Source: Nanobdellota archaeon (lineage in GTDB: Archaea; Nanobdellota; Nanobdellia; Pacearchaeales; GW2011-AR1). Taken from it: a DNA stretch of 64,000 nucleotides. Within the stretch, counting starts at the first letter, position 1; every line of letters begins with the position of its first letter. The notes beneath the pieces were generated by a model. It worked only from the letters and a program-made list of their open reading frames with translations. It ran no database searches and had not been told where the DNA came from. The position numbers and the translations under genes are program-made. This document shows, piece by piece, positions 1-64,000 of this stretch. The stretch lies in the NCBI GenBank assembly GCA_038045385.1, contig JBBSYE010000001.1:42165-106164 (forward strand), in the 5' to 3' direction.

Positions 1-262
1 CCGCAACGCTTTCATTTCCAAATTCTATCTTTTCAATTTTTCTCTTAATATCCTTTCCAAGCAAATTTTGTGCAAGACTAGTTGAAGAAATCATTTCCTT
101 GCAAGAATCATTAAGAATCTTTATCCTATTCCTCAAAGAGGCACTAACTCCCTCAATAAGTTTCTTCTCATTCTCGCTACTATTCCTATGCTCAATAAAT
201 CCAATCAACTGCCTAGTCATCTCAAGCTCAACCGCCAGGTTTTTCTTTATCTCGTCTATCAT
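1..262 (-). CDS. Hypothetical coiled-coil protein, partial (N-terminal 87 aa visible, continues past window start)
   Basis: Reverse complement of 1..262 reads MIDEIKKNLAVELEMTRQLIGFIEHRNSSENEKKLIEGVSASLRNRIKILNDSCKEMISS... with no stop before the window edge. It is not in the ORF track because it is truncated. It lies immediately downstream of the pilus ATPase. Confidence 0.3.
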   Translation of the reverse strand, partial: MIDEIKKNLAVELEMTRQLIGFIEHRNSSENEKKLIEGVSASLRNRIKILNDSCKEMISSTSLAQNLLGKDIKRKIEKIEFGNESVA

Positions 263-414
263 ATCAAAGAATCAATCCTTTCACTTAACTCAAGAAGTTG
301 TTTTTTTGTCTTTTGAAAATTATCTACATTCTTATCATTAAAAGACTTTTCAAAATCAACAATCTTTTCTTTCATAGAAATTATAAGCTGAGCCAGAACC
401 ATAGCATCTCCTCT
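262..414 (-). CDS. Small ORF (50 aa) downstream of pilus ATPase, N-terminus MKRGDAMVLAQLII
   Basis: Manual translation of the reverse complement gives MKRGDAMVLAQLIISMKEKIVDFEKSFNDKNVDNFQKTKKQLLELSERIDSLI*. Its stop overlaps the ATG of the next ORF (ATGATAG). It is below the 60-aa track cutoff. Confidence 0.2.
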
Positions 415-453
415 CTTCATTTTAATAAATAATGAATGTTATTTATATACCTT

Positions 454-1977
454 TCAACCAACGGCGTATTGCTTCAAAACGGCGTCAGGGTTTCTATAGT
501 AGTCGTTAACAATTTTTCGCATTTCGTCAAACCCAAATACTTTTTTCTGAAAAAGAGAGTACAGCAATTTTGCTCTCTTCTTGAATTCCTCTTGAAGCTT
601 TTCATTTGGAATTCCATATCTAGTTGAAATTTTATCAAAGACTCTACTTTCTTTCTTGAAATAAAAGACATCTTGTGCAGGATTCCATGTAAAAGGAGTA
701 TTTATCAAAGCCGTCCCGTCCTTGTCAACATTAACAACTTCAACAATTTCTTTCAGCCTTCTTGTTTGTTTATTATTTACTATCGCATGAGTCATAATAA
801 CAACACAATCAAGAGAATTTACCAATGTAGGAGAGAGACTTATCGGAGGAGTTTCAAGTCTTCTTATAACCGTATCAAGAGAATCTGCGTGAATTGTACT
901 TATCGAAGCATGACCAGAAGCCATACCCTGAAATAAAACGAAAGCCTCCTTTCCTCTAACCTCTCCAACAATAACGTAATCTGGATTTTGACGAAAAGAG
1001 TTCTTAAGCAAATCAAATAAATCAACTTCTCCAACCTTACCAACTCCAATTGATGTTCTTGCTACAGCCGGAAGCCAATTCTCTCGAGGCAAATTTATCT
1101 CTCTTGTATCTTCAATTGAAATTACTCTTGCCTCTGGCGGAATGAAAAAAGCAAGTGCATTAAGCAGAGTAGTTTTTCCAGACGATGTACCACCGGCAAT
1201 CATAATGTTTGATTTATACTGCGTCAAAAGCCAAAAATAAGCAAGAATCTCCGGACTTAAACTACCAAGAGCAATAAGCTGAGTCGGCGTCCAAGGAACA
1301 TGAGTAAACTTTCTTATTGTAAACGTCGGTCCTCTAGACGTCACGTCCTTAGTATAAGTAGCATTTACTCTGTTCCCATCTGGCAAAGTCCCATCAAGCA
1401 AAGGTTGAGCATAAGAGATATACCTTCCACATCTCTGCGCAAGCTTCTCAACGAAGCTAGCGACTTCATTTACATCTTTGTAAACAATATTAGTCTTAAG
1501 ATTTCTATAGGCCCTATGAACTATGTAAATCGGCGTATTGATACCATTACACTCAATATCTTCAATAAAATAATCCTTTATTAGAGGATCAATTTCATTA
1601 AACCCAATAAAATTTCTATATAAATAATAAAACATTTTTTCATAAACATTCTCAGGGAAAGAAAGATCCATTTCCTGTATAACCAATCTTGCAGTCTTGT
1701 CAATATAATCAATCATACTTTCAAGAGTTCTTTCTTCTGCAACATTTATATTCATCAATTCAACCATGGCAGATTCAATCATCTTAAGCCACTGCTCCTC
1801 TTGAGGTTTAAGTAGGGGCTCTTCAACCTCATAAATCAACTCCCCCTCTTTTTCATTCCAATATATGTGAACTCCAGCGTAAGGCGCAATCAACGAATAT
1901 CTCACGTCAAGTTTAGTCTTATCTTCAATTCTCGGCAGAGCAGGAACTGAAGGATTTACATTAATATTTATTACCAT
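454..1977 (-). CDS. Type IV pilus / archaellum-type secretion ATPase (FlaI/PilB/TadA, VirB11 superfamily)
   Basis: 507 aa with Walker A GGTSSGKTTLLNALAFFIP and the conserved VirB11/FlaI core (DYVIVGEVRG..EA, hexamerisation region). Five pilin genes lie adjacent. Confidence 0.85.
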   Translation of the reverse strand: MVININVNPSVPALPRIEDKTKLDVRYSLIAPYAGVHIYWNEKEGELIYEVEEPLLKPQEEQWLKMIESAMVELMNINVAEERTLESMIDYIDKTARLVIQEMDLSFPENVYEKMFYYLYRNFIGFNEIDPLIKDYFIEDIECNGINTPIYIVHRAYRNLKTNIVYKDVNEVASFVEKLAQRCGRYISYAQPLLDGTLPDGNRVNATYTKDVTSRGPTFTIRKFTHVPWTPTQLIALGSLSPEILAYFWLLTQYKSNIMIAGGTSSGKTTLLNALAFFIPPEARVISIEDTREINLPRENWLPAVARTSIGVGKVGEVDLFDLLKNSFRQNPDYVIVGEVRGKEAFVLFQGMASGHASISTIHADSLDTVIRRLETPPISLSPTLVNSLDCVVIMTHAIVNNKQTRRLKEIVEVVNVDKDGTALINTPFTWNPAQDVFYFKKESRVFDKISTRYGIPNEKLQEEFKKRAKLLYSLFQKKVFGFDEMRKIVNDYYRNPDAVLKQYAVG

Positions 1978-2014
1978 CTTTTTCGTTAAAAGAAGAATTT
2001 ACTTAAATTTAAAC

Positions 2015-2548
2015 CTATCCACTAGAAATTTCCCTAAAGTCTATTCGATAGAAATCTCCTCCTTCAAGTAGCCCAATATTTTCAAATCTAAATCTATAAG
2101 GCACAGGAGAAGGTGCAAAAATTCTCTCGCTATCGGCCTCTTCAACAATATCAAATCTTCCAGAATAATCCAAAGAGAGCATTACATCAACTCTATCTCC
2201 GACTTTGCTTGTCAGTACATCAATATTTCCTATTTGAGTCTCAATTCCTTCTTCAGAATATACAATATCACTATCTTCAAGCAGATAAGATATTTTTTCA
2301 TTTTCAGAATCCACAGAAATAACTCCTTCTTTTATCCTAACATCAATTACTCTAGCATTTCCAGGATCTGTAGAGATTGCTTTTATTACAGAGTCTATAG
2401 AATTCATAACGGAGATTGTTTGCTCAATTACTGCCTTATCACGATATTCATTTATTCTCGGCGTAACAACCCCAAGTACAAGCCCAATAAGCGCAAGTCC
2501 AACTAGCGTATAAATAACCGTCTCAATCCAAACTTGTCCCCTCTTCAT
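2015..2548 (-). CDS. Archaeal type IV pilin-like protein (class III signal peptide, KRG|Q cleavage motif)
   Basis: N-terminus MKRGQVWIETVIYTLVGLALIGLVLGV: a basic residue, then G, then Q, then a hydrophobic helix. This is the classic PibD/FlaK substrate motif. Confidence 0.65.
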   Translation of the reverse strand: MKRGQVWIETVIYTLVGLALIGLVLGVVTPRINEYRDKAVIEQTISVMNSIDSVIKAISTDPGNARVIDVRIKEGVISVDSENEKISYLLEDSDIVYSEEGIETQIGNIDVLTSKVGDRVDVMLSLDYSGRFDIVEEADSERIFAPSPVPYRFRFENIGLLEGGDFYRIDFREISSG

Positions 2549-2549
2549 T

Positions 2550-3062
2550 TTAACTTAGCGTAATACCTTCCTCACACGGAACCAAATCTATAGAATCACT
2601 AACATCACAACTCTTTGAACCAATAATCGGCGCAACCTCAATCTTGCTGAAAGAACCAGTTGCAACATAAGTTCTCAATCCTCCTTTAGCAGGAATATTT
2701 AAGACATTATCTGAAGCTCCTAGCATCTTGATAACTCCCCCCAAATCACCATCTTCTGTAATTTTATAAGGAGTTGCACTTCCGGCATTATGAAGTATCA
2801 GTGTAAATCCCTCAATATCAATAGCTCCTCTCTGAACAGATATTCCCGTCAATTCTGTTGTTCCAGAAGCATCAAGACAAGCATAATCCGTTCCAACAAG
2901 CGTTAACTTATTTATTGTTTCAAAGCAATCACTTCCGCCGTCAAGGCTATTTCTAACAAATGGGATGACAAAAGCAGCAAGCACAGATATTAAAGCCACA
3001 GTTATCACGAGAAGCAAAACAGTAGCAACAACCGGCGAAACCCCTCTTTTCATTCTCATCAA
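2550..3062 (-). CDS. Archaeal type IV pilin (class III signal peptide)
   Basis: N-terminus MMRMKRGVSPVVATVLLLVITVALISVLAAFV. It is a paralog of the next gene. Confidence 0.7.
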   Translation of the reverse strand: MMRMKRGVSPVVATVLLLVITVALISVLAAFVIPFVRNSLDGGSDCFETINKLTLVGTDYACLDASGTTELTGISVQRGAIDIEGFTLILHNAGSATPYKITEDGDLGGVIKMLGASDNVLNIPAKGGLRTYVATGSFSKIEVAPIIGSKSCDVSDSIDLVPCEEGITLS

Positions 3063-3087
3063 AAAGGAATCTCTTTTTTATACTTTG

Positions 3088-3546
3088 CTATGAAATGAGT
3101 TGAACATTCTTTCCAGTGGAATCAGGGCAAGGATAAGTAACTCTATTTCCTCCAGAAGCTTCAGCAAGCAAAACAGGGACAACAAGCCCACTATCATAAT
3201 CTCCAATAACAAAATTATTAGATTCACCAGGGTTTAGTTTACTATCTCCATTGCTATCTTGAACACTCTCCGGAGTTATACTTCCATCGCGAGCTCCTCT
3301 AAATTCAAAACCAAAGATTGGAACATTCCCGCTATTACTTATCCCAAGTGTTCTAACTCCGTTATTGTCGTTATAAAGTTCAGCAGAAAAAACTATCTTA
3401 TCACATGACAACTCAACAGCCCTATCATTTTTCTGCGCCCCCTCCCTAAGAAAGCTTTGAGCCCAAAGAAAAATTATCGCAGCCAAAACGACAGTTATAG
3501 CGATAAGAAGCACAGTAGCAACAACCGGCGAAACCCCTCTTTTCAT
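3088..3546 (-). CDS. Archaeal type IV pilin (class III signal peptide)
   Basis: N-terminus MKRGVSPVVATVLLIAITVVLAAIIFLWAQ, nearly identical to the N-terminus of the 2550..3062 gene. Confidence 0.7.
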   Translation of the reverse strand: MKRGVSPVVATVLLIAITVVLAAIIFLWAQSFLREGAQKNDRAVELSCDKIVFSAELYNDNNGVRTLGISNSGNVPIFGFEFRGARDGSITPESVQDSNGDSKLNPGESNNFVIGDYDSGLVVPVLLAEASGGNRVTYPCPDSTGKNVQLIS

Positions 3547-3576
3547 ATTCCATTAGAGAAAATCAGCTTTTTATAT

Positions 3577-4095
3577 TTATAGTGAACAAGTAAGCTTCTG
3601 TTTTATAATTGCCCCCGAGCAGATTATATCCTTTTTCACATTTCCAGAAGCAAGTATAATCGGCTGAATCTCTACTTCTCTCTCCCCAGTTCCCAGAAGA
3701 GGATTCTCTTCAAAGTAGCTAACGCTCTGCCCAGGTTTTAGCCCGTCTTCATAATCTTGATTATAATTAATAAAATAAACCTTGCAAGAAGAATCGTCAC
3801 AAGGAAGCAAGTCTAGCTTCACAATTCTTCCCTCTTCCCCAATTTTAATCAAAACACCATCTACACTAAATAACCCCTTATTATCTAAAGTAATATTTAC
3901 TTTTCCCCCAGAACAGCTTAAACTCCTTATCACGAGCGCAACATCATCCGGACATCTCTCAGCATCAGGAGGCGCATAATTAGCAAGAAAATTATATACT
4001 CCTCCAGCAAGCGCAAGAGCTATAACAACAAGAAGCACATAACCGATAATAGGGCTAACTCCTTTTTTATCCAGTTGTAACAAACCTATCTTCAT
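3577..4095 (-). CDS. Pilin-like protein (class III-type signal peptide)
   Basis: N-terminus MKIGLLQLDKKGVSPIIGYVLLVVIALALAGGVY: KG then a hydrophobic segment. Confidence 0.5.
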   Translation of the reverse strand: MKIGLLQLDKKGVSPIIGYVLLVVIALALAGGVYNFLANYAPPDAERCPDDVALVIRSLSCSGGKVNITLDNKGLFSVDGVLIKIGEEGRIVKLDLLPCDDSSCKVYFINYNQDYEDGLKPGQSVSYFEENPLLGTGEREVEIQPIILASGNVKKDIICSGAIIKQKLTCSL

Positions 4096-4600
4096 TTTCC
4101 TCCCTTACGAGAACAAAATAAAAGTTCTGTCCATTTTCCAAATTAAAATTATAATCTATTCCGTCAATACTAACTCTTACCAAATCTCCAGTTTGGGAAA
4201 TAGCAGGCACCTCATTAACTTGTGTTCTTGCGACACCCTCGCAAGTTACTAAACCTCCCGTATCAATGCCAATGCAGCCAACTCCATCTTGAGTAAGTGT
4301 ATAGGCATGAAGTTCTTCAGAATTTCCATAAACAAAAACAACTCTATCTCTTTCAATATAAGGTGCATAATCTTCAATCAAACGTCTTATCAAATCGTCT
4401 GTACCTTGACCTTCGCCTTCATAGTCATTATAAGTACCATAATCACTAACTTGCCTTGCTTCAAAACCAATCTCCTTTCCCAAATCATAAAATCTTTCAT
4501 TCTCTCCGCTTTTCTGAACGTAATTTACAACAACAGTAAGCCCAAGAAGCGCGCCAACAATTACAATAGCAGCCATCAAGAAAAATTGTCCTCTTTCCAT
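4067..4600 (-). CDS. Pilin-like protein (class III signal peptide, RG|Q)
   Basis: N-terminus MERGQFFLMAAIVIVGALLGLTVVVNYV. It overlaps the upstream pilin gene by 29 nt. Confidence 0.55.
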   Translation of the reverse strand: MERGQFFLMAAIVIVGALLGLTVVVNYVQKSGENERFYDLGKEIGFEARQVSDYGTYNDYEGEGQGTDDLIRRLIEDYAPYIERDRVVFVYGNSEELHAYTLTQDGVGCIGIDTGGLVTCEGVARTQVNEVPAISQTGDLVRVSIDGIDYNFNLENGQNFYFVLVREENEDRFVTTG

Positions 4601-4635
4601 AAATTAAATATAACTTCGTTGTATTTAAAGATTAG

Positions 4636-4932
4636 TCAAAAGTAATTTTTTACAGCGAAGAGGCCTTGGCTTGACCAACCATCGAGAACTTTTCCCTCAA
4701 CTAGCCAACCATTAAAATTTCCAAATCTTTCTCTTATCTCTGCTTCAATTTCTTCTTTTGATTTCAAATGAGGAAATCCAGATTTCTCAATTAAGGTTCT
4801 AGAAAGGCGCCCCAATATATCATCATAATAAAAAGAAACACTTTGTGGCTCTTCAAATTCTCTTATTTTATCTTCTCTCACAATATAAATCGCATCTCTG
4901 CTAAAATTGTAAAATTCAACATCATCTATCAT
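4636..4932 (-). CDS. Hypothetical protein
   Basis: 98-aa ORF with no recognisable motif. Confidence 0.35.
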   Translation of the reverse strand: MIDDVEFYNFSRDAIYIVREDKIREFEEPQSVSFYYDDILGRLSRTLIEKSGFPHLKSKEEIEAEIRERFGNFNGWLVEGKVLDGWSSQGLFAVKNYF

Positions 4933-4983
4933 AAGAAAACCTCATTCGGGCACTTAATAAACATTATTATCAAAAAAATAAAA

Positions 4984-5241
4984 GTGTAGACGGGGAGTCT
5001 GCTCAAACAAACCGCCTGAGTTGATTCGCGCCTTTCTCGGCCATGCAACCCGGTAAGCACCGCGTTTCCTGTTTAGGGCTGCTCCGATCAAGGCCTGACC
5101 CGATTCACAAGAGCACGATCGAACCGGACATAGCGTCAACGTCCAGTACGAGACGCAAACGACAAGTTCTCACGCGCTCCTTTAAGCCTGCCTAAAGCCC
5201 GTTTGCAAATAGCGGAGGGCTACCCCGCCGGCTCGTCTACA
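4984..5241 (-). ncRNA. Signal recognition particle RNA (7S/SRP RNA)
   Basis: An approximately 260-nt GC-rich island in an AT-rich genome. The minus-strand transcript contains GGUCAGGCCUUGAUCGGAGCAGCC, matching the conserved helix-8 GGUCAGG...AGCAGCC core. The 5' end GUAGACG... pairs with the 3' end ...CGUCUAC as a terminal helix. Exact ends are uncertain. Confidence 0.7.
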
Positions 5242-5298
5242 TAAACTAAGACAGTAAAGTGTTTTTAAACCTTCTTCCAAACCCTATTCAGCCCATCT

Positions 5299-5601
5299 TC
5301 ATAACATTTCCTTCGCTTCTACTTTTTTATCATCATAAATAAAAATTTCCAAACAAAATTCGCTAGTCCCATCCCTTCTCGGAATAAAGCTCTCAATGTT
5401 TGCACTAACAATACACTTGCCAACAGGAGTATCGGATATAATATAATTCGTAGTGCGAGGCCTTACTAATCCCAAGTAATTGAAAAAATCTCCTCTTTCC
5501 ATACTATCAACTTTCCCCAAACTTTCTATGCTCTTAAGCACATCTAAAAATTCATCTGGCTCAATATCTCTCTTAATAGTCTCAGCCAAAGACAAAACCA
5601 T
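5299..5601 (-). CDS. Hypothetical protein
   Basis: 100-aa ORF. Confidence 0.35.
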   Translation of the reverse strand: MVLSLAETIKRDIEPDEFLDVLKSIESLGKVDSMERGDFFNYLGLVRPRTTNYIISDTPVGKCIVSANIESFIPRRDGTSEFCLEIFIYDDKKVEAKEML

Positions 5602-5606
5602 CTTTT

Positions 5607-5828
5607 CTAAATCTCGCCATATCTAACCGATTTCTTTCTCATCTTATACGGCACAGTTTCAGAAACAACTTCTTCCTCAACTTGCTCTTTAATCGCCTTA
5701 TAGTCATCATCCTTCTTTTCCACACGAGGAGGAATTATTAGAAATAAAAATACAAAAAATACTAGAAAAAATATTAAAATTCCAGTCACAATCAACATCA
5801 AAGTCAAAGCATCCATATATCCAAGCAA
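5607..5828 (-). CDS. Small membrane protein
   Basis: 73 aa with one strong TM segment (LTLMLIVTGILIFFLVFFVFLFLII). Confidence 0.35.
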   Translation of the reverse strand: MLGYMDALTLMLIVTGILIFFLVFFVFLFLIIPPRVEKKDDDYKAIKEQVEEEVVSETVPYKMRKKSVRYGEI

Positions 5829-5855
5829 AAAATCAGGTATTTAATGATTATTGTG

Positions 5856-7517
5856 CTACATTCTCTCAATAACATCAATGCCCAAAAGACCAAGCGCATT
5901 CTTTAAGGTCTGCGCAAAAGCTTCAACAAGTGTAAGCCTAAAGTTCTCTTCGGCACTCCCGATGACTTTACAAGAATGATAAAATTCATTAAATGTCTGC
6001 GATAAATCATAAGCATAATGTGCAATTAAATTTGGCGAGTAATCAAGTGAAGATTGTCGAACAACTTCTGGAAATCGAGCAATTTCAGAAACAACTTTTT
6101 TTTCAGAGTCATTAACCCCAGTAATAATCATTTTTTTTCCCTTATTTTTCTTTAAAATATTCTTTGCCCGAGCGTAGCTATAAAGCAAGTAAGGCCCGGT
6201 ATCTCCCTCAAAAGAAACAAATCTATCAATATCAAAAACAACATCTGTGCTTCTATTATTTTTCAAATCACCATAAAAGATAGCGGCTCTAGCAATTGCC
6301 AGCGCGCGTCGCTCAAGTTCTTTATCGCTAATCTTTTCTCTCTTCAAAATTTCCTTTTTGGCAAGGTTGGCAGTTTCCTCTAAAATATCTTTCATAAAAA
6401 CAGTCTTGCCCTTTCTTGTAGCAAACTTTTTTCCATCTCCATCCAAATACAACCCGTGATCAATATGAACGCACTTAGCTGCCCAATTAAATCCAAGTAG
6501 TTCAAGCACTTTGAAAAACTGCCTAAAATGTAGCTTCTGTTCAGCGCCCACTTCGTAAAGAAGATAATCTGCTCCAAATCTATTGTGTCTATCAATAGCG
6601 GCAGTTATATCTCTTGTAGCATAAAGAGTTCCTCCATCGGCTTTCTTAATCAAGCAAACTCCAAGATTATATCTCTCAAGGTTCACAACCCAAGCACCAT
6701 CACTTAGCTCAAGTAAACTTTTCTTCTTCAATAGCCCAATAGTTGAGTCCATTTTAGAATTATATTCCGACTCTCCAGAAAATACATCAAATTTCACATT
6801 CAGAAGTTTGTAAATTTTTTTGAATTCATCCAAACTTAGTTTGCGAAATTCAGCCCATATTTTCAAAGCCTCTTTATCTCCTTGCTCCATTTTTCTAAAC
6901 CAATTCCTTCCCAATTCATCAAATCTTTCATCAGAAGAGGCTTTTACATAAACTTCCAGAAGATGTTTTAAAGGCTCTTTTTTTAACAATTTAGAATTTC
7001 CAAATTCTTTATATCCCGCTATAATTTTTCCAAATGGAGTCCCCCAGTCTCCCAAATAATTCAACTTTTTTACTTTATATCCGCTAAAACTTAGCGTCTT
7101 TGCAATAGAGTTTCCAATTATAGTAGATCTAAGATGTCCTATTCCGAATGGTTTTGCAATATTCGGAGAAGACATATCAATAACAACTACTTTTTCAGCT
7201 CCAATTTTCGAAGAGCCGTATTTATCTCTTTTCTTCTTGACTTCCAAAATTGTTCCACTCGCTAGCATTTTTCTACTAACAAAGAAATTAACGTAAGGAC
7301 CAGAGGCTTGAACTTTCTCAATCTCCTCAGTTTTGATTATCTTGCTCGCTAGTTCTTTAGCAATTTCTACAGGATTCTTCTTCATAAATTTAGCAAGAGC
7401 AAAGCATGGAAATGCATAATCTCCCAAAGAATCATCTTTCGGCTTTTCAATAAGTTCCTCAATATCAAGTTCATCTTTCACAACCTTCTTAAGAAGTTTA
7501 ACAACAATTTCCCTCAT
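5856..7517 (-). CDS. argS: Arginine--tRNA ligase
   Basis: 553 aa, class I synthetase. The HIGH-region equivalent is PNIAKPFGIGHLRSTIIGNSI, and there is a C-terminal DALR-type anticodon-binding region. Confidence 0.9.
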   Translation of the reverse strand: MREIVVKLLKKVVKDELDIEELIEKPKDDSLGDYAFPCFALAKFMKKNPVEIAKELASKIIKTEEIEKVQASGPYVNFFVSRKMLASGTILEVKKKRDKYGSSKIGAEKVVVIDMSSPNIAKPFGIGHLRSTIIGNSIAKTLSFSGYKVKKLNYLGDWGTPFGKIIAGYKEFGNSKLLKKEPLKHLLEVYVKASSDERFDELGRNWFRKMEQGDKEALKIWAEFRKLSLDEFKKIYKLLNVKFDVFSGESEYNSKMDSTIGLLKKKSLLELSDGAWVVNLERYNLGVCLIKKADGGTLYATRDITAAIDRHNRFGADYLLYEVGAEQKLHFRQFFKVLELLGFNWAAKCVHIDHGLYLDGDGKKFATRKGKTVFMKDILEETANLAKKEILKREKISDKELERRALAIARAAIFYGDLKNNRSTDVVFDIDRFVSFEGDTGPYLLYSYARAKNILKKNKGKKMIITGVNDSEKKVVSEIARFPEVVRQSSLDYSPNLIAHYAYDLSQTFNEFYHSCKVIGSAEENFRLTLVEAFAQTLKNALGLLGIDVIERM

Positions 7518-7547
7518 TTCATCAAGTCTTAAACTTTCTTAATAAAT

Positions 7548-8000
7548 CTATCCAAGACAACCGCCATATTTCAACAGAGCCCTATATTTTAAACCCAAAG
7601 AGGCCTCAGGGCCCCTAATATCAACAATCAAATCTCCATTTGTCCTCGCCTGTTGCAATCCAGAACACCATCCTTGTTCTCCAATCTTATCAAGGTAGCT
7701 TTCTGGAATAGAAACATAAACATCCGCTCTTTCGCTAGCCCCAGAAGAAACAGAATTTCCAGAGATAGTATAATCTTCCTCCCCAACTCTCAAGCCTATA
7801 ATCCCACTTTCAGGCATATCCTGTACTACTGCAAACTTGCCCAATTCTGAAGGTAAATTTTCCTGTGTTATCTCTCTAGGCGTCCAAGTAGAATACTGAG
7901 GTTTAGCAAAAAAACTATCATAAAAAAAATAGCCTGCAATTAAAAGAACAACAAGAAAAAAACCAATAAGAACAAATCTTACACTTCTTTTTTTAATCAT
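7548..8000 (-). CDS. Membrane-anchored hypothetical protein
   Basis: N-terminal TM segment followed by a soluble domain. Confidence 0.4.
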   Translation of the reverse strand: MIKKRSVRFVLIGFFLVVLLIAGYFFYDSFFAKPQYSTWTPREITQENLPSELGKFAVVQDMPESGIIGLRVGEEDYTISGNSVSSGASERADVYVSIPESYLDKIGEQGWCSGLQQARTNGDLIVDIRGPEASLGLKYRALLKYGGCLG

Positions 8001-8045
8001 AATCTAGCATAATAAGAAGAGTATATAAATTTTCTAAACTTAAAT

Positions 8046-8888
8046 CTAGTATCCCCAGTTTGCAAGAATTTCAGTTATATCATTAAAGTTTACCATTTTA
8101 TCTCCATCTACATCAGCTCTGCCTGTTTCAGCTCTACCTATTAGGTATCTTACAATTTCGACATCAATCACATCAGCAACGCCGTCTCCATTGACATCGC
8201 CCTTCTTATTAGGGTCAAGCAATAAGAATTTGATTGGATTAGCCTTATCAGCAACAATCTCTCCTGTTTTTTGCACAGACATCTCAAGGCCGTATACCCC
8301 TGCGTTATAATTGTTTGTAGATAGCATAAGAGTTATGATGCTAACAGTTCCATCCTGCTCACTTACAGTAGAAAGAACGCTCAATTCAGGACAACTTGTA
8401 GATGAGTCTCCATGCATAAAAGAGCACGTTTGTACAAGCGGGTTACCTGAGCCTGTACCAATTCCACTAAGTTCAATTCTAATCGCTTCATCATTTTCAA
8501 TAGCAACATCACTCTGTAACTCTAGATAAATTGGCAAATCAGTTCCAAGCCAAGTTTTATCATATCCCACATCAATAAATGCAGTAATATTAGAAGATAC
8601 ATTTAATCCAAGATTTACTGGAACCACTCTATTAATAATTCCGTTATCGCTATTTCTACTTTTTGAGCTTCCAGAACTGCTTGAACTTTGAGGAGTATTC
8701 ACAACTTCATCTTTATCATCAATTACGACAAAAGAGTTTTCAGTAACAGAACCTTCAAGAGCAGCATTACTATCTATCCCGCTATTAAAATCTTCAGAAG
8801 CAAATCCAAAAATACTCAACATAGTAACTAAAGCTAAAGTCAAAGCGACTCCCGCAAAGAACATCTTATTCATAAATAAACCCTCCAA
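8046..8888 (-). CDS. Secreted protein with C-terminal dockerin-like Ca-binding repeats
   Basis: N-terminal signal/TM segment. The C-terminus has DVNGDGVADVIDVEIVRY...DVDGDKMVNFNDITEILANW, i.e. two DxNxDGxV dockerin-type repeats. Confidence 0.55.
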   Translation of the reverse strand: MEGLFMNKMFFAGVALTLALVTMLSIFGFASEDFNSGIDSNAALEGSVTENSFVVIDDKDEVVNTPQSSSSSGSSKSRNSDNGIINRVVPVNLGLNVSSNITAFIDVGYDKTWLGTDLPIYLELQSDVAIENDEAIRIELSGIGTGSGNPLVQTCSFMHGDSSTSCPELSVLSTVSEQDGTVSIITLMLSTNNYNAGVYGLEMSVQKTGEIVADKANPIKFLLLDPNKKGDVNGDGVADVIDVEIVRYLIGRAETGRADVDGDKMVNFNDITEILANWGY

Positions 8889-8948
8889 AAGAGGTATTTA
8901 AACTTTTCGGCATCAAATTTAAAACCCTCCAAACTCAAATATAATCAT

Positions 8949-9021
8949 GCCTCTATAGCTCAGCGGTTAGAGCGTTGCACTCGTAATGCAAAGGTCGGGA
9001 GTTCAATTCTCCCTAGAGGCT
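8949..9021 (+). tRNA. tRNA-Thr (anticodon CGU)
   Basis: GCCTCTATAGCTCAGCGGTTAGAGCGTTGCACTCGTAATGCAAAGGTCGGGAGTTCAATTCTCCCTAGAGGCT. The cloverleaf folds by hand: 7-bp acceptor stem, CTCGTAA anticodon loop, GTTCAAT T-loop. Confidence 0.85.
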
Positions 9022-9098
9022 TATAACCAACAAACACTGCGGTGTTTGTTGGAAGTCCTTCTAGAAAAGCTTAAAAACCTGATAAAAGCCAGAATTAT

Positions 9099-9371
9099 AT
9101 GATAACTGAAAGACAAGTACTAGAACAAATTTTAGGAGCTAGAAAATATGTTAGAGAAAACGCAGAGGCTCTTAGACAGCAGTATGGATCACATTATCTT
9201 GCAATAAGTGGGAATGCAGTTGTAGATCACGACGCTGATGAAGGAGAACTTATAAAAAGAACATTAGGTTCTAATAGAGGAGTTACTTATGGCACAATAG
9301 ATCATTTAACTGGCCTTCCTGAACTGGTAACTGCCGCAGAAGAGAGATTAAAAGAATTAGCAGTTGCTTAA
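9099..9371 (+). CDS. Hypothetical protein
   Basis: 90-aa ORF. Confidence 0.35.
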   Translation: MITERQVLEQILGARKYVRENAEALRQQYGSHYLAISGNAVVDHDADEGELIKRTLGSNRGVTYGTIDHLTGLPELVTAAEERLKELAVA

Positions 9372-9517
9372 AAATAGCAAAGTAAATAAACTCCTAGAAC
9401 ATTAGATAACTAAGTTACGAGATTAGGCGGTTCAAAGCCACTAGCGAGGTTCCCGAAAAGTTCAGAGCCAAATAGAGGCTTAAGATACTTTTAAATAAGC
9501 AAAAAAGTCATATTTTT

Positions 9518-9814
9518 ATGGCGAAAGATTGCATTGAAGTTATAGTAACTCCTGAGTTCGCATCAAAGGAAAAACCAGGCAAACTCGTCTTCCGAGGAAA
9601 ACCTCCGGCAATAGATATAAGACAAGAAATGCATCATGGTAGATCTTATGTAGTAAAGGCTCCTGCGTATGCCTATGGTCGTGAAATTGAAATAGTAGGT
9701 TCTATGGTCAAAGAAGCATTATGTTTAACTGACGCCCACCAAAATCATAGAATTAAATATTGCCTCTTCCAAGACGGAAAGAAGAAAATTGATATTTTTC
9801 CCCTCAAGACTTAA
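9518..9814 (+). CDS. Hypothetical protein
   Basis: 98-aa ORF. Confidence 0.35.
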   Translation: MAKDCIEVIVTPEFASKEKPGKLVFRGKPPAIDIRQEMHHGRSYVVKAPAYAYGREIEIVGSMVKEALCLTDAHQNHRIKYCLFQDGKKKIDIFPLKT

Positions 9815-9977
9815 CAATGGTGATAATAACCTTAAAATAAGAAGAACGTTATAGCAGAGAAGTCGGAGATAAAATTAAAGCCCTTATCCATAAGGAAAGA
9901 TTTCCAAGGGCAAGAACATCAAAAAACTATCAGAGAAAACAGGCCTAACCCAGAGTCATTCAGACAAAATTCTTACT

Positions 9978-10205
9978 TTGCTTGAAAATGGATTGATATG
10001 GGGCACAACAAGCGTTCATCCTGCACCAGAAAGTCTTGATAGAGTCATTACTGCTTTAGCCATATTAGGATTATCTTCAGAAGATGAAATTATTAACGAT
10101 TATAAAGAAAGAATCGGGCATTATGGTTTTACAATTCATAGATCCCAATCGGAGTTCGAACGTTATCAATCTATTTCTTTAGAGGCTCAAACAATCCAGT
10201 TTTAA
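9978..10205 (+). CDS. Hypothetical protein
   Basis: 75-aa ORF. Confidence 0.25.
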   Translation: MLENGLIWGTTSVHPAPESLDRVITALAILGLSSEDEIINDYKERIGHYGFTIHRSQSEFERYQSISLEAQTIQF

Positions 10206-10737
10206 GACCATAAAAAGTATGTATTCCTCTAGTTAGTAAAAGAGCAAAAATATAGGATAAAGCGAAAGCACTAGTCCTATCAAACCCTTTGGTGATTAGA
10301 AAATAATGTCCTCCTGTCGCAAAAACAAAATAAAATACAGATAAGACGATCCTTTCAGCTTGAATTCTAAAGATATCTTTTTTCAATGAGCTTGAAATCT
10401 TTCCTTGACTGATTTGTTTTTTATTCAAAAATCCATGAAGTATAATAAAAATTCCAAAATCAATCAAAGCATCAATCCCAAATGAAATTAATGCAATCGC
10501 TCTAGGAGAATCAGCAATCATCTTTGTCAAATAAACAGGGTATAAAGCAAGAAAAATAGAAGCCAAACTTGCAATTATTATATTTACATTTATATTGACA
10601 ATTCTTTTTTTCTTATAAATTTCAAACAAGTTCATATGACGATTAGAACAACAATTTTTAAATAGCCTACTATTCAAAATGTTATATGGTAAAAGGAGAC
10701 GAGATGTTGAAGATAGCAGTAATGGCTGGAGCTTCAA
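10171..10737 (-). CDS. Integral membrane protein
   Basis: 188 aa with multiple hydrophobic helices. Confidence 0.45.
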   Translation of the reverse strand: MKLQPLLLSSTSRLLLPYNILNSRLFKNCCSNRHMNLFEIYKKKRIVNINVNIIIASLASIFLALYPVYLTKMIADSPRAIALISFGIDALIDFGIFIILHGFLNKKQISQGKISSSLKKDIFRIQAERIVLSVFYFVFATGGHYFLITKGFDRTSAFALSYIFALLLTRGIHTFYGLKTGLFEPLKK

Positions 10738-10830
10738 GAGCGCTCAAATTTAAAGAAGAAAATTGGAAAGCTACTTCTGAAGAAGTCCTTCGTCACGTTA
10801 GTTCAAGCATGCCTGAAATTATTAATAATA

Positions 10831-11106
10831 TTGATTCTGACTAATATGGGAGAATATGCCTTCAAAGAACTAAGGGAGAAGGTGAGCCAAAGATTAGGCC
10901 AAGAAGAAGCTAGAAATTTATTAAGAAAATGGACGACAAGAGCAAATACAAACTATAGGTTAAAATCCAAATTAGAAAAACCTAAAGAAGCCCCACTTAG
11001 ACTAATCGCCAGAACTGATTATGTAAAAAGAGATGTATTAGTATCATATAGCCTCTGGCTTGCAGATACACGAGTTCATGCTTTAGATTCTTTAGTTTCT
11101 GAATAA
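10831..11106 (+). CDS. Hypothetical protein
   Basis: 91-aa basic protein. Confidence 0.35.
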   Translation: MILTNMGEYAFKELREKVSQRLGQEEARNLLRKWTTRANTNYRLKSKLEKPKEAPLRLIARTDYVKRDVLVSYSLWLADTRVHALDSLVSE

Positions 11107-11144
11107 GCATAATCTTTTATACCTTTATTTCGCTAATTTAATGT

Positions 11145-11275
11145 GCGGGGGTAGCAAAGCGGTTAAATGCGCAAGACTTAAGACGTCCCGCGCTCGTTAG
11201 AGCGCGTGAAGCATTAGATTTCGGAAGAAATCTTGTGGCTTAGTGCCTTCGGAGGTTCGAATCCTCCCTCCCGCA
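11145..11275 (+). tRNA. tRNA-Leu (anticodon UAA) containing a ~47-nt intron in the anticodon loop
   Basis: GCGGGGG acceptor stem, 3-bp D-stem, and anticodon stem CAAGA...TCTTG. The stem is interrupted at 11184..11230 after the loop CTTAAGA. A long variable arm (GGCTTAGTGCC) indicates a class II tRNA. T-arm GGAGGTTCGAATCCTCC, discriminator A. Confidence 0.8.
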
Positions 11276-11289
11276 TTTTTGTTTATCGA

Positions 11290-11392
11290 TGCGAGTCTTC
11301 GAGCCTGTGAGAAGGGTCGAGCGAGAATAAACAAAAAATCTTACTCCGCAGCGAATCTCCGAGCATGTGAGGAGGGTTGAGCAAGAGAGTAA
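11290..11392. repeat. Two imperfect direct repeats (~42 nt each) downstream of tRNA-Leu
   Basis: GCGAGTCTTCGAGCCTGTGAGAAGGGTCGAGCGAGAATAAAC and GCGAATCTCCGAGCATGTGAGGAGGGTTGAGCAAGAGAGTAAAG. Confidence 0.5.
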
Positions 11393-11473
11393 AGAGAATG
11401 GTCAAACAAGAATGAAACGAGAAGTAAGTCAAGCAAGACAATAATTTTTAAATATTATAATCTATAAATTTTA

Positions 11474-12115
11474 ATGTCAAAAATATCAGAATTAAAAGCA
11501 AAAATAAACTCTATTCCAGAAGAATATAAGCAAATAATAGACTTGCGAATATCAGAATTCAGCTCTTTCAATCAAAAAACGAACGAAGACTGGTTTTCAG
11601 AACTCTGCTTTTGTCTGTTAACGGCAAACTCAAAAGCACAAACTGCAATCAACATTCAAAAAACTCTAGGATACGATGGCTTCACCAAACTCTCTCAAGA
11701 AAATTTAGCGAGAACAATAAGAGAACATAAACACAGATTTCATAATAACAAAGCCAAATACATAATCCAAGCAAGACAAAATAAAAATATCAAAGAAATA
11801 ATACAATCTATAGTAAAAAAAGAAAACGAATTTAAAGCAAGAGAATGGCTTGTTCAAAATATAAATGGCCTTGGCTATAAGGAAGCCTCTCATTTTCTAA
11901 GAAACACGGGCCATAAAAGTTTAGCAATTTTAGACAGGCACATTTTGAATATTTTAGCAGATAACAACATTATAGAAAAGCCAAAATCTCTAAACAAAAA
12001 GATTTATCTTGATAATGAAAAAATATTTCAGAATTTAGCTTCAAGTCTTGAGACAACGCCAGCGAAGCTAGACTTGCAATTATGGTATCTTCAGACAGGC
12101 AGAGTGCTTAAATAG
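11474..12115 (+). CDS. ogg: N-glycosylase/DNA lyase (8-oxoguanine DNA glycosylase, archaeal Ogg-type, HhH-GPD superfamily)
   Basis: 213 aa. Helix-hairpin-helix segment NGLGYKEASHFLRNTGHKSLAILDRHILNIL, typical of Ogg2-type enzymes. Confidence 0.6.
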   Translation: MSKISELKAKINSIPEEYKQIIDLRISEFSSFNQKTNEDWFSELCFCLLTANSKAQTAINIQKTLGYDGFTKLSQENLARTIREHKHRFHNNKAKYIIQARQNKNIKEIIQSIVKKENEFKAREWLVQNINGLGYKEASHFLRNTGHKSLAILDRHILNILADNNIIEKPKSLNKKIYLDNEKIFQNLASSLETTPAKLDLQLWYLQTGRVLK

Positions 12116-12123
12116 TTATCAAA

Positions 12124-12432
12124 TTGCTATTCGGCGTGGTGATACATATAAGTTCTGGAAGAGGAGATTATAGGAGTCATACAGGTAGCGAGCCAGTGTA
12201 CAGAATAGTTCTTTCAAATGGAGATTCAATTCCAAAAAATTCTCTTGGTCTTGTTAACGCAAGAGATTTATCCCGGGCTAGAGAATTGTATCTCGGAGCA
12301 GTCGGCGAGATTCATTTAAGCATGGAATCCAACGGAGGAAATAGCACAATAACTTTTAATTATGATCCAATTAGTGAGCCCCATATAAGAGAAAAAATAT
12401 CTGGCTTATTAAAAAAGGCAAATGAAGAATAG
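12124..12432 (+). CDS. Hypothetical protein
   Basis: 102 aa. Overlaps the ogt start by 11 nt in another frame. Confidence 0.3.
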   Translation: MLFGVVIHISSGRGDYRSHTGSEPVYRIVLSNGDSIPKNSLGLVNARDLSRARELYLGAVGEIHLSMESNGGNSTITFNYDPISEPHIREKISGLLKKANEE

Positions 12433-12721
12433 TTTCAATGAACGTTGCTACGAAATATTAAGAAAAGTTCCAAAAGGAAAAGTCACAACTTACAAGTCTT
12501 TAGCGCAAGTTTTAAAAACAAAAGCATATCGCGCAGTCGGAAATGCAATGAACAAGAATCCTTATGCTCCCCAAGTTCCCTGTCATCGAGTAATAAACAC
12601 GAGCGGAAAGCTAGGTGGCTTTGCCCTAGGTTTAAGCGCAAAGATAAAATTGTTAAAATCCGAAGGTATCGAAATAGAAAATAATAAAATCAACTTTGAT
12701 AAATACGAATATAAATTTTAA
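12422..12721 (+). CDS. ogt: Methylated-DNA--protein-cysteine methyltransferase (short, C-terminal-domain-only MGMT)
   Basis: 99 aa with the complete MGMT DNA-binding/active-site domain and the PCHRV motif (QVPCHRVINTSGKLGGFALG). Confidence 0.8.
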   Translation: MKNSFNERCYEILRKVPKGKVTTYKSLAQVLKTKAYRAVGNAMNKNPYAPQVPCHRVINTSGKLGGFALGLSAKIKLLKSEGIEIENNKINFDKYEYKF

Positions 12722-12732
12722 AAATAAAAATC

Positions 12733-13551
12733 TTAAATCTTAACTTTACTCAAAGGCGTGAAAGAATCCCAAGTCATGCCAAACATCTGTGCTACAGATT
12801 GAGCAAAATAATCGCTCGCAAGCCATACAGCAACGTCATAACTTGGATGAACGGTCTTATCATCAAGTAACATAAACATCATCTGCTTTTCATCAACAAT
12901 GGTAAATCTTCCCTGTGGTTTAGAAAGTCCACGAACTTCCGCAACCTTTGATAATTCCTTAGCGACTTTATAATTTCCAGAAGTTATAGGCGCAGCAATT
13001 TTAACAGAAACTCCCCTCTTCTTTGCTTTCTCAAGAGCAGGCATCAAGGCTTCCATCTTTCTGCTAAGTCCTTCAGCAGTTGTCACAATAGAAACACTTT
13101 TCTCTGCACCCTTAATCATCATATCAAGATGATTATGAATATTCTGTCTACCTTTCAAACTTCCAGAAAGATCAGCAGGTTCAATATATTTTACTCCATT
13201 AGTATAAAGTGAACTAAGCTCATTAAGAACATCATCTCCTTTTAGCTGCTCAAGTCTCTTCGACTTTTCTTGAGCATTAACAACTAAATTTCTTTTAACT
13301 CTTTCAACAACATCCTCAGGCTTTAGTGCGATAAACTTTATTGGCTTCCCAAGCTTCATAACAATAAATCCTCTCTTTTCTAAGGATTCTAAAACATCAT
13401 AAGTCCTACTTCGCGGAACATCAGAAATATTACTTAACTCCCCAGCAGTAGAAACTCCTCTGGAAAGCAGAGAAGCCCAAACCTTAACTTCATACAAATT
13501 CAAGTCGAATATTTTCCTCAAACGACCTAGAAATTCTTCTTTGACTATCAT
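12733..13551 (-). CDS. TrmB-family transcriptional regulator
   Basis: 272 aa. N-terminal wHTH (LYEVKVWASLLSRGVSTAGELSNISDVPRSRTYDVLESLEKRGFI) plus a TrmB-type C-terminal domain. Confidence 0.7.
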   Translation of the reverse strand: MIVKEEFLGRLRKIFDLNLYEVKVWASLLSRGVSTAGELSNISDVPRSRTYDVLESLEKRGFIVMKLGKPIKFIALKPEDVVERVKRNLVVNAQEKSKRLEQLKGDDVLNELSSLYTNGVKYIEPADLSGSLKGRQNIHNHLDMMIKGAEKSVSIVTTAEGLSRKMEALMPALEKAKKRGVSVKIAAPITSGNYKVAKELSKVAEVRGLSKPQGRFTIVDEKQMMFMLLDDKTVHPSYDVAVWLASDYFAQSVAQMFGMTWDSFTPLSKVKI

Positions 13552-13596
13552 TTTACTATCATTCTAGAGAGACAGACTATTTAAATGTTTTTTCAA

Positions 13597-16371
13597 TCAA
13601 ATCTTAGTAAACGAGAATCCAATTTTCTCATTTTTTATTTCAAAATTAAACTCACAATTCTCCTCGGTAAAATTAATTTTTTTAGCATTTACTCTATTAG
13701 CAATATAATCTTTATTTTTCATAACTCTTTTATAAAGCTCTTTATCTAATCTAAGAGTTAAAAATATCTCATCGCTCTTTATAAGCCCAAGATTCTTCCT
13801 TTCTGCCTGTATTTTTCTAGCTATTTCTCTAGCAAAACCTTCAGCTTCAAGTTCGTCAGTCATATTCAAGTCTAGTTCCGTTCTTAACTCGACACCTTTA
13901 GAAAATTCTATCTTTTTGACATTTAATTGCCTCGCAACAATTTCCCCAAGTTCCGCACCAACCTTCTCCCCAGTCAGCAAAGCTTTTTGTAAAGGCCATT
14001 TCAAACCAACTCCCGCCTTATCTCTTTCCCTCAGTCCAAGTTCAATATATTTAACGACAAGTTCAAATTCTTTCTCAAGTTCATTATCAACTTTCTTTGC
14101 ATCAAACGAAGGCATTTCAGAGAGATGAACAGATTTTTCCTTAACTAAACCCCTAGTCTTAAGTTCTTGCCATAATATCTCTGTAGAAAAAGGAATAATT
14201 GGCGCAAGTATTTTCAGAAGCCCGAGCCTTATTTCATTAACAATATCAAAAGTTTCATCCGCTCTTTCTCTTATCATCTGAATATATGTCTTACTCAAAT
14301 CAAAAACTAGGAATCTCTCAATCTTCTGTACAACCTCATAAAACCTATAATTATTATATCCAGTCATAATCTCTTTAATCAAATTATTAAATTTTGATAA
14401 AATCCATCTGTCCTCGATATTTCTTCTTGCTTTCTTCGCTTGAAGTTGATTAGCAAAGGCGTTAACATTTGTCAGAACTCTAAAGAATCCCTGTATCTCC
14501 TTAAAATCTTTTTCATCAAAAGTAATATCCTCTCCTCGAGACATTTTTGCAAGGTAGTATCTCAAGTAATCCCGACTATATTTTTTTATAATATCTTCAG
14601 GAGAGACAATATTGCCAAGAGATTTAGACATCTTTCTCTTACTTATATCTAAAATCATCCCATGAACTGAAACATTCAAAAATGGCTTTTTATCAAAAGC
14701 AATAGTGCTAAGTATCAACTGTGAGTTCCACCATCCTCTAAATTGATCTTTTCCTTCTACATTAAAATCAGCAGGCCAGTATTTCTTAAACTTCTTCTTA
14801 TCTGCAGGGAATCCTAATGCTGCCCAGCTTGAAACTCCAGAGTCAAACCACACGTCCAAAACTTCAGGAATTCTTTTGAATATCTTTCCGCCTTTTTTTA
14901 TTGTAATCTTATCAATTCCAGGCTTATGCAATTCAATATCTTTCACACCAGAAAGCTTTTTTAGCTCTTCTAAACTACCAACAACTATCACCTCTCCATC
15001 TTCGCCGGACCAGATAGGCAAAGGAGTGCCCCAATATCTTTGTCTTGAAATTGGCCAATCACTTATTCCCTCAAGCCAAGCCTTCATTCTAAGTTTCATA
15101 TAGTCTGGAACCCAATTGGTTTTTTCATTTTCTTCCAATAGTTTTTTATGAATTGCAGATATTTTCAAAAACCATTGCGGTTGCGTTATCATTAACAAAG
15201 GGGACTTGTCCCTCCAACATAATGGATAATCATGCTCATGCTTCTCAGCTAGAACTAGAAACCCATCTTTCTTCAAATCTTCAATTATCTCTCCATCGAC
15301 AATTCTCGCTTTTTTTCCCGCATATTTTCCAGCACTAGAGTCTAGTATTCCATCGGAGCCAACAGGACAAAGCATATCAAGATTATTCTCCCTACCAACT
15401 TCATAGTCCTCTTTTCCATGTCCTGGAGCGCAATGCACAAGTCCAGTACCTTCGTTGGTTGTAACGTATCTATCAGATAAAACTACTCTATACCCATTAT
15501 TAACTTTAACATTAATATGTCCTTTTAGCGGGTTAGAATATTTCAAACCCTCAAGTTCATTACCCTTAATTTCCTTAAATTTTTTACACTCAACGCCAAA
15601 TTTCTGAGCCAACTTATCCGCAAGTTCAGAAGCTACAATCCATTTTTCCTCATTTTTAAGCTCCATTTCTCTATAGCTTATTTTAGGCCCAACCATAACT
15701 CCAGTATTTGCAGGTAATGTCCAAGGAGTAGTTGTCCAGATAATCAAATAACTATTTTTCTTATCTACAATTGGAAATTTAACGTACACAGAATTATCTT
15801 TTTGCTTAGCATATTCTATTTCATTATAGGCTACCGCAGTCTCACATCTAGGACAAACATGAATTGGATATTTTCCAAGATAAAGCAGACCTTTTTTATG
15901 TGCTTCTTTGAAAGCATGCCATATCGCTTCAATGTAGTCATCAGATAAAGTAAGATAAGGATTTTCCCAATCCATCCACACGCCCAAATTCAAAAACTCC
16001 CGGTTCATAATATCAATATGTTGCGTAGCAAACTTCTTGCACCTTTCAATAAAATTTTCAACACCAAATTTCTCAATATCTCGCTTTGATTTCGAGTCAA
16101 TCTCCTTCTCAACTTGTAGTTCAATAGGGACTCCATGTGTATCATATCCTGGTCTATCAAAAACATCGTATCCTTGCATTCTTTTCATCCTCATAGCAAT
16201 ATCTTTAGAAGTCTTGTTCAAAGCAGTTCCGAGGTGTATATGTCCAGTCGCATAAGGCGGACCATCCATCATATAGAACTTTTTTCCATTGGAATTTTTC
16301 TTTTTTGAAGCCCCATAGATTCCTTCTTTAGCCCAAAATTCCAGCACATGTTCTTCGTTTTTTATTTCCAT
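13597..16371 (-). CDS. ileS: Isoleucine--tRNA ligase
   Basis: 924 aa. HIGH region PPYATGHIHLGTALNK, KMSKS motif (KMSKSLGN), and the IleRS-type DWPISRQRYWGTPLP motif. Confidence 0.8.
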   Translation of the reverse strand: MEIKNEEHVLEFWAKEGIYGASKKKNSNGKKFYMMDGPPYATGHIHLGTALNKTSKDIAMRMKRMQGYDVFDRPGYDTHGVPIELQVEKEIDSKSKRDIEKFGVENFIERCKKFATQHIDIMNREFLNLGVWMDWENPYLTLSDDYIEAIWHAFKEAHKKGLLYLGKYPIHVCPRCETAVAYNEIEYAKQKDNSVYVKFPIVDKKNSYLIIWTTTPWTLPANTGVMVGPKISYREMELKNEEKWIVASELADKLAQKFGVECKKFKEIKGNELEGLKYSNPLKGHINVKVNNGYRVVLSDRYVTTNEGTGLVHCAPGHGKEDYEVGRENNLDMLCPVGSDGILDSSAGKYAGKKARIVDGEIIEDLKKDGFLVLAEKHEHDYPLCWRDKSPLLMITQPQWFLKISAIHKKLLEENEKTNWVPDYMKLRMKAWLEGISDWPISRQRYWGTPLPIWSGEDGEVIVVGSLEELKKLSGVKDIELHKPGIDKITIKKGGKIFKRIPEVLDVWFDSGVSSWAALGFPADKKKFKKYWPADFNVEGKDQFRGWWNSQLILSTIAFDKKPFLNVSVHGMILDISKRKMSKSLGNIVSPEDIIKKYSRDYLRYYLAKMSRGEDITFDEKDFKEIQGFFRVLTNVNAFANQLQAKKARRNIEDRWILSKFNNLIKEIMTGYNNYRFYEVVQKIERFLVFDLSKTYIQMIRERADETFDIVNEIRLGLLKILAPIIPFSTEILWQELKTRGLVKEKSVHLSEMPSFDAKKVDNELEKEFELVVKYIELGLRERDKAGVGLKWPLQKALLTGEKVGAELGEIVARQLNVKKIEFSKGVELRTELDLNMTDELEAEGFAREIARKIQAERKNLGLIKSDEIFLTLRLDKELYKRVMKNKDYIANRVNAKKINFTEENCEFNFEIKNEKIGFSFTKI

Positions 16372-16395
16372 AATCTTAAGTTAAATAATACACTT

Positions 16396-16767
16396 TTATA
16401 CCTTGCTCTTTATATATAAAAGACTAATTCCGGTCATAATTACCCCAGAAGCAAAAAAGATAACTTCCCATCTCTTTAGGAAAAAGAAAATAATTGAAAT
16501 CACAACGAGCAAAGAGAAAACTAAAATAATTTTATTTTTTATTACTCCAATCTCTTTTTCAGACATTTTAGCAATTAAGAATCCATAAGCAACAACGGCC
16601 ACAGAGAAAAAATAGAGTTTACTAGAAGATAGCGTAAACCCTAAAGCAAATATTCCTCCAGTTAACAAACTCACAGGCAATAACTCATCTCTCTTATAAA
16701 ATGCAACTATAAGTCCAAAAAGAATTATCAAAAAGAAAATCCATCTAGCATCTAAAAACTGAATCAT
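16396..16767 (-). CDS. Small integral membrane protein
   Basis: 123 aa with four hydrophobic helices. Confidence 0.4.
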   Translation of the reverse strand: MIQFLDARWIFFLIILFGLIVAFYKRDELLPVSLLTGGIFALGFTLSSSKLYFFSVAVVAYGFLIAKMSEKEIGVIKNKIILVFSLLVVISIIFFFLKRWEVIFFASGVIMTGISLLYIKSKV

Positions 16768-16848
16768 ATCTCCTCATGGACAAACAGAAGAAAACATATA
16801 TAAATGCTCCTTAACTATGTAAAATATTCTAGATAAAAGGAGGTAAAG

Positions 16849-17181
16849 ATGAAAAACAGTTCAAATCATTTTGGAAGTTGGGCCTTTCTTATTGGCGTAA
16901 TCCTTGCACTTGCACTTGCTGTCTTCAATGTTTCTGGAGGTAGCTGGCCATTAGTGATGGTAATAATTGGTTTGATAGTTGGTCTGCTTAACATAAACGA
17001 ACATGAAACACATCATTTCCTTATGTCTGGAGCAATCTTAATTATCGTATCATATCTTGGAATGGGCGCAATGGAAACCGTTCCAGTGTTCGCAAGAACT
17101 CTTGGCGGATTGCTAATGATATTCGTTCCTGCAACAATCATAGTTGCAATAAAGAACGTATTCTCGCTAGCAAGACATTAA
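16849..17181 (+). CDS. Small integral membrane protein
   Basis: 110 aa with three to four TM helices. Confidence 0.4.
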   Translation: MKNSSNHFGSWAFLIGVILALALAVFNVSGGSWPLVMVIIGLIVGLLNINEHETHHFLMSGAILIIVSYLGMGAMETVPVFARTLGGLLMIFVPATIIVAIKNVFSLARH

Positions 17182-17238
17182 CACCAAGTAGAATTTTCTT
17201 TTTTTATTTAATTTTTATTTTTTTATACTAAACTCGGC

Positions 17239-17796
17239 TTACCATTTACTCTTTCTTTCTAAGGCCCTAGCAACAACCGCAAGAATTCTCTTCTTTTTTG
17301 TTTCAATCCCCTTAGCTCTAACAATCCATCTATAATACATCTTTTTGTAAGATTTTCCGAATTTCTCAAAATTTTCCCTAGCCATTTTATTTTTTTTCAA
17401 AGCAAGCTCTAGCTCCTTAGGCATTTCCAAGTTTTCAAGCCCGTGATCAATAGTCTCTTTTCCTAAACCCTCTAAATATCTCTTCTTCCCATTCTCAACC
17501 ATTCTATCCTCATCAAGTAGCTTCTTCCCATATTTCATAGTATTATTACTCCATCTACTCTTATCTGTTCTTTTTGCGAACCTTATAACATATTTTTCAT
17601 CATCAATTCTCTTAACCGTAGTATCTATCCATCCAAAACAAATTGCCTCATGCATAAATTCCAAGTGTGTAGGAGAATTTTTACCAGTATGCTTCTTATA
17701 TCTAATAACCGCAATCTTACTTTCCTTCAGATGATTCTTTTCAAGCCATAACCTCCAAGACTTAATATCTTTGAAATAAATCTCCTCCGCGGTCAT
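17239..17796 (-). CDS. YdeI/OmpD-associated (DUF1801-like) family protein
   Basis: WLEKNHLKESKIAVIRYKK...HEAICFGWIDTTVKRIDDEKYVIRFAKRTDKSRWS matches the YdeI N-terminal pattern. Confidence 0.5.
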   Translation of the reverse strand: MTAEEIYFKDIKSWRLWLEKNHLKESKIAVIRYKKHTGKNSPTHLEFMHEAICFGWIDTTVKRIDDEKYVIRFAKRTDKSRWSNNTMKYGKKLLDEDRMVENGKKRYLEGLGKETIDHGLENLEMPKELELALKKNKMARENFEKFGKSYKKMYYRWIVRAKGIETKKKRILAVVARALERKSKW

Positions 17797-18494
17797 CTTA
17801 TTTTTTTGATTTCCTTCTTAATCCTCATGGCTTCTTTTTTTTCTTTTTCAGCTTTCTTCAGCTCAACTTTTTTCAACTCAGTCCTTAACTCTTTAAGTTT
17901 CTTTTCCATCTCTTTTATCTCAAATTCTTCCTCTTTAATATAACCTATCCGCTCCTTCTCCTTAATTTTTTCGGCATAAGCAAAAAACATCTTTAGTGGT
18001 ATCTTAATGATATTCAATACTATTGAAATAACTACAATTATGAATAACAATGCAACTACAACACCCAAGCCGACTCCAAGATTAGAATGTACAAATAGAA
18101 TAATTGCATAGGCAAAAAGATGTAAAGTCAATACGGAGCTCAAATGTTTTGCGAATTTTTCAGGCAGTATATGATTAAAATTAAACTTTAGTATTGCCCA
18201 TCCAATAAACAGCACAAAAATAGCCGCAATGCTCTTACCAGAATAAGTTATAAAATTATCAAAACCTCCAATTCCAATTCCATAAATATATCTAAATAAT
18301 CCAAGAGATACAAAAAACAGAACTAAAGAGTTAGATAAATAAGCCCCCCAATTTTCTCTTTCGTGCTTATATTTCTCGAAATAGCTTAATATAATAATGG
18401 TAGCAAAAAACAAAGGAACTATTTCCCATAATACCTCTGGAGTAAAGCTTAGTTTAATAAAATAAATAATCAAGGAAGTTATTTCGTTCACCAT
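17793..18494 (-). CDS. Membrane protein with K/E-rich coiled-coil tail
   Basis: 233 aa with about five TM helices, then EKERIGYIKEEEFEIKEMEKKLKELRTELKK. Confidence 0.4.
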   Translation of the reverse strand: MVNEITSLIIYFIKLSFTPEVLWEIVPLFFATIIILSYFEKYKHERENWGAYLSNSLVLFFVSLGLFRYIYGIGIGGFDNFITYSGKSIAAIFVLFIGWAILKFNFNHILPEKFAKHLSSVLTLHLFAYAIILFVHSNLGVGLGVVVALLFIIVVISIVLNIIKIPLKMFFAYAEKIKEKERIGYIKEEEFEIKEMEKKLKELRTELKKVELKKAEKEKKEAMRIKKEIKKIR

Positions 18495-18592
18495 CTTTCT
18501 TCAAAAAAGCTAGTAAGTTTATAAAACTTCTATTTCTCAATCTTCGCACAAAAATAAGTTAGCAAAATAAATAAAAGACACTTTCTTTAAAG

Positions 18593-20032
18593 CTAATCAT
18601 CAAAACTTTGGAATGAAGAGTTATAATTTATAACATCTTCCAATATAGAACCAGAATAGGATTTTTGTTTTTTCTTGAGGATATTGTTACTTCCAAATAA
18701 ATCATAGTACTCTCTATCATCATTCCGTAAAATATAGCTATTTCTATCATCATTCCGATTAGATAACTTTGAAAAAATACTATCATCTCCAGCTCTTGCT
18801 CTACCGACATCAAAAGTAAATGGCACTCCACTTTCTCTTAACAAAGTAAAAACTGCATCAAGTTTGCCTATGTCAATCTCGTTATTATATTTATCACCAG
18901 TAAAAGCATACCCTTCAATAATCCCTCTGATAAATTCTTCTCGTGCGCCCATAATACCAACTACCCTTGGCCCATCTTCGGTATTAATCAATCCTCTACT
19001 TATTTTGCCTCCGACAATAGCGCGAGAGCTTATAGGATTAAGATGTTTAATATTAGTAAGAAAATCATATTCTCGCCTTTGTTGTCTTCGTATTTCTCGT
19101 TTGCCAAGCTCAAAAGAATCGCATGAAGCATCAAAATCAACAATTCCAACTTTAAGTTTATTCGTTCCATTTGAGAGAACTATATTTCCCCAGTGAGCAT
19201 TACTCCCCGAAGAATCAGGACAGCTCCATGTTTGCCCACTTTTATCCATAAGTTTTTTAAGTCTTCCAGTAGTGTATCCAATATCATACATAAGTTCTTT
19301 TGTAGCTTGAATTAATTTTCTCCCAGTAGAAGTTTCTCCACCATAACAAAAGATAGGTTTTCCTGTTGTAATATCTTTTCTCATATCTCCTCGAAGTCCT
19401 CTAGTATAAAGGTGGTCTAAAAGAACAAGGACTTCATCTACTCTAGTATCTCCAACAACTTCCGAAAGCGTTGCAGTAGGTCTTACTTTGCGAGCCAAAA
19501 CAGGATATTCCCAGAGACCCTTAACTTTCATAGCAGGCTCAATACCATGCCATTCAAGAGTCTTAGCCCATTTATCTGACTGTTCTTTTTCATATTTCGC
19601 ATTATGCGCTTTCTGCCCGCCCGCAATAATCCACCCATCATCAGTGTTTACAATTTTTGGATTTTCAGGATTGAGAGCAACCCCCTTTAATCTAAATAGT
19701 CTATCTGTTTTAGAACAATATACTAAAGTTGAACGATACCCGCTCCATAAACCCGGGATTATTTGAGGCTCTATACCAAGCAATCCCCTAGTTATTCGAC
19801 TAATTGGACTTCCATCAAGTTCATCTGAAGTCAAATGTTTTTCAATTTCATCATAATCCCCCCGTTGCGCTATCATTAAGTCATCATTTTCAGACCTATC
19901 CTTAAAGTGTTCAACAAGTTCAGGACTTACAACTCTAGGAACTCTAAGACTTTTGGGCACATCACTATCAATTTGTGCGGTGCCTTCAGTTTTTACCAGA
20001 AGGTTAGTATCCCGTTTTACAAGCAATTTCAT
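18593..20032 (-). CDS. Hypothetical protein (479 aa) with C-terminal RNDDR repeats
   Basis: No confident family. Contains the degenerate kinase-like HWGNIVL...VDFDAS segment. A nucleotide tandem repeat (TCTATCATCATTCCG x2, about 18.68-18.76 kb) encodes RNDDR repeats. Confidence 0.4.
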   Translation of the reverse strand: MKLLVKRDTNLLVKTEGTAQIDSDVPKSLRVPRVVSPELVEHFKDRSENDDLMIAQRGDYDEIEKHLTSDELDGSPISRITRGLLGIEPQIIPGLWSGYRSTLVYCSKTDRLFRLKGVALNPENPKIVNTDDGWIIAGGQKAHNAKYEKEQSDKWAKTLEWHGIEPAMKVKGLWEYPVLARKVRPTATLSEVVGDTRVDEVLVLLDHLYTRGLRGDMRKDITTGKPIFCYGGETSTGRKLIQATKELMYDIGYTTGRLKKLMDKSGQTWSCPDSSGSNAHWGNIVLSNGTNKLKVGIVDFDASCDSFELGKREIRRQQRREYDFLTNIKHLNPISSRAIVGGKISRGLINTEDGPRVVGIMGAREEFIRGIIEGYAFTGDKYNNEIDIGKLDAVFTLLRESGVPFTFDVGRARAGDDSIFSKLSNRNDDRNSYILRNDDREYYDLFGSNNILKKKQKSYSGSILEDVINYNSSFQSFDD

Positions 20033-20162
20033 AAAATATCCCCTAGTTTGTAGTTTTTAAATCTTTTGTCATTTTTAAGTTATAACTATTTGTTATTAAT
20101 TCATAATCTACTTCTCAAAATCTCTAAATAAAAGTTTATAATCTCACTTTTTAGTAAATTTC

Positions 20163-20729
20163 ATGAGCAAAAGCAGAAAAATAAAATTAGAAGGAAAGAG
20201 AATCATACTTAGGGGTCTAAGGAGAGAGGACGCATCAGATTTAGTTGCTATTGCAAATGATTCTGAAATAGCAAAATATACGCCCATTCCCTTTCCCTTT
20301 TTACCAGAACACGCTAAAAAACTAATAGACGGAACAAGAGCGTCAATTAATAATGACAAAGCTTATTTTCTCGGAATTGAGTTTACAGAAAAGATTATCG
20401 GAATGGCTGGGTTGCAAAGAGTAGACAGAACGAAAAGAACGGCAGAAGCAGGCTATTGGATTGGCAAAGATTATAGAAATCAAGGTTTTGCAACAGAAGC
20501 TCTGGATTTGGTTTTAGATTTTGGTTTCATGACAGAAAATCTACAAAAAATATGGGGAAGAGTCACAGAGAACAATGCCCCATCAATAAAGATTTTAGAA
20601 AAAAGAGGTTTTTCTTTATCTGGCCGAGTGCCAAGCTCAAGAGAAATTGAAGGTTTATCTGTAGATGACAGGATATATGAATTAACTTCTCAGCAATACC
20701 TTGGGAGTTCTCAAAAACTCTGTTCTTGA
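20163..20729 (+). CDS. GNAT family N-acetyltransferase (RimJ/RimL-like)
   Basis: 188 aa with motif A region YRNQGFATEALDLVLDFGF. Confidence 0.8.
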   Translation: MSKSRKIKLEGKRIILRGLRREDASDLVAIANDSEIAKYTPIPFPFLPEHAKKLIDGTRASINNDKAYFLGIEFTEKIIGMAGLQRVDRTKRTAEAGYWIGKDYRNQGFATEALDLVLDFGFMTENLQKIWGRVTENNAPSIKILEKRGFSLSGRVPSSREIEGLSVDDRIYELTSQQYLGSSQKLCS

Positions 20730-20853
20730 CGTCAAAGTGAACACAGTTTTCTGTTCAATTATTTGTGTTTTCCACTATAGGATATTTTAATCCCAATTTG
20801 TAACTACTATAAAGAAACGATATCTTTATATACTCTGCTAAAAAAATGTTCAT

Positions 20854-21906
20854 ATGCAAAAAGCAATTAACTTATATTTAGAAGCTTCCGATGCTCCTGA
20901 AAATGTAATTAGCAAGTTTGAGAAGTTAGTTAGAACTCTACCAATCCTTCCAAAAGACCCATATGATGCAGTCATTGCAGTTTCTTCACATCTAAAAAAA
21001 GAAGGTTTTTGCTATGATTCTAACAATTTTACTGCCCAAGACGTTCTGAATAAAAGAGCAGGCAACTGCTTAGGCCTACCCCTCATTATCGGAGCAATAC
21101 TTGATAGCAGAGATGTGGCTTTTACACCAAGAGTTTTGATAAATCCCCAAGATATAATTTCTAAAGAAGAAAGAAAATTTGTTGAACGATATAATCAAGA
21201 GATAGCGTATGATAAACCAAATCTAGCAGATCCTCAAATTGAATCAAACTCTGACGAATCAATAGGCTACCGATTTGTGCCCCTTGAACACCTTGTTTTA
21301 GTAGCAGGAGGTAGAGCTTTTGAAACTACCTCAACTGAATCTGGAGAAGTTAAGGGTGGCGAGTCTGAAAGAAGTATTACATATGCTCAAGCAGTAAGTT
21401 TTGTTTTAAAAGATAGGGCTATTGAAAAAATTAATAATGGCGAAACGAAAGAATCTAAACAACTAGCCGAAAGAGGGCTACAAATGTGGCCAGAAAACAG
21501 AGAGCTTAATGGTCTTTGTGCAGATATAGAAAACATGCTTGGAAATTATTCTGTAAGGCAAGGTTTTTTGGAAAAATACAAAACTATTGGGGGAAATGAT
21601 TCTCTCTTTAACTACAAACTCTTTTTCTTAGAGAACAATCCCGCTTTTCTAGATAACGCTCTTGCGATATATCCAGAAAATGCTCTTGCAATAGTAGAGA
21701 AGGCGGCTTCTCTTGTTCAAACTGACTTAAGAGAGTCCAGATTCTTATTTGGTCTTGCGTCCCATTTATATGCAGAATCCTCTATTCTTAGTTTAAGAGA
21801 TTTTTATACAAGGCACGTTAAAGAACTTTCACAAGTTTTTGGGGCAGGCGAGATTAATGCTCGTTTAAGGAAATATCTAAACAATCAAACCAAAAGAACT
21901 AAATAG
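20854..21906 (+). CDS. Transglutaminase-like cysteine-protease-fold protein with C-terminal helical repeats
   Basis: RAGNCLGLPLIIGAIL resembles the transglutaminase-core G-N-C catalytic cysteine motif. The C-terminal half is TPR-like. Confidence 0.35.
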   Translation: MQKAINLYLEASDAPENVISKFEKLVRTLPILPKDPYDAVIAVSSHLKKEGFCYDSNNFTAQDVLNKRAGNCLGLPLIIGAILDSRDVAFTPRVLINPQDIISKEERKFVERYNQEIAYDKPNLADPQIESNSDESIGYRFVPLEHLVLVAGGRAFETTSTESGEVKGGESERSITYAQAVSFVLKDRAIEKINNGETKESKQLAERGLQMWPENRELNGLCADIENMLGNYSVRQGFLEKYKTIGGNDSLFNYKLFFLENNPAFLDNALAIYPENALAIVEKAASLVQTDLRESRFLFGLASHLYAESSILSLRDFYTRHVKELSQVFGAGEINARLRKYLNNQTKRTK

Positions 21907-21926
21907 CCAAATATACTCACAAAAAA

Positions 21927-22232
21927 ATGACATACGAACAATCTATGAGAATGGCCATGAAGATGGGGGGCCCAAGTGGAGATGTGATTCAGAGGATGAG
22001 TCTTAGTCCTCCAATAGCAAATTCCATCGAGGAAGCTCGTAGCATCGGCTCTTCGCGAAAGGTTGAAAAATCATCTTCGTTAGACGAGGCTGGATTAAAT
22101 CATATTCGTAGTTATCTATCGAGTCATCCAAGGGCAGTCAACCGAGATTTAATTGACTATCTAGCAGGGAGCGGTTATTCAGTAAATACTACAGACATAA
22201 ATCTTGCAAGAAGCTTATTAGAAACTGAATAA
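21927..22232 (+). CDS. Hypothetical protein
   Basis: 101-aa ORF. Confidence 0.3.
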   Translation: MTYEQSMRMAMKMGGPSGDVIQRMSLSPPIANSIEEARSIGSSRKVEKSSSLDEAGLNHIRSYLSSHPRAVNRDLIDYLAGSGYSVNTTDINLARSLLETE

Positions 22233-22243
22233 AATTTTTTGAT

Positions 22244-25057
22244 TCACTTCTCAATCTTCGCACAAAACTCGCAATTCTTCTCGGCCTTACAAAAAGCAAA
22301 ACCTTTCTTATAACATTCAAGAATTTCTTTAGCCGCCTCAATTATCTCCTTCCTAACTTCATGCAAAGAAAAAGCCATCCTATTGCTCCTAGAGTCTCTA
22401 GCAATACCCATGTTATCAATCTCATATTCCAACGGCTTCTCATTCTTAAAAACATCAAGAGTCACACGCTTCACATTCCCCAATCTTTGAGCCGCTAAAG
22501 CATAAAATCCTAACTGCCAATCTCTCTCACGTCCGTAAGGCACATGCGCTCCAGTTTTATAATCAATAATCTCAATCCAATCAAGATGGAAATCAATTCT
22601 ATCAGCATAACCTATAAAACGCAAACCATCAAGCGAAAGAAATAAAGACTGCTCGTTCTTAGACTCTTTATTATACTTATTTTTATTTCTCTCGAAAAAT
22701 ATTTTTAAAAGATGCTCTGCCTCTTTCAAATTAACTCCTCTCCACTCTGCCTTGAGGGCCATCTGTTCAGCAAGAGAAATAAATTGCCTATCGCTAGTAA
22801 AAAGCTCTTTAACGCCCTCTTCAATAATCAAATGCACAAAGCTACCAAGAGAGCGTTGCTCCCAAGTCACAATTTCTTCAGGCATATTAAACACATACTT
22901 ATACTCATATTTTTTTTGACAATCTTTGAACAAATTTAACGCCGAAGGAGAAAATGTAATGTCTTTCTTAACTTCAATCTTTTCAGTTACTCCAAAATCT
23001 GAGTCAATCTCCTCGGTTTTATCTAAATCTCTCAAGAAGGTAACATTCTCATTATTCTTAAAATCAATTTCATTCAGAAATTGACTAACCTCTAAATTCT
23101 TTGCACCATATTTCTGCGCATAAGTCAAATAAAGTCGCTTCTTAGTTCTAGTACAGGCCACGTAAAACAATCTCCTTTCTTCAGCAAGTTGTTGCTCCTC
23201 TTGCTCTTCCTCAGAAGTCAAGTTAAAATCAGCAGGAATAAGCTTATTTCCAGAAATTGTAGTAATAGGAAATTTACCTTGAACTAAATTAGCAATTATA
23301 ACAATCTCATATTCAAGCCCCTTAGTAGCATGGGCAGTCATTATTCTCACTCCCTCGCTTTTAGCTTTAGGCATCGCCAAGTCTAGCCCAAGATGCGTCC
23401 TAGCGTCCAAATGTGCAAGAAAGCTCTCTAGGTCGGCATACTCACGCTCACTAAATTCTTTAGCATATTCAGTAAAAGTTTGGATTATAGCATTCTCTCC
23501 ATCCTCTTCCCTTGAAACTCTTGAAGCAATATTTGCTATCAAAGCAGATAGCTGTTGGCCTTTTAATTTCTCCAATTCCCTCAACAAAACCTGCATAATC
23601 TCAAATTTTTTCTTAGATTCATTAGAAAAAATTTCAGGAACATTTTTCAGCAGATACAAAGACAAGCCCTCGGCCCCTTTGTGCTCTCGAACATATTTTC
23701 CAAACTTTCCTAACTCCTCTCCATCAATTCCTTGAATCTTAGCAAATCCCCACCAAGCGTTACTTCCCCCAGATTTAGCCTGAAATATTTTATCTAATAT
23801 CACACACAAATTCCTGATAAGCTCAATCCTAGTATGAGCAAGTAAAGATTGCCTTTTTGATGAGCTAAACACAATTCCTCTACCTTGCAACGCTTTCTTT
23901 AGCAAGTTTGCCTGATTATGTGTTCTAAAAAGCACACAAATTTCTCCTCCAAGAACACCGCTCTTAATTTCAGACTCAATAATCTCCACAATCTTTCTCA
24001 CTTCTTCTTTGCTATCAAGCAATTCAATCACATTAACTTTCTCGCCTTCGATTTCTCTCGCATTCAAAACTGAAAAGCATTCATCTTTATCTTTGTAATT
24101 ATTTTCAATAGCCTTATGTGCAACTTTCAATATTTTATTTGGAGAGCGATGTGACTTATCCAACTTAACAAATTCCGTTTTCCCATATCGCTTCTTAAAT
24201 TCATCAAAAGTTCCGCCATAAGCTCCTCTAAACTGATAAATAGACTGATTCAAATCTCCGACTATAGTAATATTCCCTCTAGGCGCAAGAGCAAATAGCA
24301 AGTCTAACTGTATCTTATTTGTGTCCTGAAATTCATCAACTATAAGATATCCAAAATTACTCGCCAAACTTGGCTCTTTCTCCAGTAATTTTAAAGCATA
24401 ATAATGCAAGTCAGAATAATCAAGCATATTATATTTTAACTTTATTTTTTCATAGCCCCTCCAGCTTTGCAAAAATCTTCTCTGTTGCACATACGTTCCA
24501 AGCCGCTCAATTTCTTTTTTAATCTCATCTTTTTCCTCTTTCTCCAATCTAGTTGAATGATGTCTCAAGGTAAGCTTCTCAAGTTCAGCTTCAGGATTAT
24601 CAGGAAAATCTTTTGCGCTATTTTTCAAAAAAGATTCATACTTTTCAAGCATAATAGAAGATTCTTTCAAAGCCCCAATCGCCTCAATATACTGGCTACA
24701 TCTAATTGGAATGGTCTTAAAATATTGATAAAGCATTATCATTCCATCTTCAGGAGTTATAATCTTAAACTTCTTTGATATTCCAATTTTCTCGCCATAC
24801 TCTCTTAGCAAATCCCCACACAATCCATGAAAAGTCCGCACAATAGGAACTGCTTGCTCGCCAACCATTCCAACTAGGCGCTTATGTAAAGAATCGACCG
24901 CCTCATTTGAAAAAGTAACACAAGCAATTCTTCCAGGTGAGAAGATCTTATTTTTCACAAGATATGTGACCTTATCCGAGATAGTTCGCGTTTTTCCCGT
25001 TCCCGCTCCTGCAAGTATCACACACGGCTTATCAACACAAGAAAGAAAGTCCTCCAT
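22244..25057 (-). CDS. UvrD-like SF1 helicase fused to C-terminal PD-(D/E)XK (RecB/Cas4-like, Cys-cluster) nuclease
   Basis: 937 aa. N-terminal Walker A VILAGAGTGKTRTI with UvrD motifs. The C-terminus has GSFVHLIIEE...IDYKTG and a four-Cys cluster CKAEKNCEFC, typical of an AddB/Cas4-type Fe-S nuclease. Confidence 0.75.
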   Translation of the reverse strand: MEDFLSCVDKPCVILAGAGTGKTRTISDKVTYLVKNKIFSPGRIACVTFSNEAVDSLHKRLVGMVGEQAVPIVRTFHGLCGDLLREYGEKIGISKKFKIITPEDGMIMLYQYFKTIPIRCSQYIEAIGALKESSIMLEKYESFLKNSAKDFPDNPEAELEKLTLRHHSTRLEKEEKDEIKKEIERLGTYVQQRRFLQSWRGYEKIKLKYNMLDYSDLHYYALKLLEKEPSLASNFGYLIVDEFQDTNKIQLDLLFALAPRGNITIVGDLNQSIYQFRGAYGGTFDEFKKRYGKTEFVKLDKSHRSPNKILKVAHKAIENNYKDKDECFSVLNAREIEGEKVNVIELLDSKEEVRKIVEIIESEIKSGVLGGEICVLFRTHNQANLLKKALQGRGIVFSSSKRQSLLAHTRIELIRNLCVILDKIFQAKSGGSNAWWGFAKIQGIDGEELGKFGKYVREHKGAEGLSLYLLKNVPEIFSNESKKKFEIMQVLLRELEKLKGQQLSALIANIASRVSREEDGENAIIQTFTEYAKEFSEREYADLESFLAHLDARTHLGLDLAMPKAKSEGVRIMTAHATKGLEYEIVIIANLVQGKFPITTISGNKLIPADFNLTSEEEQEEQQLAEERRLFYVACTRTKKRLYLTYAQKYGAKNLEVSQFLNEIDFKNNENVTFLRDLDKTEEIDSDFGVTEKIEVKKDITFSPSALNLFKDCQKKYEYKYVFNMPEEIVTWEQRSLGSFVHLIIEEGVKELFTSDRQFISLAEQMALKAEWRGVNLKEAEHLLKIFFERNKNKYNKESKNEQSLFLSLDGLRFIGYADRIDFHLDWIEIIDYKTGAHVPYGRERDWQLGFYALAAQRLGNVKRVTLDVFKNEKPLEYEIDNMGIARDSRSNRMAFSLHEVRKEIIEAAKEILECYKKGFAFCKAEKNCEFCAKIEK

Positions 25058-25087
25058 GAACTCCAGAATGCAAGGAAGTTAAAAAGA

Positions 25088-25836
25088 TTGCTATGGGCAA
25101 GTTTAAAAAGCCCGTTCTTAAGAAAAATTATGGAATACTTAAGATTAATAGGAACTAGCAAAGAAAATGATTTAGACAAATCTTGTCTAAACGTCCCCTT
25201 AGAATACCAGCTAGCAGTTCTCGGAATAAATAATAAAGTCATTGCAAGTCTGCAAGGCAAGCAAGTAATGGACGTAGGTTGTGGCAATGGGTCTCTAGTA
25301 AATTATTTAATTAGTCAGGGAATACATGCAAGAGGCATAGACTCTAAAGCCCCAGAAGGGCCGCAGTTTACAAGAAGATGGGTCATAGGGCAGGTAGCGG
25401 AGGAATTCCAGCAGGGGACCGATCTCTTGACCTTATAGTCTCATTTCAAAATACAACTCTGAATCATGCGTTAGCTACCTCAAGAGACGGCATTTTGTCT
25501 TTCCCTAAATCCGGAGAACCATTCTATGAAGAATTTGATCCAATGAGATCAATAGTCGATGAATCAAAGGGACATGCACAATATCTAATCTCTGAAATTG
25601 GTCGAACATTAGCAGATAAAGGTAAAGCGATAATTTATCCATTACTTGTTTATCTCAACGAACACGCGGGACACTTACTTAAAATGGATAATCTTTTTCA
25701 TAGCTCTAGAAGAATAAAAGACAGAAAATTACTGGTAAGCTACTTAAAATGGGAAGATTGTCCTTTAACTGCAGCTAACATCGATAAAGAAGTTTGTCGC
25801 CCTTGGAGCGAAGTTTCAGTTATATCTAGAAAATAA
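25088..25836 (+). pseudogene. Class I SAM-dependent methyltransferase interrupted by a frameshift (ORFs 25088..25438 and 25378..25836)
   Basis: Motif I VMDVGCGNGSLV sits in the first frame and motif II SLDLIVSF in the second. Adding one C at about 25408 (ttcc to ttccc) restores ...AEEFPAGDRSLDLIVS. Confidence 0.6.
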
Positions 25837-26340
25837 TTATTATGCTCTTAAAATCTAGAACGCAAGAAAGTTAAAAATAAAAAGATTGCTATCCTTTAGC
25901 AACTTTATTCCAAAGGTAAGAATGATACTGCTTATAGTTTTCAGCAAGTTCTTTACTATCAAGCTCAACCCATTTCATTATAGGAGAAAAAGCATAACGT
26001 CTATGGCTTTCGAGATATTCACGAGCATCAGAAATATCTTTTCCTAATAAATCATAAAATCTTTCTTGAGAAAAATCTCTTTTGAGAAGCTATTTGCCCT
26101 TGAGTAGCAATTGCTCCAGCTAAAAGATAACCCGCAACCGTTTGAAGGACCTTGCTCATATAATTCAATACAGACATATCTTTTAAATCTTTCAGCAGAG
26201 ATACCTATAACGCAAGGCTTTTAAGGCAAAGAGATTTATGATAAAAATATACTCCCCAGTATTGCTTCGGTAAGACCGGGTTCCAAAGTTAATTTAATCT
26301 TTTCCCAGAGTCTTTATTAACAAAAAAAGCCTCTAATCAG

Positions 26341-26859
26341 GTGAGCGAAAAAGAGCGTGTTGCAATTTTCATTGACGGAAGCAATCTTTATCATAGTTTA
26401 AAAAAATATAAAATTAAATATAATTTTGAAAAAATAATAAGCAAACTAGAAAACAAAAGAGAAATAGTCAATATATTTTACTATACGGCTCTCCTTGACA
26501 AGTATTTTGACGAAGAAAAATATAAAAATCACCTAAAATTTTTAGAAAAACTAAAGAGAATACCTAAATTTAATATTGTTTTATGCAATTTGAAGAAAAT
26601 AATTCTAAAAGATGGCTCTGTTACATTCGCCATAAAAGGAGATGATGTTTGTCTCACAACCGATATTATTAGTGGCGCATATGAAAATCTTTATGATATA
26701 GCTATTCTTGTTTCTGGAGACGAAGATTTCGTTCCTGCAATCAAGGCAGTTCAAAAAATAGGTAAAAGAGTAATAAATGCCTTCTTTCCTAAAAGTTCAT
26801 CCTATATTTTAAGAAATTACTGTAATGACTCAATAAATCTTAGAAAAGAATTAATCTAA
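26341..26859 (+). CDS. NYN-domain (LabA-like PIN-fold) protein
   Basis: 172 aa with VAIFIDGSNLYHS...ILVSGDEDFVPAI, the hallmarks of the NYN/LabA family. The start codon is GTG. Confidence 0.7.
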   Translation: MSEKERVAIFIDGSNLYHSLKKYKIKYNFEKIISKLENKREIVNIFYYTALLDKYFDEEKYKNHLKFLEKLKRIPKFNIVLCNLKKIILKDGSVTFAIKGDDVCLTTDIISGAYENLYDIAILVSGDEDFVPAIKAVQKIGKRVINAFFPKSSSYILRNYCNDSINLRKELI

Positions 26860-26937
26860 AAAAGAAGTCCCATATGGAAACCACATGGGACAATTATTAA
26901 AAATCAGAAGCTAATCCAGCTTAAAAATCCTTCTATT

Positions 26938-28137
26938 CTACAAAATCTCGCCATAACCAATTAGTCGCCAATGGTTAGCAATATTACGAGCAATCGCAAT
27001 ATTCTCCCCCTTAAAAGGCACAATAGGAATACGTAAGTGAACTTCAGCTTCATCTTTCCCAAGTTTCTTAATCATTCCAATAGTTACCGAAGTGTTAATA
27101 CTCATCATAATAGTCTCACTCGGCTTTAAAGCATCAACATTAGTTTTTGCCTGCGCTCCCAAAACTTCCGAAAATAATTTATATTTCATTTTCAAAGCAA
27201 AAGCAATCTCCGGAAGTTTACCTGAATGAGAAACCACAGCACCAGAAAGCAAATCGCTCTTTCCCAAAGCCATATCTAAACTGGTCTCAATGCTAACGCT
27301 CCCCCCAGGAGTTATCTCGTTAACTTCTCCAGAACCTTTAAACAATTTATTTATTCTAGTCCTCAAGGTTTTATAATGAATCTGATTAGCTTCCTTAACC
27401 GCAATACCAGGCTTAATTTCAATTTCATCCCCAACACGTAAAATCCCCTTCTTTAAAGTGCCCCCAAGAACTGCCCCGCTTAGTTTCTCAGGCGTAGTTC
27501 CAGGCTTGTTAATATCAAAACTTCTAGCAACAATAAACATCGGATCGCCCTCTAAATCTCTTTCCGGAATTGGCAGCTCACATAGCGCCTGATAAATTTT
27601 AGAAATATTTACATTCTGTTGGGCGGACACAGGAATAACTATTGGCTTCTCTCCTCTAACTGCTTTAAATAACTCGAGAATTTCATTATAATTTTTCTTA
27701 GCCTGCTCTTTAGAAACTAAATCAACTTTATTTTGTAATACGATAACATTCTTTACTCGTTTAGCTTGAAGTGCAATTAAATGCTCTCTAGTCTGTGGCT
27801 TTATTCCCTCATTCGCAGCAACAACCAAAAGCGCAGCATCAACAATCGCAGTTCCAGATAACATAGTGGCCATTAACATCTCATGTCCCGGAGCATCAAT
27901 GAAAGACACATATCTCAAAGCTTTGCCTTTACTCTCTCGATTATATTCACCATTATTTTCAAAAATAGTAATATCTGCATATCCTAATTTTATAGTTATA
28001 CCGCGTTTCATCTCTTCAGAATGTGTATCGGTCCACTTTCCACTCAACCTCTGCAACAAAGTAGTTTTACCATGGTCAATATGTCCTGCAATTATTACAT
28101 TCAAAGTAGGTAGTTCTTTCATAAAAGTAAGATACAA
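26938..28137 (-). CDS. eif2g: Translation initiation factor 2 subunit gamma (aIF2-gamma)
   Basis: 399 aa. G1 motif GHIDHGKTTL, aIF2-gamma-specific LSGKWTDTHSEEMKRGITIKLGYAD, and DAPGHE. The neighbouring rps6e is the conserved archaeal context. Confidence 0.85.
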   Translation of the reverse strand: MYLTFMKELPTLNVIIAGHIDHGKTTLLQRLSGKWTDTHSEEMKRGITIKLGYADITIFENNGEYNRESKGKALRYVSFIDAPGHEMLMATMLSGTAIVDAALLVVAANEGIKPQTREHLIALQAKRVKNVIVLQNKVDLVSKEQAKKNYNEILELFKAVRGEKPIVIPVSAQQNVNISKIYQALCELPIPERDLEGDPMFIVARSFDINKPGTTPEKLSGAVLGGTLKKGILRVGDEIEIKPGIAVKEANQIHYKTLRTRINKLFKGSGEVNEITPGGSVSIETSLDMALGKSDLLSGAVVSHSGKLPEIAFALKMKYKLFSEVLGAQAKTNVDALKPSETIMMSINTSVTIGMIKKLGKDEAEVHLRIPIVPFKGENIAIARNIANHWRLIGYGEIL

Positions 28138-28153
28138 AAGCCTATTTTAAAGC

Positions 28154-28390
28154 TTATGTTGGCCAACAATAACTTCTATTAGTTAAAGCTACCCTTAAAG
28201 CCTCATCACTTAAAGGTTCAACACTACGGGCGCCACCACAAACATGTCTTATTGCCCTAGTAATCGAGACATTCCAAGCCCTATCCGGAATTGGCTCTTC
28301 AGAAGGTGCGCTCCAAGAAATAACAGGTCGCTCAGATAAACCAAAACAAGATTCTTTCATTCTCTCGCCAAAATCATAACCTAATGGCAT
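28154..28390 (-). CDS. Small hypothetical protein (78 aa from internal Met MPLGYDF...)
   Basis: Sits between rps6e and eif2g and starts 1 nt after the rps6e stop. The 132-aa track ORF extends upstream into rps6e and is probably over-called. Confidence 0.35.
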   Translation of the reverse strand: MPLGYDFGERMKESCFGLSERPVISWSAPSEEPIPDRAWNVSITRAIRHVCGGARSVEPLSDEALRVALTNRSYCWPT

Positions 28391-28391
28391 C

Positions 28392-28799
28392 TTAAACAGC
28401 AGGCTCTTGTGGCTTTTCTTTAGGTTTATTTTGATCCGGAAATAAATCTGCAAGTTTAGCGCTACCGTGTTTAACAACAACAATATTAATCTGACTAGTC
28501 TTTTCAGACAACTGCTTACCGCGAACGCTTTTTCTTCTTCTAATTCCCTCATGTTTATCGTGCATTCCCCATCCTCTAGTTAAGAGAACGCGCTTCAAAT
28601 TTGGCCCTTCAACATCTTTTCCATGAGGCAATCCAGAAATATCGGAAGCTCCAGCAATAGTAAATTCATATCCTTCTAGAGTTTCCGCAACATCTTTTCC
28701 ATGAATCTTATCTCCAAGTTTTTTACCGATAAGTTCCTCACTACCAGACTCGATTTTCCAAGTCTTTCCTTTGTCAGCTATGTTAACTTTGAATGGCAT
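28392..28799 (-). CDS. rps6e: 30S ribosomal protein S6e
   Basis: 135 aa. MPFKVNIADKGKTWKIESGSEELIGKKLGDKIHGKDV... matches the S6e N-terminal signature. Confidence 0.8.
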   Translation of the reverse strand: MPFKVNIADKGKTWKIESGSEELIGKKLGDKIHGKDVAETLEGYEFTIAGASDISGLPHGKDVEGPNLKRVLLTRGWGMHDKHEGIRRRKSVRGKQLSEKTSQINIVVVKHGSAKLADLFPDQNKPKEKPQEPAV

Positions 28800-28954
28800 A
28801 TATGCAGAGAATAAATGTGCTTTTTAAAGGTTTGTCTAATTAGGGCTTTGCATATAAATGATTAGTGTTTATTAAATCGTTTTACCCCACAGCTTGTGCG
28901 TCGAGTAGTTCATTAGATATACAAAAATGCAACGTTAGAATTATAGAATTTTAA

Positions 28955-29821
28955 CTATCTACAAGAGATTCTTCCGCCATCCAAATCATATTCCATCTTC
29001 AACCAATCAAAGTTTAATTCGTTTGCCTTGCTGCAAAATTCTGCTGGTTGTAACTCATATTCTACGCCAAAAACAGCCTTATCTTGTTCAATAAATGGCA
29101 AAAGAGTTTCGCACTCGTCATATTCAAAACATTGTTCATTTAAAGCAAAATCAAAATAATCAACTAATTCGGGAATTTGCTCTAAGTCATTTTTCAAACC
29201 AACTGTTAATCCTCTTTTATGAGATTCTTCTGCAAGCCATTTGTTATAAACCAATTGGTCTTGATAGGTTAAATCAAACCCATTATCGTTCAAATAACCG
29301 TCCACATTATCTGGCTCAACACCATCACAACCCTTTTCTACTGCTAAATCCAATCTGTTCCTCATAATCGGCGCAAGCAAGTCAATTTTGGAAATGTCAA
29401 GCCATTTCTCATCTTCCCATCCTTCAAGAGTTTTTCCCTGAACCTCATTTGGAAAATCATCTTTGTCAATTCTCCAGTTTTCATAACTTCCAGCACTAAA
29501 ATAGCAAATAACCTTTATACCTCTATTTTGCAACGCATTTATTACTTCTTTTGAATTATCAAATAAATCCAGATCATACATATCAACATCATGGTTCTGA
29601 TTTATTGTTCCCAGTAATTGCCATTGCCACGATGTATTTGGATTTGGTTTCCACCAAACGATGTTCTCTACGTCTTCATCAGTTTGCACTTCTCCTAGTT
29701 CTGATTCATTTGCTTCAACTGGTTCAGAGAGATCATCTTCTGCTATTTTTTTTGCAGTATAGCCACCAAGCAAAAGAATTCCTATAAACATTAGCACTAA
29801 CAACTCTTTTTTAATTTCCAT
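28955..29821 (-). CDS. Secreted glycoside hydrolase family 114-like (endo-alpha-1,4-polygalactosaminidase-like) protein
   Basis: Signal peptide, then the WQWQL motif, VICYFSAGSYENWR and VDGYLNDNG, consistent with the GH114 TIM-barrel. Confidence 0.6.
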   Translation of the reverse strand: MEIKKELLVLMFIGILLLGGYTAKKIAEDDLSEPVEANESELGEVQTDEDVENIVWWKPNPNTSWQWQLLGTINQNHDVDMYDLDLFDNSKEVINALQNRGIKVICYFSAGSYENWRIDKDDFPNEVQGKTLEGWEDEKWLDISKIDLLAPIMRNRLDLAVEKGCDGVEPDNVDGYLNDNGFDLTYQDQLVYNKWLAEESHKRGLTVGLKNDLEQIPELVDYFDFALNEQCFEYDECETLLPFIEQDKAVFGVEYELQPAEFCSKANELNFDWLKMEYDLDGGRISCR

Positions 29822-29934
29822 TTTATTTTAATATTAACATAATATTATATTATCCATTACCTCTAATCACTATCATAATAATTTTGATTTTTATAAATCT
29901 TCCGAGTTCGACTCTTCTAAAAAATCTCCATTCC

Positions 29935-30405
29935 TTATTTATATTGAAGAGAACATTTGCAATTATTTCTTAGCTTAACAAAACTCATAACTTCACTCTT
30001 AACACTAGTAAAGAAAGCCTTATCTTTCGGATGCGTCAATAAATTCGCGACATCATCAATATCAACCCATCTGGCCTCCGGATTTTCAGGATCTTCTGGC
30101 GCAATCTTATCATTATTTGTAGTAAAAAGTAATATTGTAATGACCTTTAACTCATCGAGATTATCTTTATTTTCACTAGTCATCTTATGTCTTTCATAAG
30201 TTCCAAGTTCTTTTACAAATTCTAAATCCGACACACCACTCTCTTCTTTAATTTCTCTTTTAGCCGCAACTAACGCGCGCTCTCCCTTTTCCAAATGTCC
30301 CTTCGGCAATGACCATGCTCTACCACGTTGACTAACAACAAGAACCTTATTCTCATTATTCAGCACAACACCGCCAGCACTATAAGTTCTTCTCATGCAC
30401 CCCAA
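29935..30405 (-). CDS. NUDIX hydrolase
   Basis: Nudix box GHLEKGERALVAAKREIKEESGV. Confidence 0.85.
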   Translation of the reverse strand: MGCMRRTYSAGGVVLNNENKVLVVSQRGRAWSLPKGHLEKGERALVAAKREIKEESGVSDLEFVKELGTYERHKMTSENKDNLDELKVITILLFTTNNDKIAPEDPENPEARWVDIDDVANLLTHPKDKAFFTSVKSEVMSFVKLRNNCKCSLQYK

Positions 30406-32123
30406 CTTCCATTCTTTCTTCTTTTAATTTCCGCTAACTCTTGCAAAACTCCAAGTTCTTGCGCATTAAGCAAATCTTTATTTTTCTTGAAAGCTTTAAA
30501 TTGCATCTCCGAAATATTCGAATACAAGAATTTCTTATCCGAGAGTTGTCGTTCAAAATTTACTCCAGTAAGAGAGAGCGCCACCTCCAATCCGGCTTCA
30601 GCTTCATTAACACTCTTTTTATCAGACTGAATTCCCTTTACATGCGCAATCTCTTCTCCAGCATTATCAATTAAAGGGATCCCCACTCTCAACTTGCCCC
30701 CAAGCACTTTAACTCCAAATATCGCAGGATTAGAATTTCTAAAAACATATTGGCTAAGTATTTGTAGCTTACAAATCGTAGCCAACCCCATCAGTCTTTC
30801 TTTTTCAATCTCCTTAGTCTTTTTCTCTCTCCAAAGTTTCAAATCATCAATCAACTTATAAACAACATCGTGCGTAAATATTTTAACATTTCCTTTATCA
30901 ACCTCTTCAATCGGAACATTAAACCCAACAATAACTCCATCAAGTTCGTTAGTCTGCATTATCGCTTTAGCCGCACTTATATCAGCTTTTCCAATAGGCC
31001 CAATTGAGGCTTTCAAAATAGAAACTTGCGCCTGTCTCAACAATACAAGTAAAGCTTCAAGACTTCCAAGTGAATCTGCTTTCGCAATTATTCCACTTGA
31101 ATCTAGCTCAATAGAACCCGAAACTTCTTTTTTAAATCTCGATTTAATTTCCTCTAAATTTCCTCTGATTTCCTCAAACGGCATTCCCGGCAAGATATCT
31201 TCAGTATTAGCAAGCCTCAATCTCAAACCCGTCGCCGCCAAAACAGAAGACGCGGATTTATATTTAAAAGACAAAGGTTGTATCTCCTCAATCGCACGAA
31301 TTTTAGTAATTATCGGCTCTCCAAAACTAGCGATAGCAATTTCATCGCCTTCATCAATTTTCCCATCGTAAATAATCGCCTCAACTTGCTCCATGCTTTT
31401 CTCTTTCTTAATCTCAAGAATGACTCCCTTTGCCTCTTCAGTCAAAGTCAATTGTTCAGTCAAGAATCTTTGACATAATCCACATAGCATAAAGAGAAGC
31501 TCAGAAATTCCCTGTCCAGTCCGAGCAGAACAAGGCACTATAGCAACTTGCTTCTTAAAATCCTCAATCTCGTAATACAAACTAGATTCAAAACCATGAC
31601 TATGTAAAGAACCCTGAAATGTAAAGAGAGCAGTGTCAAATTCCTCTCTCACATTAACAGGCAACATATCAATACTCTCTTTCATTGAATCTCTGCGTTT
31701 CCAGCCAGATAAATTATCAATTTTATTCAACGCAATAACAAAAGGAGTTTTATGCGTCTTTAATATAGAAAGCACTTCAGCAGTTTGCGGTTTTATTCCT
31801 TCTTTAATATCAACAACAACAATCGCTAAATCCGCCAACGAACCCCCTCTCTTCCGCAAATTAGTAAAAGCAGCATGTCCAGGCGTATCAATAAAAAGAA
31901 ATCCAGGAATTTTAATATCAACATTCTTCTCTTTTATAAGCGGGCACATCTCATGCACTTTCTCAATTGGAAATCTAGTAAATGAAATCTTCTGCGTTAT
32001 CCCCCCCGCTTCGCCTTCCTGCACACTCGAGCCTCTAAAGGCATCAAGTAAAGATGTTTTGCCGTGGTCTACGTGACCGCATACTGTTATGATTGGCTGA
32101 CGTATTTTAGTTTCGTTTGTCAT
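30393..32123 (-). CDS. infB: Translation initiation factor aIF5B (IF-2 homolog)
   Basis: 576 aa with PIITVCGHVDHGKTSLLD and DTPGH, four-domain aIF5B architecture. Confidence 0.85.
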   Translation of the reverse strand: MTNETKIRQPIITVCGHVDHGKTSLLDAFRGSSVQEGEAGGITQKISFTRFPIEKVHEMCPLIKEKNVDIKIPGFLFIDTPGHAAFTNLRKRGGSLADLAIVVVDIKEGIKPQTAEVLSILKTHKTPFVIALNKIDNLSGWKRRDSMKESIDMLPVNVREEFDTALFTFQGSLHSHGFESSLYYEIEDFKKQVAIVPCSARTGQGISELLFMLCGLCQRFLTEQLTLTEEAKGVILEIKKEKSMEQVEAIIYDGKIDEGDEIAIASFGEPIITKIRAIEEIQPLSFKYKSASSVLAATGLRLRLANTEDILPGMPFEEIRGNLEEIKSRFKKEVSGSIELDSSGIIAKADSLGSLEALLVLLRQAQVSILKASIGPIGKADISAAKAIMQTNELDGVIVGFNVPIEEVDKGNVKIFTHDVVYKLIDDLKLWREKKTKEIEKERLMGLATICKLQILSQYVFRNSNPAIFGVKVLGGKLRVGIPLIDNAGEEIAHVKGIQSDKKSVNEAEAGLEVALSLTGVNFERQLSDKKFLYSNISEMQFKAFKKNKDLLNAQELGVLQELAEIKRRKNGSWGA

Positions 32124-32161
32124 AATAAAGACACAAAGAGTAGATTTAAAAAGGTTAACTA

Positions 32162-32485
32162 ATGGTAAAAATTATGGGCTTAAGTGAATTTAGAGAATTA
32201 ATAAATGATAAAAAATCAAGAAATATGATAATCAGAGGAATAATAGGAACAACAATCTTGGCAGGAGGAGGCGGTGTAGCTACTTATCTTTTAGTGGATA
32301 GTTCTCGTATAGACTTAATTTATCATAAAGACATTAACGGAGATGGAAGAGAAGATATAGTAAACCAATCGGGCTCAAAATCTAGACCTGCGTACGAAGT
32401 CTTCCTCCAAGAAGGTAACGGGGAATTTGTTAGAAGTTACAGATTTTCAGGAAAAGAAATAACTTCTAAATTATCAGGTAAATAA
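32162..32485 (+). CDS. Membrane-anchored hypothetical protein
   Basis: 107 aa with an N-terminal TM segment. Confidence 0.35.
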   Translation: MVKIMGLSEFRELINDKKSRNMIIRGIIGTTILAGGGGVATYLLVDSSRIDLIYHKDINGDGREDIVNQSGSKSRPAYEVFLQEGNGEFVRSYRFSGKEITSKLSGK

Positions 32486-32547
32486 TAAATAAAATCTTAA
32501 ATTTCTACTCGGCATAGTTTTTTAAACATTCATAAAATTGTCAAGAA

Positions 32548-32949
32548 ATGAAAAGAATAGAAGAACCTCAAGTCCGTTCAGAATATCTACATCGTGATCA
32601 CCCTGGAGTTTATCGCTGCCTTGTTAAGATTGGTGAAAATGTCAAAGGAATTTCAAGACCAAGAATTATTGACACCTATCCTCTTGAAGAAGTAGGTGCA
32701 AAATATTTACATGAAATTCTTAAGAAGCCATGTTGTGCTTCAGGAGTTGAAGAAAGCCAACTCTACAATCGTCTAGAAAGAATTGGGATAGATAAGACCT
32801 TTGCTAAAAGAATGCTTGATGAAATAATAAAAAATAATTTATTTGTATTTACAGAAGCAGGCGAAGGCTATAAGGGTATAGAAGGATTTAATCTATCTCG
32901 TATTGAGAGAAAAGGAAAATTTTACTACCATCGCAAAGACAAAATCTAA
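32548..32949 (+). CDS. Hypothetical protein
   Basis: 133-aa ORF. Confidence 0.35.
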   Translation: MKRIEEPQVRSEYLHRDHPGVYRCLVKIGENVKGISRPRIIDTYPLEEVGAKYLHEILKKPCCASGVEESQLYNRLERIGIDKTFAKRMLDEIIKNNLFVFTEAGEGYKGIEGFNLSRIERKGKFYYHRKDKI

Positions 32950-33000
32950 CTAGCAACAAAACACATTAATCTTTTTATACCCTCAATTATGCGATAATTC

Positions 33001-33438
33001 ATGACCAAAGAAGGCTACGGAATAGAAGGCGAAAGTCAAGGTAAAAATCCAAAACCCCAAGTAGTTTATCCTGCAGATATTATAGAGAGAGGAACCGCTC
33101 GCAAGCCCTATGAAATTTTTAGAGCAAGACTATCAAAATCTCCTCGAAGCAATCCAAATAACATCGGGATAAGAATTCTCAAATCAGATTACTCTGCATT
33201 AGTCGGCTTGGGCTTTGAAATTACTCCAAGAGAATCAGAGCTAATCTTCCCCTATCAAGAACCTAGAAATGGAGAATTAAAGGGTCTATCAAGAAATCTA
33301 ATTAATTTACTAGAGAAAAAATCTAAAGAAGAGGCAGATAGAATAAGAGCAAGTTTAATATTATCATCAGAAGAAATTTCAGACGAGATAAATTTCGAAG
33401 GTCTTCTTGAATTAGAAGACAATAATCCAAAACTCTAA
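33001..33438 (+). CDS. Hypothetical protein
   Basis: 145-aa ORF. Confidence 0.35.
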   Translation: MTKEGYGIEGESQGKNPKPQVVYPADIIERGTARKPYEIFRARLSKSPRSNPNNIGIRILKSDYSALVGLGFEITPRESELIFPYQEPRNGELKGLSRNLINLLEKKSKEEADRIRASLILSSEEISDEINFEGLLELEDNNPKL

Positions 33439-33737
33439 AATTCAACTTCTTCCATTTCAACTTTTTGAGTTGGCTTTTTAGAAACGTCTGTTTTCTCACG
33501 CTTAATCTCTTCGCCTATTATCTCGGCCAAATCTTTTTCATCAATAGAATTTATCGCGGCCTTAAACACGGCAAACTTATCCGCAGGAATTCTAGTTCCC
33601 GCTTTAGTAAATCCAGTATATCTTTCAGATTTCACGAACTCGCGAATAGTAAGCCCCTTGCGCCCGTTAAAATCATCAATTCTAATTACTATATCAGTCT
33701 CATGATTCTTTGCAATTCTATCAATGTCTTTTTCCAT
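33435..33737 (-). CDS. PC4/Sub1-like ssDNA-binding transcriptional coactivator homolog
   Basis: IVIRIDDFNGRKGLTIREFVKSERYTGFTKAGTRIPADKFAVFKAAINSID follows the PC4 C-terminal domain pattern (V.VREF...IDIREY...PGKKGISL). Confidence 0.45.
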   Translation of the reverse strand: MEKDIDRIAKNHETDIVIRIDDFNGRKGLTIREFVKSERYTGFTKAGTRIPADKFAVFKAAINSIDEKDLAEIIGEEIKREKTDVSKKPTQKVEMEEVEF

Positions 33738-33784
33738 ATTAAATCCGAGTTTAAGAGCTATAAAAGCTTTGTTATTCCAATACG

Positions 33785-36037
33785 CTAACCAATAACCTCA
33801 CTGCATCCAAAGGAAAGAGAACAAGTAGTTATGTTAACTATTCCGTTCAAAGGCTGAACAATCCAATATCCTTTTGTTGAAACAGGATTTTGTGGATTCC
33901 AAATAATTCCTTCTGAAAAAGTTATTGTTCTGTCCACGCGAGAAAATCTAACTCCTTCACTATAATTTCCATCAACAGAATATCCTGCACTATCAAGAGG
34001 ACTAAATCTCCAGACTTTTCTCCCACCAGAAGCCATTCCAGTTAGAACATAATCATTACCCCAATGAGCCAGTTCTTTCCAAGATTTTCCAGCACCATAA
34101 GCATCTCCTGTTCTATCATTATCAAGCAAACTCTGTCTATCAGAAAAACCAGCAATCAAATTAAACTCAGCAAGAGTATTAGACAGCATATCGCGATCTT
34201 CATCAATTCTTAGCAAATCCGCTTCAGGAGTTATCATAGCCCCCCCATTACAAATTGAAGAAGGTGCCCAAAATATAAAATCATCCGCACCAGCTAAAGC
34301 AGAATGTAAAACACTCTCCTGCCAATAGTCAGTATTAGCCATAGCCACTAGAGGACCACCCAAATCGCACTCCTCATTTGTACCTCCTTCCCAGCTTTTT
34401 CTTGCAATCCACGGAATTACCTTGTCTTCGTCATTGAGGACAGAAGCACGCATTTGATTAACACTATATCTGAAAGAGTTAAAACTAGTAGAAGGATAAT
34501 TTATTCCATCAGGCCCATTACCAGCTAATGTAATTTGCCCCAACCAACCATAAAGATTAGGCGATTGTCTATTTCCTATATGAATATCATCTTGGGGATT
34601 AAGACCAGGCGCACTAATAGTAGCAATACCATTTCCATTTAAGTCTTCAAGTGGAACATCTCCCGAGCCAGCAACAATAGTATCCCAATTATTCGCACTA
34701 CCATAGCTTGCATATTTTATATTCGGAAATAAGTTTTGCGAAGTATTTAAAAAGGAAATATTAAAATAATCGCGCCTATGTATTTCAGTTACCATATTCC
34801 ATATTCTATAGGCATAGCCCACTCTATTATCCACATTATCAACAAGATATTGCCCATTTTGCATCTCCACATTTACAAGATATTCTGGAAAACCCATGCT
34901 TGCCCTAATAGCCTCATATCCGGAGTCTGCACCAATTGCCCTCCAGCGTGCTTCTTGATTAGAGAGATTTATTTGACTATCTATTTGCCAGTTACTAAAC
35001 CCTGATTCTATATCTGTTAATAGTATATCAAGTTCGCCCTCTTCACCACTTCCTTGATTTTTATACAGACGCATTAACTCCTCCACAAATAAAGCAGTTT
35101 CATCAGCCCCATTATCCCACCAGATAAGATTAGCTGTGCTTTCTATTCCTGAAACACCATCATCTTGAATTTCCTCTTCACTAAAACTAATTCTATCATC
35201 AATGTTTCTTGTAAGTAAACTAGACTGGTCATCCCTAGTAAGAATTATCATGGCTTTTTTACCATTCGGTTGTCCCATCAAGAAATTTCTTGCAATATCA
35301 ACTTGGCTTAAATCACCTCCAGCTGGGCCATTTCCTTGGTAATGATAAATATGCGAAATAAATGGCTCATTCACAGGACCTATTGTCCATGCTAATGCGA
35401 AAAGATTATTTCTCGCAGGATCCTGTTCATTAGCATCATCCTCGCTAGAACATCCAGGGTCAAAAGGCCAATCTATCAAACCATCTCCATCATTCCCACT
35501 ATTTGCAGAAGAAGAGTCAGAATTATCAGAACAAGCAGCTTGATTTATTATCGGAGCAGTTTCATCAACATCACCATTTGAGCAAACAACAGGACTACCA
35601 ATTAGGGAACAAGCAGAAACTCCAATAATTCCAGCGACGTCAACATTAAATGATTGAGCAACATCAACATCAGAAATCTGATAAACTTTAGTTTCAAATG
35701 TTTCAGGAAAAAAAGTTGTTGAGAATGTCTCAATTCCATTAGGAGTATTAAATACCAACCTAACTCCATCAAGAGAACCTTCAGGCAATCCTCTACGAAC
35801 TTGAACAGAAGTTAGTCCCCTTGTAACGTCGGTAATGCAAGAAATAATCTGAAGATTTGCATTTATACAACTAGTTGCTCTATCAATTCCCACCGAACTT
35901 CCAGAGCCATCATCAGAAGAATCACCAAGAGAGAAAATCACATGCTTCACTCCAACCCATAAAATCCCAGCAGATATAACAACAAGCAATATAATAAGCA
36001 CAGAAGTAACTATGCCTGACAAACCCCCTTTTAACAT
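33785..36037 (-). CDS. Large secreted/surface protein (750 aa) with class III (prepilin-like) signal peptide; paralog A
   Basis: N-terminus MLKGGLSGIVTSVLIILLVVISAGILWV. Long blocks are conserved with the 36081..38177 gene (RLVFNTPNGI, GVSACSLIGSPVVCS, DIESGFSNW, GSGDVPL...ISAPGL...GNRQSPNLYGWLGQIT...GPDGINYP...FNSFRYSVNQMRA, WQESVLHSALAGADDFIFWAP). Confidence 0.7.
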   Translation of the reverse strand: MLKGGLSGIVTSVLIILLVVISAGILWVGVKHVIFSLGDSSDDGSGSSVGIDRATSCINANLQIISCITDVTRGLTSVQVRRGLPEGSLDGVRLVFNTPNGIETFSTTFFPETFETKVYQISDVDVAQSFNVDVAGIIGVSACSLIGSPVVCSNGDVDETAPIINQAACSDNSDSSSANSGNDGDGLIDWPFDPGCSSEDDANEQDPARNNLFALAWTIGPVNEPFISHIYHYQGNGPAGGDLSQVDIARNFLMGQPNGKKAMIILTRDDQSSLLTRNIDDRISFSEEEIQDDGVSGIESTANLIWWDNGADETALFVEELMRLYKNQGSGEEGELDILLTDIESGFSNWQIDSQINLSNQEARWRAIGADSGYEAIRASMGFPEYLVNVEMQNGQYLVDNVDNRVGYAYRIWNMVTEIHRRDYFNISFLNTSQNLFPNIKYASYGSANNWDTIVAGSGDVPLEDLNGNGIATISAPGLNPQDDIHIGNRQSPNLYGWLGQITLAGNGPDGINYPSTSFNSFRYSVNQMRASVLNDEDKVIPWIARKSWEGGTNEECDLGGPLVAMANTDYWQESVLHSALAGADDFIFWAPSSICNGGAMITPEADLLRIDEDRDMLSNTLAEFNLIAGFSDRQSLLDNDRTGDAYGAGKSWKELAHWGNDYVLTGMASGGRKVWRFSPLDSAGYSVDGNYSEGVRFSRVDRTITFSEGIIWNPQNPVSTKGYWIVQPLNGIVNITTCSLSFGCSEVIG

Positions 36038-36072
36038 TTCAAAATATGGAAAACATCATTAAAAAACTCTTC
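36028..36072. repeat. Duplicated promoter/5' region (copy 1), ~45 nt identical to 38168..38212
   Basis: On the gene strand this reads GAAGAGTTTTTTAATGATGTTTTCCATATTTTGAA|ATG. The TATA-like TTTTTTAATGA lies about 29 nt before the ATG, suggesting a leaderless transcript. The plus strand carries ATGGAAAACATCATTAAAAAACTCTTC, a copy of the dus 5' end. Confidence 0.6.
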
Positions 36073-36080
36073 TACTATCT

Positions 36081-38177
36081 TTAATTTGCAGATGGCTCTC
36101 GTGCATCAGACGCCTGCACTATCCATTTTCCACAACTTGAAACTGAACTGGCAGGAGTGTAAACTCGCGCCTGCTCAAAAATAATGTTCTTCGTCGCACT
36201 CTTGCATGAAACTTGATTGTTCGCAATATTTGTGCAATCAACATTAGAACAAGAAGAACCAGACAAAGAAACTTCAGGAGCAAATCTCCAGACTTTTCTT
36301 CCTCCAGACAACATCCCAGTCAAAACAAAATCTTCTCCCCAAGGAGCAAGTTCCTTCCAGGGCTTTCCAGAGCCGTAATAATCTCCAGTTCCGTCGTTAT
36401 CAAGTAAACTCCTTTTATCTGAAAATCCGGCGATTGTGTTAAATTCAGCGAGAGTACCTGATAATTTTTCTTGATCACTATCAAGCCCCGCAGGGTTAGG
36501 ATTTTGTGGTGCCCAAAATATAAAATCATCCGCACCAGCTAAAGCAGAATGTAAAACACTCTCCTGCCAGAAATCACTATTGACCATCCCTATTTGAGGC
36601 CCTCCAGAATCTCCAGGAAAACTTCGTCTTGCAATCCATGGAGTGACTTTGTCATCATCGTTCAAAACTGTCGCTCGCATTTGATTAACACTATATCTAA
36701 ATGAATTAAAAGCACTATTTGGATAATTTATTCCATCAGGCCCTCTTCCTGACCAAGTAATCTGTCCAAGCCATCCGTACAAGTTAGGTCCTTGTCTATT
36801 TCCAGCATGAAAAATATCTCCGCTCCCAAGTCCAGGCGCACTGATAGTCACAGTACCATGACTATTAATATCAATTAAAGGTACATCTCCTGAGCCAGAA
36901 ACAATTACGTCAAAATTATTCGCACTTTCATAATTTCCAAATTTTGCACCCTCAAAATTATTTTCCAAAGGTTCATAAAATGCCTTGTTGATATAATCTC
37001 TCTTTCTTTTTTCATTAACCAGATTCCAAATCTTATAATTATTTCCACTCTGCCAATTATGTACACTCGTTAAATCAGTAAAACCAATGTCGCTCTTTAT
37101 CTGAGCTATTCCCAGACCATTAACATCGTCGCTGATAGTTTTCCATTTAGCTTTCTGTGCTTCATCAGAAAAGCCCGAGCCAATATGCCAGTTGCTAAAC
37201 CCTGACTCTATATCAACAATCAAAAAGTCCAGTTCTCCTCCTTTTGATTTATATTTGCTAAGAAAATCATCTACTATAATTTTAGTATTTGTCGCCCCAT
37301 TATCCCACCAAATACAATTTGCAACCCCCCATTGTGTAGGGCAAATTGGATATCCGTCTGTTGAGTTTCCAGTCAACTTAAGCCAATCTATTGCAAGATT
37401 AAATATTATCATTGCTCTATGTCCTTCTGGTTGCTCGTCGAGAATACTTTTTGCCTCATTAGCTATAGAGTCTGCAGAATTTGCAGAATTATAACTGCTA
37501 TAAATTTTGCTTAGATAGGGTCTTTCTTCAGAGTTTGGATTGGACCACATAAGTGCGTAAATCTCTCCCTTTGATTTATCTTCATTCTCATCTTCATCAT
37601 CCGCGCTCACACAACCAGAGTCAGCGGGCCAATCGATAAGCCCATCGCTATCATTATCAATATCATCAGAACAAATCCCTTCAGTTTCATTAACTACTCG
37701 TTCTTCCACAACATCACCAGAACAAATCACAGGACTACCAATTAGGGAACAAGCAGAAACTCCAATAACTACAGAAATATCAACATTAGAAGCTCTAGAA
37801 ATTGCCTCATCCTCAATTCTATACACAATAGATGCAGAATAATTGGGGGCGACATTACTTGAATAGGTTTTTATTCCTTCAGGAGTATTAAATACCAACC
37901 TAACTCCTCCAATAGCCCCGCCGAAATCAACCCTTCGGACATTTACATAACTTATATTATCTATGTAATTTGTAAAGCAAGAATTTATTTGAAAACTTAC
38001 ATTAGCACAAACGATGTTGCTTTCCAAAACATCTTCTTCTTCTTCAACCACTCCAATATTATTATTAAGAGAACTAATTATTGGCTTAATACCAAACCAA
38101 AAGACGCCAAAACCCATAGCCAAAACGAGAATAAAAATAGTAAATATAACAACTCCAGAAATTCCTCTTTTTAACAT
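36081..38177 (-). CDS. Large secreted/surface protein (698 aa) with class III (prepilin-like) signal peptide; paralog B
   Basis: N-terminus MLKRGISGVVIFTIFILVLAMGFGVFWF (KRG then a hydrophobic segment). Tandem paralog of the 33785..36037 gene. Confidence 0.7.
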   Translation of the reverse strand: MLKRGISGVVIFTIFILVLAMGFGVFWFGIKPIISSLNNNIGVVEEEEDVLESNIVCANVSFQINSCFTNYIDNISYVNVRRVDFGGAIGGVRLVFNTPEGIKTYSSNVAPNYSASIVYRIEDEAISRASNVDISVVIGVSACSLIGSPVICSGDVVEERVVNETEGICSDDIDNDSDGLIDWPADSGCVSADDEDENEDKSKGEIYALMWSNPNSEERPYLSKIYSSYNSANSADSIANEAKSILDEQPEGHRAMIIFNLAIDWLKLTGNSTDGYPICPTQWGVANCIWWDNGATNTKIIVDDFLSKYKSKGGELDFLIVDIESGFSNWHIGSGFSDEAQKAKWKTISDDVNGLGIAQIKSDIGFTDLTSVHNWQSGNNYKIWNLVNEKRKRDYINKAFYEPLENNFEGAKFGNYESANNFDVIVSGSGDVPLIDINSHGTVTISAPGLGSGDIFHAGNRQGPNLYGWLGQITWSGRGPDGINYPNSAFNSFRYSVNQMRATVLNDDDKVTPWIARRSFPGDSGGPQIGMVNSDFWQESVLHSALAGADDFIFWAPQNPNPAGLDSDQEKLSGTLAEFNTIAGFSDKRSLLDNDGTGDYYGSGKPWKELAPWGEDFVLTGMLSGGRKVWRFAPEVSLSGSSCSNVDCTNIANNQVSCKSATKNIIFEQARVYTPASSVSSCGKWIVQASDAREPSAN

Positions 38178-38212
38178 TTTAAAATATGGAAAACATCATT
38201 AAAAAACTCTTC
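38168..38212. repeat. Duplicated promoter/5' region (copy 2), overlapping the dus start codon
   Basis: Identical to 36028..36072 apart from one mismatch. Confidence 0.6.
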
Positions 38213-39178
38213 GTAAAAAGTTATAAACATCTTATTTCTCTAAAGTGGATGACTCTACATATAGGAAAAATAAAACTCTCCAGTCCTTTACTCCTAGCGC
38301 CAATGGTAGACGTCACAGATATAGCTTATCGTATTCTATGTAGAAAATATGGCGCATCGTTGGCGTATACTGAAATGCTCAATATTGGGGCAATTTTGCA
38401 TGAAAACGAAAAGACAAAGCGCATGCTAATAACTTCAAGCGAAGACCGCCCACTAGGGATTCAAATTACCGCACCCAAAGTAGATGATTTCAAAAAAGTA
38501 ATTCCCTATATAAAAGAATACGATTTAGTAGACATAAATTGCGGTTGTCCATCAATAAGAATTACAGACAATGCATCAGGAAGTTATCTACTAAAAACTC
38601 CATTAAAAATCGCCAGTTATATCAAAGTTCTAAAATCCTCTGGCTATTCAGTGACCGCAAAAATCCGTCTAGGCTATAAGAAAAATAATGTGTTAAAAAT
38701 TGCAAAGATAATAGAAAAAGCTGGCGCAGATGCAATAACAATCCACGCTCGTCTTTCTCATGAAAGCTACAAAACTCCGGCAGATTGGCTTTGGATAAAA
38801 GAAGTCAAGAAAGCATTAAAAATTCCAGTAATCGGAAATGGCGACGTTAATTCAGGGGAATCAGCAAAAAAAATGCTTGAATGTGCAGACGCAGTCATGA
38901 TAGCACGTGCAGCGATAGGCAATCCCCTAATTTTCCGCAATATATTGCATTATCTTAAAACCGGTCAAGAGCTGCAAACAACAAAACACGAACGACTAAA
39001 TTCATTCTTAGAATATTTACAACTTGCAGAAAAGCACAAAGTCATCGAGCTACCACGAATAAAATCTCTCGGCGGTTATTTCTTATCTGACTTTCCAAAT
39101 TCCTCTAAAGCAAGAGCAAGCTTTATGCAATTAAAAACCCTAGATGAAATGAAAAAATTTATTAAAAAATTAATTTAA
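38186..39178 (+). CDS. dus: tRNA-dihydrouridine synthase
   Basis: 330 aa with LAPMVDVTDIAYRILCRKYGASLAYTEM and a FMN-binding TIM-barrel. Confidence 0.85.
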   Translation: MENIIKKLFVKSYKHLISLKWMTLHIGKIKLSSPLLLAPMVDVTDIAYRILCRKYGASLAYTEMLNIGAILHENEKTKRMLITSSEDRPLGIQITAPKVDDFKKVIPYIKEYDLVDINCGCPSIRITDNASGSYLLKTPLKIASYIKVLKSSGYSVTAKIRLGYKKNNVLKIAKIIEKAGADAITIHARLSHESYKTPADWLWIKEVKKALKIPVIGNGDVNSGESAKKMLECADAVMIARAAIGNPLIFRNILHYLKTGQELQTTKHERLNSFLEYLQLAEKHKVIELPRIKSLGGYFLSDFPNSSKARASFMQLKTLDEMKKFIKKLI

Positions 39179-39282
39179 AAAATAAACCCATCCTTGGCTT
39201 AGCAAGAATGGGTATATACAAACATAAAAGAGATAATCTCTTTTTAACCCTTTCGTTAGACTAATTGATTTTAAAGTGATAA

Positions 39283-40554
39283 CTATCTTCTTCCTCTATC
39301 GTGTCGCCATCTTGGCTTGTAATCTCCACTACCCCGACTCTCTTGCTGTCCTCTATCTCTATATCTTCCCCCTCCGCGTCCACCAAAGCCTCCTCTTCCT
39401 TCTCTATCTCCTCTGTCATCAAACCTAATCATGATACTCTCGAACTCAGGCAATTCAACTTTATCAATTTTCAGCTCGTCATCCAGAAGTATACGTCGGA
39501 AATTATCATAGTCTCTCTCTGAAACAACATTGACAGCAATTCCATCCTTCCCAGCCCTAGCAGTTCTCCCAATTCTGTGGACATATTCCTTAGGATTTTT
39601 TGGAATATCATAATTGTAAACATGAGAAACATTCTTTATATCAAGCCCTCTAGCAGCCACGTCAGTGCAAACCAAAATAACTGCCTGCCCAGATTTGAAT
39701 TTTTCCATAATTCTATTTCTTTTATTTTGTGTCAATCCGCCATGTAGGGCCATTGCGTCAATCTGCATCTTATAAAGATTCTTAGCTACGAAATCCGCAT
39801 TTCTTCTCGTATTACAAAACACCATCACAAGTCCAGCTCTCTCTTGCTTAAGCAAATGGACAAGCAAAGAAAACTTTCCCTGTTTAGGCACATCATAATA
39901 AACTTGCGTCAATTTAGAAGCATCAACATAAGATTCAACTGAAACGTCAACAGCATCACGCAAGTATTTCCTAGAGAGGTGCTTAACATCTTGACTTAGA
40001 GTAGCAGAAAATAGCAAAGTCTGCCTTTCCTTAGGACAATTCTTAATTATAGTTTCAACATCCTCAATGAACCCCATGTCCAACATTCTATCTGCCTCAT
40101 CTAAAATTAAGACTTTTACGTGTTTCAAATCTATAGTTCCTCTCTGGAGATGGTCAAGCAATCTTCCAGGAGTTCCAACAACAACATCAGCATATCTCAA
40201 ATCTCTCATCTGTGGCTTTATATCAACACCCCCGTAAATAGTCGCAATATTCAACTTCTTATAACGAGCATATTTTTTAAGAGATTGAGCAACTTGTTCA
40301 GCCAACTCGCGTGTCGGCGCCATAATTAAAGCCTGAATTTTTTCAGTATGAGCAATTCTATCAACAATAGCCGCACCAAAAGCAAGCGTCTTTCCAGAAC
40401 CTGTAGCCGCACTACCCACGACATCGCGCCCAGCAACGACATAAGGAATCGCTTTCTCTTGAATTTCACTCGGTTCAGTGTACTTACTATCTTGAATCGC
40501 TCGCAGAAGGTCTCCGCTTATTCCTAACTTCTTGAATTTTTCCATTTTACTCAA
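39283..40554 (-). CDS. DEAD-box ATP-dependent RNA helicase with RGG/RGD-rich C-terminal tail
   Basis: Q-motif, AATGSGKTLAF, DEAD, SAT, HRIGRTAR. C-terminus GDREGRGGFGGRGGGRYRDRGQQESRGSGDYKPRWRHDRGRR. Confidence 0.9.
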   Translation of the reverse strand: MSKMEKFKKLGISGDLLRAIQDSKYTEPSEIQEKAIPYVVAGRDVVGSAATGSGKTLAFGAAIVDRIAHTEKIQALIMAPTRELAEQVAQSLKKYARYKKLNIATIYGGVDIKPQMRDLRYADVVVGTPGRLLDHLQRGTIDLKHVKVLILDEADRMLDMGFIEDVETIIKNCPKERQTLLFSATLSQDVKHLSRKYLRDAVDVSVESYVDASKLTQVYYDVPKQGKFSLLVHLLKQERAGLVMVFCNTRRNADFVAKNLYKMQIDAMALHGGLTQNKRNRIMEKFKSGQAVILVCTDVAARGLDIKNVSHVYNYDIPKNPKEYVHRIGRTARAGKDGIAVNVVSERDYDNFRRILLDDELKIDKVELPEFESIMIRFDDRGDREGRGGFGGRGGGRYRDRGQQESRGSGDYKPRWRHDRGRR

Positions 40555-40740
40555 ATTCGTGTAATGTATTAAGTGATATCTAGAAACAGATTCCCGTAAG
40601 GGGCTGTTTCACACACAAGCGCTACACGCTTCATTCTTTCGTGTTTTCAAGGCTTTTTAAATGTGCTTGTTTCAGCAAAATTCCTCAAATAATTTTTTAG
40701 GTGACTACACAACAGGCAATTGTAGTCGCCCATATCAACA

Positions 40741-41169
40741 ATGATTTTAAACCTCTTTTATCATCTCAAACCAATGCCCCAATTTGTTGACATAGAAACC
40801 CCTTACTCTGCTAGGACAGAAGGAGAACTAAGAAGAAATATAAGATACGCAAGAGCTTGCGTCAGAGATTCAATTCTAAAAGGTGAATTTCCCTTTGCTT
40901 CGCATTTATTTTATACTCAATCAGGCATTCTCGATGATAACATCCAAGAAGAGAGAGATAGGGGAATAATGGCAGGAAAAGAAATAATCTCACATCTCAA
41001 AGCAACAACTGCAGTCTATACAGATTTAGGAACTTCTAAAGGCATGCAGTTAGGCATAAACCTCGCAAAAGAACAAGGAAGAAATATAGATTACAGAACT
41101 TTAGGAAAAGATTGGGATGCCGAGTTTTCAAAGCACGAACGCTCCCACTCGCATAATAATGTGTGGTAA
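40741..41169 (+). CDS. Hypothetical protein
   Basis: 142-aa ORF. Confidence 0.35.
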   Translation: MILNLFYHLKPMPQFVDIETPYSARTEGELRRNIRYARACVRDSILKGEFPFASHLFYTQSGILDDNIQEERDRGIMAGKEIISHLKATTAVYTDLGTSKGMQLGINLAKEQGRNIDYRTLGKDWDAEFSKHERSHSHNNVW

Positions 41170-41333
41170 TTAAATCTTATTATCAATCTCAAAATTCCCC
41201 AGTATTCTTTCTATTTCCTTATCGGACGCTTTACAAAGAAATAATAAGCCAAAACACAAACAAATAAATACCCTCAATTCTAAAAAAGGTTACATAAAAA
41301 TGACGGAAGGAGATATTACCGATAAGGAATACA

Positions 41334-41933
41334 ATGACTCAATCAGATTTATCTTTACGAATGCAGGAAAACGCTTGGGTTAACTTAAAGATACGAAAAG
41401 CAGTTCCTCAAGACGCACAAAAAGTTTACGAAATAGCAAATTCTCTTAAAATAAACAAAGAAAACCCACAAAAAAACGGCTTCCTAGTCTATGTTACAGA
41501 CTTAGAAGGTTACAAAAAAAGAATAGAACACACACCATATTTTTACATAGCCGAACGCGACGGAGAGGCAATAGGTTTTATGTTTTGCTTTGACGAAAAA
41601 GTTCTTACAAAATTAGTTCAAAAGAAAATAATCACGGGAGAAGATGAAACATTCTCTTTCTATTTCGGAAAGAAAAAACAATTCGTTTTAGTAGATCAAC
41701 TAGGGGTTCAAAAACAACATACCAATCAGGGAGTCGGTAAGGCTTTGTTTGATGCTTTCTTCAAAGATATAATAGGGAAAAGATGCGATGTATATGCAGA
41801 AATTCTTCATAAGCCCATAAGAAACAATTCTACAATCGGTTTTTGCAAGTCAATAGGTTTCAATGAAATAACAGAAATAGCAAATGCCGACAAAAACACA
41901 TGGGGAATTTATCATATTCCCTCCGAATTATAG
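41334..41933 (+). CDS. GNAT-like acetyltransferase
   Basis: FVLVDQLGVQKQHTNQGVGKALFDAF resembles GNAT motif A. Confidence 0.5.
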   Translation: MTQSDLSLRMQENAWVNLKIRKAVPQDAQKVYEIANSLKINKENPQKNGFLVYVTDLEGYKKRIEHTPYFYIAERDGEAIGFMFCFDEKVLTKLVQKKIITGEDETFSFYFGKKKQFVLVDQLGVQKQHTNQGVGKALFDAFFKDIIGKRCDVYAEILHKPIRNNSTIGFCKSIGFNEITEIANADKNTWGIYHIPSEL

Positions 41934-42133
41934 CAAGATTTATTAACGAGTTTTCTTTCAAAAAACTATGTTGCCCTACGAATTACCATTTAGTCATGTT
42001 GTTGCATTTTTTTTAACGCCCTCAAGACAACTTTTAGAGCAAAGATTTTTCTGGGAAGACGTTCTAGAAAATAACTCTCAAAATGAAATAAATAGACAAC
42101 CGGAATATTTCCCTGCTAATCGCAAAAGAAATT

Positions 42134-43579
42134 ATGACCTCCCGCCCAAATCAAATATTTCCCCGCGTCGTGTTTCTCATCAATAAACTATTAAAACACT
42201 CAAATAATACTAGCTATATGCTAAATCTTTACAATACTCTATCTCGAAAGAAAGAATCATTCAAACCAATAAAAAAAGAAGTCGGGATGTATTCCTGCGG
42301 CCCAACAGTATATTGGTATCCTCATGTAGGAAATATGCGTACCTATATCTTCTCTGATATATTAAAAAGAGTTTTAGATTACAACGGCTACAAAGTAAAA
42401 CACGTTATGAACATAACTGACGTAGGCCATCTAACTTCCGATGCAGACGCGGGCGAGGATAGAATGGAATCCGCAGTTTTAAGAGAGCACAAATCTGCTG
42501 AAGAAATTGCAGACTTCTACACTCAAGTCTTTTTAAGCGACATGAAAAAACTCAATATTCTAATTCCAAATTTTATGCCCAAAGCAACAGAACATATCAA
42601 AGAGCAAATTGCCCTAATCAAAGAATTAGAAAAAAAAGGATTCACCTATAAAACTCATGATGGAATCTATTTCAATAGCACAAAATTCAAAAATTATGGT
42701 AAACTTGCAAAAATCAATCTCAAAGGCTTAGAAGCTGGAAAGCGAATAGATATTGGCGAAAAAAAACACAAAACAGATTTTGCACTCTGGAAATTCTCGC
42801 AAAATCCCGGAGAGAGACAGCAAGAATATCAAAGCCCTTGGGGTCTAGGCTTTCCGGGATGGCATCTAGAATGCTCTGCAATGAGCATGAAATATTTAGG
42901 AAAAAGCTTTGACATTCATACTGGCGGAATAGACCACATCCCGATTCATCACACGAATGAAATAGCGCAAAGCGAATCGGCAACTGGAAAGAAATTCGTA
43001 AAATACTGGCTACATGGCGCTTTCTTAAATTTCAAAGGCGAGAAAGTAAGCAAAAGTAAAGGCGGACTTTACACAATTTCAGAGCTAGAAAAGCTAGGCT
43101 ACAATCCAATGCACTTCCGTTATCTCTGCCTTTTAACACACTATCGCAAGCCACTAAATTTCACTTTAAGCCATTTAGAAGCCGCAAAATCCGCTTACGA
43201 GCGACTAAAAAGAAAAGTTCAAAACATAGAAGGCGGCAAAGCAAAAAAAGATTATGAAAAGCAATTCGCCAAAGCATTAAACAATGATTTAAACATGCCT
43301 GAAGCAATTCAAATTCTCTGGAAAGCCCTAGAAGACACACAATATAACTCCAAAGCAAAGAAGCAATTTTTAGAAAAAGCAGATTCAGTTCTAGGCTTAG
43401 AACTCTTAATCACTCAAGATGACCAAATACCAGAAAATGTCCAATCTCTCTTAGTCTCACGTCAAGAAGCCCGAGAGAAAAAAGATTTCAAACTTGCAGA
43501 TAAAATTCGTGAGCAGATTAAATCCCTCGGATTTATAGTTGAAGATACTCCCGAAGGCCAGAAGGTTTCTAAATCTTAA
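42134..43579 (+). CDS. cysS: Cysteine--tRNA ligase
   Basis: MYSCGPTVYWYPHVGNMRTY and KVSKSKGG (KMSKS). The true start is probably the internal Met at about 42218 (MLNLYNTLSRKKE). Confidence 0.8.
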   Translation: MTSRPNQIFPRVVFLINKLLKHSNNTSYMLNLYNTLSRKKESFKPIKKEVGMYSCGPTVYWYPHVGNMRTYIFSDILKRVLDYNGYKVKHVMNITDVGHLTSDADAGEDRMESAVLREHKSAEEIADFYTQVFLSDMKKLNILIPNFMPKATEHIKEQIALIKELEKKGFTYKTHDGIYFNSTKFKNYGKLAKINLKGLEAGKRIDIGEKKHKTDFALWKFSQNPGERQQEYQSPWGLGFPGWHLECSAMSMKYLGKSFDIHTGGIDHIPIHHTNEIAQSESATGKKFVKYWLHGAFLNFKGEKVSKSKGGLYTISELEKLGYNPMHFRYLCLLTHYRKPLNFTLSHLEAAKSAYERLKRKVQNIEGGKAKKDYEKQFAKALNNDLNMPEAIQILWKALEDTQYNSKAKKQFLEKADSVLGLELLITQDDQIPENVQSLLVSRQEAREKKDFKLADKIREQIKSLGFIVEDTPEGQKVSKS

Positions 43580-44205
43580 TATGGATTTTTATATTTTGAA
43601 TAATATCTTTTTCCAAAAAATACATGTCCAAGGAAATAAGCTCCAGAGCCAAAAATTCCTATAAGCAAGTCCGCCATGGTATCATCAAGCGGGTCCATAA
43701 GAAGATTAAATTTCTCAAGCCCGCTATATTCTCTCAAATAAACTCCTTGAAGCTTTAAATCAAATAAATAATCTAGCCCATACTCTGCGATTTCAAACAT
43801 TCCCAATAAGCCCATAGTTACCATAAACGCCAATAACAAACGATATTTTCTCTCAATATTCAGATAGGAAATCATGTAGAAAACTATTGAGGAAACCAAG
43901 ATGGGCTGAATGAAATGCTGTATCTTATCATAGTTAGGATAAAGATAATAAGCAGGACTAAAAAGAAAACTTGCAATCGCGATGATAAAAATGAAAGCAT
44001 AATGTCTCTTCCTGAACCTTATATCAAATCCATGATCTAATGCATAAAAAGCAACTACAAATCCAATAGCAGAAAAAACTCTCAAAACAATAGAAGCGTT
44101 CTTAAAAAAATAAATAAGAAGCATCAAAAGAATCGCAAAAATTACTACGAACCTTCTCTTCAAATGATAAGCAACATGAAACTTGCTAATCAATCTCTTT
44201 CTCAT
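43576..44205 (-). CDS. Integral membrane protein
   Basis: 209 aa with about six TM helices. Confidence 0.45.
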   Translation of the reverse strand: MRKRLISKFHVAYHLKRRFVVIFAILLMLLIYFFKNASIVLRVFSAIGFVVAFYALDHGFDIRFRKRHYAFIFIIAIASFLFSPAYYLYPNYDKIQHFIQPILVSSIVFYMISYLNIERKYRLLLAFMVTMGLLGMFEIAEYGLDYLFDLKLQGVYLREYSGLEKFNLLMDPLDDTMADLLIGIFGSGAYFLGHVFFGKRYYSKYKNPY

Positions 44206-44519
44206 ATAAAACCTAATATTCCCTTATTTAATAATCTCACGATTCTAAATAAAACTCTTAATTCAGCCTTTTCTTCTTCTCAAACACAACTCTTCTTCTA
44301 TCAAAAATATACTCTCTTTCCATTTCAATATTACAAGAGTAACCTCCAACAACTGCATTTTCAGCATAAGGAATTCCATAGCTAATAACACAAGAAATAA
44401 GATGCACAGCTAAAGATTTTCTCATCTACCCCAATAGATAGTCCATTTAAAAAAATATAGGTCCTCAAATGAAGACCTAAAAACTTAATTAAAAAATAAA
44501 AATAATATTTATTTAGCGT

Positions 44520-44852
44520 TTATTGCTCTTCGTTTGAACTTTCAGAGCTTTCTTCGTTGTCTTCGTTTCTTGGCGTAATTCCTTTCTTCTTCATGAAGCA
44601 ACTCTTGCATAATACAGGAGTGCCTTCACGAGGTTTGAATGGAACTTCTCCTTCGTTTCCACATTCAGAGCAGGTTATCTTGTGCATTGTGCGAGGTCCA
44701 AAATCTCTTCTGAATCCTCCTCCACCGCCTCCTCCGCGTCCGCCGAATCCACCGCCGCCACGTCTGAAGCCACCGCCTCCTCCGCCACGTCGATCTCCTC
44801 CGCCTCCGCGTCCGAAACCGCCTCTGTCTCCGCCGTCTCTATCAAATGCCAT
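44520..44852 (-). CDS. RGG-box / zinc-ribbon protein (putative RNA-binding)
   Basis: 110 aa. N-terminus GGDRGGFGRGGGGDRRGGGGGGFRRGGGGFGGRGGGGGGGFRR, then a C-x2-C-x17-C-x2-C zinc ribbon (CSECGNEGEVPFKPREGTPVLCKSC), then an acidic Ser-rich tail. Confidence 0.6.
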   Translation of the reverse strand: MAFDRDGGDRGGFGRGGGGDRRGGGGGGFRRGGGGFGGRGGGGGGGFRRDFGPRTMHKITCSECGNEGEVPFKPREGTPVLCKSCFMKKKGITPRNEDNEESSESSNEEQ

Positions 44853-44977
44853 ATCTTATATTGAGTCCTCCTTTCATCCTAATTGTTTCATTTTCTTGTT
44901 TTCTATAAGAACTAGTACTGGACTCCTTCTTACATTTCCCCTAAAAACTCTCACTATATAAATCTTATGAAGTCGTT

Positions 44978-45285
44978 CTATAAGGCATTTTCACGCATTA
45001 CTCTAGAAGCATAATTCCTCTTCTCATCAGTTAATGCCTTAACTGAAGACGCAACACAAAGACCATATTTCTCCCTAACCTCTTCCATCATACCTTCCGC
45101 TACGTAATCTATATACATTATACAAGTAAAAGTATCAATAACTCCAGTAAAATCAGCAACCCCCTCAAGATTTACATCTCCAATAACTTCCCCAATCCCA
45201 TAAATAATTATTTCTTCTCTTTTCTCTCCACAGCCCGCTAAAAAAGAGCTCCAGAAAGCAAACCTATTAATCCCTTTGATTTCAT
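44978..45285 (-). pseudogene. Putative lipoprotein gene interrupted by a frameshift in a T6 run
   Basis: Reverse complement reads MKSKGLIGLLSGALF*. With one extra T (T6 to T7 at about 45244) it reads MKSKGLIGLLSGALFLAGCGEKREEIIIYGIGEV... (signal peptide plus LAGC lipobox) and stays open to 44978. The span is 308 nt, not a multiple of 3. Confidence 0.5.
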
Positions 45286-45335
45286 ATCTAAAATTCTCAA
45301 ACTAGCGATATAAACTTTATCAATTTTCATATAAA

Positions 45336-45737
45336 TTAGATCTCTCTTTCTTCATAGACTTTATTTGCGATAAAATTCTGAATTCTCATAATTGCATCAG
45401 GATGCATTTTATCTCCAAACATTTTAGGCATTTCACCCAAATCTCTTGTGCCACTATCTACCCTCGCCCAAAGGTCTTCAAAAGGAGAAGGAATATCCAA
45501 AGGAACACTAGCCAATTTACCTTCAATTATCTCCAATTTATAATCATAACCTGTTTTAGCATTATAATTTTTTATCTCTTCAGGTTTTCTCTTGCATGAA
45601 CCGCAAGAATCTTTTGCTCTTACCATATTAAATTCTTCATCAGTTAACTTCCAAGTATTCATTCTCATCAGCATATTCCCAAGAATATGGCAACCATTAC
45701 AATTCCCGCAATCTTTGATTACATTCAATTTAACCAT
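45336..45737 (-). CDS. Cys-rich hypothetical protein
   Basis: 133 aa with CGNCNGCH and CGSC clusters. Confidence 0.4.
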   Translation of the reverse strand: MVKLNVIKDCGNCNGCHILGNMLMRMNTWKLTDEEFNMVRAKDSCGSCKRKPEEIKNYNAKTGYDYKLEIIEGKLASVPLDIPSPFEDLWARVDSGTRDLGEMPKMFGDKMHPDAIMRIQNFIANKVYEEREI

Positions 45738-45766
45738 AAAATTATCCCAAGAAATACTACTTAAAT

Positions 45767-46597
45767 CTAAGCCTTAATTCTTCCTTCTTGCCAATCTTTC
45801 AGCACTAGCCGAGCAGTCCTATCTGTATCAACAAATCCATGTTTCTTGAGAAAATTTCTTTGTTTCCCAAGAACCTCAAGAAAATCATCATCGGCTTTTA
45901 AAGAGAGATGATAATATTTTTCAATTAGCCCAGGATATTGACGCATAAGTTGCACAACCATCAATTCAGGATTTTTAACACTATCAAATCTTCTTATTCC
46001 AATAGCAGTATGTTTAGCCAAAATATCTCTTCCAGCTCTAGTTCCCTCATGATCCGGAATAACTCCTGGGCTATCCAAAATAGCAATATCTTTTCCAAAT
46101 CGCACTTTCTGAATTCCTTTTGTATGTCCGGATATCGGCGATACTGGCGCAGAAGCTCGCCTAGTTAAAACATTCATCAAACTAGATTTACCAGTATTAG
46201 GATAGCCAATAACCCCCACAAGCACTTTCCTCTTCAATTTCAATCTCTTGGCCTCAATCTGAATTCTCTTTCTCAACTCATTCCTCCCAATCTTCTTTGT
46301 GCAAGAGAAAAATACCCAAGGCACTAATTCAAGCGCGGCAGCCTCTTCTTCAGCCTTTTTCATATCAGTCAAGTCAGCCTTATTTAAAATATAAATGAGT
46401 TGTTTCCCTTCTTCACGAACAAGTTTTTCAATTTCGCGATTTCTCGTTTGGTCAATAAAACGTGCATCCAAAATCTCAAGAACAATATCTGCCATTCCAA
46501 CAACTTCAAGGAGAATAAGAGGGAATGCCTTCTTATGCTTATTAGTTCCAACTATAATTCCTGTCTTTCGCGAAGAAAATGAATATCTAATTCTCAT
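45767..46597 (-). CDS. Circularly permuted GTPase (YlqF/RbgA/MJ1464-like ribosome biogenesis GTPase)
   Basis: G4 (NKADL) precedes G1 (GYPNTGKSSLMNVL) and G3 (DSPGV). The start may be the internal Met MADIVLEILDARF. Confidence 0.7.
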   Translation of the reverse strand: MRIRYSFSSRKTGIIVGTNKHKKAFPLILLEVVGMADIVLEILDARFIDQTRNREIEKLVREEGKQLIYILNKADLTDMKKAEEEAAALELVPWVFFSCTKKIGRNELRKRIQIEAKRLKLKRKVLVGVIGYPNTGKSSLMNVLTRRASAPVSPISGHTKGIQKVRFGKDIAILDSPGVIPDHEGTRAGRDILAKHTAIGIRRFDSVKNPELMVVQLMRQYPGLIEKYYHLSLKADDDFLEVLGKQRNFLKKHGFVDTDRTARLVLKDWQEGRIKA

Positions 46598-46629
46598 AAT
46601 AATAAATTGCTAATGCGTTATATAATCCT

Positions 46630-47352
46630 TTAGTTATCAAAACATCTTCTAACTTCTCTAACAATATCCATTAGCTCTCTAACTCTTATTCTATCAACGG
46701 GCATTTGAGTGTCCCCATTGGGTTTGAAATAGCTACCTATAATTGCTCCATCACAAACCCTCAATTGTTCATAAGCATTCTTCGCATTCACACCAGCCCC
46801 AACAACTAAAGGAAAATCTCCAAGATGATATTTGAAAGCTCTAAGTTTATCAGTAGGAGTCTCAATTCCTGTGCCTTCCCCAGTTGTGACAATAGCCTCA
46901 CATATTCCCATAGCTAAAGTTAAATCTTTCTCAAGAGAATTTCCAGTATCTTTAGTATATTTGAATCTCACTCCACCAAGAAGAGAAATATTCGGAAATT
47001 TTCCTCTTAATAGCCCGAGAGTTGAGAAATCAATTCCTCCGCTTACGTTATCAAACTGAACAAACTTTGCCCCATAATTCGCAGCAAATTGGAATCCCTC
47101 ATAAGGATTATGAAGATAATTGACTCCTCTGACAATTTTAAAACCCCTCTCACTTTGTTGCAGAGCATCAAGCAAATTTGAATAATTTCCATGATAATCC
47201 TCAATTATCGCCCCATCAACTCCCTCTTCCTCGTAAATGCCCAATTCATCCAAAGCTCTCTTAATCTTTCCATCTCGTCCATTTCCAGCAAGATGAATCA
47301 TTCCAATAATAGGTTTTTTTATAGGAAATAATTTAGCAAAATCTCTAGTCAT
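46630..47352 (-). CDS. BtpA/SgcQ-family TIM-barrel protein
   Basis: PIIGMIHLAGNGRDGKIKRALDELGIYEEEGVDGAIIED matches the BtpA family N-terminus. Confidence 0.6.
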   Translation of the reverse strand: MTRDFAKLFPIKKPIIGMIHLAGNGRDGKIKRALDELGIYEEEGVDGAIIEDYHGNYSNLLDALQQSERGFKIVRGVNYLHNPYEGFQFAANYGAKFVQFDNVSGGIDFSTLGLLRGKFPNISLLGGVRFKYTKDTGNSLEKDLTLAMGICEAIVTTGEGTGIETPTDKLRAFKYHLGDFPLVVGAGVNAKNAYEQLRVCDGAIIGSYFKPNGDTQMPVDRIRVRELMDIVREVRRCFDN

Positions 47353-47405
47353 TAAATTAAAAATCCAGAATCCCTTTTAATAATTGTTATACTAAAAAAC
47401 AATCT

Positions 47406-47783
47406 CTATCTCACACTAGATTTTTGCAAGGCATATTTTCCCGCGCCAAAAGCATTCAATACAAATAAAACGGCAAGTATCAAAAAGTCTCTTTCAAATC
47501 CAGAAGTTAAACTTGCCTTTGCAAAACATCCCGGAATCTGCACAAAAGCCAGAGCAACTAAAATAATTACCATTAAAGGATAAGTCGCCCAAGGAAATCC
47601 AGCACCAAGAATAAGGAGAATACCAAACAGGACTTCAACAGCTCCAACAAGAAAACCAACAAATCCGTTCAATCCAAGTAATTCAGGCGAAGTAAACAAC
47701 TTAGGCCATCCATGATAAACGAATATAACTCCAACAATAATCCTCAAGGCAAGAAGCGAAGCATTCTGCCACTCTTTATTCAT
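47406..47783 (-). CDS. DoxX-family membrane protein
   Basis: LLALRIIVGVIFVYHGWPKL, a DoxX signature. Confidence 0.65.
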   Translation of the reverse strand: MNKEWQNASLLALRIIVGVIFVYHGWPKLFTSPELLGLNGFVGFLVGAVEVLFGILLILGAGFPWATYPLMVIILVALAFVQIPGCFAKASLTSGFERDFLILAVLFVLNAFGAGKYALQKSSVR

Positions 47784-47817
47784 AAATAAAATAAGCGCAA
47801 TTGTTATTTAAACGTTT

Positions 47818-48504
47818 CTAGATGTCTAAGCCCATATTATCTATTTCTTCTGGTTCAAGAGCCATAATTTTTGTACTAGCGATTTTTACATTATCTTCAT
47901 CAATTTTTGGGAAAATTTCTTTAATACTTTTTTGAACATCTTTGAAATTCCACTCATCCATTAGACGTTTGGAGCTAATAGTATTTTTTACATCTTTTCC
48001 CAAGTTTTCTCTATGTTTATGCCTAATTGGGTCTATGTCCTTCAAATCCACAATATAAAAGTAAGGTTTTTCTTGATGTACAACAAAAAGTTTGGTTGCA
48101 CTCCAAAATTTTAAATATCTATCAATTGAATTTTTTTGAAATTTAAATAAAAGCTTATTTGATTGCCTTTTATCAATAAATCTCGTACTTTTTACTTCAA
48201 AAAACATGATTTGATTATTATTATCTAAAACAATAAAGTCAGGCATAGATTTTATTTTTTCTGCAGAATCAGTATAATTTCCCTTCAAGTTTTTCTTCAA
48301 TTCTTCAATATGGTTTTCCACCCCAAACTTTATTATTTTATATCCTTCCATTGACTTAACCAGAAATTCAAAAATACTCTCAGCATTTTTTCCAAACAAA
48401 TAATTTTTGTTAAATCTTTTGCCAGATTCGTCCATGAAAACAAAAAAGCTCTCGATTAATAAACCTTTACTAAATATGACAACTCGCGCCATTTTTCTCA
48501 GCAT
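47818..48504 (-). CDS. Hypothetical protein with PD-(D/E)xK nuclease-like motif
   Basis: PDFIVLDNNNQIMFFEVKS gives the D...E.K pattern. Confidence 0.35.
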   Translation of the reverse strand: MLRKMARVVIFSKGLLIESFFVFMDESGKRFNKNYLFGKNAESIFEFLVKSMEGYKIIKFGVENHIEELKKNLKGNYTDSAEKIKSMPDFIVLDNNNQIMFFEVKSTRFIDKRQSNKLLFKFQKNSIDRYLKFWSATKLFVVHQEKPYFYIVDLKDIDPIRHKHRENLGKDVKNTISSKRLMDEWNFKDVQKSIKEIFPKIDEDNVKIASTKIMALEPEEIDNMGLDI

Positions 48505-48946
48505 ATTTCTGATGATATTCTTCCGCGCGATAAAACACTCCCGCTTTAGAAATTTCAGTAACTATTTTTCTATCTAATTTTTTCTGTAACTCTTCTCTAG
48601 ACTTTAGTGCCTCTTTCTTTTGCTTCTCGCTCGTGTAAAATATCGCCGAGCGATATTGACTTCCAACATCCGCCCCTTGTCTATTCATAGTTGTAGGATT
48701 ATGACACTTCCAAAAAACTCGCAACAATTCAGTATAACTTATTTTATCAGAATCAAACACAACTTTAACCGCTTCGGCATGTCCAGTTTTACCAGAACAA
48801 ACCTGCTCATAGTTCGGACCCACAACAACTCCTCCAGTATATCCAGATTCCGCCGAAATAACTCCTTTAACTTTAGCAAAAGCATATTCAACTCCCCAGA
48901 AACACCCCGCTGCAAAAATAGCTTCTTCAGTTTTTACTTTAGCCAT
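48470..48946 (-). CDS. msrA: Peptide-methionine (S)-S-oxide reductase
   Basis: AIFAAGCFWGVEYAF catalytic motif. Confidence 0.9.
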   Translation of the reverse strand: MAKVKTEEAIFAAGCFWGVEYAFAKVKGVISAESGYTGGVVVGPNYEQVCSGKTGHAEAVKVVFDSDKISYTELLRVFWKCHNPTTMNRQGADVGSQYRSAIFYTSEKQKKEALKSREELQKKLDRKIVTEISKAGVFYRAEEYHQKYAEKNGASCHI

Positions 48947-48952
48947 AAAAAA

Positions 48953-49411
48953 TTATCTTCTCATCTTCGGCTTCCAAGCAACAAAGCCTATCGCTACAAA
49001 ATATAGAACCCATCCGATTTTAGGAATAATCATAGATAAGCTAAACCATCCAGGGTAATTAGCTTTCTCAAAAATTCTCCAGGTAGCAATCACAAGTAAT
49101 ACAAGTATCGCAAGCCAACCAGCTATTGGAATCAACATCAAGAAAATCCAAGCCCAATGGAATCCGCCCATCTGCAAAATCATAGACATATTAGCAAAAG
49201 GTATCCAAGCAAGCCAAGGAGATTTATGTTTCTGCCTTCGTGCAATGGTCTGCCAAGCCAAAGCAAAATAACAATATAGAGCGATGAAAAAGATTAGTGC
49301 AACCATTATTCCAATAGCAACAACAGTTCCAAAAAGTCCGCCGAAAAATCCACTAACAAAAGGGTCCATGCTCTCCCTAAAAATTGAACTTTTAAATCCC
49401 ATATCTAACAA
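48953..49411 (-). CDS. Integral membrane protein
   Basis: 152 aa with four TM helices. Confidence 0.4.
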   Translation of the reverse strand: MLDMGFKSSIFRESMDPFVSGFFGGLFGTVVAIGIMVALIFFIALYCYFALAWQTIARRQKHKSPWLAWIPFANMSMILQMGGFHWAWIFLMLIPIAGWLAILVLLVIATWRIFEKANYPGWFSLSMIIPKIGWVLYFVAIGFVAWKPKMRR

Positions 49412-49432
49412 TAGAAATTATACTTAATAAAT

Positions 49433-49822
49433 CTATTTAACACTCTTTCCGTTGGCCACCCAGAAGTCAACACCATATTTTTTATTCATTAAAAAAAGAG
49501 CAATAGTCGCCATCGCCAGACCAAAATCTCTAATTCCTACCGGATTAAAACCAATAGAAAACGCTATAAAAAGTAAATGAATTCCCAAAATCAAAGCGGA
49601 AAATCTACTATAAAGACCAATAAGCAAGAATATCCCAAAAGTCAATTCAAGAATTCCATTAAATATAACCCAATTATTCGCAGTCAATATAACTCCCGTC
49701 AAAAAATCAGGCACAAGTTCAGCCCAATCATCCGGCGAGCTAATTTGCGAAAAGCCAAAATATAAAAATACAACTGCTAAAGAAATAGACAACAAAGGAT
49801 AGGAATATTTCTCAAGATTCAT
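49433..49822 (-). CDS. DoxX-like membrane protein
   Basis: 129 aa with four TM helices and a DoxX-like topology. Confidence 0.45.
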   Translation of the reverse strand: MNLEKYSYPLLSISLAVVFLYFGFSQISSPDDWAELVPDFLTGVILTANNWVIFNGILELTFGIFLLIGLYSRFSALILGIHLLFIAFSIGFNPVGIRDFGLAMATIALFLMNKKYGVDFWVANGKSVK

Positions 49823-50256
49823 TGAATTTCTCCTAGAACATCAAAATCTCCAATAAAAACTCCAACTTTCATTAACAAACTCACCTTACTTTGCCCATGC
49901 TGTCCAGTAAAAGCGTTTTCAAATCCAGAAGAAGTTCCACAATAATTCAATATCCTATTAACTCCCCCAGGATGCCTCGGCAAATAAGAAGTTATATCAT
50001 ACACTTTCCCTTCAAAAGATACCCAACAATCATCTCTTGAATTATGTTCTCCAAGGGCCGAAGTAGTTATTGCATTGCTTAAAGGCCCTACATTTTCTAT
50101 TGTTTCATTAGACACATTAACATCCTCAAGAGGTCCAGAAGTTCCAGAGTCATCAACAACATCCCGTTCCTGATTCATTCTAATAAAATAAACCGAATTA
50201 ATAACAACAAGAAATATCAAAACAGCAAAAATAATTTTCACGTTCACAAAAAACAA
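49819..50256 (-). CDS. Membrane-anchored cytochrome b5-like heme-binding domain protein
   Basis: N-terminal TM segment, then DDCWVSFEGKVYDITSYLPRHPGG with the HPGG motif. Confidence 0.65.
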   Translation of the reverse strand: MFFVNVKIIFAVLIFLVVINSVYFIRMNQERDVVDDSGTSGPLEDVNVSNETIENVGPLSNAITTSALGEHNSRDDCWVSFEGKVYDITSYLPRHPGGVNRILNYCGTSSGFENAFTGQHGQSKVSLLMKVGVFIGDFDVLGEIQ

Positions 50257-50380
50257 AATTCAAGTTAGGTTTTAAACGTTACTAATATATCCAGATATAT
50301 GCCAGCAATAAGCTCATTTTCAAAGAGATAAGTTTATATTTGCTCTAAGATAATATTACTTATTCATAAAGAGGTAAGAG

Positions 50381-50902
50381 ATGAATTCCAAGGATAAAAA
50401 AGACTATTTATTTTCAATTTTAAGAATTCTCATCGGGCTTATTTTTCTCTGGGCCTTTTTTGATAAGCTTATAGGATTGGGCTTCGCAACCTGTCTAAAT
50501 ACAGAAACACAAAAGCTAGAAATTATGTGCGATAAAGCTTGGCTCAATGGTGGCTCTCCAACTTTCGGCTATTTGAGCTATGCAACAAAAGGCCCCCTAG
50601 CCGGCTTTTATCAATCTCTCGCGAGTCTCCCAATAGTTGATTGGCTCTTTATGTTCGGTCTTCTCGGAGTTGGCTTAACGCTCACATTTGGATTCCTAAT
50701 CAGATTCGGTAGTCTTGTAGGTGCATTAATGCTCTTCTTAATGTGGACAGCAGTATTCCCTCCAGAACATCATCCTTTTGTTGACGACCATATTATAAAT
50801 ATTATAATACTTCTCGGACTCGCATTTATCAATACTGGCAAAAATTGGAGTCTAGGAAATTGGTGGTTAAATCTTTCGTTTCTTTTCAAAAAGATAATAT
50901 AA
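50381..50902 (+). CDS. DoxX/DoxD-like membrane protein
   Basis: ILRILIGLIFLWAFFDKL with four TM helices. Confidence 0.55.
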   Translation: MNSKDKKDYLFSILRILIGLIFLWAFFDKLIGLGFATCLNTETQKLEIMCDKAWLNGGSPTFGYLSYATKGPLAGFYQSLASLPIVDWLFMFGLLGVGLTLTFGFLIRFGSLVGALMLFLMWTAVFPPEHHPFVDDHIINIIILLGLAFINTGKNWSLGNWWLNLSFLFKKII

Positions 50903-50982
50903 CTCCCAACATCTTTTGCCTTTTTCATCACATAAGTAGAAATTGGAATTAATAAGTATTACTTATTAGAAGCATTATCTAA

Positions 50983-51642
50983 TTATTTTGTAGGCACGTA
51001 ACGCTCGCCTTTCTTTTCAAGCTCACGTCGCGCAAGTTGTTGAAGAAACTTTGGTCCTCTTGTTAAAAGTAATAAATGAAGAACCAAATTACGTGCCCAA
51101 ATAGGAATCAAACCACAATCCTTATTGTAAGCATTGACAAATCTTCTATGATGAGGAGAAATATCTTTAAGCACATCTTCAGCAACAACCGCATTCTCAA
51201 TAATCGCACCATAATGTGCAAACGAGTCCATAGAACGCGGTAAGTGATATCTGCTTGTTATGAGCGTCATATCACCAAAGAACTCTCTTTCTCTAAGAAG
51301 ACCCATGGTAAATTCCGCATTTTGAGTCGTATCAATAGAATTTTCTTCCAAGGCTATATGTCTAGGATTAATTCCATATTTGCGAATTGCAATATCTCCC
51401 AGAACGCTTGATAAAGAAGGATTATTTGCGCCATTAATCTTCCCGCCAGCAATAACCACAAGCGCAGCCTTTTCAGATTTACTATCCATAAAATCATGAT
51501 AAAGTTTAGCTCCTGCTGCAATACGCATATGTGCTGCTAGGTCAGGCTTCCAACCTATCTTTCTTTCAGGCGCTCGCATCATCCCATTAGTTAAAACTAC
51601 AATCGCCTTATCATATCTCATGAAAATTAACCCAAATATCAA
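50983..51642 (-). CDS. DUF218 (YdcF/ElyC-like) domain protein
   Basis: ALVVIAGGKINGANNPS...TTQNAEF...LITSRYHLPRS matches the DUF218 core. Confidence 0.65.
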   Translation of the reverse strand: MIFGLIFMRYDKAIVVLTNGMMRAPERKIGWKPDLAAHMRIAAGAKLYHDFMDSKSEKAALVVIAGGKINGANNPSLSSVLGDIAIRKYGINPRHIALEENSIDTTQNAEFTMGLLREREFFGDMTLITSRYHLPRSMDSFAHYGAIIENAVVAEDVLKDISPHHRRFVNAYNKDCGLIPIWARNLVLHLLLLTRGPKFLQQLARRELEKKGERYVPTK

Positions 51643-51669
51643 CTTATAAATCTATCCTACTAGCGTTAA

Positions 51670-51978
51670 TTATAATGTTGCTATCAAAAAAACAAATGCT
51701 ACAATAGTTATCAAAAACAGCATTCCAATAGTATATCCAAGCAACCAAACGGCATCATTCTTTTTTCCGTCCAGATATAACATTACAGGTTTTCCAAGCA
51801 CCAAGAATCCCGTAATCGCTGCGGAACAGACAAATAGCAAAAGCATAGCAATTGGAATAAGTATAGTATCTGGTTCAGAGGAAAAAGTCTGAAGAGAAAA
51901 GATAAAAGAAACTACTAAGAGAATATATGCCGTAGTTCCAAGTGAGTTAAGAATCGCTCTTTTTATTATTTTATTCAT
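51670..51978 (-). CDS. Small integral membrane protein
   Basis: 102 aa with three TM helices. Confidence 0.4.
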   Translation of the reverse strand: MNKIIKRAILNSLGTTAYILLVVSFIFSLQTFSSEPDTILIPIAMLLLFVCSAAITGFLVLGKPVMLYLDGKKNDAVWLLGYTIGMLFLITIVAFVFLIATL

Positions 51979-52010
51979 AATCCTCAGTATCTTTAATCTT
52001 TATATAATTT

Positions 52011-52268
52011 TCAGCGATGCTTGCATCCAGCCCAACAGCAAGGTCTGCGCTTTCCATTGATAAGATCTTCACATACTCTCTGTATATGATACTCCCTTGT
52101 TTCCGGCTTTTTAACAGAGGTAACCCAGCAAATCCACTCATTATGCGCAAGTGGCGTAAGACTTTTCCAGGCTTCCATAACCTTCGCGTTAGAGCCCATA
52201 GCTTTTCGTAAATCTGCAGGCATTTTATGCATCGCTTCTTTAGATTTTTTCATAGTAATTAGTAGCAA
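52011..52268 (-). CDS. YdeI-C-terminal-like small protein
   Basis: AHNEWICWVTSVKKPETREYHIQRVCEDL resembles the YdeI/YdhG C-terminal pattern. Confidence 0.35.
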   Translation of the reverse strand: MLLITMKKSKEAMHKMPADLRKAMGSNAKVMEAWKSLTPLAHNEWICWVTSVKKPETREYHIQRVCEDLINGKRRPCCWAGCKHR

Positions 52269-52382
52269 AGGTTTTATTTAAAGAATACGCCGGGATATAT
52301 ACATGGTGAAAAAAGTGTACGCTTTATAAAGAGGGATTTTCTCGCTTTGTTAGGTTGTAGAATTTGATAACTTTTCTTCTAT

Positions 52383-53948
52383 TTACATATAAAACATATA
52401 ATGCGTTTGAAGTGGAACGTTCCTATCTGCTTCGGATAAAATCTCTCCTACTTTCTTTGAAAATGCCAAAGTTATAGGCATTTCTGTACAAAACGCAGTA
52501 GTATTCCAATTTAATTTAGTTAAACCTAATATCTCTTCACAAATCTCTTTTATTTCTGAATCTCCATCATGATTAATTAAAACTGGTTGAGGAATACTAT
52601 TTCCTGGATAAGTTCTTAATCTTGGGATATACCCTATAGTGTACAATAGATGCTCTCCTTTATCCAGATTGATAAGCGTACCTCTTAACACAGGGTAGGA
52701 TCCTTTTCTCATAAATCTAATCCCCTTCCTTTTAGACAATGTAACGTAATCTCTTTTTGCAGTACCTATCGCTTTAGAGAATCCATTTTTTTCAGCTTTG
52801 GTAAATAAAGTAGATTTATGGACAACAACTCTCACTGGATCTCTTCCGGCCCTATTCTTATATCTTTCAATGGATTGAACTAATAACTCCTCCGCCTGTT
52901 TCTCAGATAAATGGGGTTCTTTGGTTTCTTCATCGACATAAACTTCAGTTCCTCTTAAAACCAACCCTTGTCCATCATGTGTAAAAACTTGAGCCATGGA
53001 AGTCTGAATATCCTGATTTGATGTTAATTTATCTCTATAAAAAGAAATTCCAACATAACAAGTATCGTCTCTAAGTTTTGCTAGCCTCCAAGGTTTTCCG
53101 TTTGCCTTGTAAAATAAAGCTGTAGAAAAATTCCAAGCAAAGGAAGATGGGTCCTGTTTTCTTTTACCAGCAGGATCATAATTTAGTATAACGTCTATAG
53201 TAGATTCTCTTAAGATTTGTATAGGCTTTGTTGGACTGATGCTCATCACTTTTCCTTTTAAAGCATTTCTAAAATCATAACCTTTTGGAATTTGCTGACT
53301 AGGAGATTTCATAGTTACACCCCACTCAGTTAGAAACATTTGGCTTTTCTTCTTTAGGTCATCTATCTTTTTCCCCAATTCAGACGTCTTGACTATTTTA
53401 GCTCCTCTCGTTCTAAGAGATATCCCGCAATATTCCTCTATCTCTTTCGGTAGACAGCAGATAATAACTTCCGGAGGATTATCATCCGCCATTATGTTTT
53501 TTATCTTAGACAGATATAATTCTACTGCTGAACCTATTCTTTCATTTACATCTATAATGTTTTTTATTTTTTCAATTTCATATTGTTGAACGGTCTCTTG
53601 CCAATTCTTAGCAATGTCAATAGAACAATTAAACTTTGTATCTTTAGACATGCCTGGATAAGGAGGATATAGCCACTTATTTGATTCTTTGTTTTCAATT
53701 GGTTTTTTTATCAGGTCAAGTATTTTTTTAACCTTCTCTATGGTGTTACTGTCTCCGATTATGCCTACAGAGACTTTGCTTAAAGAAACGCTTTCTGTTT
53801 CGTATCTATAGGGGCCATGGTATTTTAGTCCTAGTCGAGGGTCTTTTTCTTCCTTAAAGTCTCCAAAGACAAGATTACTCTCGTTTAGAAATTCTGAATC
53901 AAAAATCATTTTCTTCCTCCATGTGTTCGATTTCTTCACTATCTTCAA
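52383..53948 (-). CDS. Short prokaryotic Argonaute-like protein (MID-PIWI, predicted catalytically inactive)
   Basis: 521 aa. The block ALFYKANGKPWRLAKL..TCYVGISFYRDK matches the Ago KxGGxxW to GxDVxH segment, with the catalytic Asp replaced by Ser. VRVVVHKSTLF matches the RDG block, with RDG replaced by HKS. HLLYTIGYIPRLRTYPGNSIPQPVLINHD matches the PIWI C-terminal ...R.TRSVSIPAPAYYAH motif. Confidence 0.6.
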   Translation of the reverse strand: MKIVKKSNTWRKKMIFDSEFLNESNLVFGDFKEEKDPRLGLKYHGPYRYETESVSLSKVSVGIIGDSNTIEKVKKILDLIKKPIENKESNKWLYPPYPGMSKDTKFNCSIDIAKNWQETVQQYEIEKIKNIIDVNERIGSAVELYLSKIKNIMADDNPPEVIICCLPKEIEEYCGISLRTRGAKIVKTSELGKKIDDLKKKSQMFLTEWGVTMKSPSQQIPKGYDFRNALKGKVMSISPTKPIQILRESTIDVILNYDPAGKRKQDPSSFAWNFSTALFYKANGKPWRLAKLRDDTCYVGISFYRDKLTSNQDIQTSMAQVFTHDGQGLVLRGTEVYVDEETKEPHLSEKQAEELLVQSIERYKNRAGRDPVRVVVHKSTLFTKAEKNGFSKAIGTAKRDYVTLSKRKGIRFMRKGSYPVLRGTLINLDKGEHLLYTIGYIPRLRTYPGNSIPQPVLINHDGDSEIKEICEEILGLTKLNWNTTAFCTEMPITLAFSKKVGEILSEADRNVPLQTHYMFYM

Positions 53949-55353
53949 TTTCTAATCTAAACTCTGAAGATGGAATATCAAAAAGGATTCCTTTTGAAAC
54001 TTTAGTAGACGAAGGTTTCGAACTTATTTCTAAATAGTCTTGTACTTTGATATTTTCTCCCTCACCAAGTTGGTGTATCCAAAATAAAAGAGTATTAAGA
54101 TACATACTGTTGTATCTATTATAGGAAAGACGAGTTATTACTGCTCCCTCCTCCGGCCCAGAAACAACTCTTTTTCCATCATCAGTTATAACAAAAGTTG
54201 GGTTTATTTTAAGAAATAATCTCTTATTCAATATAATTGTACTCGCTTGAAAAGCCATATGACAATAAATATATCTTTTCAGTTGCTCAGCCCACATTCT
54301 ACTCGCCACTTGCCTATCTGATCGAACATATCTCCCAGCCCAACTTTCTTTTCTTTTTTCAGAATTAGATGGATAATAAAGTTTGTAGCCATCACGATGA
54401 TAATATAAACCTCTATTTATTGCTAAAAAAGTTATTTCTTTGTTAAGTAGTTCAATAATAATCTTTGATTTCTCTGGATCATCTAGCCAAGATTCAACTA
54501 GTTCTCTCGAAGCCGAGCTTGTAACTAATCCCGAATAAGGATTTTTACTATCTTGTAGATTCTCAAAAGTAACTATTTTTTTATTCCAACTTTTAAACTT
54601 TTTATAGAAGTCTGGTCTTATACTTCTCTCATACAAGTATTGTTTAATTGAGACATCATCTTCAAACTTACCCTCTCCTAGAAAAACGTATTTAGGTAAT
54701 TTTATAATCTCAAATAAATTACTAAAAATTTCTTCTTCTACATCATCAGGTTCTCCGCTCAAGACAGAAGTTTGATAATCAGTCTTTTCTATTCTCTTCT
54801 TAATTATTTCAATTTCGTAAGAAGTTGGATGTATGCTTTGAGTTCCCCTCCTATAAAATAATTCTCCTTTCTTGAATACTGATTTTGGTTTCCCATCTTT
54901 GTCATATTCACCATCTTTCTTTGGAACAAGCAGAGAACGAGAAGGCGGTATGTAAATATAAGCAAACCTCTTAGGAATGTTTCCTATCTCAATAATTTCT
55001 TCATGATAAAGTATCTCTAAAGGCTCATCAACATATGAATTGAATTTTTCTTGAAGAGTTGCTTGATCTACCTTATAATCTTCTCGGAGGCCTACAGGGA
55101 TAGGTTTTCGTTTTTCATCTTTCCAACCTATTAAAATCCAACCACCTCCATAATTACTGAAAGCTAGTATATCTTTTACTATCTCGGGAAAGTCAGATCC
55201 TTTTGAAACATCTATTACCAGCTTATAGTCAAGGTAAGGATTTTCAGATTTTTCTTTAAGATAATCTAATGCGTATTGCCCAAGTGGCGAAGACTCAACA
55301 TTGTCTATAACCACTTTCATTACAGGTTTTAAATTTACCTCTTGTTTTTCCAT
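53899..55353 (-). CDS. AlbA_2 (Schlafen-core-like) domain protein, putative pAgo-associated effector/partner
   Basis: 484 aa. N-terminus YLDYKLVIDVSKGSDFPEIVKDILAFSNYGGGWILIGWKDE matches the AlbA_2/Schlafen-box consensus (ExK...AFANT.GG.I.IGV.D). The gene overlaps the PIWI gene by 50 nt. Confidence 0.6.
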   Translation of the reverse strand: MEKQEVNLKPVMKVVIDNVESSPLGQYALDYLKEKSENPYLDYKLVIDVSKGSDFPEIVKDILAFSNYGGGWILIGWKDEKRKPIPVGLREDYKVDQATLQEKFNSYVDEPLEILYHEEIIEIGNIPKRFAYIYIPPSRSLLVPKKDGEYDKDGKPKSVFKKGELFYRRGTQSIHPTSYEIEIIKKRIEKTDYQTSVLSGEPDDVEEEIFSNLFEIIKLPKYVFLGEGKFEDDVSIKQYLYERSIRPDFYKKFKSWNKKIVTFENLQDSKNPYSGLVTSSASRELVESWLDDPEKSKIIIELLNKEITFLAINRGLYYHRDGYKLYYPSNSEKRKESWAGRYVRSDRQVASRMWAEQLKRYIYCHMAFQASTIILNKRLFLKINPTFVITDDGKRVVSGPEEGAVITRLSYNRYNSMYLNTLLFWIHQLGEGENIKVQDYLEISSKPSSTKVSKGILFDIPSSEFRLEIEDSEEIEHMEEENDF

Positions 55354-55402
55354 AGAAAGAGGATTAATTGGCTATGTATAAACTTTTCTAGCCTAGAGAA
55401 TA

Positions 55403-57304
55403 TTATTCAATTATATCTAGAAAATGAGATCTCTCGTTCTCTCTTCCCCAACCATTCTCATCGTAGTGTGTGATAACAAGAGAATTCTTTGCTCTGGAAA
55501 TAGCTACGTAAAATAATCTTAGTTCACTATCTCTCTTGTTGGTATCTAGCTCTTTAGTATAGAACGGTAAAGTTTTCTCATTACAGGAAATAAGAAAAAC
55601 GTGTTCCCATTCAAGTCCCTTCGCACTATGTATTGTACTGAGAATAACTTTGTCTTTTGTTTTGTCTTTTTTGTCTAGTTCAATCAGGCTATCCAAAAAA
55701 TCTTGTATCTGGTCCTTAGCTGGACCATATTCCTTAAAGAGTTCCTTTAAAACGTCAATGTTTTCTATTTTATCTTGTAATCTTCCAGGCTCCTCTCGAT
55801 ACTTATTTACAATTCTGGTCCTATAACCAAAGTCCTTTAGAAAAGATGAGATTGGATCTTCTTTAAAATTAATAATTAAGTCTTTTAATTTTTTAACTTG
55901 GTTTATTTTATCCTGGCTTAATTTAACTTCATCATAAAAGTCTAATGCCTCTATTAATGAACAGCCCCTTGTTAACGAGATATCTTCAAACTTTTTGACA
56001 GTTGTCTTACCTAAACCATCAAGTAAGGTAAAAATTCTTTCAAAATCAATAATAGAATGCGGATTGACCTTTAATTTTAGGAAAGCAGTAATGTCTTTTA
56101 TTTCCTCTCTTTCAAAGAAGTCTTTAGACTTAGCTAAATGACAAGGAATTTTATTCTTTTTCAACTCACGTTCAACGTCTTTTCCTATTCTATTGGTTCT
56201 AAACAAAACTGCTATTTGGTCTTTAGGAGTTTCCTTACTAATTAATTCTTTAATCTGATAGGCTATAAATTCAAGTTCTTCATCAAAATTAGAGAAAGAT
56301 TCAATTGCAACGTTCCCAGCATGGCTCTTAGTGCAGTTTAGTTGTTTGTCTATCTTAAACTTCATAGAGCCTATAACTTTATTGACAGAATCAATAATAT
56401 TCTTGCCAGAACGATAATTTTCTTTTAAGAAAATAGTCTTCTCGTTTTCGCTGAAATCAAAAACGAGTTGATTTGAAGATCCCCTCCATTCATAGATATT
56501 CTGACAATCGTCTCCAATAAGACATAGGTTGTTGTTCTTCAATAGATTAAGAATATTTTTTTGAACAACATTGAGATCCTGAGCTTCATCCACCATAATA
56601 GCCTTAAATCTTTTTGCATACTTTTCCCTTATTTCTTTATTCTTATCAAATAATTTATGAGTTAAGATAAGAATATCATCAAAGTCTATTAAATTTCTTT
56701 TTTTCAGTTCTTCCTCATATTTTTTATATACTTTGTTCACATATTTTCTTAAGTTTGGGTCTACTTTTATAATATCATCATCGAGAGCTTCTTCGACAAC
56801 ACCACCTTGAATATTGTCATCCAGGCTTGATTTTTCTGATAAGTTTTCAGCAAGAATACCTCGACTTTTGAATTTTCCAATCCAACTAACAAAATATTTC
56901 AGATTGTCTCCCTTGTAGTCTATATTCTCTCTAGTCATTATTTGTTTGACTATCTTCTTTTTATCAGCTTCATCATCGATTAAGGTAAATCCCTCGGCTA
57001 AGGAAGTAAATTTAACATTATCTCTTAGTATTCTAAGAAATAGTGAATGCATAGTCCCAATGTAAGGAGGTTCAGATCCCGTTCTTTCAACAATTTTCTT
57101 TACCATATCTTTAGCTGCCTTATTAGTGAATGTAGTCATCATTATTTCTCTCGGCTTGTATCCATGATTTTCAATCATATTTACATATCTCTCTACAATC
57201 GTTGTGGTTTTTCCGGTACCTGCACTTGCCATAATTAGGAGATTTCCGCTTACAAAATTAACTGCCTCTAATTGGTCTATATTGAGCTTTTTTACCTGAT
57301 TCAT
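55403..57304 (-). CDS. UvrD/Rep-like SF1 DNA helicase
   Basis: 633 aa. LLIMASAGTGKTTTIVERY (Walker A), FTNKAAKDM, VDEAQD, and the C-terminal YVAISRAK motif VI. Confidence 0.8.
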   Translation of the reverse strand: MNQVKKLNIDQLEAVNFVSGNLLIMASAGTGKTTTIVERYVNMIENHGYKPREIMMTTFTNKAAKDMVKKIVERTGSEPPYIGTMHSLFLRILRDNVKFTSLAEGFTLIDDEADKKKIVKQIMTRENIDYKGDNLKYFVSWIGKFKSRGILAENLSEKSSLDDNIQGGVVEEALDDDIIKVDPNLRKYVNKVYKKYEEELKKRNLIDFDDILILTHKLFDKNKEIREKYAKRFKAIMVDEAQDLNVVQKNILNLLKNNNLCLIGDDCQNIYEWRGSSNQLVFDFSENEKTIFLKENYRSGKNIIDSVNKVIGSMKFKIDKQLNCTKSHAGNVAIESFSNFDEELEFIAYQIKELISKETPKDQIAVLFRTNRIGKDVERELKKNKIPCHLAKSKDFFEREEIKDITAFLKLKVNPHSIIDFERIFTLLDGLGKTTVKKFEDISLTRGCSLIEALDFYDEVKLSQDKINQVKKLKDLIINFKEDPISSFLKDFGYRTRIVNKYREEPGRLQDKIENIDVLKELFKEYGPAKDQIQDFLDSLIELDKKDKTKDKVILSTIHSAKGLEWEHVFLISCNEKTLPFYTKELDTNKRDSELRLFYVAISRAKNSLVITHYDENGWGRENERSHFLDIIE

Positions 57305-57362
57305 ACTAGACTTTAGAGATTGTCTACTTTCTTAAGTTATTCTATCACTAATATTAAATCTC

Positions 57363-57638
57363 TTAATAATTGAACACAACTTGACTTTTTGAGAAAATAA
57401 CCCTGCTTCTTACCTTTACTTCTTTTCCGACTTTTGTCTTTGATATGAGGCCTAAATTTTCAAGCATCTTAACATAATCGGCCACTTTAGTGTAGGCTAG
57501 ATTCAGGTTAGACGCTAGCTCAGTAATACTGAGATCCTTATGTTGGGTGAGTTCAAGGACAGCGAATCGCATCATGTTTGACATGGCTTTTATTCTATCA
57601 TACACTTGAGGGTTCTTTAGGGTTGTTGAGGTTGTCAT
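57363..57638 (-). CDS. ArsR/winged-HTH family transcriptional regulator
   Basis: 91 aa. FAVLELTQHKDLSITELASNLNLAYTKVADYVKMLENLGLI is a wHTH motif. It is the first gene of the helicase-AlbA_2-PIWI operon. Confidence 0.6.
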   Translation of the reverse strand: MTTSTTLKNPQVYDRIKAMSNMMRFAVLELTQHKDLSITELASNLNLAYTKVADYVKMLENLGLISKTKVGKEVKVRSRVIFSKSQVVFNY

Positions 57639-57703
57639 TACACCAAATTTAGGGTAATTTTATATATTAACATAGTTCACCAAAAATGGTGTAATGTTCT
57701 CAC

Positions 57704-59124
57704 ATGGAAACCTCTACCATCCTCTATCCTCAAATTTACGATTATGATAACCTTATTTTAGCCTGGCAAAACGCCAAAAGAGGAAAGACAAAGCGAAGAT
57801 ATGTAAAACGATTTCAAAGAGACCTTAGAGAAAACTTGATTAAATTACAGGAAGAGCTTACTCATCAGACCTATCAACCGTGTGAACTAAAAACATTCAC
57901 GTTAAGAGACCCTAAAACAAGGAAAATATCAAAATCAGCCTTTAGAGATAGAGTTGTTCATCATGCGCTTTGTAATATTATCGTTTATACCTTTCAGAAG
58001 GGATTCATCTATGACTCGCACGCAAATCAAATAGGGAAAGGAACGCTCAAAGCTTTAGAGCGATTTGATGTTTTCAAAAGAAAGGTATCTAAGAACAATA
58101 CAAGAGAGGCTTATGTGTTAAAAGCAGATATTAAGCACTATTTTGAAGAAATTGACCATCAAATCCTTATAGGAATATTACGGAAGAAGATTAAAGATGA
58201 AAAAATTATCTGGCTCATAGAAAGAATCTTGTCAGTTAACCATAGGATAAAGGGCATGCCTTTGGGAAATTTAACAAGTCAGTTCTTTGCGAACCTATAT
58301 CTTAACGAATTAGATGTTTTTGTCAAGCACAAATTAAAGGCTAAATACTACATAAGATATGTGGATGATTTTGTTATTTTGCATGAATCAAAGGAGCAAC
58401 TAGGTAAGTGGAAGCAAGAGATTAATACTTTTTTAGATGAACGTTTGAAAATAGAACTACATCCAAGCAAATCAAATGTTTTAAGACTGAATAGTGGTAT
58501 AAACTTCTTAGGTTTCAGAGTTTTTTCTATCATAAACTTATAAGAAAAAGCAATTTAAGGAATTTTGAACGGAAATTCAATAATCTCAAAATATTATTTG
58601 ATGAAGAACTAATCGGGAGAGAAAAAGTACTAGAAGCCTTAGAAGGATGGCTCGCTTATTGTTCTCACGCAAATACGTACAAGTACCGAAAGTATCTCAT
58701 TAGAAACTTCAATACATCGTTTTCTCATGGAAACAAGCTCTTAGTTCACAATAAAAAGAATTATGCCAATTACATTAAGAGAGTTAAAGAAAGTGAATTA
58801 CAATTTTCAGTTCAAAAGACATTATTTCATTATAAGAAAGGTCTCAGAATAAAAGAAATCTCGGTCAAAGAAGGAATAAAAGAAGCAACAGTCTGGGGAC
58901 ATTTGGCTAATTTAATAGAACATAAACAACTTTCAGTGTGGGAAATTCTTCCACATAATAAAATCCATGCAATTATAAGAAAAATATATCGTAGAAAAGA
59001 AAGATTGCGAGATATCAAAAAGAGATTGCATGATAAATCAATAACATACGATGAAATTGCATGCGTGATGGCTAATATTAAATCAAAAAAGAAGTGGAAG
59101 AATAAGAGTCCTGGAAACAAGTGA
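57704..59124 (+). pseudogene. Group II intron-like reverse transcriptase/maturase, interrupted by a frameshift in a T6 run (~58523..58528)
   Basis: RT motifs 0-7 are present (NLILAWQNAKRGK; PKTRKISKSAFRDRVVHHAL; SHANQIGKG; YVLKADIKHYFEEIDH; MPLGNLTSQFFANLYL; RYVDDFVIL; LHPSKS; INFLGFRV). With T6 to T7 the frame continues ...FRVFFYHKLIRKSNL...EALEGWLAYCSHAN... (maturase X-like) to a stop at 59122..59124, about 472 aa. As sequenced the RT ORF stops at 58543. Confidence 0.65.
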
Positions 59125-59234
59125 GTTATTCCGAGCAAACGGCCATTGTCATTGTCAAGATTGTTCCTGCCGTTCGCATTCGACCTGTTCTCGAGCCTGT
59201 TGACAATCCACGCCCCAGAGCATAGCCCATTCAC
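59125..59234 (-). pseudogene. Fragment (~35 codons) of a paralog of gene 59964..60755
   Basis: 59131..59216 is about 80% identical to 60128..60213 at nucleotide level (DxDNGRLLGI vs DYDDGRLLGI). The fragment starts 7 nt after the RT stop. Confidence 0.5.
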
Positions 59235-59411
59235 TTATTACTCTTATCACCACCATTTCACGCATTAGGTGTTATGGCTGTATTTTATGACAATAAATTG
59301 CCACAGTGAACGAGCGTATAACCCAGCTTCTCATAGTTTCCCACGGTTGCCAGGACTTAGAATTTTAATAATAGGTGTATAAAAGGTTTATTGCAATATA
59401 TTAACTATTAT

Positions 59412-59939
59412 TCAATTGATAAAATCTAAGCTTGAATAAGTGTTTTTATTATCGCTATCGCACATGAGTAGTACTTTAGACTTCTTTTCTCCTCTTTTAA
59501 TTAAACACATAGCTCTATGATTTCCTAAAATAACTTCAAACAACTCCCCATATTTTCTAACGATTATTGGAATCTGAAATAATATTTCATCTACAACAGG
59601 ATATAATAAAGAAATTCTTTGAATAGATTCTTGACTATTCATTTTACTGGAATCTTTCAATTTTGTTCCTCTTTCTAAACCTCCATGAAAATCATCTAAA
59701 CATAACGAGTCTAAAGAAACTTCAATTAGTTGACAATACTTCTCGTTTAATCTGTCGAACCACATAAAGTCTCCCGAATTTAGTTTACTTCTAATCTGCT
59801 CTTTTGTAAGTGGAGAAACTCTCTTTTTTATATCTTTAATTTTCTTCTCAATTGAAGAATTTGATTTATTAGTAACGTGTTCTTGTTCATACAGTTTATC
59901 TATATAGAATAGTTTTTGTAGAATCTGTTTCTTATCCAT
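59412..59939 (-). CDS. Hypothetical protein
   Basis: 175-aa ORF. Confidence 0.4.
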   Translation of the reverse strand: MDKKQILQKLFYIDKLYEQEHVTNKSNSSIEKKIKDIKKRVSPLTKEQIRSKLNSGDFMWFDRLNEKYCQLIEVSLDSLCLDDFHGGLERGTKLKDSSKMNSQESIQRISLLYPVVDEILFQIPIIVRKYGELFEVILGNHRAMCLIKRGEKKSKVLLMCDSDNKNTYSSLDFIN

Positions 59940-59963
59940 TTATCAAACAGATAGAAGACTAAT

Positions 59964-60755
59964 TTAAAGTTTCTTTCTTAATGCAGCAAATGGTTTTAAT
60001 ACGTCAGGGTTTAGAACTCCTTCTAATCCTTTCATTGCACCGTCAAAAGCCTGTAAATCTGCCATAGTATATGCTTTTATGTTTGAAGCACCTTTTCCGG
60101 GCGCACTAAGCGCCTCCGGCGCTATACCGAGCAAACGGCCATCGTCATAGTCAAGATCGCCCCCGCCGAGCGCATACGACCCGTACTCGAGCCAGTCGAC
60201 AACCCACGCCCTCATCTTTGGAGCGTCGCCTGCTGAATCTGGGTAAACTCCCATTGCAGTATCATAACTAAATCTTTCCTTGCCTTCCGCAAAGATAAAA
60301 TCAGTATAATCATTAAGTAATGTCTGATCTCTAGCTAACACTTTCCATACAGGATGAGCTTTAACATCTTCTCTTGAAAGTGGAGTTTCTGTCTTTCCAA
60401 GTTTTCCTTTCTTGAATTCTTCTCCTTGTAAAGCATTGTAAACATCATCTGTTAAAGTTAAAGCACCATTACTTCTTGGACTTTCAGGAGTCATATCTCT
60501 TAAAGTTTGAGAATCAAGAACAATCTTTACTCTCCCATCTGGGTGATACACAACGGCATCTCCAGTATCGAAATAATTATCCATATAAGAAGTTTTAACG
60601 GCCTTATCAGAATTTCTAACATCAAGTCGTCTTTGCATCAATTGAGAAACATTCATAGGAACTCTGCCATCCGCTATCAATTTCGGCATTTGCTTTACAT
60701 TCTGGCCGTAAAATTCCTGATATACTTCTCTTGTTGCATTTAGCTTTAATCCCAT
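59964..60755 (-). CDS. Hypothetical protein (263 aa), GC-richer than surroundings
   Basis: Intact ORF with locally elevated GC (for example about 60.10-60.25 kb). It has a partial paralogous fragment at 59125..59234. Confidence 0.5.
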   Translation of the reverse strand: MGLKLNATREVYQEFYGQNVKQMPKLIADGRVPMNVSQLMQRRLDVRNSDKAVKTSYMDNYFDTGDAVVYHPDGRVKIVLDSQTLRDMTPESPRSNGALTLTDDVYNALQGEEFKKGKLGKTETPLSREDVKAHPVWKVLARDQTLLNDYTDFIFAEGKERFSYDTAMGVYPDSAGDAPKMRAWVVDWLEYGSYALGGGDLDYDDGRLLGIAPEALSAPGKGASNIKAYTMADLQAFDGAMKGLEGVLNPDVLKPFAALRKKL

Positions 60756-60810
60756 AGTAATTCTATAAAACTCCTATTTATAAACTTTTCTATTAGTTAC
60801 TACTTAGTAA

Positions 60811-63087
60811 TTACAATACCTTAATTTTATTTAACACTTCTTCTGTATTACCAGTATGTGCTAAAAAGAAATGTAGCTTACCCTTACCTAGCTCAGCCCA
60901 CTTATTGGCAATCTCAACTTTATAGCCAGTATCTTCGTTGCTTATTCTATCTCCGCCCTTCCACTCGATAGCTAGAAAGTTGCCTCTACTCGTTATTGCT
61001 ATAAAATCAGGATAGAATTTATTTGGTCTCCATCCTTGTATATAAAACGGATCTTTCTTTTCTTTATTTCTTACCCAAAATTTGATATTTGGCAAGGCTT
61101 CTGAATCTAACCTTGAAATAAAGGCATGTTCTTCTTTGTTTAACTTTCCAATATCTTCATAAAAATTTCTCTTAAACTTTTCTCCGACTCTATCAGCAAT
61201 CATAACTTTATCTGAGAATTTCTCAAACTCTTTTATTTTAATCTTCTTATCTTTTATAGATTTGTCAAATTGTTTCTTTGCATACTCAATAAGTCTGTCT
61301 CGGATAATCTCATCTAATTTATCTTTAAAAATAAAACGATTAACTGATAGTTCCGATAAACTATATTTCTTAAGCTGATATTCAACTGCCTTGTCCAAAA
61401 ATTTAATCTTATCTCCTTGGTCAATCATGACAAACTTAAGTTTTCCGTCTAACCATGAAATAAGTTCTTTTTCAGAGAAATTCTTATCTAAATAGGTAAT
61501 ATTGAGAGTTGTCTGCCTTTCTTTTACCCATTCGTTTTCTTTATGTATATCTAAAAGAAGTCTGCCATCATTGTCATAATGAATCTTAAAATCAAATTGA
61601 GTGTCTTGCTTGGAAAGTTCAAAATCTTCCCCTATAAGGTCTGCAAACTCTAAAGGCTCATCTTCAAAAGCCATGATCGGGGCAAATAAGTCGTCTTTTA
61701 CAGTTTTTCCTACTTCGAACTCATATTTTGGATTTTTCTCTTGTGCATTGATTAAGTCATATCTGCTAAAGCCGTTTGTTTCTAATCCATCTATAATCTC
61801 ATTTGCTACTTCGTTGAAATTCTTACCTGTTGCAAATATATAGGAATTGTTTAGTTCAGGATTCTTTTTTTCTTTGGCATTAGGAAGCCTTACAATTCTA
61901 CCTATAATCTGCTCAACAGATATTTTAGATCCGATATTTGCTACTGATATTAAAATGTAGGCAAACGAGCAATCCCATCCTTCAGCCAAAGCATTAACTG
62001 TGATGATATAGTTTATTGGACATTTCTTACTGAATAAGTCTACTCCTTCTAACTGGTTTTGAGAAGAAGTTTTTATTGCAATTTCTTCGTCAGGAATCTT
62101 ATGTTCTTTCATTAAGAAATCTTTTATATGTTGAACTGTAACAACAGTAGTCTTATCACTTTCCTTTTCTTGTTGTGCTTGTAGGAGTGCAATAGGTCTA
62201 ATATATTCGCCCTTCTCTTTCTTCGCAATATCAGACAATTCTTTTCTCTTAAGTATTCCTCTAGTTACTGCTTGTTGCCATTGGGAAACGCTCTCTAAAA
62301 CTATTGGAATTTTAACCATCTTCTCTTCTTTTAATTCAACAGAGCTAGTCTTTACCAAAACATTACTTTCTTTTCTTGGAGTTGCAGTATATTCTATGAT
62401 AAAACAGGGGTTAAGGTCTTTCAAAAATTGAATAGATAAATCTGTTTTTGTTCTATGTCCTTCATCTATTACAATTAAAGGATTACTAATTCTTATGACA
62501 TTAGCCAAGGAATTAATCACAGTACCCGACTCGTCTTTCTCTAGTTTGCTATCCTCTGCTAGATTTTCAAAATGACTTATGAGTTCACCGTTTTCTTGAT
62601 AAACTTTATATTTATTCTGTAATTTCTTGTCTTTTCTAAAGGAATCAAGACTAGATACGATAATACAAAGATTATTTTCTACATCTTGCTTTCTTATTCT
62701 TAGAGATTCTTCATTAGAGAAAATTCTTATTTTATTATCAAAATATTCATCTAAGATTTGTCTATGAAAGTCTTTTTTATCATTAAGCTTTCTTAATGTT
62801 TGAGATTTAATCGCTTCAGAAGGAACAAACCATATTATTATTCCTCTTTCTAACTTATTTTCTAAGGAAATATCAATTATTTCTTTAATTGAATGACAAG
62901 CAACAAGAGTCTTACCGCCACCTGTTGGGATCTTAATACATACAAATGGTACATTCCCAAAGAACTCTTCATTATATTTCTCTGCCGCTTTTGAGATAAA
63001 GGCATGCTTTGCTCCAAACTTATTTAATTCCTTTAGATAATCTTTTAACTCTTGAATTGCTTTTTCTTGATATTTCTTTAGTTCCAT
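60811..63087 (-). CDS. res: Type III restriction enzyme Res-like subunit (SF2 helicase + C-terminal PD-(D/E)xK nuclease)
   Basis: 758 aa. Motif I KIPTGGGKTLVA, motif II IVIDEGHR, motif VI QIIGRIVRL. The C-terminus YPDFIAITSRGNFLAIEWKG carries a D...E.K nuclease motif. The start overlaps the mod stop (ATGA). Confidence 0.7.
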   Translation of the reverse strand: MELKKYQEKAIQELKDYLKELNKFGAKHAFISKAAEKYNEEFFGNVPFVCIKIPTGGGKTLVACHSIKEIIDISLENKLERGIIIWFVPSEAIKSQTLRKLNDKKDFHRQILDEYFDNKIRIFSNEESLRIRKQDVENNLCIIVSSLDSFRKDKKLQNKYKVYQENGELISHFENLAEDSKLEKDESGTVINSLANVIRISNPLIVIDEGHRTKTDLSIQFLKDLNPCFIIEYTATPRKESNVLVKTSSVELKEEKMVKIPIVLESVSQWQQAVTRGILKRKELSDIAKKEKGEYIRPIALLQAQQEKESDKTTVVTVQHIKDFLMKEHKIPDEEIAIKTSSQNQLEGVDLFSKKCPINYIITVNALAEGWDCSFAYILISVANIGSKISVEQIIGRIVRLPNAKEKKNPELNNSYIFATGKNFNEVANEIIDGLETNGFSRYDLINAQEKNPKYEFEVGKTVKDDLFAPIMAFEDEPLEFADLIGEDFELSKQDTQFDFKIHYDNDGRLLLDIHKENEWVKERQTTLNITYLDKNFSEKELISWLDGKLKFVMIDQGDKIKFLDKAVEYQLKKYSLSELSVNRFIFKDKLDEIIRDRLIEYAKKQFDKSIKDKKIKIKEFEKFSDKVMIADRVGEKFKRNFYEDIGKLNKEEHAFISRLDSEALPNIKFWVRNKEKKDPFYIQGWRPNKFYPDFIAITSRGNFLAIEWKGGDRISNEDTGYKVEIANKWAELGKGKLHFFLAHTGNTEEVLNKIKVL

Positions 63088-64000
63088 TAGTAAATTCTCA
63101 CCTCATAAGGAATTTGTTTAAACTGAATTTTATGTTTCTCTAAGTTTTCTTCATCAAGAAGACATTTATCTGCGTAAATAACTCGGTTATTATCATCTTT
63201 CTTTATACTCTTTAGAAAAGATTTATTGAGTATATTTTTACCCCTTTCCTTAAAGATAAGATAATAATCTGTTTCGTTAAGGCTTCCAATTAGACTGTTC
63301 TTTATTTGCTTTTTATCTAAGTTCGTTTGTGTTTCCGTAAAATAAATATAATTGGCAAGTTGTTCAAATGTGCATTCTTCATCTATCTTTCCCTCTTCAT
63401 TGAATAATGGTTTATCTAATTCGCAGAATTCAAAACCTCCATTATGGTCTTCCTTCTCAATAGCTCTTTTTATTCTTTCGACAGTTACTTTTTTAGCAAC
63501 GTGATCTTCCATTTCTATCAGAATAAACCTCCTATCTCCTTTGTCTTTTTTATTTAATTGTAGAACTGCGTGTCCTGTTGTTCCTGTCCCGGCAAAAGAG
63601 TCTAATATAATAGATTCTTTATGATCATGAGTAATTATTGCTATTAGATATCTGATAAGACTCGATGGTTTTGGATAGTTGAATACTTTTTCTCCAAAGA
63701 TTTCCTTTAACTCTCGATTTCCATCTAAGGTAAAACCCTGCTCAGAAAAAATACTTCTAGGTTTAATCCTTCTTTCTTCTCCACTTTCGTGCAGATATAT
63801 TTTAGTAAATACTTGCCATTCACCTGATTTCTTATTTTTTACAAAATCTATTTTGCCTTCTTTCTTTGCCTGTAAAAATGTTTCTTTGCTATACCTCCAA
63901 ATATGCGGTTTAATGCTAATTTTTGATCCATCGGGGGCATCTATTTCATATTGTAAATTAGGTCGATTTTCATCTATTCCCGGCTGATAAAGATTATATC
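63087..64000 (-). CDS. mod: N6/N4 DNA methyltransferase (type III Mod-like, beta class), 5'-truncated by window end
   Basis: The frame is open from 64000 down to the stop at 63087. It contains LDSFAGTGTTGHAVLQLNKKDKGDRRFILIEMED, which is motif I (DPFxGSGTT-like) near the C-terminus as expected for the N6_N4_Mtase family. The DPPY motif is expected upstream, outside the window. The track ORF 63087..63512 is its internal-Met tail. Confidence 0.7.
   Translation of the reverse strand, partial: YNLYQPGIDENRPNLQYEIDAPDGSKISIKPHIWRYSKETFLQAKKEGKIDFVKNKKSGEWQVFTKIYLHESGEERRIKPRSIFSEQGFTLDGNRELKEIFGEKVFNYPKPSSLIRYLIAIITHDHKESIILDSFAGTGTTGHAVLQLNKKDKGDRRFILIEMEDHVAKKVTVERIKRAIEKEDHNGGFEFCELDKPLFNEEGKIDEECTFEQLANYIYFTETQTNLDKKQIKNSLIGSLNETDYYLIFKERGKNILNKSFLKSIKKDDNNRVIYADKCLLDEENLEKHKIQFKQIPYEVRIY

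Follow-up and report, generated by a model that had tools for sequence, protein, structure and literature searches.

Organisation of the locus

The window analysed here is a stretch of 64,000 nucleotides from a Nanoarchaeota/DPANN MAG, and all positions refer to it. A gene for a prokaryotic Argonaute (pAgo) and a partner gene, SLFN-APAZ, are found on its minus strand.

52383..53909 (-): short pAgo coding sequence, 508 aa from the ATG at 53909; the listed ORF 52383..53948 extends to a TTG
53899..55353 (-): partner gene Schlafen(AlbA_2)-APAZ, 484 aa; its stop overlaps the pAgo start; Pfam SLFN_AlbA_2, 2.1e-12
55377..55382 (-): TTTATA box, preceding the SLFN-APAZ ATG by about 26 nt, likely separate promoter for the pair

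The product of ORF 52383..53948(-) is a genuine Argonaute of the short (MID+PIWI) prokaryotic type, because it matches the PADLOC model pAgo_I (1.9e-153) and the SPARDA Ago 9jsb_A, its best PDB sequence match (2e-69), and has more than 1000 homologues in databases. Pfam does not recognise the protein at all, NCBIfam gives only a weak C-terminal match, and no relatives were found in the IMG/VR viral contigs. As listed, the ORF starts at TTG 53948 and encodes 521 aa. The likely start is ATG 53909 (M14), as in the NCBI gene model P0001 (508 aa, 100% identity) and in homologues. Residues are numbered here in the 508-aa protein; 13 is to be added for the 521-aa ORF. The protein, composed of MID and PIWI, aligns over its full length with the Agos of SPARTA, SPARDA and SPARHA. 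Comparison of its AF2 model (pLDDT 79.7, pTM 0.81) with the Ago chains of SPARDA, SPARHA, SPARTA and SPARSA gives TM values of 0.7-0.88.

The stop codon of SLFN-APAZ and the start codon of pAgo overlap, with a GGAGG at 53916-53920, 6 nt 5' of the pAgo ATG. Among 80 related genomic loci, 35, mostly archaeal, have SLFN-APAZ directly upstream of pAgo. In four of the 35 (L023, L033, L044 and L048), the two genes form one stop-free reading frame. In archaea, the pair ranges over DPANN, Nitrososphaeria, Bathyarchaeia, Methanoperedens and Thorarchaeota. No neighbour beyond the pair is conserved among the related loci. The TTTATA box is likely a separate promoter for the pair. Its motif TAGAAAAGTTTATA recurs at 60779-60792, upstream of another gene.

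A neighbouring UvrD/PcrA-like helicase (55403..57304) and a wHTH protein might also be parts of the system, for instance by unwinding DNA for guides or target access. Both genes are on the same strand as the pair, with a gap of only 49 nt, and PADLOC gives a GajB-like match (1e-89); pAgo operons in general are enriched for UvrD-type helicases (PMC6299218). However, a UvrD homologue within 8 kb is found in none of the 35 related SLFN-APAZ/pAgo loci, and the TATA-like box inside the gap suggests a separate transcript. Moreover, GajB models match all kinds of UvrD helicases, and the NCBIfam PcrA/Rep/UvrD matches are below cutoff. We regard a participation of these proteins as quite improbable, and the helicase was rejected as a third component for its lack of conservation across related loci.

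MID pocket and PIWI domain of the Argonaute

An earlier note on this ORF had quoted several short strings of its translation, and all of them are present. Those assigned to the MID domain are given below with the features of that domain.

53079..53909 (-): MID domain, aa 1-277, from alignment to NbaAgo (MID = residues 1-250; PMC12774872) and the AF2 model
53256..53270 (-): RK motif R214-N-A-L-K218 of the predicted 5'-phosphate pocket, aligned with NbaAgo R183/K187
53106..53219 (-): remaining pocket residues Q231, Q252, N260 and K268, aligned with NbaAgo Q198, Q224, N232 and K240
53250-53282 (-): quoted string GYDFRNALKGK
53211-53225 (-): quoted string PIQIL
53088-53114 (-): quoted string FYKANGKPW

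Short pAgos have a 5'-phosphate MID pocket of HK or RK type (PMC6299218). In the solved structure of NbaAgo, R183 and K187 touch the guide 5'-phosphate, and the triple substitution R183A/K187A/K240A impairs the activity of NbaSPARDA (PMC12774872). The alignment indicates that the pocket is retained in our protein and is RK-type (R214-K218-Q231-N260-K268). Of 33 homologues, 27 have R and 6 have H at the position of R214; K218 is K in all 33, and Q231, N260 and K268 are invariant in the family. We would expect 5'-phosphorylated RNA guides, which might begin with 5'-A(U), as they do in SPARDA and SPARHA, because D212, F213, Q252 and N260 stand where the base-reading residues are. A retained pocket had been proposed earlier, in three sequence blocks that are indeed the right ones. 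Its assignment to a Y/K type was wrong, since R214 and K218 correspond to R183 and K187 of NbaAgo. The Tyr then cited, Y211, aligns with NbaAgo P180 in a column that holds Y, F, L or M across the family.

52386..53078 (-): PIWI domain, aa 278-508, predicted RNase H fold without catalytic residues, from profile alignments and the AF2 model
53037-53057 (-): quoted string YVGISFY
53043..53045 (-): S289, at the first catalytic Asp (TtAgo D478, hAgo2 D597), G-x-D motif of strand beta-1; motif-level alignment
52908..52934 (-): loop D326-L334 (DEETKEPHL), corresponding in location to the glutamate-finger/sensor loop; 328-334 match residues 290-296, the sensor loop of AcaSPARHA (PMC12738770)
52809-52829 (-): quoted string VVVHKST
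52812..52814 (-): S366, at the second catalytic Asp (TtAgo D546); hhalign, 92% probability
52716..52733 (-): KRKGIR, strand resembling the eukaryotic 'KRHH' block; hhalign with TtAgo 'RKSGGGR', coordinates by hand
52455..52457 (-): K485, at the fourth tetrad position (TtAgo D660, hAgo2 H807); hhalign

The tetrad was mapped with hhalign, using a 33-member family profile and TtAgo (sequence 100% identical to NC_005838.1). The alignment has a probability of 92%, covers the C-terminal half of PIWI and places S366 at D546 and K485 at D660. S289 was assigned to D478 via the G-x-D motif of strand beta-1 (283-291 in the model). A relaxed-threshold hhalign alignment of zero confidence put D478 two residues off S289; it was rejected, preference being given to the G-x-D register, which is conserved, and to strand beta-1 as modelled. 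S289 is invariant (33/33). The column of S366 holds S, T, K, E or A and D in no member, and that of K485, in 'PITLAFSK', is highly variable. The equivalence of the sensor loop with the catalytic loop of active Agos was stated for SPARTA (PMC10474274). The position of the glutamate finger falls within loop 326-334, where it cannot be placed residue by residue; E331, in this region, is conserved in 27/33. The human tetrad is D597/E637/D669/H807 (sequence checked; human AGO2 verified against 4ola). hhalign of the family profile with the human AGO2 PIWI domain failed (probability 0.2%), so that eukaryotic landmarks were compared at the motif level only.

The first and third tetrad positions are thus predicted to be Ser instead of Asp, the first by motif-level alignment, and the protein would be unable to slice by the canonical mechanism. 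It should act as a sensor. The earlier note had reached the same view. It had read YVGISFY and VVVHKST as degenerate Asp blocks, in agreement with S289 and S366, and no intact DEDX appears in the alignment, where S289, S366 and K485 occupy the positions of D478, D546 and D660. KRKGIR, which it had taken for a tetrad block, is a landmark strand only, the fourth position being K485.

Lys can serve as the fourth residue of a tetrad. Together with the conserved E331 of the finger-loop region, K485 might suggest that the pAgo itself is a nuclease with a non-canonical active site. We find this hardly conceivable: both Asp positions are Ser, the second being freely variable, K485 is not conserved, and slicer activity is not known from any short pAgo (PMC9097488). 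The absence of DEDX has long been known as a defining property of the whole short-pAgo clade (PMC9097488, PMC6299218). The degenerate tetrad, though real as noted earlier, is therefore an ordinary finding and not special to this ORF.

The Schlafen-APAZ partner and a proposed mechanism

The informative part of the locus is the SLFN-APAZ partner, to which the earlier note had made no connection.

55222..55245 (-): E37-NPYL-D42-Y-K44, predicted Schlafen nuclease catalytic motif, invariant in 35 homologues
55141..55164 (-): AFSNYGGG, Schlafen box and glycine core; motif described in bioRxiv 10.64898/2026.05.29.728809
53986..54768 (-): APAZ domain, aa 196-456; SPARHA APAZ 9om4_A, Foldseek 6.6e-15, phmmer 4.7e-11

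The protein matches the PADLOC model Aga_*-PNTD1-PNTD2 (2.7e-25), and the PADLOC TIR/SIR2-APAZ models cover its APAZ part only. By phmmer, too, the APAZ part alone aligns with 9om4_A, residues 122-359. Search for structural similarities using Foldseek with the whole SLFN-APAZ model gave APAZ matches only, the APAZ chains of SPARDA and SPARTA coming after 9om4_A. Neither a TIR nor a SIR2 domain was found in Pfam, nor a DUF4365 (DREN) or HNH match, nor a Pfam ATPase domain or PF13749.

A PDB search with the sequence profile of the Schlafen domain gave weak matches to solved Schlafens (best E = 6.5e-4). E37, D42 and K44 align with E17, D22 and K24 of CbCash. In this protein, mutations of the catalytic centre abolish tRNA cleavage in vitro, and the E17Q/D22N mutant loses the cellular effect (PMC13462974). 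E37, D42 and K44 are common to all 35 SLFN-APAZ homologues, whose overall identity is just 38-82%; A64-F-S-N67 and Y-G-G-G71 show little or no variation. The N-terminal domain of the partner appears to be a single-lobe Schlafen with an intact predicted E-x4-D-x-K metal site. Schlafen/AlbA_2 was listed as a DNA-binding domain in 2018 (PMC6299218), and it could be a mere nucleic-acid-binding module, the pair binding or sequestering nucleic acid with no enzymatic effector. The invariance of E37, D42 and K44 at such divergence and their alignment with validated catalytic residues make this very improbable. The identities of both proteins, the DEDX loss, the pocket, the conservation of the nuclease motif, and the pairing and fusion of the genes are established here.

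We propose that the locus probably encodes a two-gene short-Argonaute defence module, in which guide-dependent sensing activates a Schlafen RNase, most likely tRNA-cleaving. With its tetrad lost and its RK pocket kept, the pAgo would bind a small guide and, through it, a complementary target, which it would leave uncut. APAZ and pAgo would associate in a heterodimer, by analogy with what is known of SPARTA, SPARDA and SPARHA. Once loaded with a guide, this heterodimer may oligomerise through the pAgo when it binds its target, as short pAgo systems form oligomers or filaments upon target binding (PMC12774872, PMC12738770). This could bring the Schlafen domains into the dimeric arrangement required for activity. 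The paired domains would cleave host RNA, most likely tRNA, and the resulting stop of translation would abort infection or plasmid invasion. The guide type, the target type, the oligomerisation and the nuclease substrate are what we infer.

A precedent is RzAgo, in which a Schlafen is fused to an inactive long-B Ago; tRNA is cut only after guide-dependent binding of a DNA target, and pairing of two Schlafen domains is required (bioRxiv 10.64898/2026.05.29.728809). The same preprint describes the Schlafen domains considered here as only distantly related to those of SLFN-pAgo. Tetramerisation of RzAgo needs a GHKL ATPase and none was detected here, so the activation route must differ. That the heterodimer senses invader nucleic acid and shuts off translation instead of depleting NAD+ or degrading DNA, target-induced oligomerisation pairing the Schlafen tRNases without a GHKL ATPase, is put forward more tentatively, as possible, although we would not call it probable.

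Some Schlafens cut ssDNA, as mammalian SLFN11 also does. In SPARDA and SPARHA, whose Agos are the closest relatives of our pAgo, DNases serve as effectors (PMC12774872, PMC12738770). DNA is therefore a possible substrate, in which case the same sensor would control a collateral DNase that degrades invader and host DNA rather than tRNA. However, CbCash and RzAgo, the prokaryotic Schlafens found with biochemical data, cleave tRNA, and the catalytic motif of SLFN-APAZ matches theirs. We consider a DNase unlikely and, from CbCash and RzAgo, retain tRNA as the favoured substrate of what would be a divalent-metal-dependent endoribonuclease.

Comparison with known systems

Three papers, one of 2018 and two of 2026, mention the Schlafen-APAZ/short-pAgo class in surveys. 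Our literature search for a named or characterised Schlafen-APAZ system returned one figure legend only, and no experimental study of the class. The locus is a clean, compact example of this already surveyed class; the loss of the tetrad is no novelty, being common to all short pAgos. Should the Schlafen domain prove to be a tRNase that targets activate, short pAgos would have a third output beside the known NADase and DNase, and Argonaute and Schlafen immunity would be linked in archaea, where Argonaute-based abortive infection is hardly studied. Such an enzyme might also be turned into a programmable RNase reporter, much like the diagnostics built on SPARTA and SPARDA. Ready constructs and the mutation targets E37, D42, K44, R214 and K218 come from the four naturally fused pairs together with the alignment of 35 members.

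The traits are those of short pAgos: MID and PIWI only, with neither an N nor a PAZ domain, a length in the usual range of about 450-520 aa, no DEDX, an RK pocket and an APAZ-effector neighbour. The system is not SPARDA, SPARHA, SPARTA/SPARSA or an RzAgo-type SLFN-pAgo, since the partner domain or the architecture differs in each case.

SPARDA (NbaSPARDA 9jsb/9vx1, XauSPARDA 9qbl/9qcc) gives the best pAgo match (sequence 2e-69, structure TM 0.81/0.85). The R, K, Q, Q, N and K residues of the RK-type MID pocket align one to one, both systems are without DEDX, and in both an upstream gene encodes APAZ as a separate partner. In contrast, the SPARDA effector is a PD-(D/E)XK DREN (DUF4365) whereas a Schlafen/AlbA_2 fold is predicted here, the host here is a DPANN archaeon, and pAgo identity is only 26-31%.

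SPARHA (AcaSPARHA 9om4) gives the best APAZ match by both Foldseek and phmmer. It also shows a strong PIWI match (195 bits), a shared C-terminal ...YM end and an alignable sensor loop, Aca 290-296 corresponding to 328-334. Its effector is HNH instead of Schlafen. Target-induced filaments activate the SPARHA DNase.

SPARTA and SPARSA share the two-part architecture and the inactive PIWI, and target binding triggers their oligomerisation. Their effectors are TIR or SIR2 NADases, where we find a Schlafen. SPARSA is much more distant (pAgo 5.5e-29).

Cash (CbCash 9ylu; PMC13462974) is the closest solved relative of the Schlafen domain. It is activated by filament formation and cleaves tRNA (PMC13462974). 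Its sensor is the Csx15 cA4-binding domain of type III CRISPR, whereas that proposed here is an Argonaute.

Finally, the SLFN-pAgo of Runella zeae (RzAgo; bioRxiv 10.64898/2026.05.29.728809) also combines an inactive Ago sensor with a single-lobe Schlafen bearing E-x4-(D/E)-x-K and the Schlafen box. It belongs to the long-B clade and consists of one polypeptide chain of about 1100 aa, with PAZ and a GHKL ATPase (PF13749) that drives tetramerisation. The locus described here encodes two proteins instead, its pAgo is short, APAZ is present and no ATPase was detected. RzAgo nevertheless provides the best functional analogy, its RNA-guided DNA sensing licensing tRNA cleavage.

The Argonaute and its PIWI and MID domains

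Two adjacent genes of the window are considered here:

52383..53909, minus strand: pAgo, a short (MID and PIWI) Argonaute, 508 aa
53899..55353, minus strand: SLFN-APAZ, 484 aa, Schlafen (AlbA_2) and APAZ domains

The listed pAgo ORF (52383..53948, minus strand) gives 521 aa when translated from TTG and contains all the peptide strings quoted in an earlier note made from the sequence alone. Residues are numbered from the ATG at 53909 (adding 13 gives ORF numbering), because the identical protein P0001 (NCBI, Nanoarchaeota MAG; 508 aa) starts there, at M14 of the ORF, and because GGAGG precedes this ATG by 6 nt and the ATG overlaps the SLFN-APAZ stop codon (ATGATTTTTGA). A Pfam search of pAgo gave no match; PADLOC class-I (short) pAgo models matched at 1.9e-153.

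Closest solved chains to pAgo
SPARDA Agos (DREN-APAZ partners): 9jsb_A, 2e-69; also 9qbp, 9qbl
SPARHA Ago (HNH-APAZ): 9om4_B, 9e-65
SPARTA Agos (TIR-APAZ): about 1e-63 to 1e-57
SPARSA Ago (SIR2-APAZ): 5.5e-29

An AlphaFold2 model built with 33 homologues as input (pLDDT 79.7, pTM 0.81) retrieved the same SPARDA, SPARHA, SPARTA and SPARSA chains with Foldseek (TM 0.7-0.88). Database members of the family number more than 1000, the nearest being from DPANN archaea. No relatives were found in IMG/VR viral contigs.

The catalytic tetrad of TtAgo is D478, E512, D546 and D660. These are at the expected residues in the active reference used here, which matches the Argonaute gene annotated on pTT27 (NC_005838.1) at 100% identity across 685 aa. 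The degenerate PIWI tetrad claimed in the earlier note was confirmed, with S289, S366 and K485 of pAgo at TtAgo D478, D546 and D660. Alignment of the 33-sequence family profile with TtAgo using hhalign (92% probability, C-terminal half of PIWI) places S366 at D546 (RVVVHKST against RVLLLRDG) and K485 at D660 (PITLAFSK against PAPLHLAD). The confident hhalign region does not reach the first Asp, which is assigned to S289, close to the end of predicted strand 283-291 of the model, by the conserved G-x-D register (VG-I-S, with VG-F-D for TtAgo and LG-A-D for hAgo2). Across the 33 homologues, S289 is invariant, position 366 is S, T, K, E or A and never D, and position 485 is highly variable. KRKGIR, which had been counted with the tetrad as a "KRHH" block, resembles the strand VVQKRHHTR of hAgo2 (sequence checked against 4ola). 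This strand is outside the hAgo2 tetrad, D597/E637/D669/H807.

Loop 326-334 (DEETKEPHL) contains the glutamate-finger position, and within it residues 328-334 are aligned to the sensor loop of AcaSPARHA, residues 290-296 (PMC12738770). For SPARTA, this loop has been described as equivalent to the catalytic loop and re-used for probing the guide-target duplex (PMC10474274). Judged from its sequence, pAgo cannot slice by the canonical mechanism, and the reading as a sensor and not a slicer stands.

The MID pocket proposed in the earlier note is real, but its type is RK and not Y/K, as seen from the alignment with NbaAgo, the SPARDA Ago. The register of this alignment is right, since it reproduces the residue numbers of the structure paper (PMC12774872).

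MID residues of pAgo and their NbaAgo counterparts (phmmer)
D212: N181
F213: F182
R214: R183
K218: K187
Q231: Q198
Q252: Q224
N260: N232
K268: K240

The NbaAgo residues in contact with the guide 5'-phosphate are R183 and K240; nucleotide 2 is read by Q224 and N232, N181 and F182 help to hold base 1, and the triple R183A/K187A/K240A substitution significantly impairs SPARDA activity (PMC12774872). K218, Q231, N260 and K268 are invariant among the 33 homologues. Position 214 is R in 27 of them and H in 6, exactly the RK and HK types described in short pAgos by Ryazansky et al. (PMC6299218). Y211, the supposed Y of a Y/K pocket, corresponds to NbaAgo P180 and is Y, F, L or M in the family.

The Schlafen-APAZ partner

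Residues 37-175 of SLFN-APAZ match Pfam SLFN_AlbA_2 (2.1e-12). Residues 196-456 match the PADLOC APAZ (PNTD1-PNTD2) models (2.7e-25) and the APAZ part of the SPARHA partner 9om4_A (4.7e-11), and the matches of the structural model (pLDDT 82.3) are SPARHA, SPARDA and SPARTA APAZ chains. No ATPase domain was detected with Pfam; some homologues are named "ATP-binding protein" or "divergent AAA domain" in databases, names that probably go back to the way AlbA_2 domains were formerly annotated. Among the matches listed from a 5.8-billion-protein collection, the full-length 484-aa protein is absent and only a 287-aa fragment (P0123, 100% identity) is found; the adjacent pAgo (P0001) is present. Public annotation may have split the gene or missed it.

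In 35 homologues (38-82% identical), E37, D42, K44, A64, N67, G69 and G71 are invariant. They form E-x4-D-x-K, the Schlafen box AFSN and a GGG core, motifs of active Schlafen nucleases (bioRxiv 10.64898/2026.05.29.728809). A profile search with the N-terminal domain ranked the CRISPR-associated Schlafen CbCash first (9ylu_A, E = 6.5e-4), followed by weaker matches to mammalian SLFN14, rat SLFN13 (5yd0, deposited as "Schlafen 8") and SLFN11. E37, D42 and K44 align with CbCash E17, D22 and K24, which form its Mg2+ catalytic centre; with E17Q/D22N, CbCash no longer impairs growth or fragments RNA in cells, and tRNA cleavage in vitro is lost when the catalytic centre is mutated (PMC13462974).

SLFN-APAZ is immediately upstream of pAgo in 35 of 80 related loci taken from GTDB species genomes. 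The hosts are DPANN, Methanoperedens, Bathyarchaeia, Nitrososphaeria, Thermoplasmata and a few bacterial MAGs. Where the pAgo is more distant (<=38% identity), the APAZ partner carries a different N-terminal domain, or no partner was detected. Clustering of all other ORFs of the 35 loci gave no further conserved neighbour. A single stop-free frame holds both proteins in four of the 35 loci, three from Thorarchaeota and one from an uncultured archaeon; this supports a physical complex.

Single SLFN, APAZ and pAgo frames (roughly 950-980 codons across the four)
L023: 1694-4594
L033: 6144-9086
L044: 6546-9494
L048: 6654-9512

These frames resemble the SIR2-APAZ-pAgo fusions of clade S1A.

Genomic neighbourhood

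Directly upstream of SLFN-APAZ, on the same strand, a UvrD/PcrA-like SF1 helicase (55403..57304, 633 aa) and a small wHTH protein (91 aa) span 55403-57638. They are unlikely to be parts of the module, neither being conserved beside the pair in the 35 loci. The 49-nt gap ahead of SLFN-APAZ carries a BRE/TATA-like motif, TAGAAAAGTTTATA, about 26 nt upstream of the ATG (55377-55390), from which we infer a separate archaeal promoter with a leaderless transcript. The motif recurs at 60779-60792, about 26 nt before the start codon of the target gene of a diversity-generating retroelement (DGR), which suggests leaderless transcripts and a common promoter type.

This DGR, complete and located beside the pAgo module (57704-60755), comprises:

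57704-58543, plus strand: reverse transcriptase (RT)
59127-59215: template repeat
59217-59354, minus strand: Rfam RT-16 RNA (70 bits), directly adjoining the template repeat
60123-60211: variable repeat, in the C-terminus of ORF 59964-60755 (minus strand)

All 15 mismatches between the repeats (15/15) are at template adenines. The RT ORF ends at 279 aa and a plausible C-terminal continuation (…EALEGWLAYCSHANTYKYRKYL…) lies in another frame at 58480-58830; the break may reflect a frameshift, sequencing error or gene decay. A ResIII-type helicase of type III restriction (758 aa) beside an unannotated 141-aa ORF occupies 60811-63512; taken together with the pAgo pair and the DGR, these genes resemble a defence island. 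Another DPANN lineage shows this island context again: in a Micrarchaeota MAG (JAJZAJ010000002.1; locus L002, 1-14656), the same SLFN-APAZ/pAgo pair has an IS110 transposase and a split DGR-type RT on its upstream side, and an N6/N4 DNA methylase and a ResIII enzyme on its downstream side.

Elsewhere in the window, a 131-nt tRNA match (11145-11275) presumably contains an intron, given its length, and an SRP RNA (5007-5236) scores 60.3, barely at the bacterial large-SRP gathering threshold of 60. Of the 32 two-kb bins of the 64 kb, 30 have a negative GC skew, and the cumulative skew falls steadily; within 46-64 kb, the stretch inspected, the minus strand carries nearly all genes.

Proposed mechanism and relation to known systems

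pAgo is an inactive Argonaute predicted to bind a guide, and its APAZ partner retains the nuclease site of a Schlafen domain intact. Genetically, the pair is tightly coupled and sometimes fused. As in SPARDA, SPARHA and SPARTA, the heterodimer would load 5'-phosphorylated guides, probably RNA, bind complementary invader nucleic acid and then oligomerise. SPARTA forms tetramers, and SPARDA and SPARHA form filaments (PMC12774872, PMC12738770). Dimers of RzAgo, a Schlafen-fused long-B Ago, rebuild a two-lobe Schlafen architecture (bioRxiv 10.64898/2026.05.29.728809), and CbCash filaments align parallel Schlafen dimers (PMC13462974). By analogy with these two, single-lobe prokaryotic Schlafen domains would need pairing, which pAgo-driven oligomerisation would supply, thereby switching the nuclease on. 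Because both characterised prokaryotic Schlafens, CbCash and RzAgo, cleave tRNA (PMC13462974; bioRxiv 10.64898/2026.05.29.728809), tRNA is the most likely substrate by analogy. The main alternative is a DNase rather than a tRNase.

The survey of Ryazansky et al. (2018) listed Schlafen/AlbA_2, treated as DNA-binding, among the protein domains of pAgo operons, with one orthogroup having Schlafen/AlbA_2, SIR2 and APAZ (PMC6299218), and the Cash paper linked a Schlafen cluster to short Argonautes (PMC13462974). Our literature search found no experimental work on Schlafen-APAZ/short-pAgo systems, so the class is known and catalogued but uncharacterised. Conserved 5'-phosphate pockets of short pAgos were already established (PMC6299218), and a PIWI domain lacking DEDX with such a pocket retained is not unusual but a property of the short-pAgo class (PMC9097488, PMC6299218). 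The tetrad finding as stated adds little new to these systems; the residual interest, which is moderate, comes from the partner gene.

Follow-up and report, generated by a model that had tools for sequence, protein, structure and literature searches.

Family 2 casposons, described from Methanosarcina mazei and Aciduliprofundum boonei (Krupovic et al. 2014, 2016; Hickman et al. 2020), encode a Cas1 with a C-terminal HTH, a casposon-type PolB, an HNH-like protein and small HTH proteins between terminal inverted repeats (TIRs). [quoted passage not shown] Their non-core genes vary, and a retron-like RT, AbiF, MTase/REase, TPR and SF1 helicase genes have already been reported as cargo. The element described here, together with its relatives, resembles them in these respects. 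It differs in its DPANN host (Nanoarchaeota/Woesearchaeota), its size (19.35 kb, against a reported 6–16 kb), its TIRs (93 bp, against 31–59 bp for most M. mazei casposons) and its ~11.5 kb of cargo, comprising a complete type III restriction-modification (R-M) system, a diversity-generating retroelement (DGR) and a short-pAgo system. No report of a type III R-M system, a DGR or a short pAgo in a casposon was found in the literature searched. Tn7-like elements, ICEs and phage satellites are also mobile elements with defence genes clustered at a tRNA-linked attachment site and with cargo that related elements can exchange, but theirs is a DDE or tyrosine-recombinase vehicle, whereas the one here would be a Cas1-based, self-replicating casposon.

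Within the 64,000-nucleotide stretch of DNA analysed (the window), the last part is very probably the cargo arm of a 19,350-bp family 2 casposon inserted at the 3′ end of a tRNA-Ser(GCU) gene in a groundwater DPANN (Nanoarchaeota/Woesearchaeota) archaeon.

Boundaries and target site of the element

Mapping of repeats at the junction with host DNA identified two features at the in-window end of the element.

52278–52291, unstranded: TSD; identical 14-mer at the element's other end (contig L001, 1433–1446)
52292–52384, unstranded: TIR, 93 bp, in-window casposon end; 100% complementary to L001 1447–1539

The TSD (GGCGTATTCTTTAA, 14 bp) matches exactly at both element ends, and at L001 1433–1446 its nucleotides 1–4 are the final 4 bp of the tRNA-Ser(GCU) gene; an identical geometry, 14 bp including 4 bp of tRNA, is on record for M. 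mazei (PMC6977970). The second TIR copy corresponds to window-equivalent positions 71549–71641, 19,164 nt from the first, so that the element extends from 52292 to 7,641 bp past the window end in the source contig. Identity between the TIRs is perfect and ends abruptly past nucleotide 93; only these two copies exist, and a search for a third, internal end found none. The window DNA sits within a 145-kb contig at 28x coverage, an NCBI MAG also contains the block, and the TIR–TSD–OmdA junction was recovered independently in Logan contig L005.

An earlier sequence-only reading had described a defence island from 52383 to 64000, made up of a pAgo operon, an RT/maturase, two unknown genes, a duplicated fragment and a mod-res pair. 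These modules are all present, about where it placed them, and all of its genes fall between the two TIRs; its boundaries shift to those given above. The contrast that it drew with housekeeping content in the preceding 50 kb (IleRS, ArgRS, CysRS, aIF5B and the archaellum ATPase) holds, as does its view of the block as accessory, defence-rich DNA. PADLOC matched pAgo_I, the Aga partner, REase_III and MTase_III, and the GC profile shows a modest drop, 32.7% in the block against 35.9% in the host (~2 SD of host 2-kb windows). What did not stand is the picture of a loose back-to-back cluster, the block being part of a single casposon with TIRs, TSD, Cas1 and PolB.

Because both large sequence collections searched yielded no unoccupied tRNA-Ser site, the mobility of this particular copy is something that we infer. 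In addition, a 513-nt contig at 1x coverage (L006) has a 100% identical host flank, diverges 15 nt outside the TSD and carries no tRNA; this counts against a simple insertion model, which does not predict it.

Casposon core genes and sister elements

The casposon core is located outside the window. Its Cas1 reading frame is intact and matches the M. mazei casposase 6OPM over its full length, including the C-terminal HTH (561 bits, E = 1e-167). PolB is 43% identical over 918 amino acids to the casposase-adjacent PolB of Methanosarcina sp. DH2, with which the gene order PolB–HNH–p212–Cas1 is shared; it matched Pfam DNA_pol_B_2 weakly (E = 4e-11) and gave no match in NCBIfam. An HNH-like protein, weakly assigned (PHROG E = 7e-4), and conserved small core genes are also present. 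Cas1, the casposon-type PolB and the HNH-like protein therefore point to a family 2 casposon. One further gene, within the window, is probably a core HTH protein.

57363–57638, minus strand: winged-HTH protein, 91 amino acids, HVO_A0114-like (Pfam HVO_A0114, E = 1e-7)

Homologues of this protein (44–54% identity) lie near Cas1 in sister casposons L011, L018, L019 and L023.

The sequence-only reading had held that conservation across relatives would speak against an island; the block is not conserved. The elements found at tRNA 3′ ends in related Nanoarchaeota/Woesearchaeota genomes are different ones, ~11-kb sister casposons with other, smaller defence cargo that varies (DUF4238, type IIG R-M, AbiEii).

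L009: sister casposon, 11.3 kb, 38-bp TIRs, TSD GGCGTACTTTTTAT, at tRNA-Ser(GCU)
L011: sister casposon, 11.0 kb, 32-bp TIRs, 14-bp TSD starting GGCG, at a tRNA end
L013: sister casposon, same first 41 nt of TIR, at tRNA-Ser
L018: sister casposon, tRNA-Ser adjoining the PolB end

The target is tRNA-Ser(GCU) where identifiable (L009, L013 and L018), and sister elements occupy its 3′ end in both orientations relative to the tRNA.

Type III restriction-modification genes

By homology, the cargo comprises four modules: a type III Mod-Res pair, a DGR, a UvrD-type helicase and a Schlafen-APAZ protein with a short pAgo.

60811–63087, minus strand: type III restriction subunit (Res), 758 amino acids (PADLOC REase_III, E = 2.8e-93; Pfam ResIII, Helicase_C)
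63087–64000, minus strand: type III methyltransferase (Mod), C-terminal 304 codons in the window (PADLOC MTase_III, E = 3.4e-32)

Res is 96.6% identical to the Res of a related contig, L007, and a PD...E-x-K-like motif (YPDF...AIEWK) was read near its C-terminus. The Mod frame is open to the window edge, and the full gene (L001 8430–10001; N6_N4_Mtase, E = 1e-35) encodes an intact protein of 523 amino acids, with a stop codon that overlaps the Res start. Judged by sequence similarity, the pair would restrict unmethylated invaders and may stabilize the casposon by a post-segregational effect.

A diversity-generating retroelement

The RT, the duplicated fragment and the GC-richer gene are one DGR, not a defence system.

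57704–58543, plus strand: DGR RT, N-terminal 279 codons (fingers/palm) to a premature stop (Pfam RVT_1, E = 2e-20)
58522–59123, plus strand: RT C-terminal part (thumb and HTH_40-like) in the −1 frame, 200 codons, fully open
59127–59215, minus strand: template repeat (TR), 89 nt aligned to the variable repeat (VR), 83% identity
59217–59354, minus strand: RT-16 structured RNA motif, Rfam RF03019 (70.3 bits, gathering score 50)
59412–59939, minus strand: 175-amino acid protein, C-terminal half with ParB-N/sulfiredoxin-like fold in a low-confidence model
59964–60755, minus strand: DGR variable (target) protein, 263 amino acids, predicted C-type-lectin fold; VR at 60123–60211 (residues 182–211)

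All 15 mismatches between TR and VR fall at TR adenines, of which there are 26 (hypergeometric P ~2e-10), mainly at codon positions 1–2 of AAC, AAT and AGG codons. The RT contains LGNLTSQ, an instance of [LIV]GxxxSQ, a motif characteristic of DGR RTs; as a group II maturase it scored 153 bits against a model cut-off of 300, and the sequence-only reading's treatment of an RT/maturase and two unknown genes as separate defence modules did not survive. The RT-16 motif shares the strand of the TR and lies immediately 5′ of it, a position that it also has in L007 (80.4 bits) and in L008 (72.8 bits), and a predicted closing helix (59350–59357 with 59107–59114) encloses both RNA motif and TR.

The target gene was correctly picked out from sequence as GC-richer and as sharing an 89-nt segment with 59127–59215: at 40.7% GC it is the GC-richest gene of the block (element, 32.7%). 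It includes a GC-rich inverted repeat at ~60100–60123, and the hairpin GCGCC-GGA-GGCGC is kept in L007 and L008. Searches of Pfam and PADLOC with the target gene gave no match, but more than 400 Nanoarchaeota/Pacearchaeota homologues are 65–90% identical to its product except in a hypervariable stretch at the VR. The only significant PDB fold match of its structural model (pLDDT 67.5) was 5IOO (E = 9.8e-4), the C-type-lectin variable protein AvpA of Nanoarchaeota; as modelled, the target protein has a C-type-lectin fold of the AvpA family.

In the past, the RT would have rewritten the VR of this protein from TR RNA, making errors specifically at adenines. The RT frame is now shifted by the loss of 1 nt from the T-run at 58521–58526, where alignment with L007 shows one base missing (GT-TTTTTC); the L007 orthologue is intact (473 amino acids, RVT_1 and HTH_40). 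The same truncated 279-amino acid product occurs in six contigs, among them one from an independent Logan assembly with 100% identity. Diversification is therefore probably off in this population, and the DGR probably inactive at present.

The Nanoarchaeota/Pacearchaeota DGRs with AvpA share the TR/VR pair with adenine-only differences, a VR towards the C-terminus of a protein with the C-type-lectin fold, an RT with LGNLTSQ and an HTH_40 tail that is convergent with the target gene, and RT-16 RNA adjoining the TR; the frameshifted RT sets the present DGR apart. In Pacearchaeota L008 the same cassette has a chromosomal context, whereas here it lies inside a casposon. The Mod-Res-DGR block is 87–89% identical in nucleotide sequence to L007, where no Cas1 or PolB was found upstream of it; it thus behaves as a module that can be transferred. 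The extra ParB/Srx-like gene takes the position that Avd has in the DGR of the Bordetella phage, and the structured RNA of BPP-1 (RT-10/Sp) lies 3′ of the TR (PMC5737381), not 5′ as here.

That extra gene, between the target gene and the TR, gave no match in Pfam, PADLOC or PHROG, and the homologue search yielded only six proteins, one carrying the name "ParB N-terminal domain-containing". An ILGNHRA motif is invariant among them. The top Foldseek matches of the model (pLDDT 58) were all ParB, Noc or Srx (probability ~1.0, E ~4e-3), so a ParB/sulfiredoxin-like fold is recognizable, albeit in a low-confidence model. The region had been regarded as the most likely place for novel systems; with the GC-richer gene explained and a recognizable fold in the other, that expectation is not borne out.

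Short pAgo pair and UvrD-type helicase

52383–53948, minus strand: short prokaryotic Argonaute, MID-PIWI only, 508–521 amino acids (PADLOC pAgo_I, E = 1.9e-153, profile matched full-length)
53899–55353, minus strand: Schlafen/AlbA_2-APAZ partner, predicted effector (Pfam SLFN_AlbA_2, E = 2e-12, residues 37–175)
55403–57304, minus strand: UvrD/PcrA-type SF1 helicase, 633 amino acids (Pfam UvrD-helicase, E = 2e-67; UvrD_C, E = 4e-57)

The closest solved structures to the pAgo are all short pAgos (9jsb, 9qbp/9qbl, 9om4_B and 8qlo; E = 1e-63 to 2e-69). The C-terminal part of its partner (residues ~196–456) matches PNTD1-PNTD2 of the PADLOC pAgo-partner (Aga) models (E = 2.7e-25), and its APAZ half matches that of a solved HNH-APAZ protein, 9om4_A. 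Schlafen-APAZ homologues (n = 174) are mainly archaeal, and E37, D42, K44 and D61 are invariant across 28 of them. In two other loci, L014 and L016, the Schlafen-APAZ gene is followed by an overlapping gene for ~510 amino acids without a Pfam match, presumably a short pAgo from its size and position.

The arrangement recalls SPARDA (DREN-APAZ) and SPARHA (HNH-APAZ), both two-gene operons of an effector-APAZ gene and an overlapping MID-PIWI short pAgo, with a Schlafen effector here in place of DREN or HNH; 9om4_B, among the nearest solved pAgos, was co-crystallized with 9om4_A. The same Schlafen/AlbA_2 effector type occurs in the fused SLFN-pAgo of Runella zeae, shown to cleave tRNA, but there Schlafen forms one polypeptide with a long pAgo carrying a GHKL ATPase, whereas here it is linked to APAZ in a protein distinct from the pAgo. 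Published mentions of short pAgos with an SLFN-APAZ partner come from bioinformatics only, and those partners are uncharacterized; evidence for the pair is also cited from a bioRxiv preprint (10.64898/2026.05.29.728809). By analogy with SPARDA, SPARHA and the tRNA-cleaving fusion, the pair may act in invader sensing and abortive infection: a guide-loaded, predicted catalytically inactive pAgo would sense invader nucleic acid and free the partner's predicted Schlafen nuclease domain, leading to abortive infection.

The helicase gene lies 49 nt upstream of the pAgo pair and is co-directional with it, whereas no such helicase adjoins the pairs of L014 and L016. It fell below every cut-off of the NCBIfam equivalogs. 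Casposon gene lists include SF1 helicases (PMC4046053), and this one could assist either replication or the pAgo pair.

Origin of the block

The most serious alternative, though an improbable one, is a composite: a canonical casposon of ~8–11 kb beside a normal chromosomal defence island, with the outer TIR left over from a second, decayed tandem casposon and the pAgo, DGR and R-M genes belonging to host DNA caught between two ends. Sister casposons are indeed only ~11 kb, Methanosarcina offers documented cases of casposons inserted in tandem at a single tRNA (PMC4779613), and the L007 block lacks upstream Cas1 and PolB. Such a history is hard to square with two identical TIR copies lacking an internal third end, with one TSD flanking the whole 19.35 kb, and with the winged-HTH gene, recurrent near sister Cas1, lying beyond the R-M/DGR block and hence inside the same casposon; even DNA once trapped in this way would now transpose as one element.

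Less probable again is a static, vertically inherited island with coincidental or otherwise used repeats and domesticated Cas1 and PolB. The missing empty site and a GC content only ~3 points from that of the host would suit it, but the perfect TIRs, the exact TSD at the 3′ end of a tRNA and the near-full-length match to a casposase make up a casposon signature, and related genomes hold different elements, in either orientation, at the same tRNA end. We give least credence to a chimera that artificially joined core and defence genes from unrelated contigs through the inverted repeat: metagenome assemblies can misjoin at repeats, and contigs do break in or near the element (L005 inside the TIR, the NCBI contig near the RT), yet a 93-bp repeat is probably shorter than the reads, OmdA occurs on six other contigs (grouped by largely shared neighbouring genes) and in independent Logan assemblies, and the 145-kb contig has 28x coverage.

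For the single casposon that we favour, the casposase would cut the two strands at the tRNA-Ser end with a 14-bp stagger, as seen in vitro for its M. mazei relative, and then join the 3′-CCC ends of the element, which its own PolB would replicate. The casposon would be a vehicle carrying a ready-made package of defence and diversification genes from genome to genome.

Casposon ends and core genes

ORF listing and profile scans recovered every module that the sequence-only reading had named in the last ~12 kb of the window and likewise bore out its description of the preceding 50 kb as housekeeping in content (aminoacyl-tRNA synthetases, aIF5B, archaellum ATPase). The host is an archaeon, as judged from these aIF5B, archaellum ATPase, and synthetase genes; identical public proteins and contigs are named "Nanoarchaeota archaeon" and "Candidatus Woesearchaeota archaeon". 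The GC profile also separated the block (32.7%) from the host part (35.9%) by about 2 SD. The modules are thus real, and the picture of a back-to-back island gives way to that of one transposon lying between 93-bp terminal inverted repeats (TIRs). Elsewhere in the window, an SRP RNA (5007–5236, minus strand) scores as "bacterial large SRP" in this archaeon (60.3, with a gathering threshold of 60), and a 131-nt Rfam tRNA match at 11145–11275 (plus strand) that ARAGORN did not call may represent a tRNA with an intron.

By exact protein match, the window falls in a 145-kb contig (L001) of groundwater from Hainich well H41, 0.1 µm fraction, in which the element could be followed to its far end. 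The main features are as follows.

Features of the element, in window coordinates
52292–52384: TIR arm 1, abutting the pAgo stop codon
52383–53948, minus strand: short Argonaute (pAgo), 521 aa; PADLOC pAgo_I over its full length, E 1.9e-153
53899–55353, minus strand: SLFN–APAZ partner, 484 aa; N-terminal Schlafen/AlbA_2 domain, end overlapped by pAgo
55403–57304: UvrD-type helicase, upstream of and co-directional with the pAgo pair
57363–57638: winged-HTH protein, 91 aa, upstream of and co-directional with the pAgo pair
57704–58543, plus strand: reverse transcriptase (RT), RVT_1
59412–59939, minus strand: 175-aa gene, between the target gene and the template repeat of a diversity-generating retroelement (DGR)
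60811–63087: type III Res; PADLOC REase_III, E 2.8e-93
Outside the window, in L001: TIR arm 2, just past the PolB stop codon

Past the Mod gene, which follows Res, L001 continues with a small wHTH gene and with genes for a TPR protein and a Cas1 of 408 aa; the opposite strand beyond the window carries several small genes and one for a family B polymerase (PolB) of 925 aa. A repeat search of L001 identified TIRs of 93 nt that are 100% complementary, with arms 19,164 nt apart, and their identity breaks off sharply at 93 nt. Directly outside both arms lies the 14-mer GGCGTATTCTTTAA, an exact direct repeat representing the target-site duplication (TSD); at the PolB end, the leading 4 nt of the 14-mer coincide with the last 4 bases of a tRNA-Ser(GCU) gene. 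The element so delimited measures 19,350 bp (window-equivalent 52292 to 71641), and its two arms enclose all genes of the block. Published casposon TIRs span 25–602 nt with a median TSD of 15 nt (PMC4046053), and casposons insert at the 3′ end of tRNA genes and may face either way (PMC4779613). The 14-bp TSD in Methanosarcina mazei opens with the terminal 4 bp of the tRNA, after which the sequence is AT-rich (PMC6977970); the TSD geometry of the element is identical.

Residues 1–403 of the 408-aa Cas1 align to the M. mazei casposase 6OPM_A (561 bits, E 1e-167), with the C-terminal HTH extension covered, whereas CRISPR Cas1 proteins scored at most 117 bits. Profile and repeat searches within the element found neither a Cas2 match nor a repeat array of CRISPR type. 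Over 918 aa the PolB shares 43% identity with the polymerase adjoining the casposase of Methanosarcina sp. DH2 (L012), and it is 37–80% identical to the PolBs of sister elements; its motif reads YMDTDS, for which the PolB_CDTDS group, named for A. boonei, provides a comparison (PMC7544198). The order PolB–HNH–p212–Cas1 is common to the element and L012. Here the HNH position is filled by a 146-aa Cys/His-rich protein with a weak HNH match (PHROG, E 7e-4) and 31% identity to the L012 HNH region, and the small gene p212 is kept in all sister casposons. Because a casposase with an HTH tail, a casposon-type PolB, TIRs, and a TSD at a tRNA end fit the published hallmarks, the element is assigned from these sequence features to the family-2 casposons. 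A family 1 casposon was considered on account of a weak Pfam match of the PolB to DNA_pol_B_2, a protein-primed family (E 4e-11). It is ruled out by the family-2 HTH tail and the score to M. mazei Cas1; the identity to the Methanosarcina casposon PolB and a target that is a tRNA and not ef-2 also stand against it.

Sister casposons share the attachment site and differ in cargo

Sister elements were sought by casposase scans of other DPANN genomes and of metagenomes, and four are described here.

Sister casposons
L009, Nanoarchaeota, same well: 38-bp TIRs, 11.3 kb, TSD GGCGTACTTTTTAT, tRNA-Ser(GCU); orientation to the tRNA opposite to that of the element
L011, Woesearchaeota: 32-bp TIRs, 11.0 kb, 14-bp TSD starting GGCG, tRNA end
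L013, 4940–10436: tRNA-Ser with an intron, then a TIR whose first 41 nt are those of the element's TIR
L018: tRNA-Ser adjoining the PolB end

A 14-bp TSD overlapping the tRNA end was thus seen again in L009 and L011. In L013, the casposon whose tRNA-Ser carries an intron that the element's tRNA-Ser does not have, Cas1 residues 1–145 are 100% identical to those of the element, while PolB is 80% and HNH/p212 are 84–87% identical, a pattern that indicates a mosaic history with recombination between casposons. Homologues of the small gene wHTH91 lie near Cas1 in four sister casposons; profiles did not confirm HTH/HEAT domains among the conserved small proteins. The pAgo, the DGR, and the type III R-M genes are absent from all four sisters (L009, L011, L013, and L018), whose cargo comprises DUF4238, a type IIG Eco57I-like enzyme with DUF5677, and AbiEii; at a further locus (L020), a type I R-M system lies nearby. 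In comparison with related genomes the block is accordingly neither syntenic nor conserved, and different casposon cargo is found there. Sites of this type are used by casposons again and again, and the cargo at them is exchangeable.

Mobility and the host flank

The exact empty-site junction CCGGGCGTATTCTTTAAATAAAAC had no match in genome_contigs or metagenome_contigs, and the first 31 nt of the TIR had none in viral_contigs; synteny on the far-side flank was followed by tblastn only. We therefore speak of mobility of this casposon copy as something we infer. A 513-nt contig at 1x coverage (L006) is 100% identical to the host flank with the host gene OmdA at the pAgo side (L001 20826–21188, window about 51900–52262), and then, at 15 nt outside the TSD, gives way to AT-rich DNA that has neither tRNA nor TIR. 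On the grounds of the missing tRNA and this point of divergence it was rejected as an empty site and kept out of the evidence. It does not fit a simple insertion model and could be chimeric or come from a strain in which this locus is arranged differently.

Short Argonaute and Schlafen–APAZ pair

At the tRNA-distal end of the element, the C-terminal part of the Schlafen-domain protein matches the PNTD1–PNTD2 part of the PADLOC Aga (pAgo-partner) models, and its APAZ half matches the HNH–APAZ partner of a solved structure (9om4_A). The closest solved pAgos are likewise short pAgos, among them 9om4_B, which shares its entry with that HNH–APAZ partner. A pAgo with MID and PIWI domains only, adjoining an effector–APAZ gene, places the pair in a SPARDA/SPARHA-like clade. 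From family membership only, the PIWI domain would be catalytically inactive and the effector activated by guide. Within the Schlafen domain E37, D42, K44, and D61 are invariant, which is compatible with an active nuclease. A fused SLFN–pAgo cleaves tRNA upon guide-dependent DNA recognition, and SLFN–APAZ partners of short pAgos form a separate, uncharacterised group (both bioRxiv 10.64898/2026.05.29.728809). By homology, the pAgo would act as a sensor that switches on the Schlafen effector, leading to abortive infection.

For the Schlafen–APAZ family 174 members could be detected, most of them from archaea (Nanoarchaeota, Methanoperedens, Nitrososphaeria). At two other loci, L014 and L016, the SLFN–APAZ gene is followed by an overlapping ~510-aa gene without a Pfam match, which is presumed, given its size and place, to encode a short pAgo. 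In L014 (Methanoperedens nitroreducens) the pair lies inside a toxin–antitoxin-rich island (Fic, ParE, PIN, HicAB), and in L016 (Nanobdellota) the SLFN–APAZ gene and presumed pAgo adjoin a tyrosine integrase; from these two contexts, the system is also carried by other mobile or defence regions. Both Schlafen and UvrD are among the pAgo-associated domains (Ryazansky et al.). A role for UvrD as an obligate third gene of the system is not supported, since it is missing at L014 and L016. A second, larger UvrD/PcrA-like helicase (937 aa, 22244–25057, minus strand) lies in the housekeeping part and scores below all equivalog cut-offs.

Type III restriction–modification and a mobile block

The Mod gene (PADLOC MTase_III, E 3.4e-32) overlaps the start of Res at 63087 and runs intact off the window end, and the Res C terminus has a PD...ExK-like motif nearby. 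Mod (N6/N4 MTase) with Res (SF2 helicase plus nuclease) directly after it is the arrangement of a type III system. The whole wHTH–Mod–Res–DGR–wHTH stretch has a counterpart at 87–89% nucleotide identity in L007 (1–13497, Logan SRR29054608), a contig with a related DGR cassette. L007 has in addition a DUF7380/EMARD_N gene of 590 aa as an insertion, along with an unrelated second gene of 263 aa; upstream of the block it has no Cas1 and no PolB, the genes there being unrelated to the casposon core. Because this degree of identity is found without Cas1 or PolB upstream, the block behaves as a unit that passes from one context to another. The position of wHTH91 homologues near Cas1 in sister casposons suggests that in the element the R-M and DGR block was inserted between Cas1 and the wHTH91 core gene.

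A diversity-generating retroelement with a truncated RT

An 89-nt repeat pair was found at 59127–59215 (template repeat, TR) and 60123–60211 (variable repeat, VR). With the coding strand of the 263-aa gene as reference, all 15 TR/VR mismatches fall at TR adenines, of which the TR has 26 (P about 2e-10), and most of the differences affect codon positions 1–2 of AAC, AAT, and AGG. In the 263-aa protein the VR corresponds to residues 182–211. More than 400 homologues occur in Nanoarchaeota/Pacearchaeota, 65–90% identical outside the VR, and in the family alignment hypervariability is confined to the VR stretch. The AlphaFold model (pLDDT 67.5, the VR itself at low confidence) gave a sole significant PDB fold match, 5IOO (E 9.8e-4), which is AvpA, a Nanoarchaeota DGR variable protein of C-type-lectin fold. 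Beyond the VR come the GC-rich block GGCCGTTTGCTCGG and a hairpin, GCGCC-GGA-GGCGC, that is conserved but has a fold z-score of only −1.1.

This reassigns both of the genes without a profile match (59412–59939 and 59964–60755), which had been taken for separate modules: the 263-aa gene is the DGR target, and the 175-aa gene would encode a ParB/Srx-like protein. The RT contains LGNLTSQ, which we take to be a DGR-type RT motif. Its earlier label of RT/maturase did not hold, for the match to the group II maturase model TIGR04416 reached 153 bits with a cut-off of 300, and Rfam found no group II intron RNA in the window, RT-16 alone being returned. A group II intron maturase was rejected on this sub-threshold score together with the TR/VR evidence, and a defence-associated RT (DRT/UG) likewise on the TR/VR evidence and sub-threshold scores.

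The orthologous RT of L007 is intact at 473 aa. In the window, one T is missing from the run at 58521–58526 relative to L007, a stop follows codon 279, and the remaining 200 codons are open in the −1 frame. Since six contigs share this truncated product, and one of them is from a Logan assembly made independently and without differences from the window, the frameshift is real and recent. Programmed frameshifting at the T-run was considered and is less likely than a simple inactivating deletion, as the run is not a canonical slippery heptamer. No VR variation was found between assemblies, L002 and L027 being identical to the window. The RT, TR/VR pair, and 263-aa gene are thus a DGR by descent that is probably non-functional now, the frameshift making it probably inactive in this population. 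A 134-aa ORF at 58830–59234 (minus strand) is called as a gene in public annotation; it is most likely spurious because it overlaps the TR and lies antisense to the RT C-terminal frame.

For the non-coding part of the cassette, Rfam placed an RT-16 RNA on the TR strand, immediately 5′ of the TR, and the same position is seen in two related cassettes; the authors of the RT motifs had proposed that some of these belong to DGRs (PMC5737381). A consensus fold of three close sequences (window 59085–59365, minus strand; L007 11391–11671; L008 10865–11145), with 3 compensatory pairs, encloses the RT-16 and TR unit with two helices. The first, of 8 bp, pairs AGUCCUGG (59357–59350) with CCAGGACU (59114–59107), the latter adjoining the TR on its 3′ side and lying antisense to the tail of the RT; in the second helix, 59329–59318 pair with 59129–59119. 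Retrons likewise have structured RNA 5′ of the template, whereas in phage BPP-1 it lies 3′. No Avd was found, and the 175-aa gene at that position was rejected as Avd on its fold: the C-terminal half is ParB-N/sulfiredoxin-like and, although model pLDDT is 58, every top match has that fold. The protein has an invariant ILGNHRA motif and only 6 homologues in 5.8 billion clusters; its gene is present in L007 and absent from the chromosomal DGR of L008.

Novelty and implications

The CRISPR adaptation module is presumed to descend from casposons, and this is what they are mainly known for; descriptions come from rather few genomes and show modest cargo. Among the cargo already on record are a retron-like RT, AbiF, MTase/REase, TPR proteins, and an SF1 helicase (PMC4046053, PMC4779613). 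In full-text searches of openly accessible literature, casposons with Argonaute, a DGR, or DPANN hosts returned reviews or incidental mentions only. We would rate as new here a family-2-type casposon larger than those described, its DPANN host, its tRNA-Ser specificity, and an unprecedented cargo set; an earlier description is possible.

A broader proposal, which we put forward as speculative and on balance doubtful, is that the tRNA-Ser-targeting casposon lineage of DPANN archaea is a general shuttle for defence systems, that this copy, a self-replicating transposon, also captured a DGR and so carries a hypervariable surface-lectin gene of its own, and that the TR RNA may be retron-like, with RT-16 5′ of the template and a closing helix just 3′ of the TR. 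If true, a retron-like TR RNA would imply a priming geometry unlike the Bordetella phage paradigm.

The uncharacterised Schlafen–APAZ/short-pAgo pair and the DGR RNA architecture are offered for experiment, and the element would be a natural case of a very large Cas1-integrase payload, which bears on casposase-based insertion tools.

For the biology of these ultra-small archaea, a casposon clade reuses a tRNA 3′ end, that of tRNA-Ser(GCU) where identifiable, with exchangeable defence genes, and one copy has grown to 19 kb through a full type III R-M system, a short-Argonaute/Schlafen system, and a DGR. The location of the "defence island" is explained as the interior of a transposon, and casposons join the vehicles that spread defence islands.
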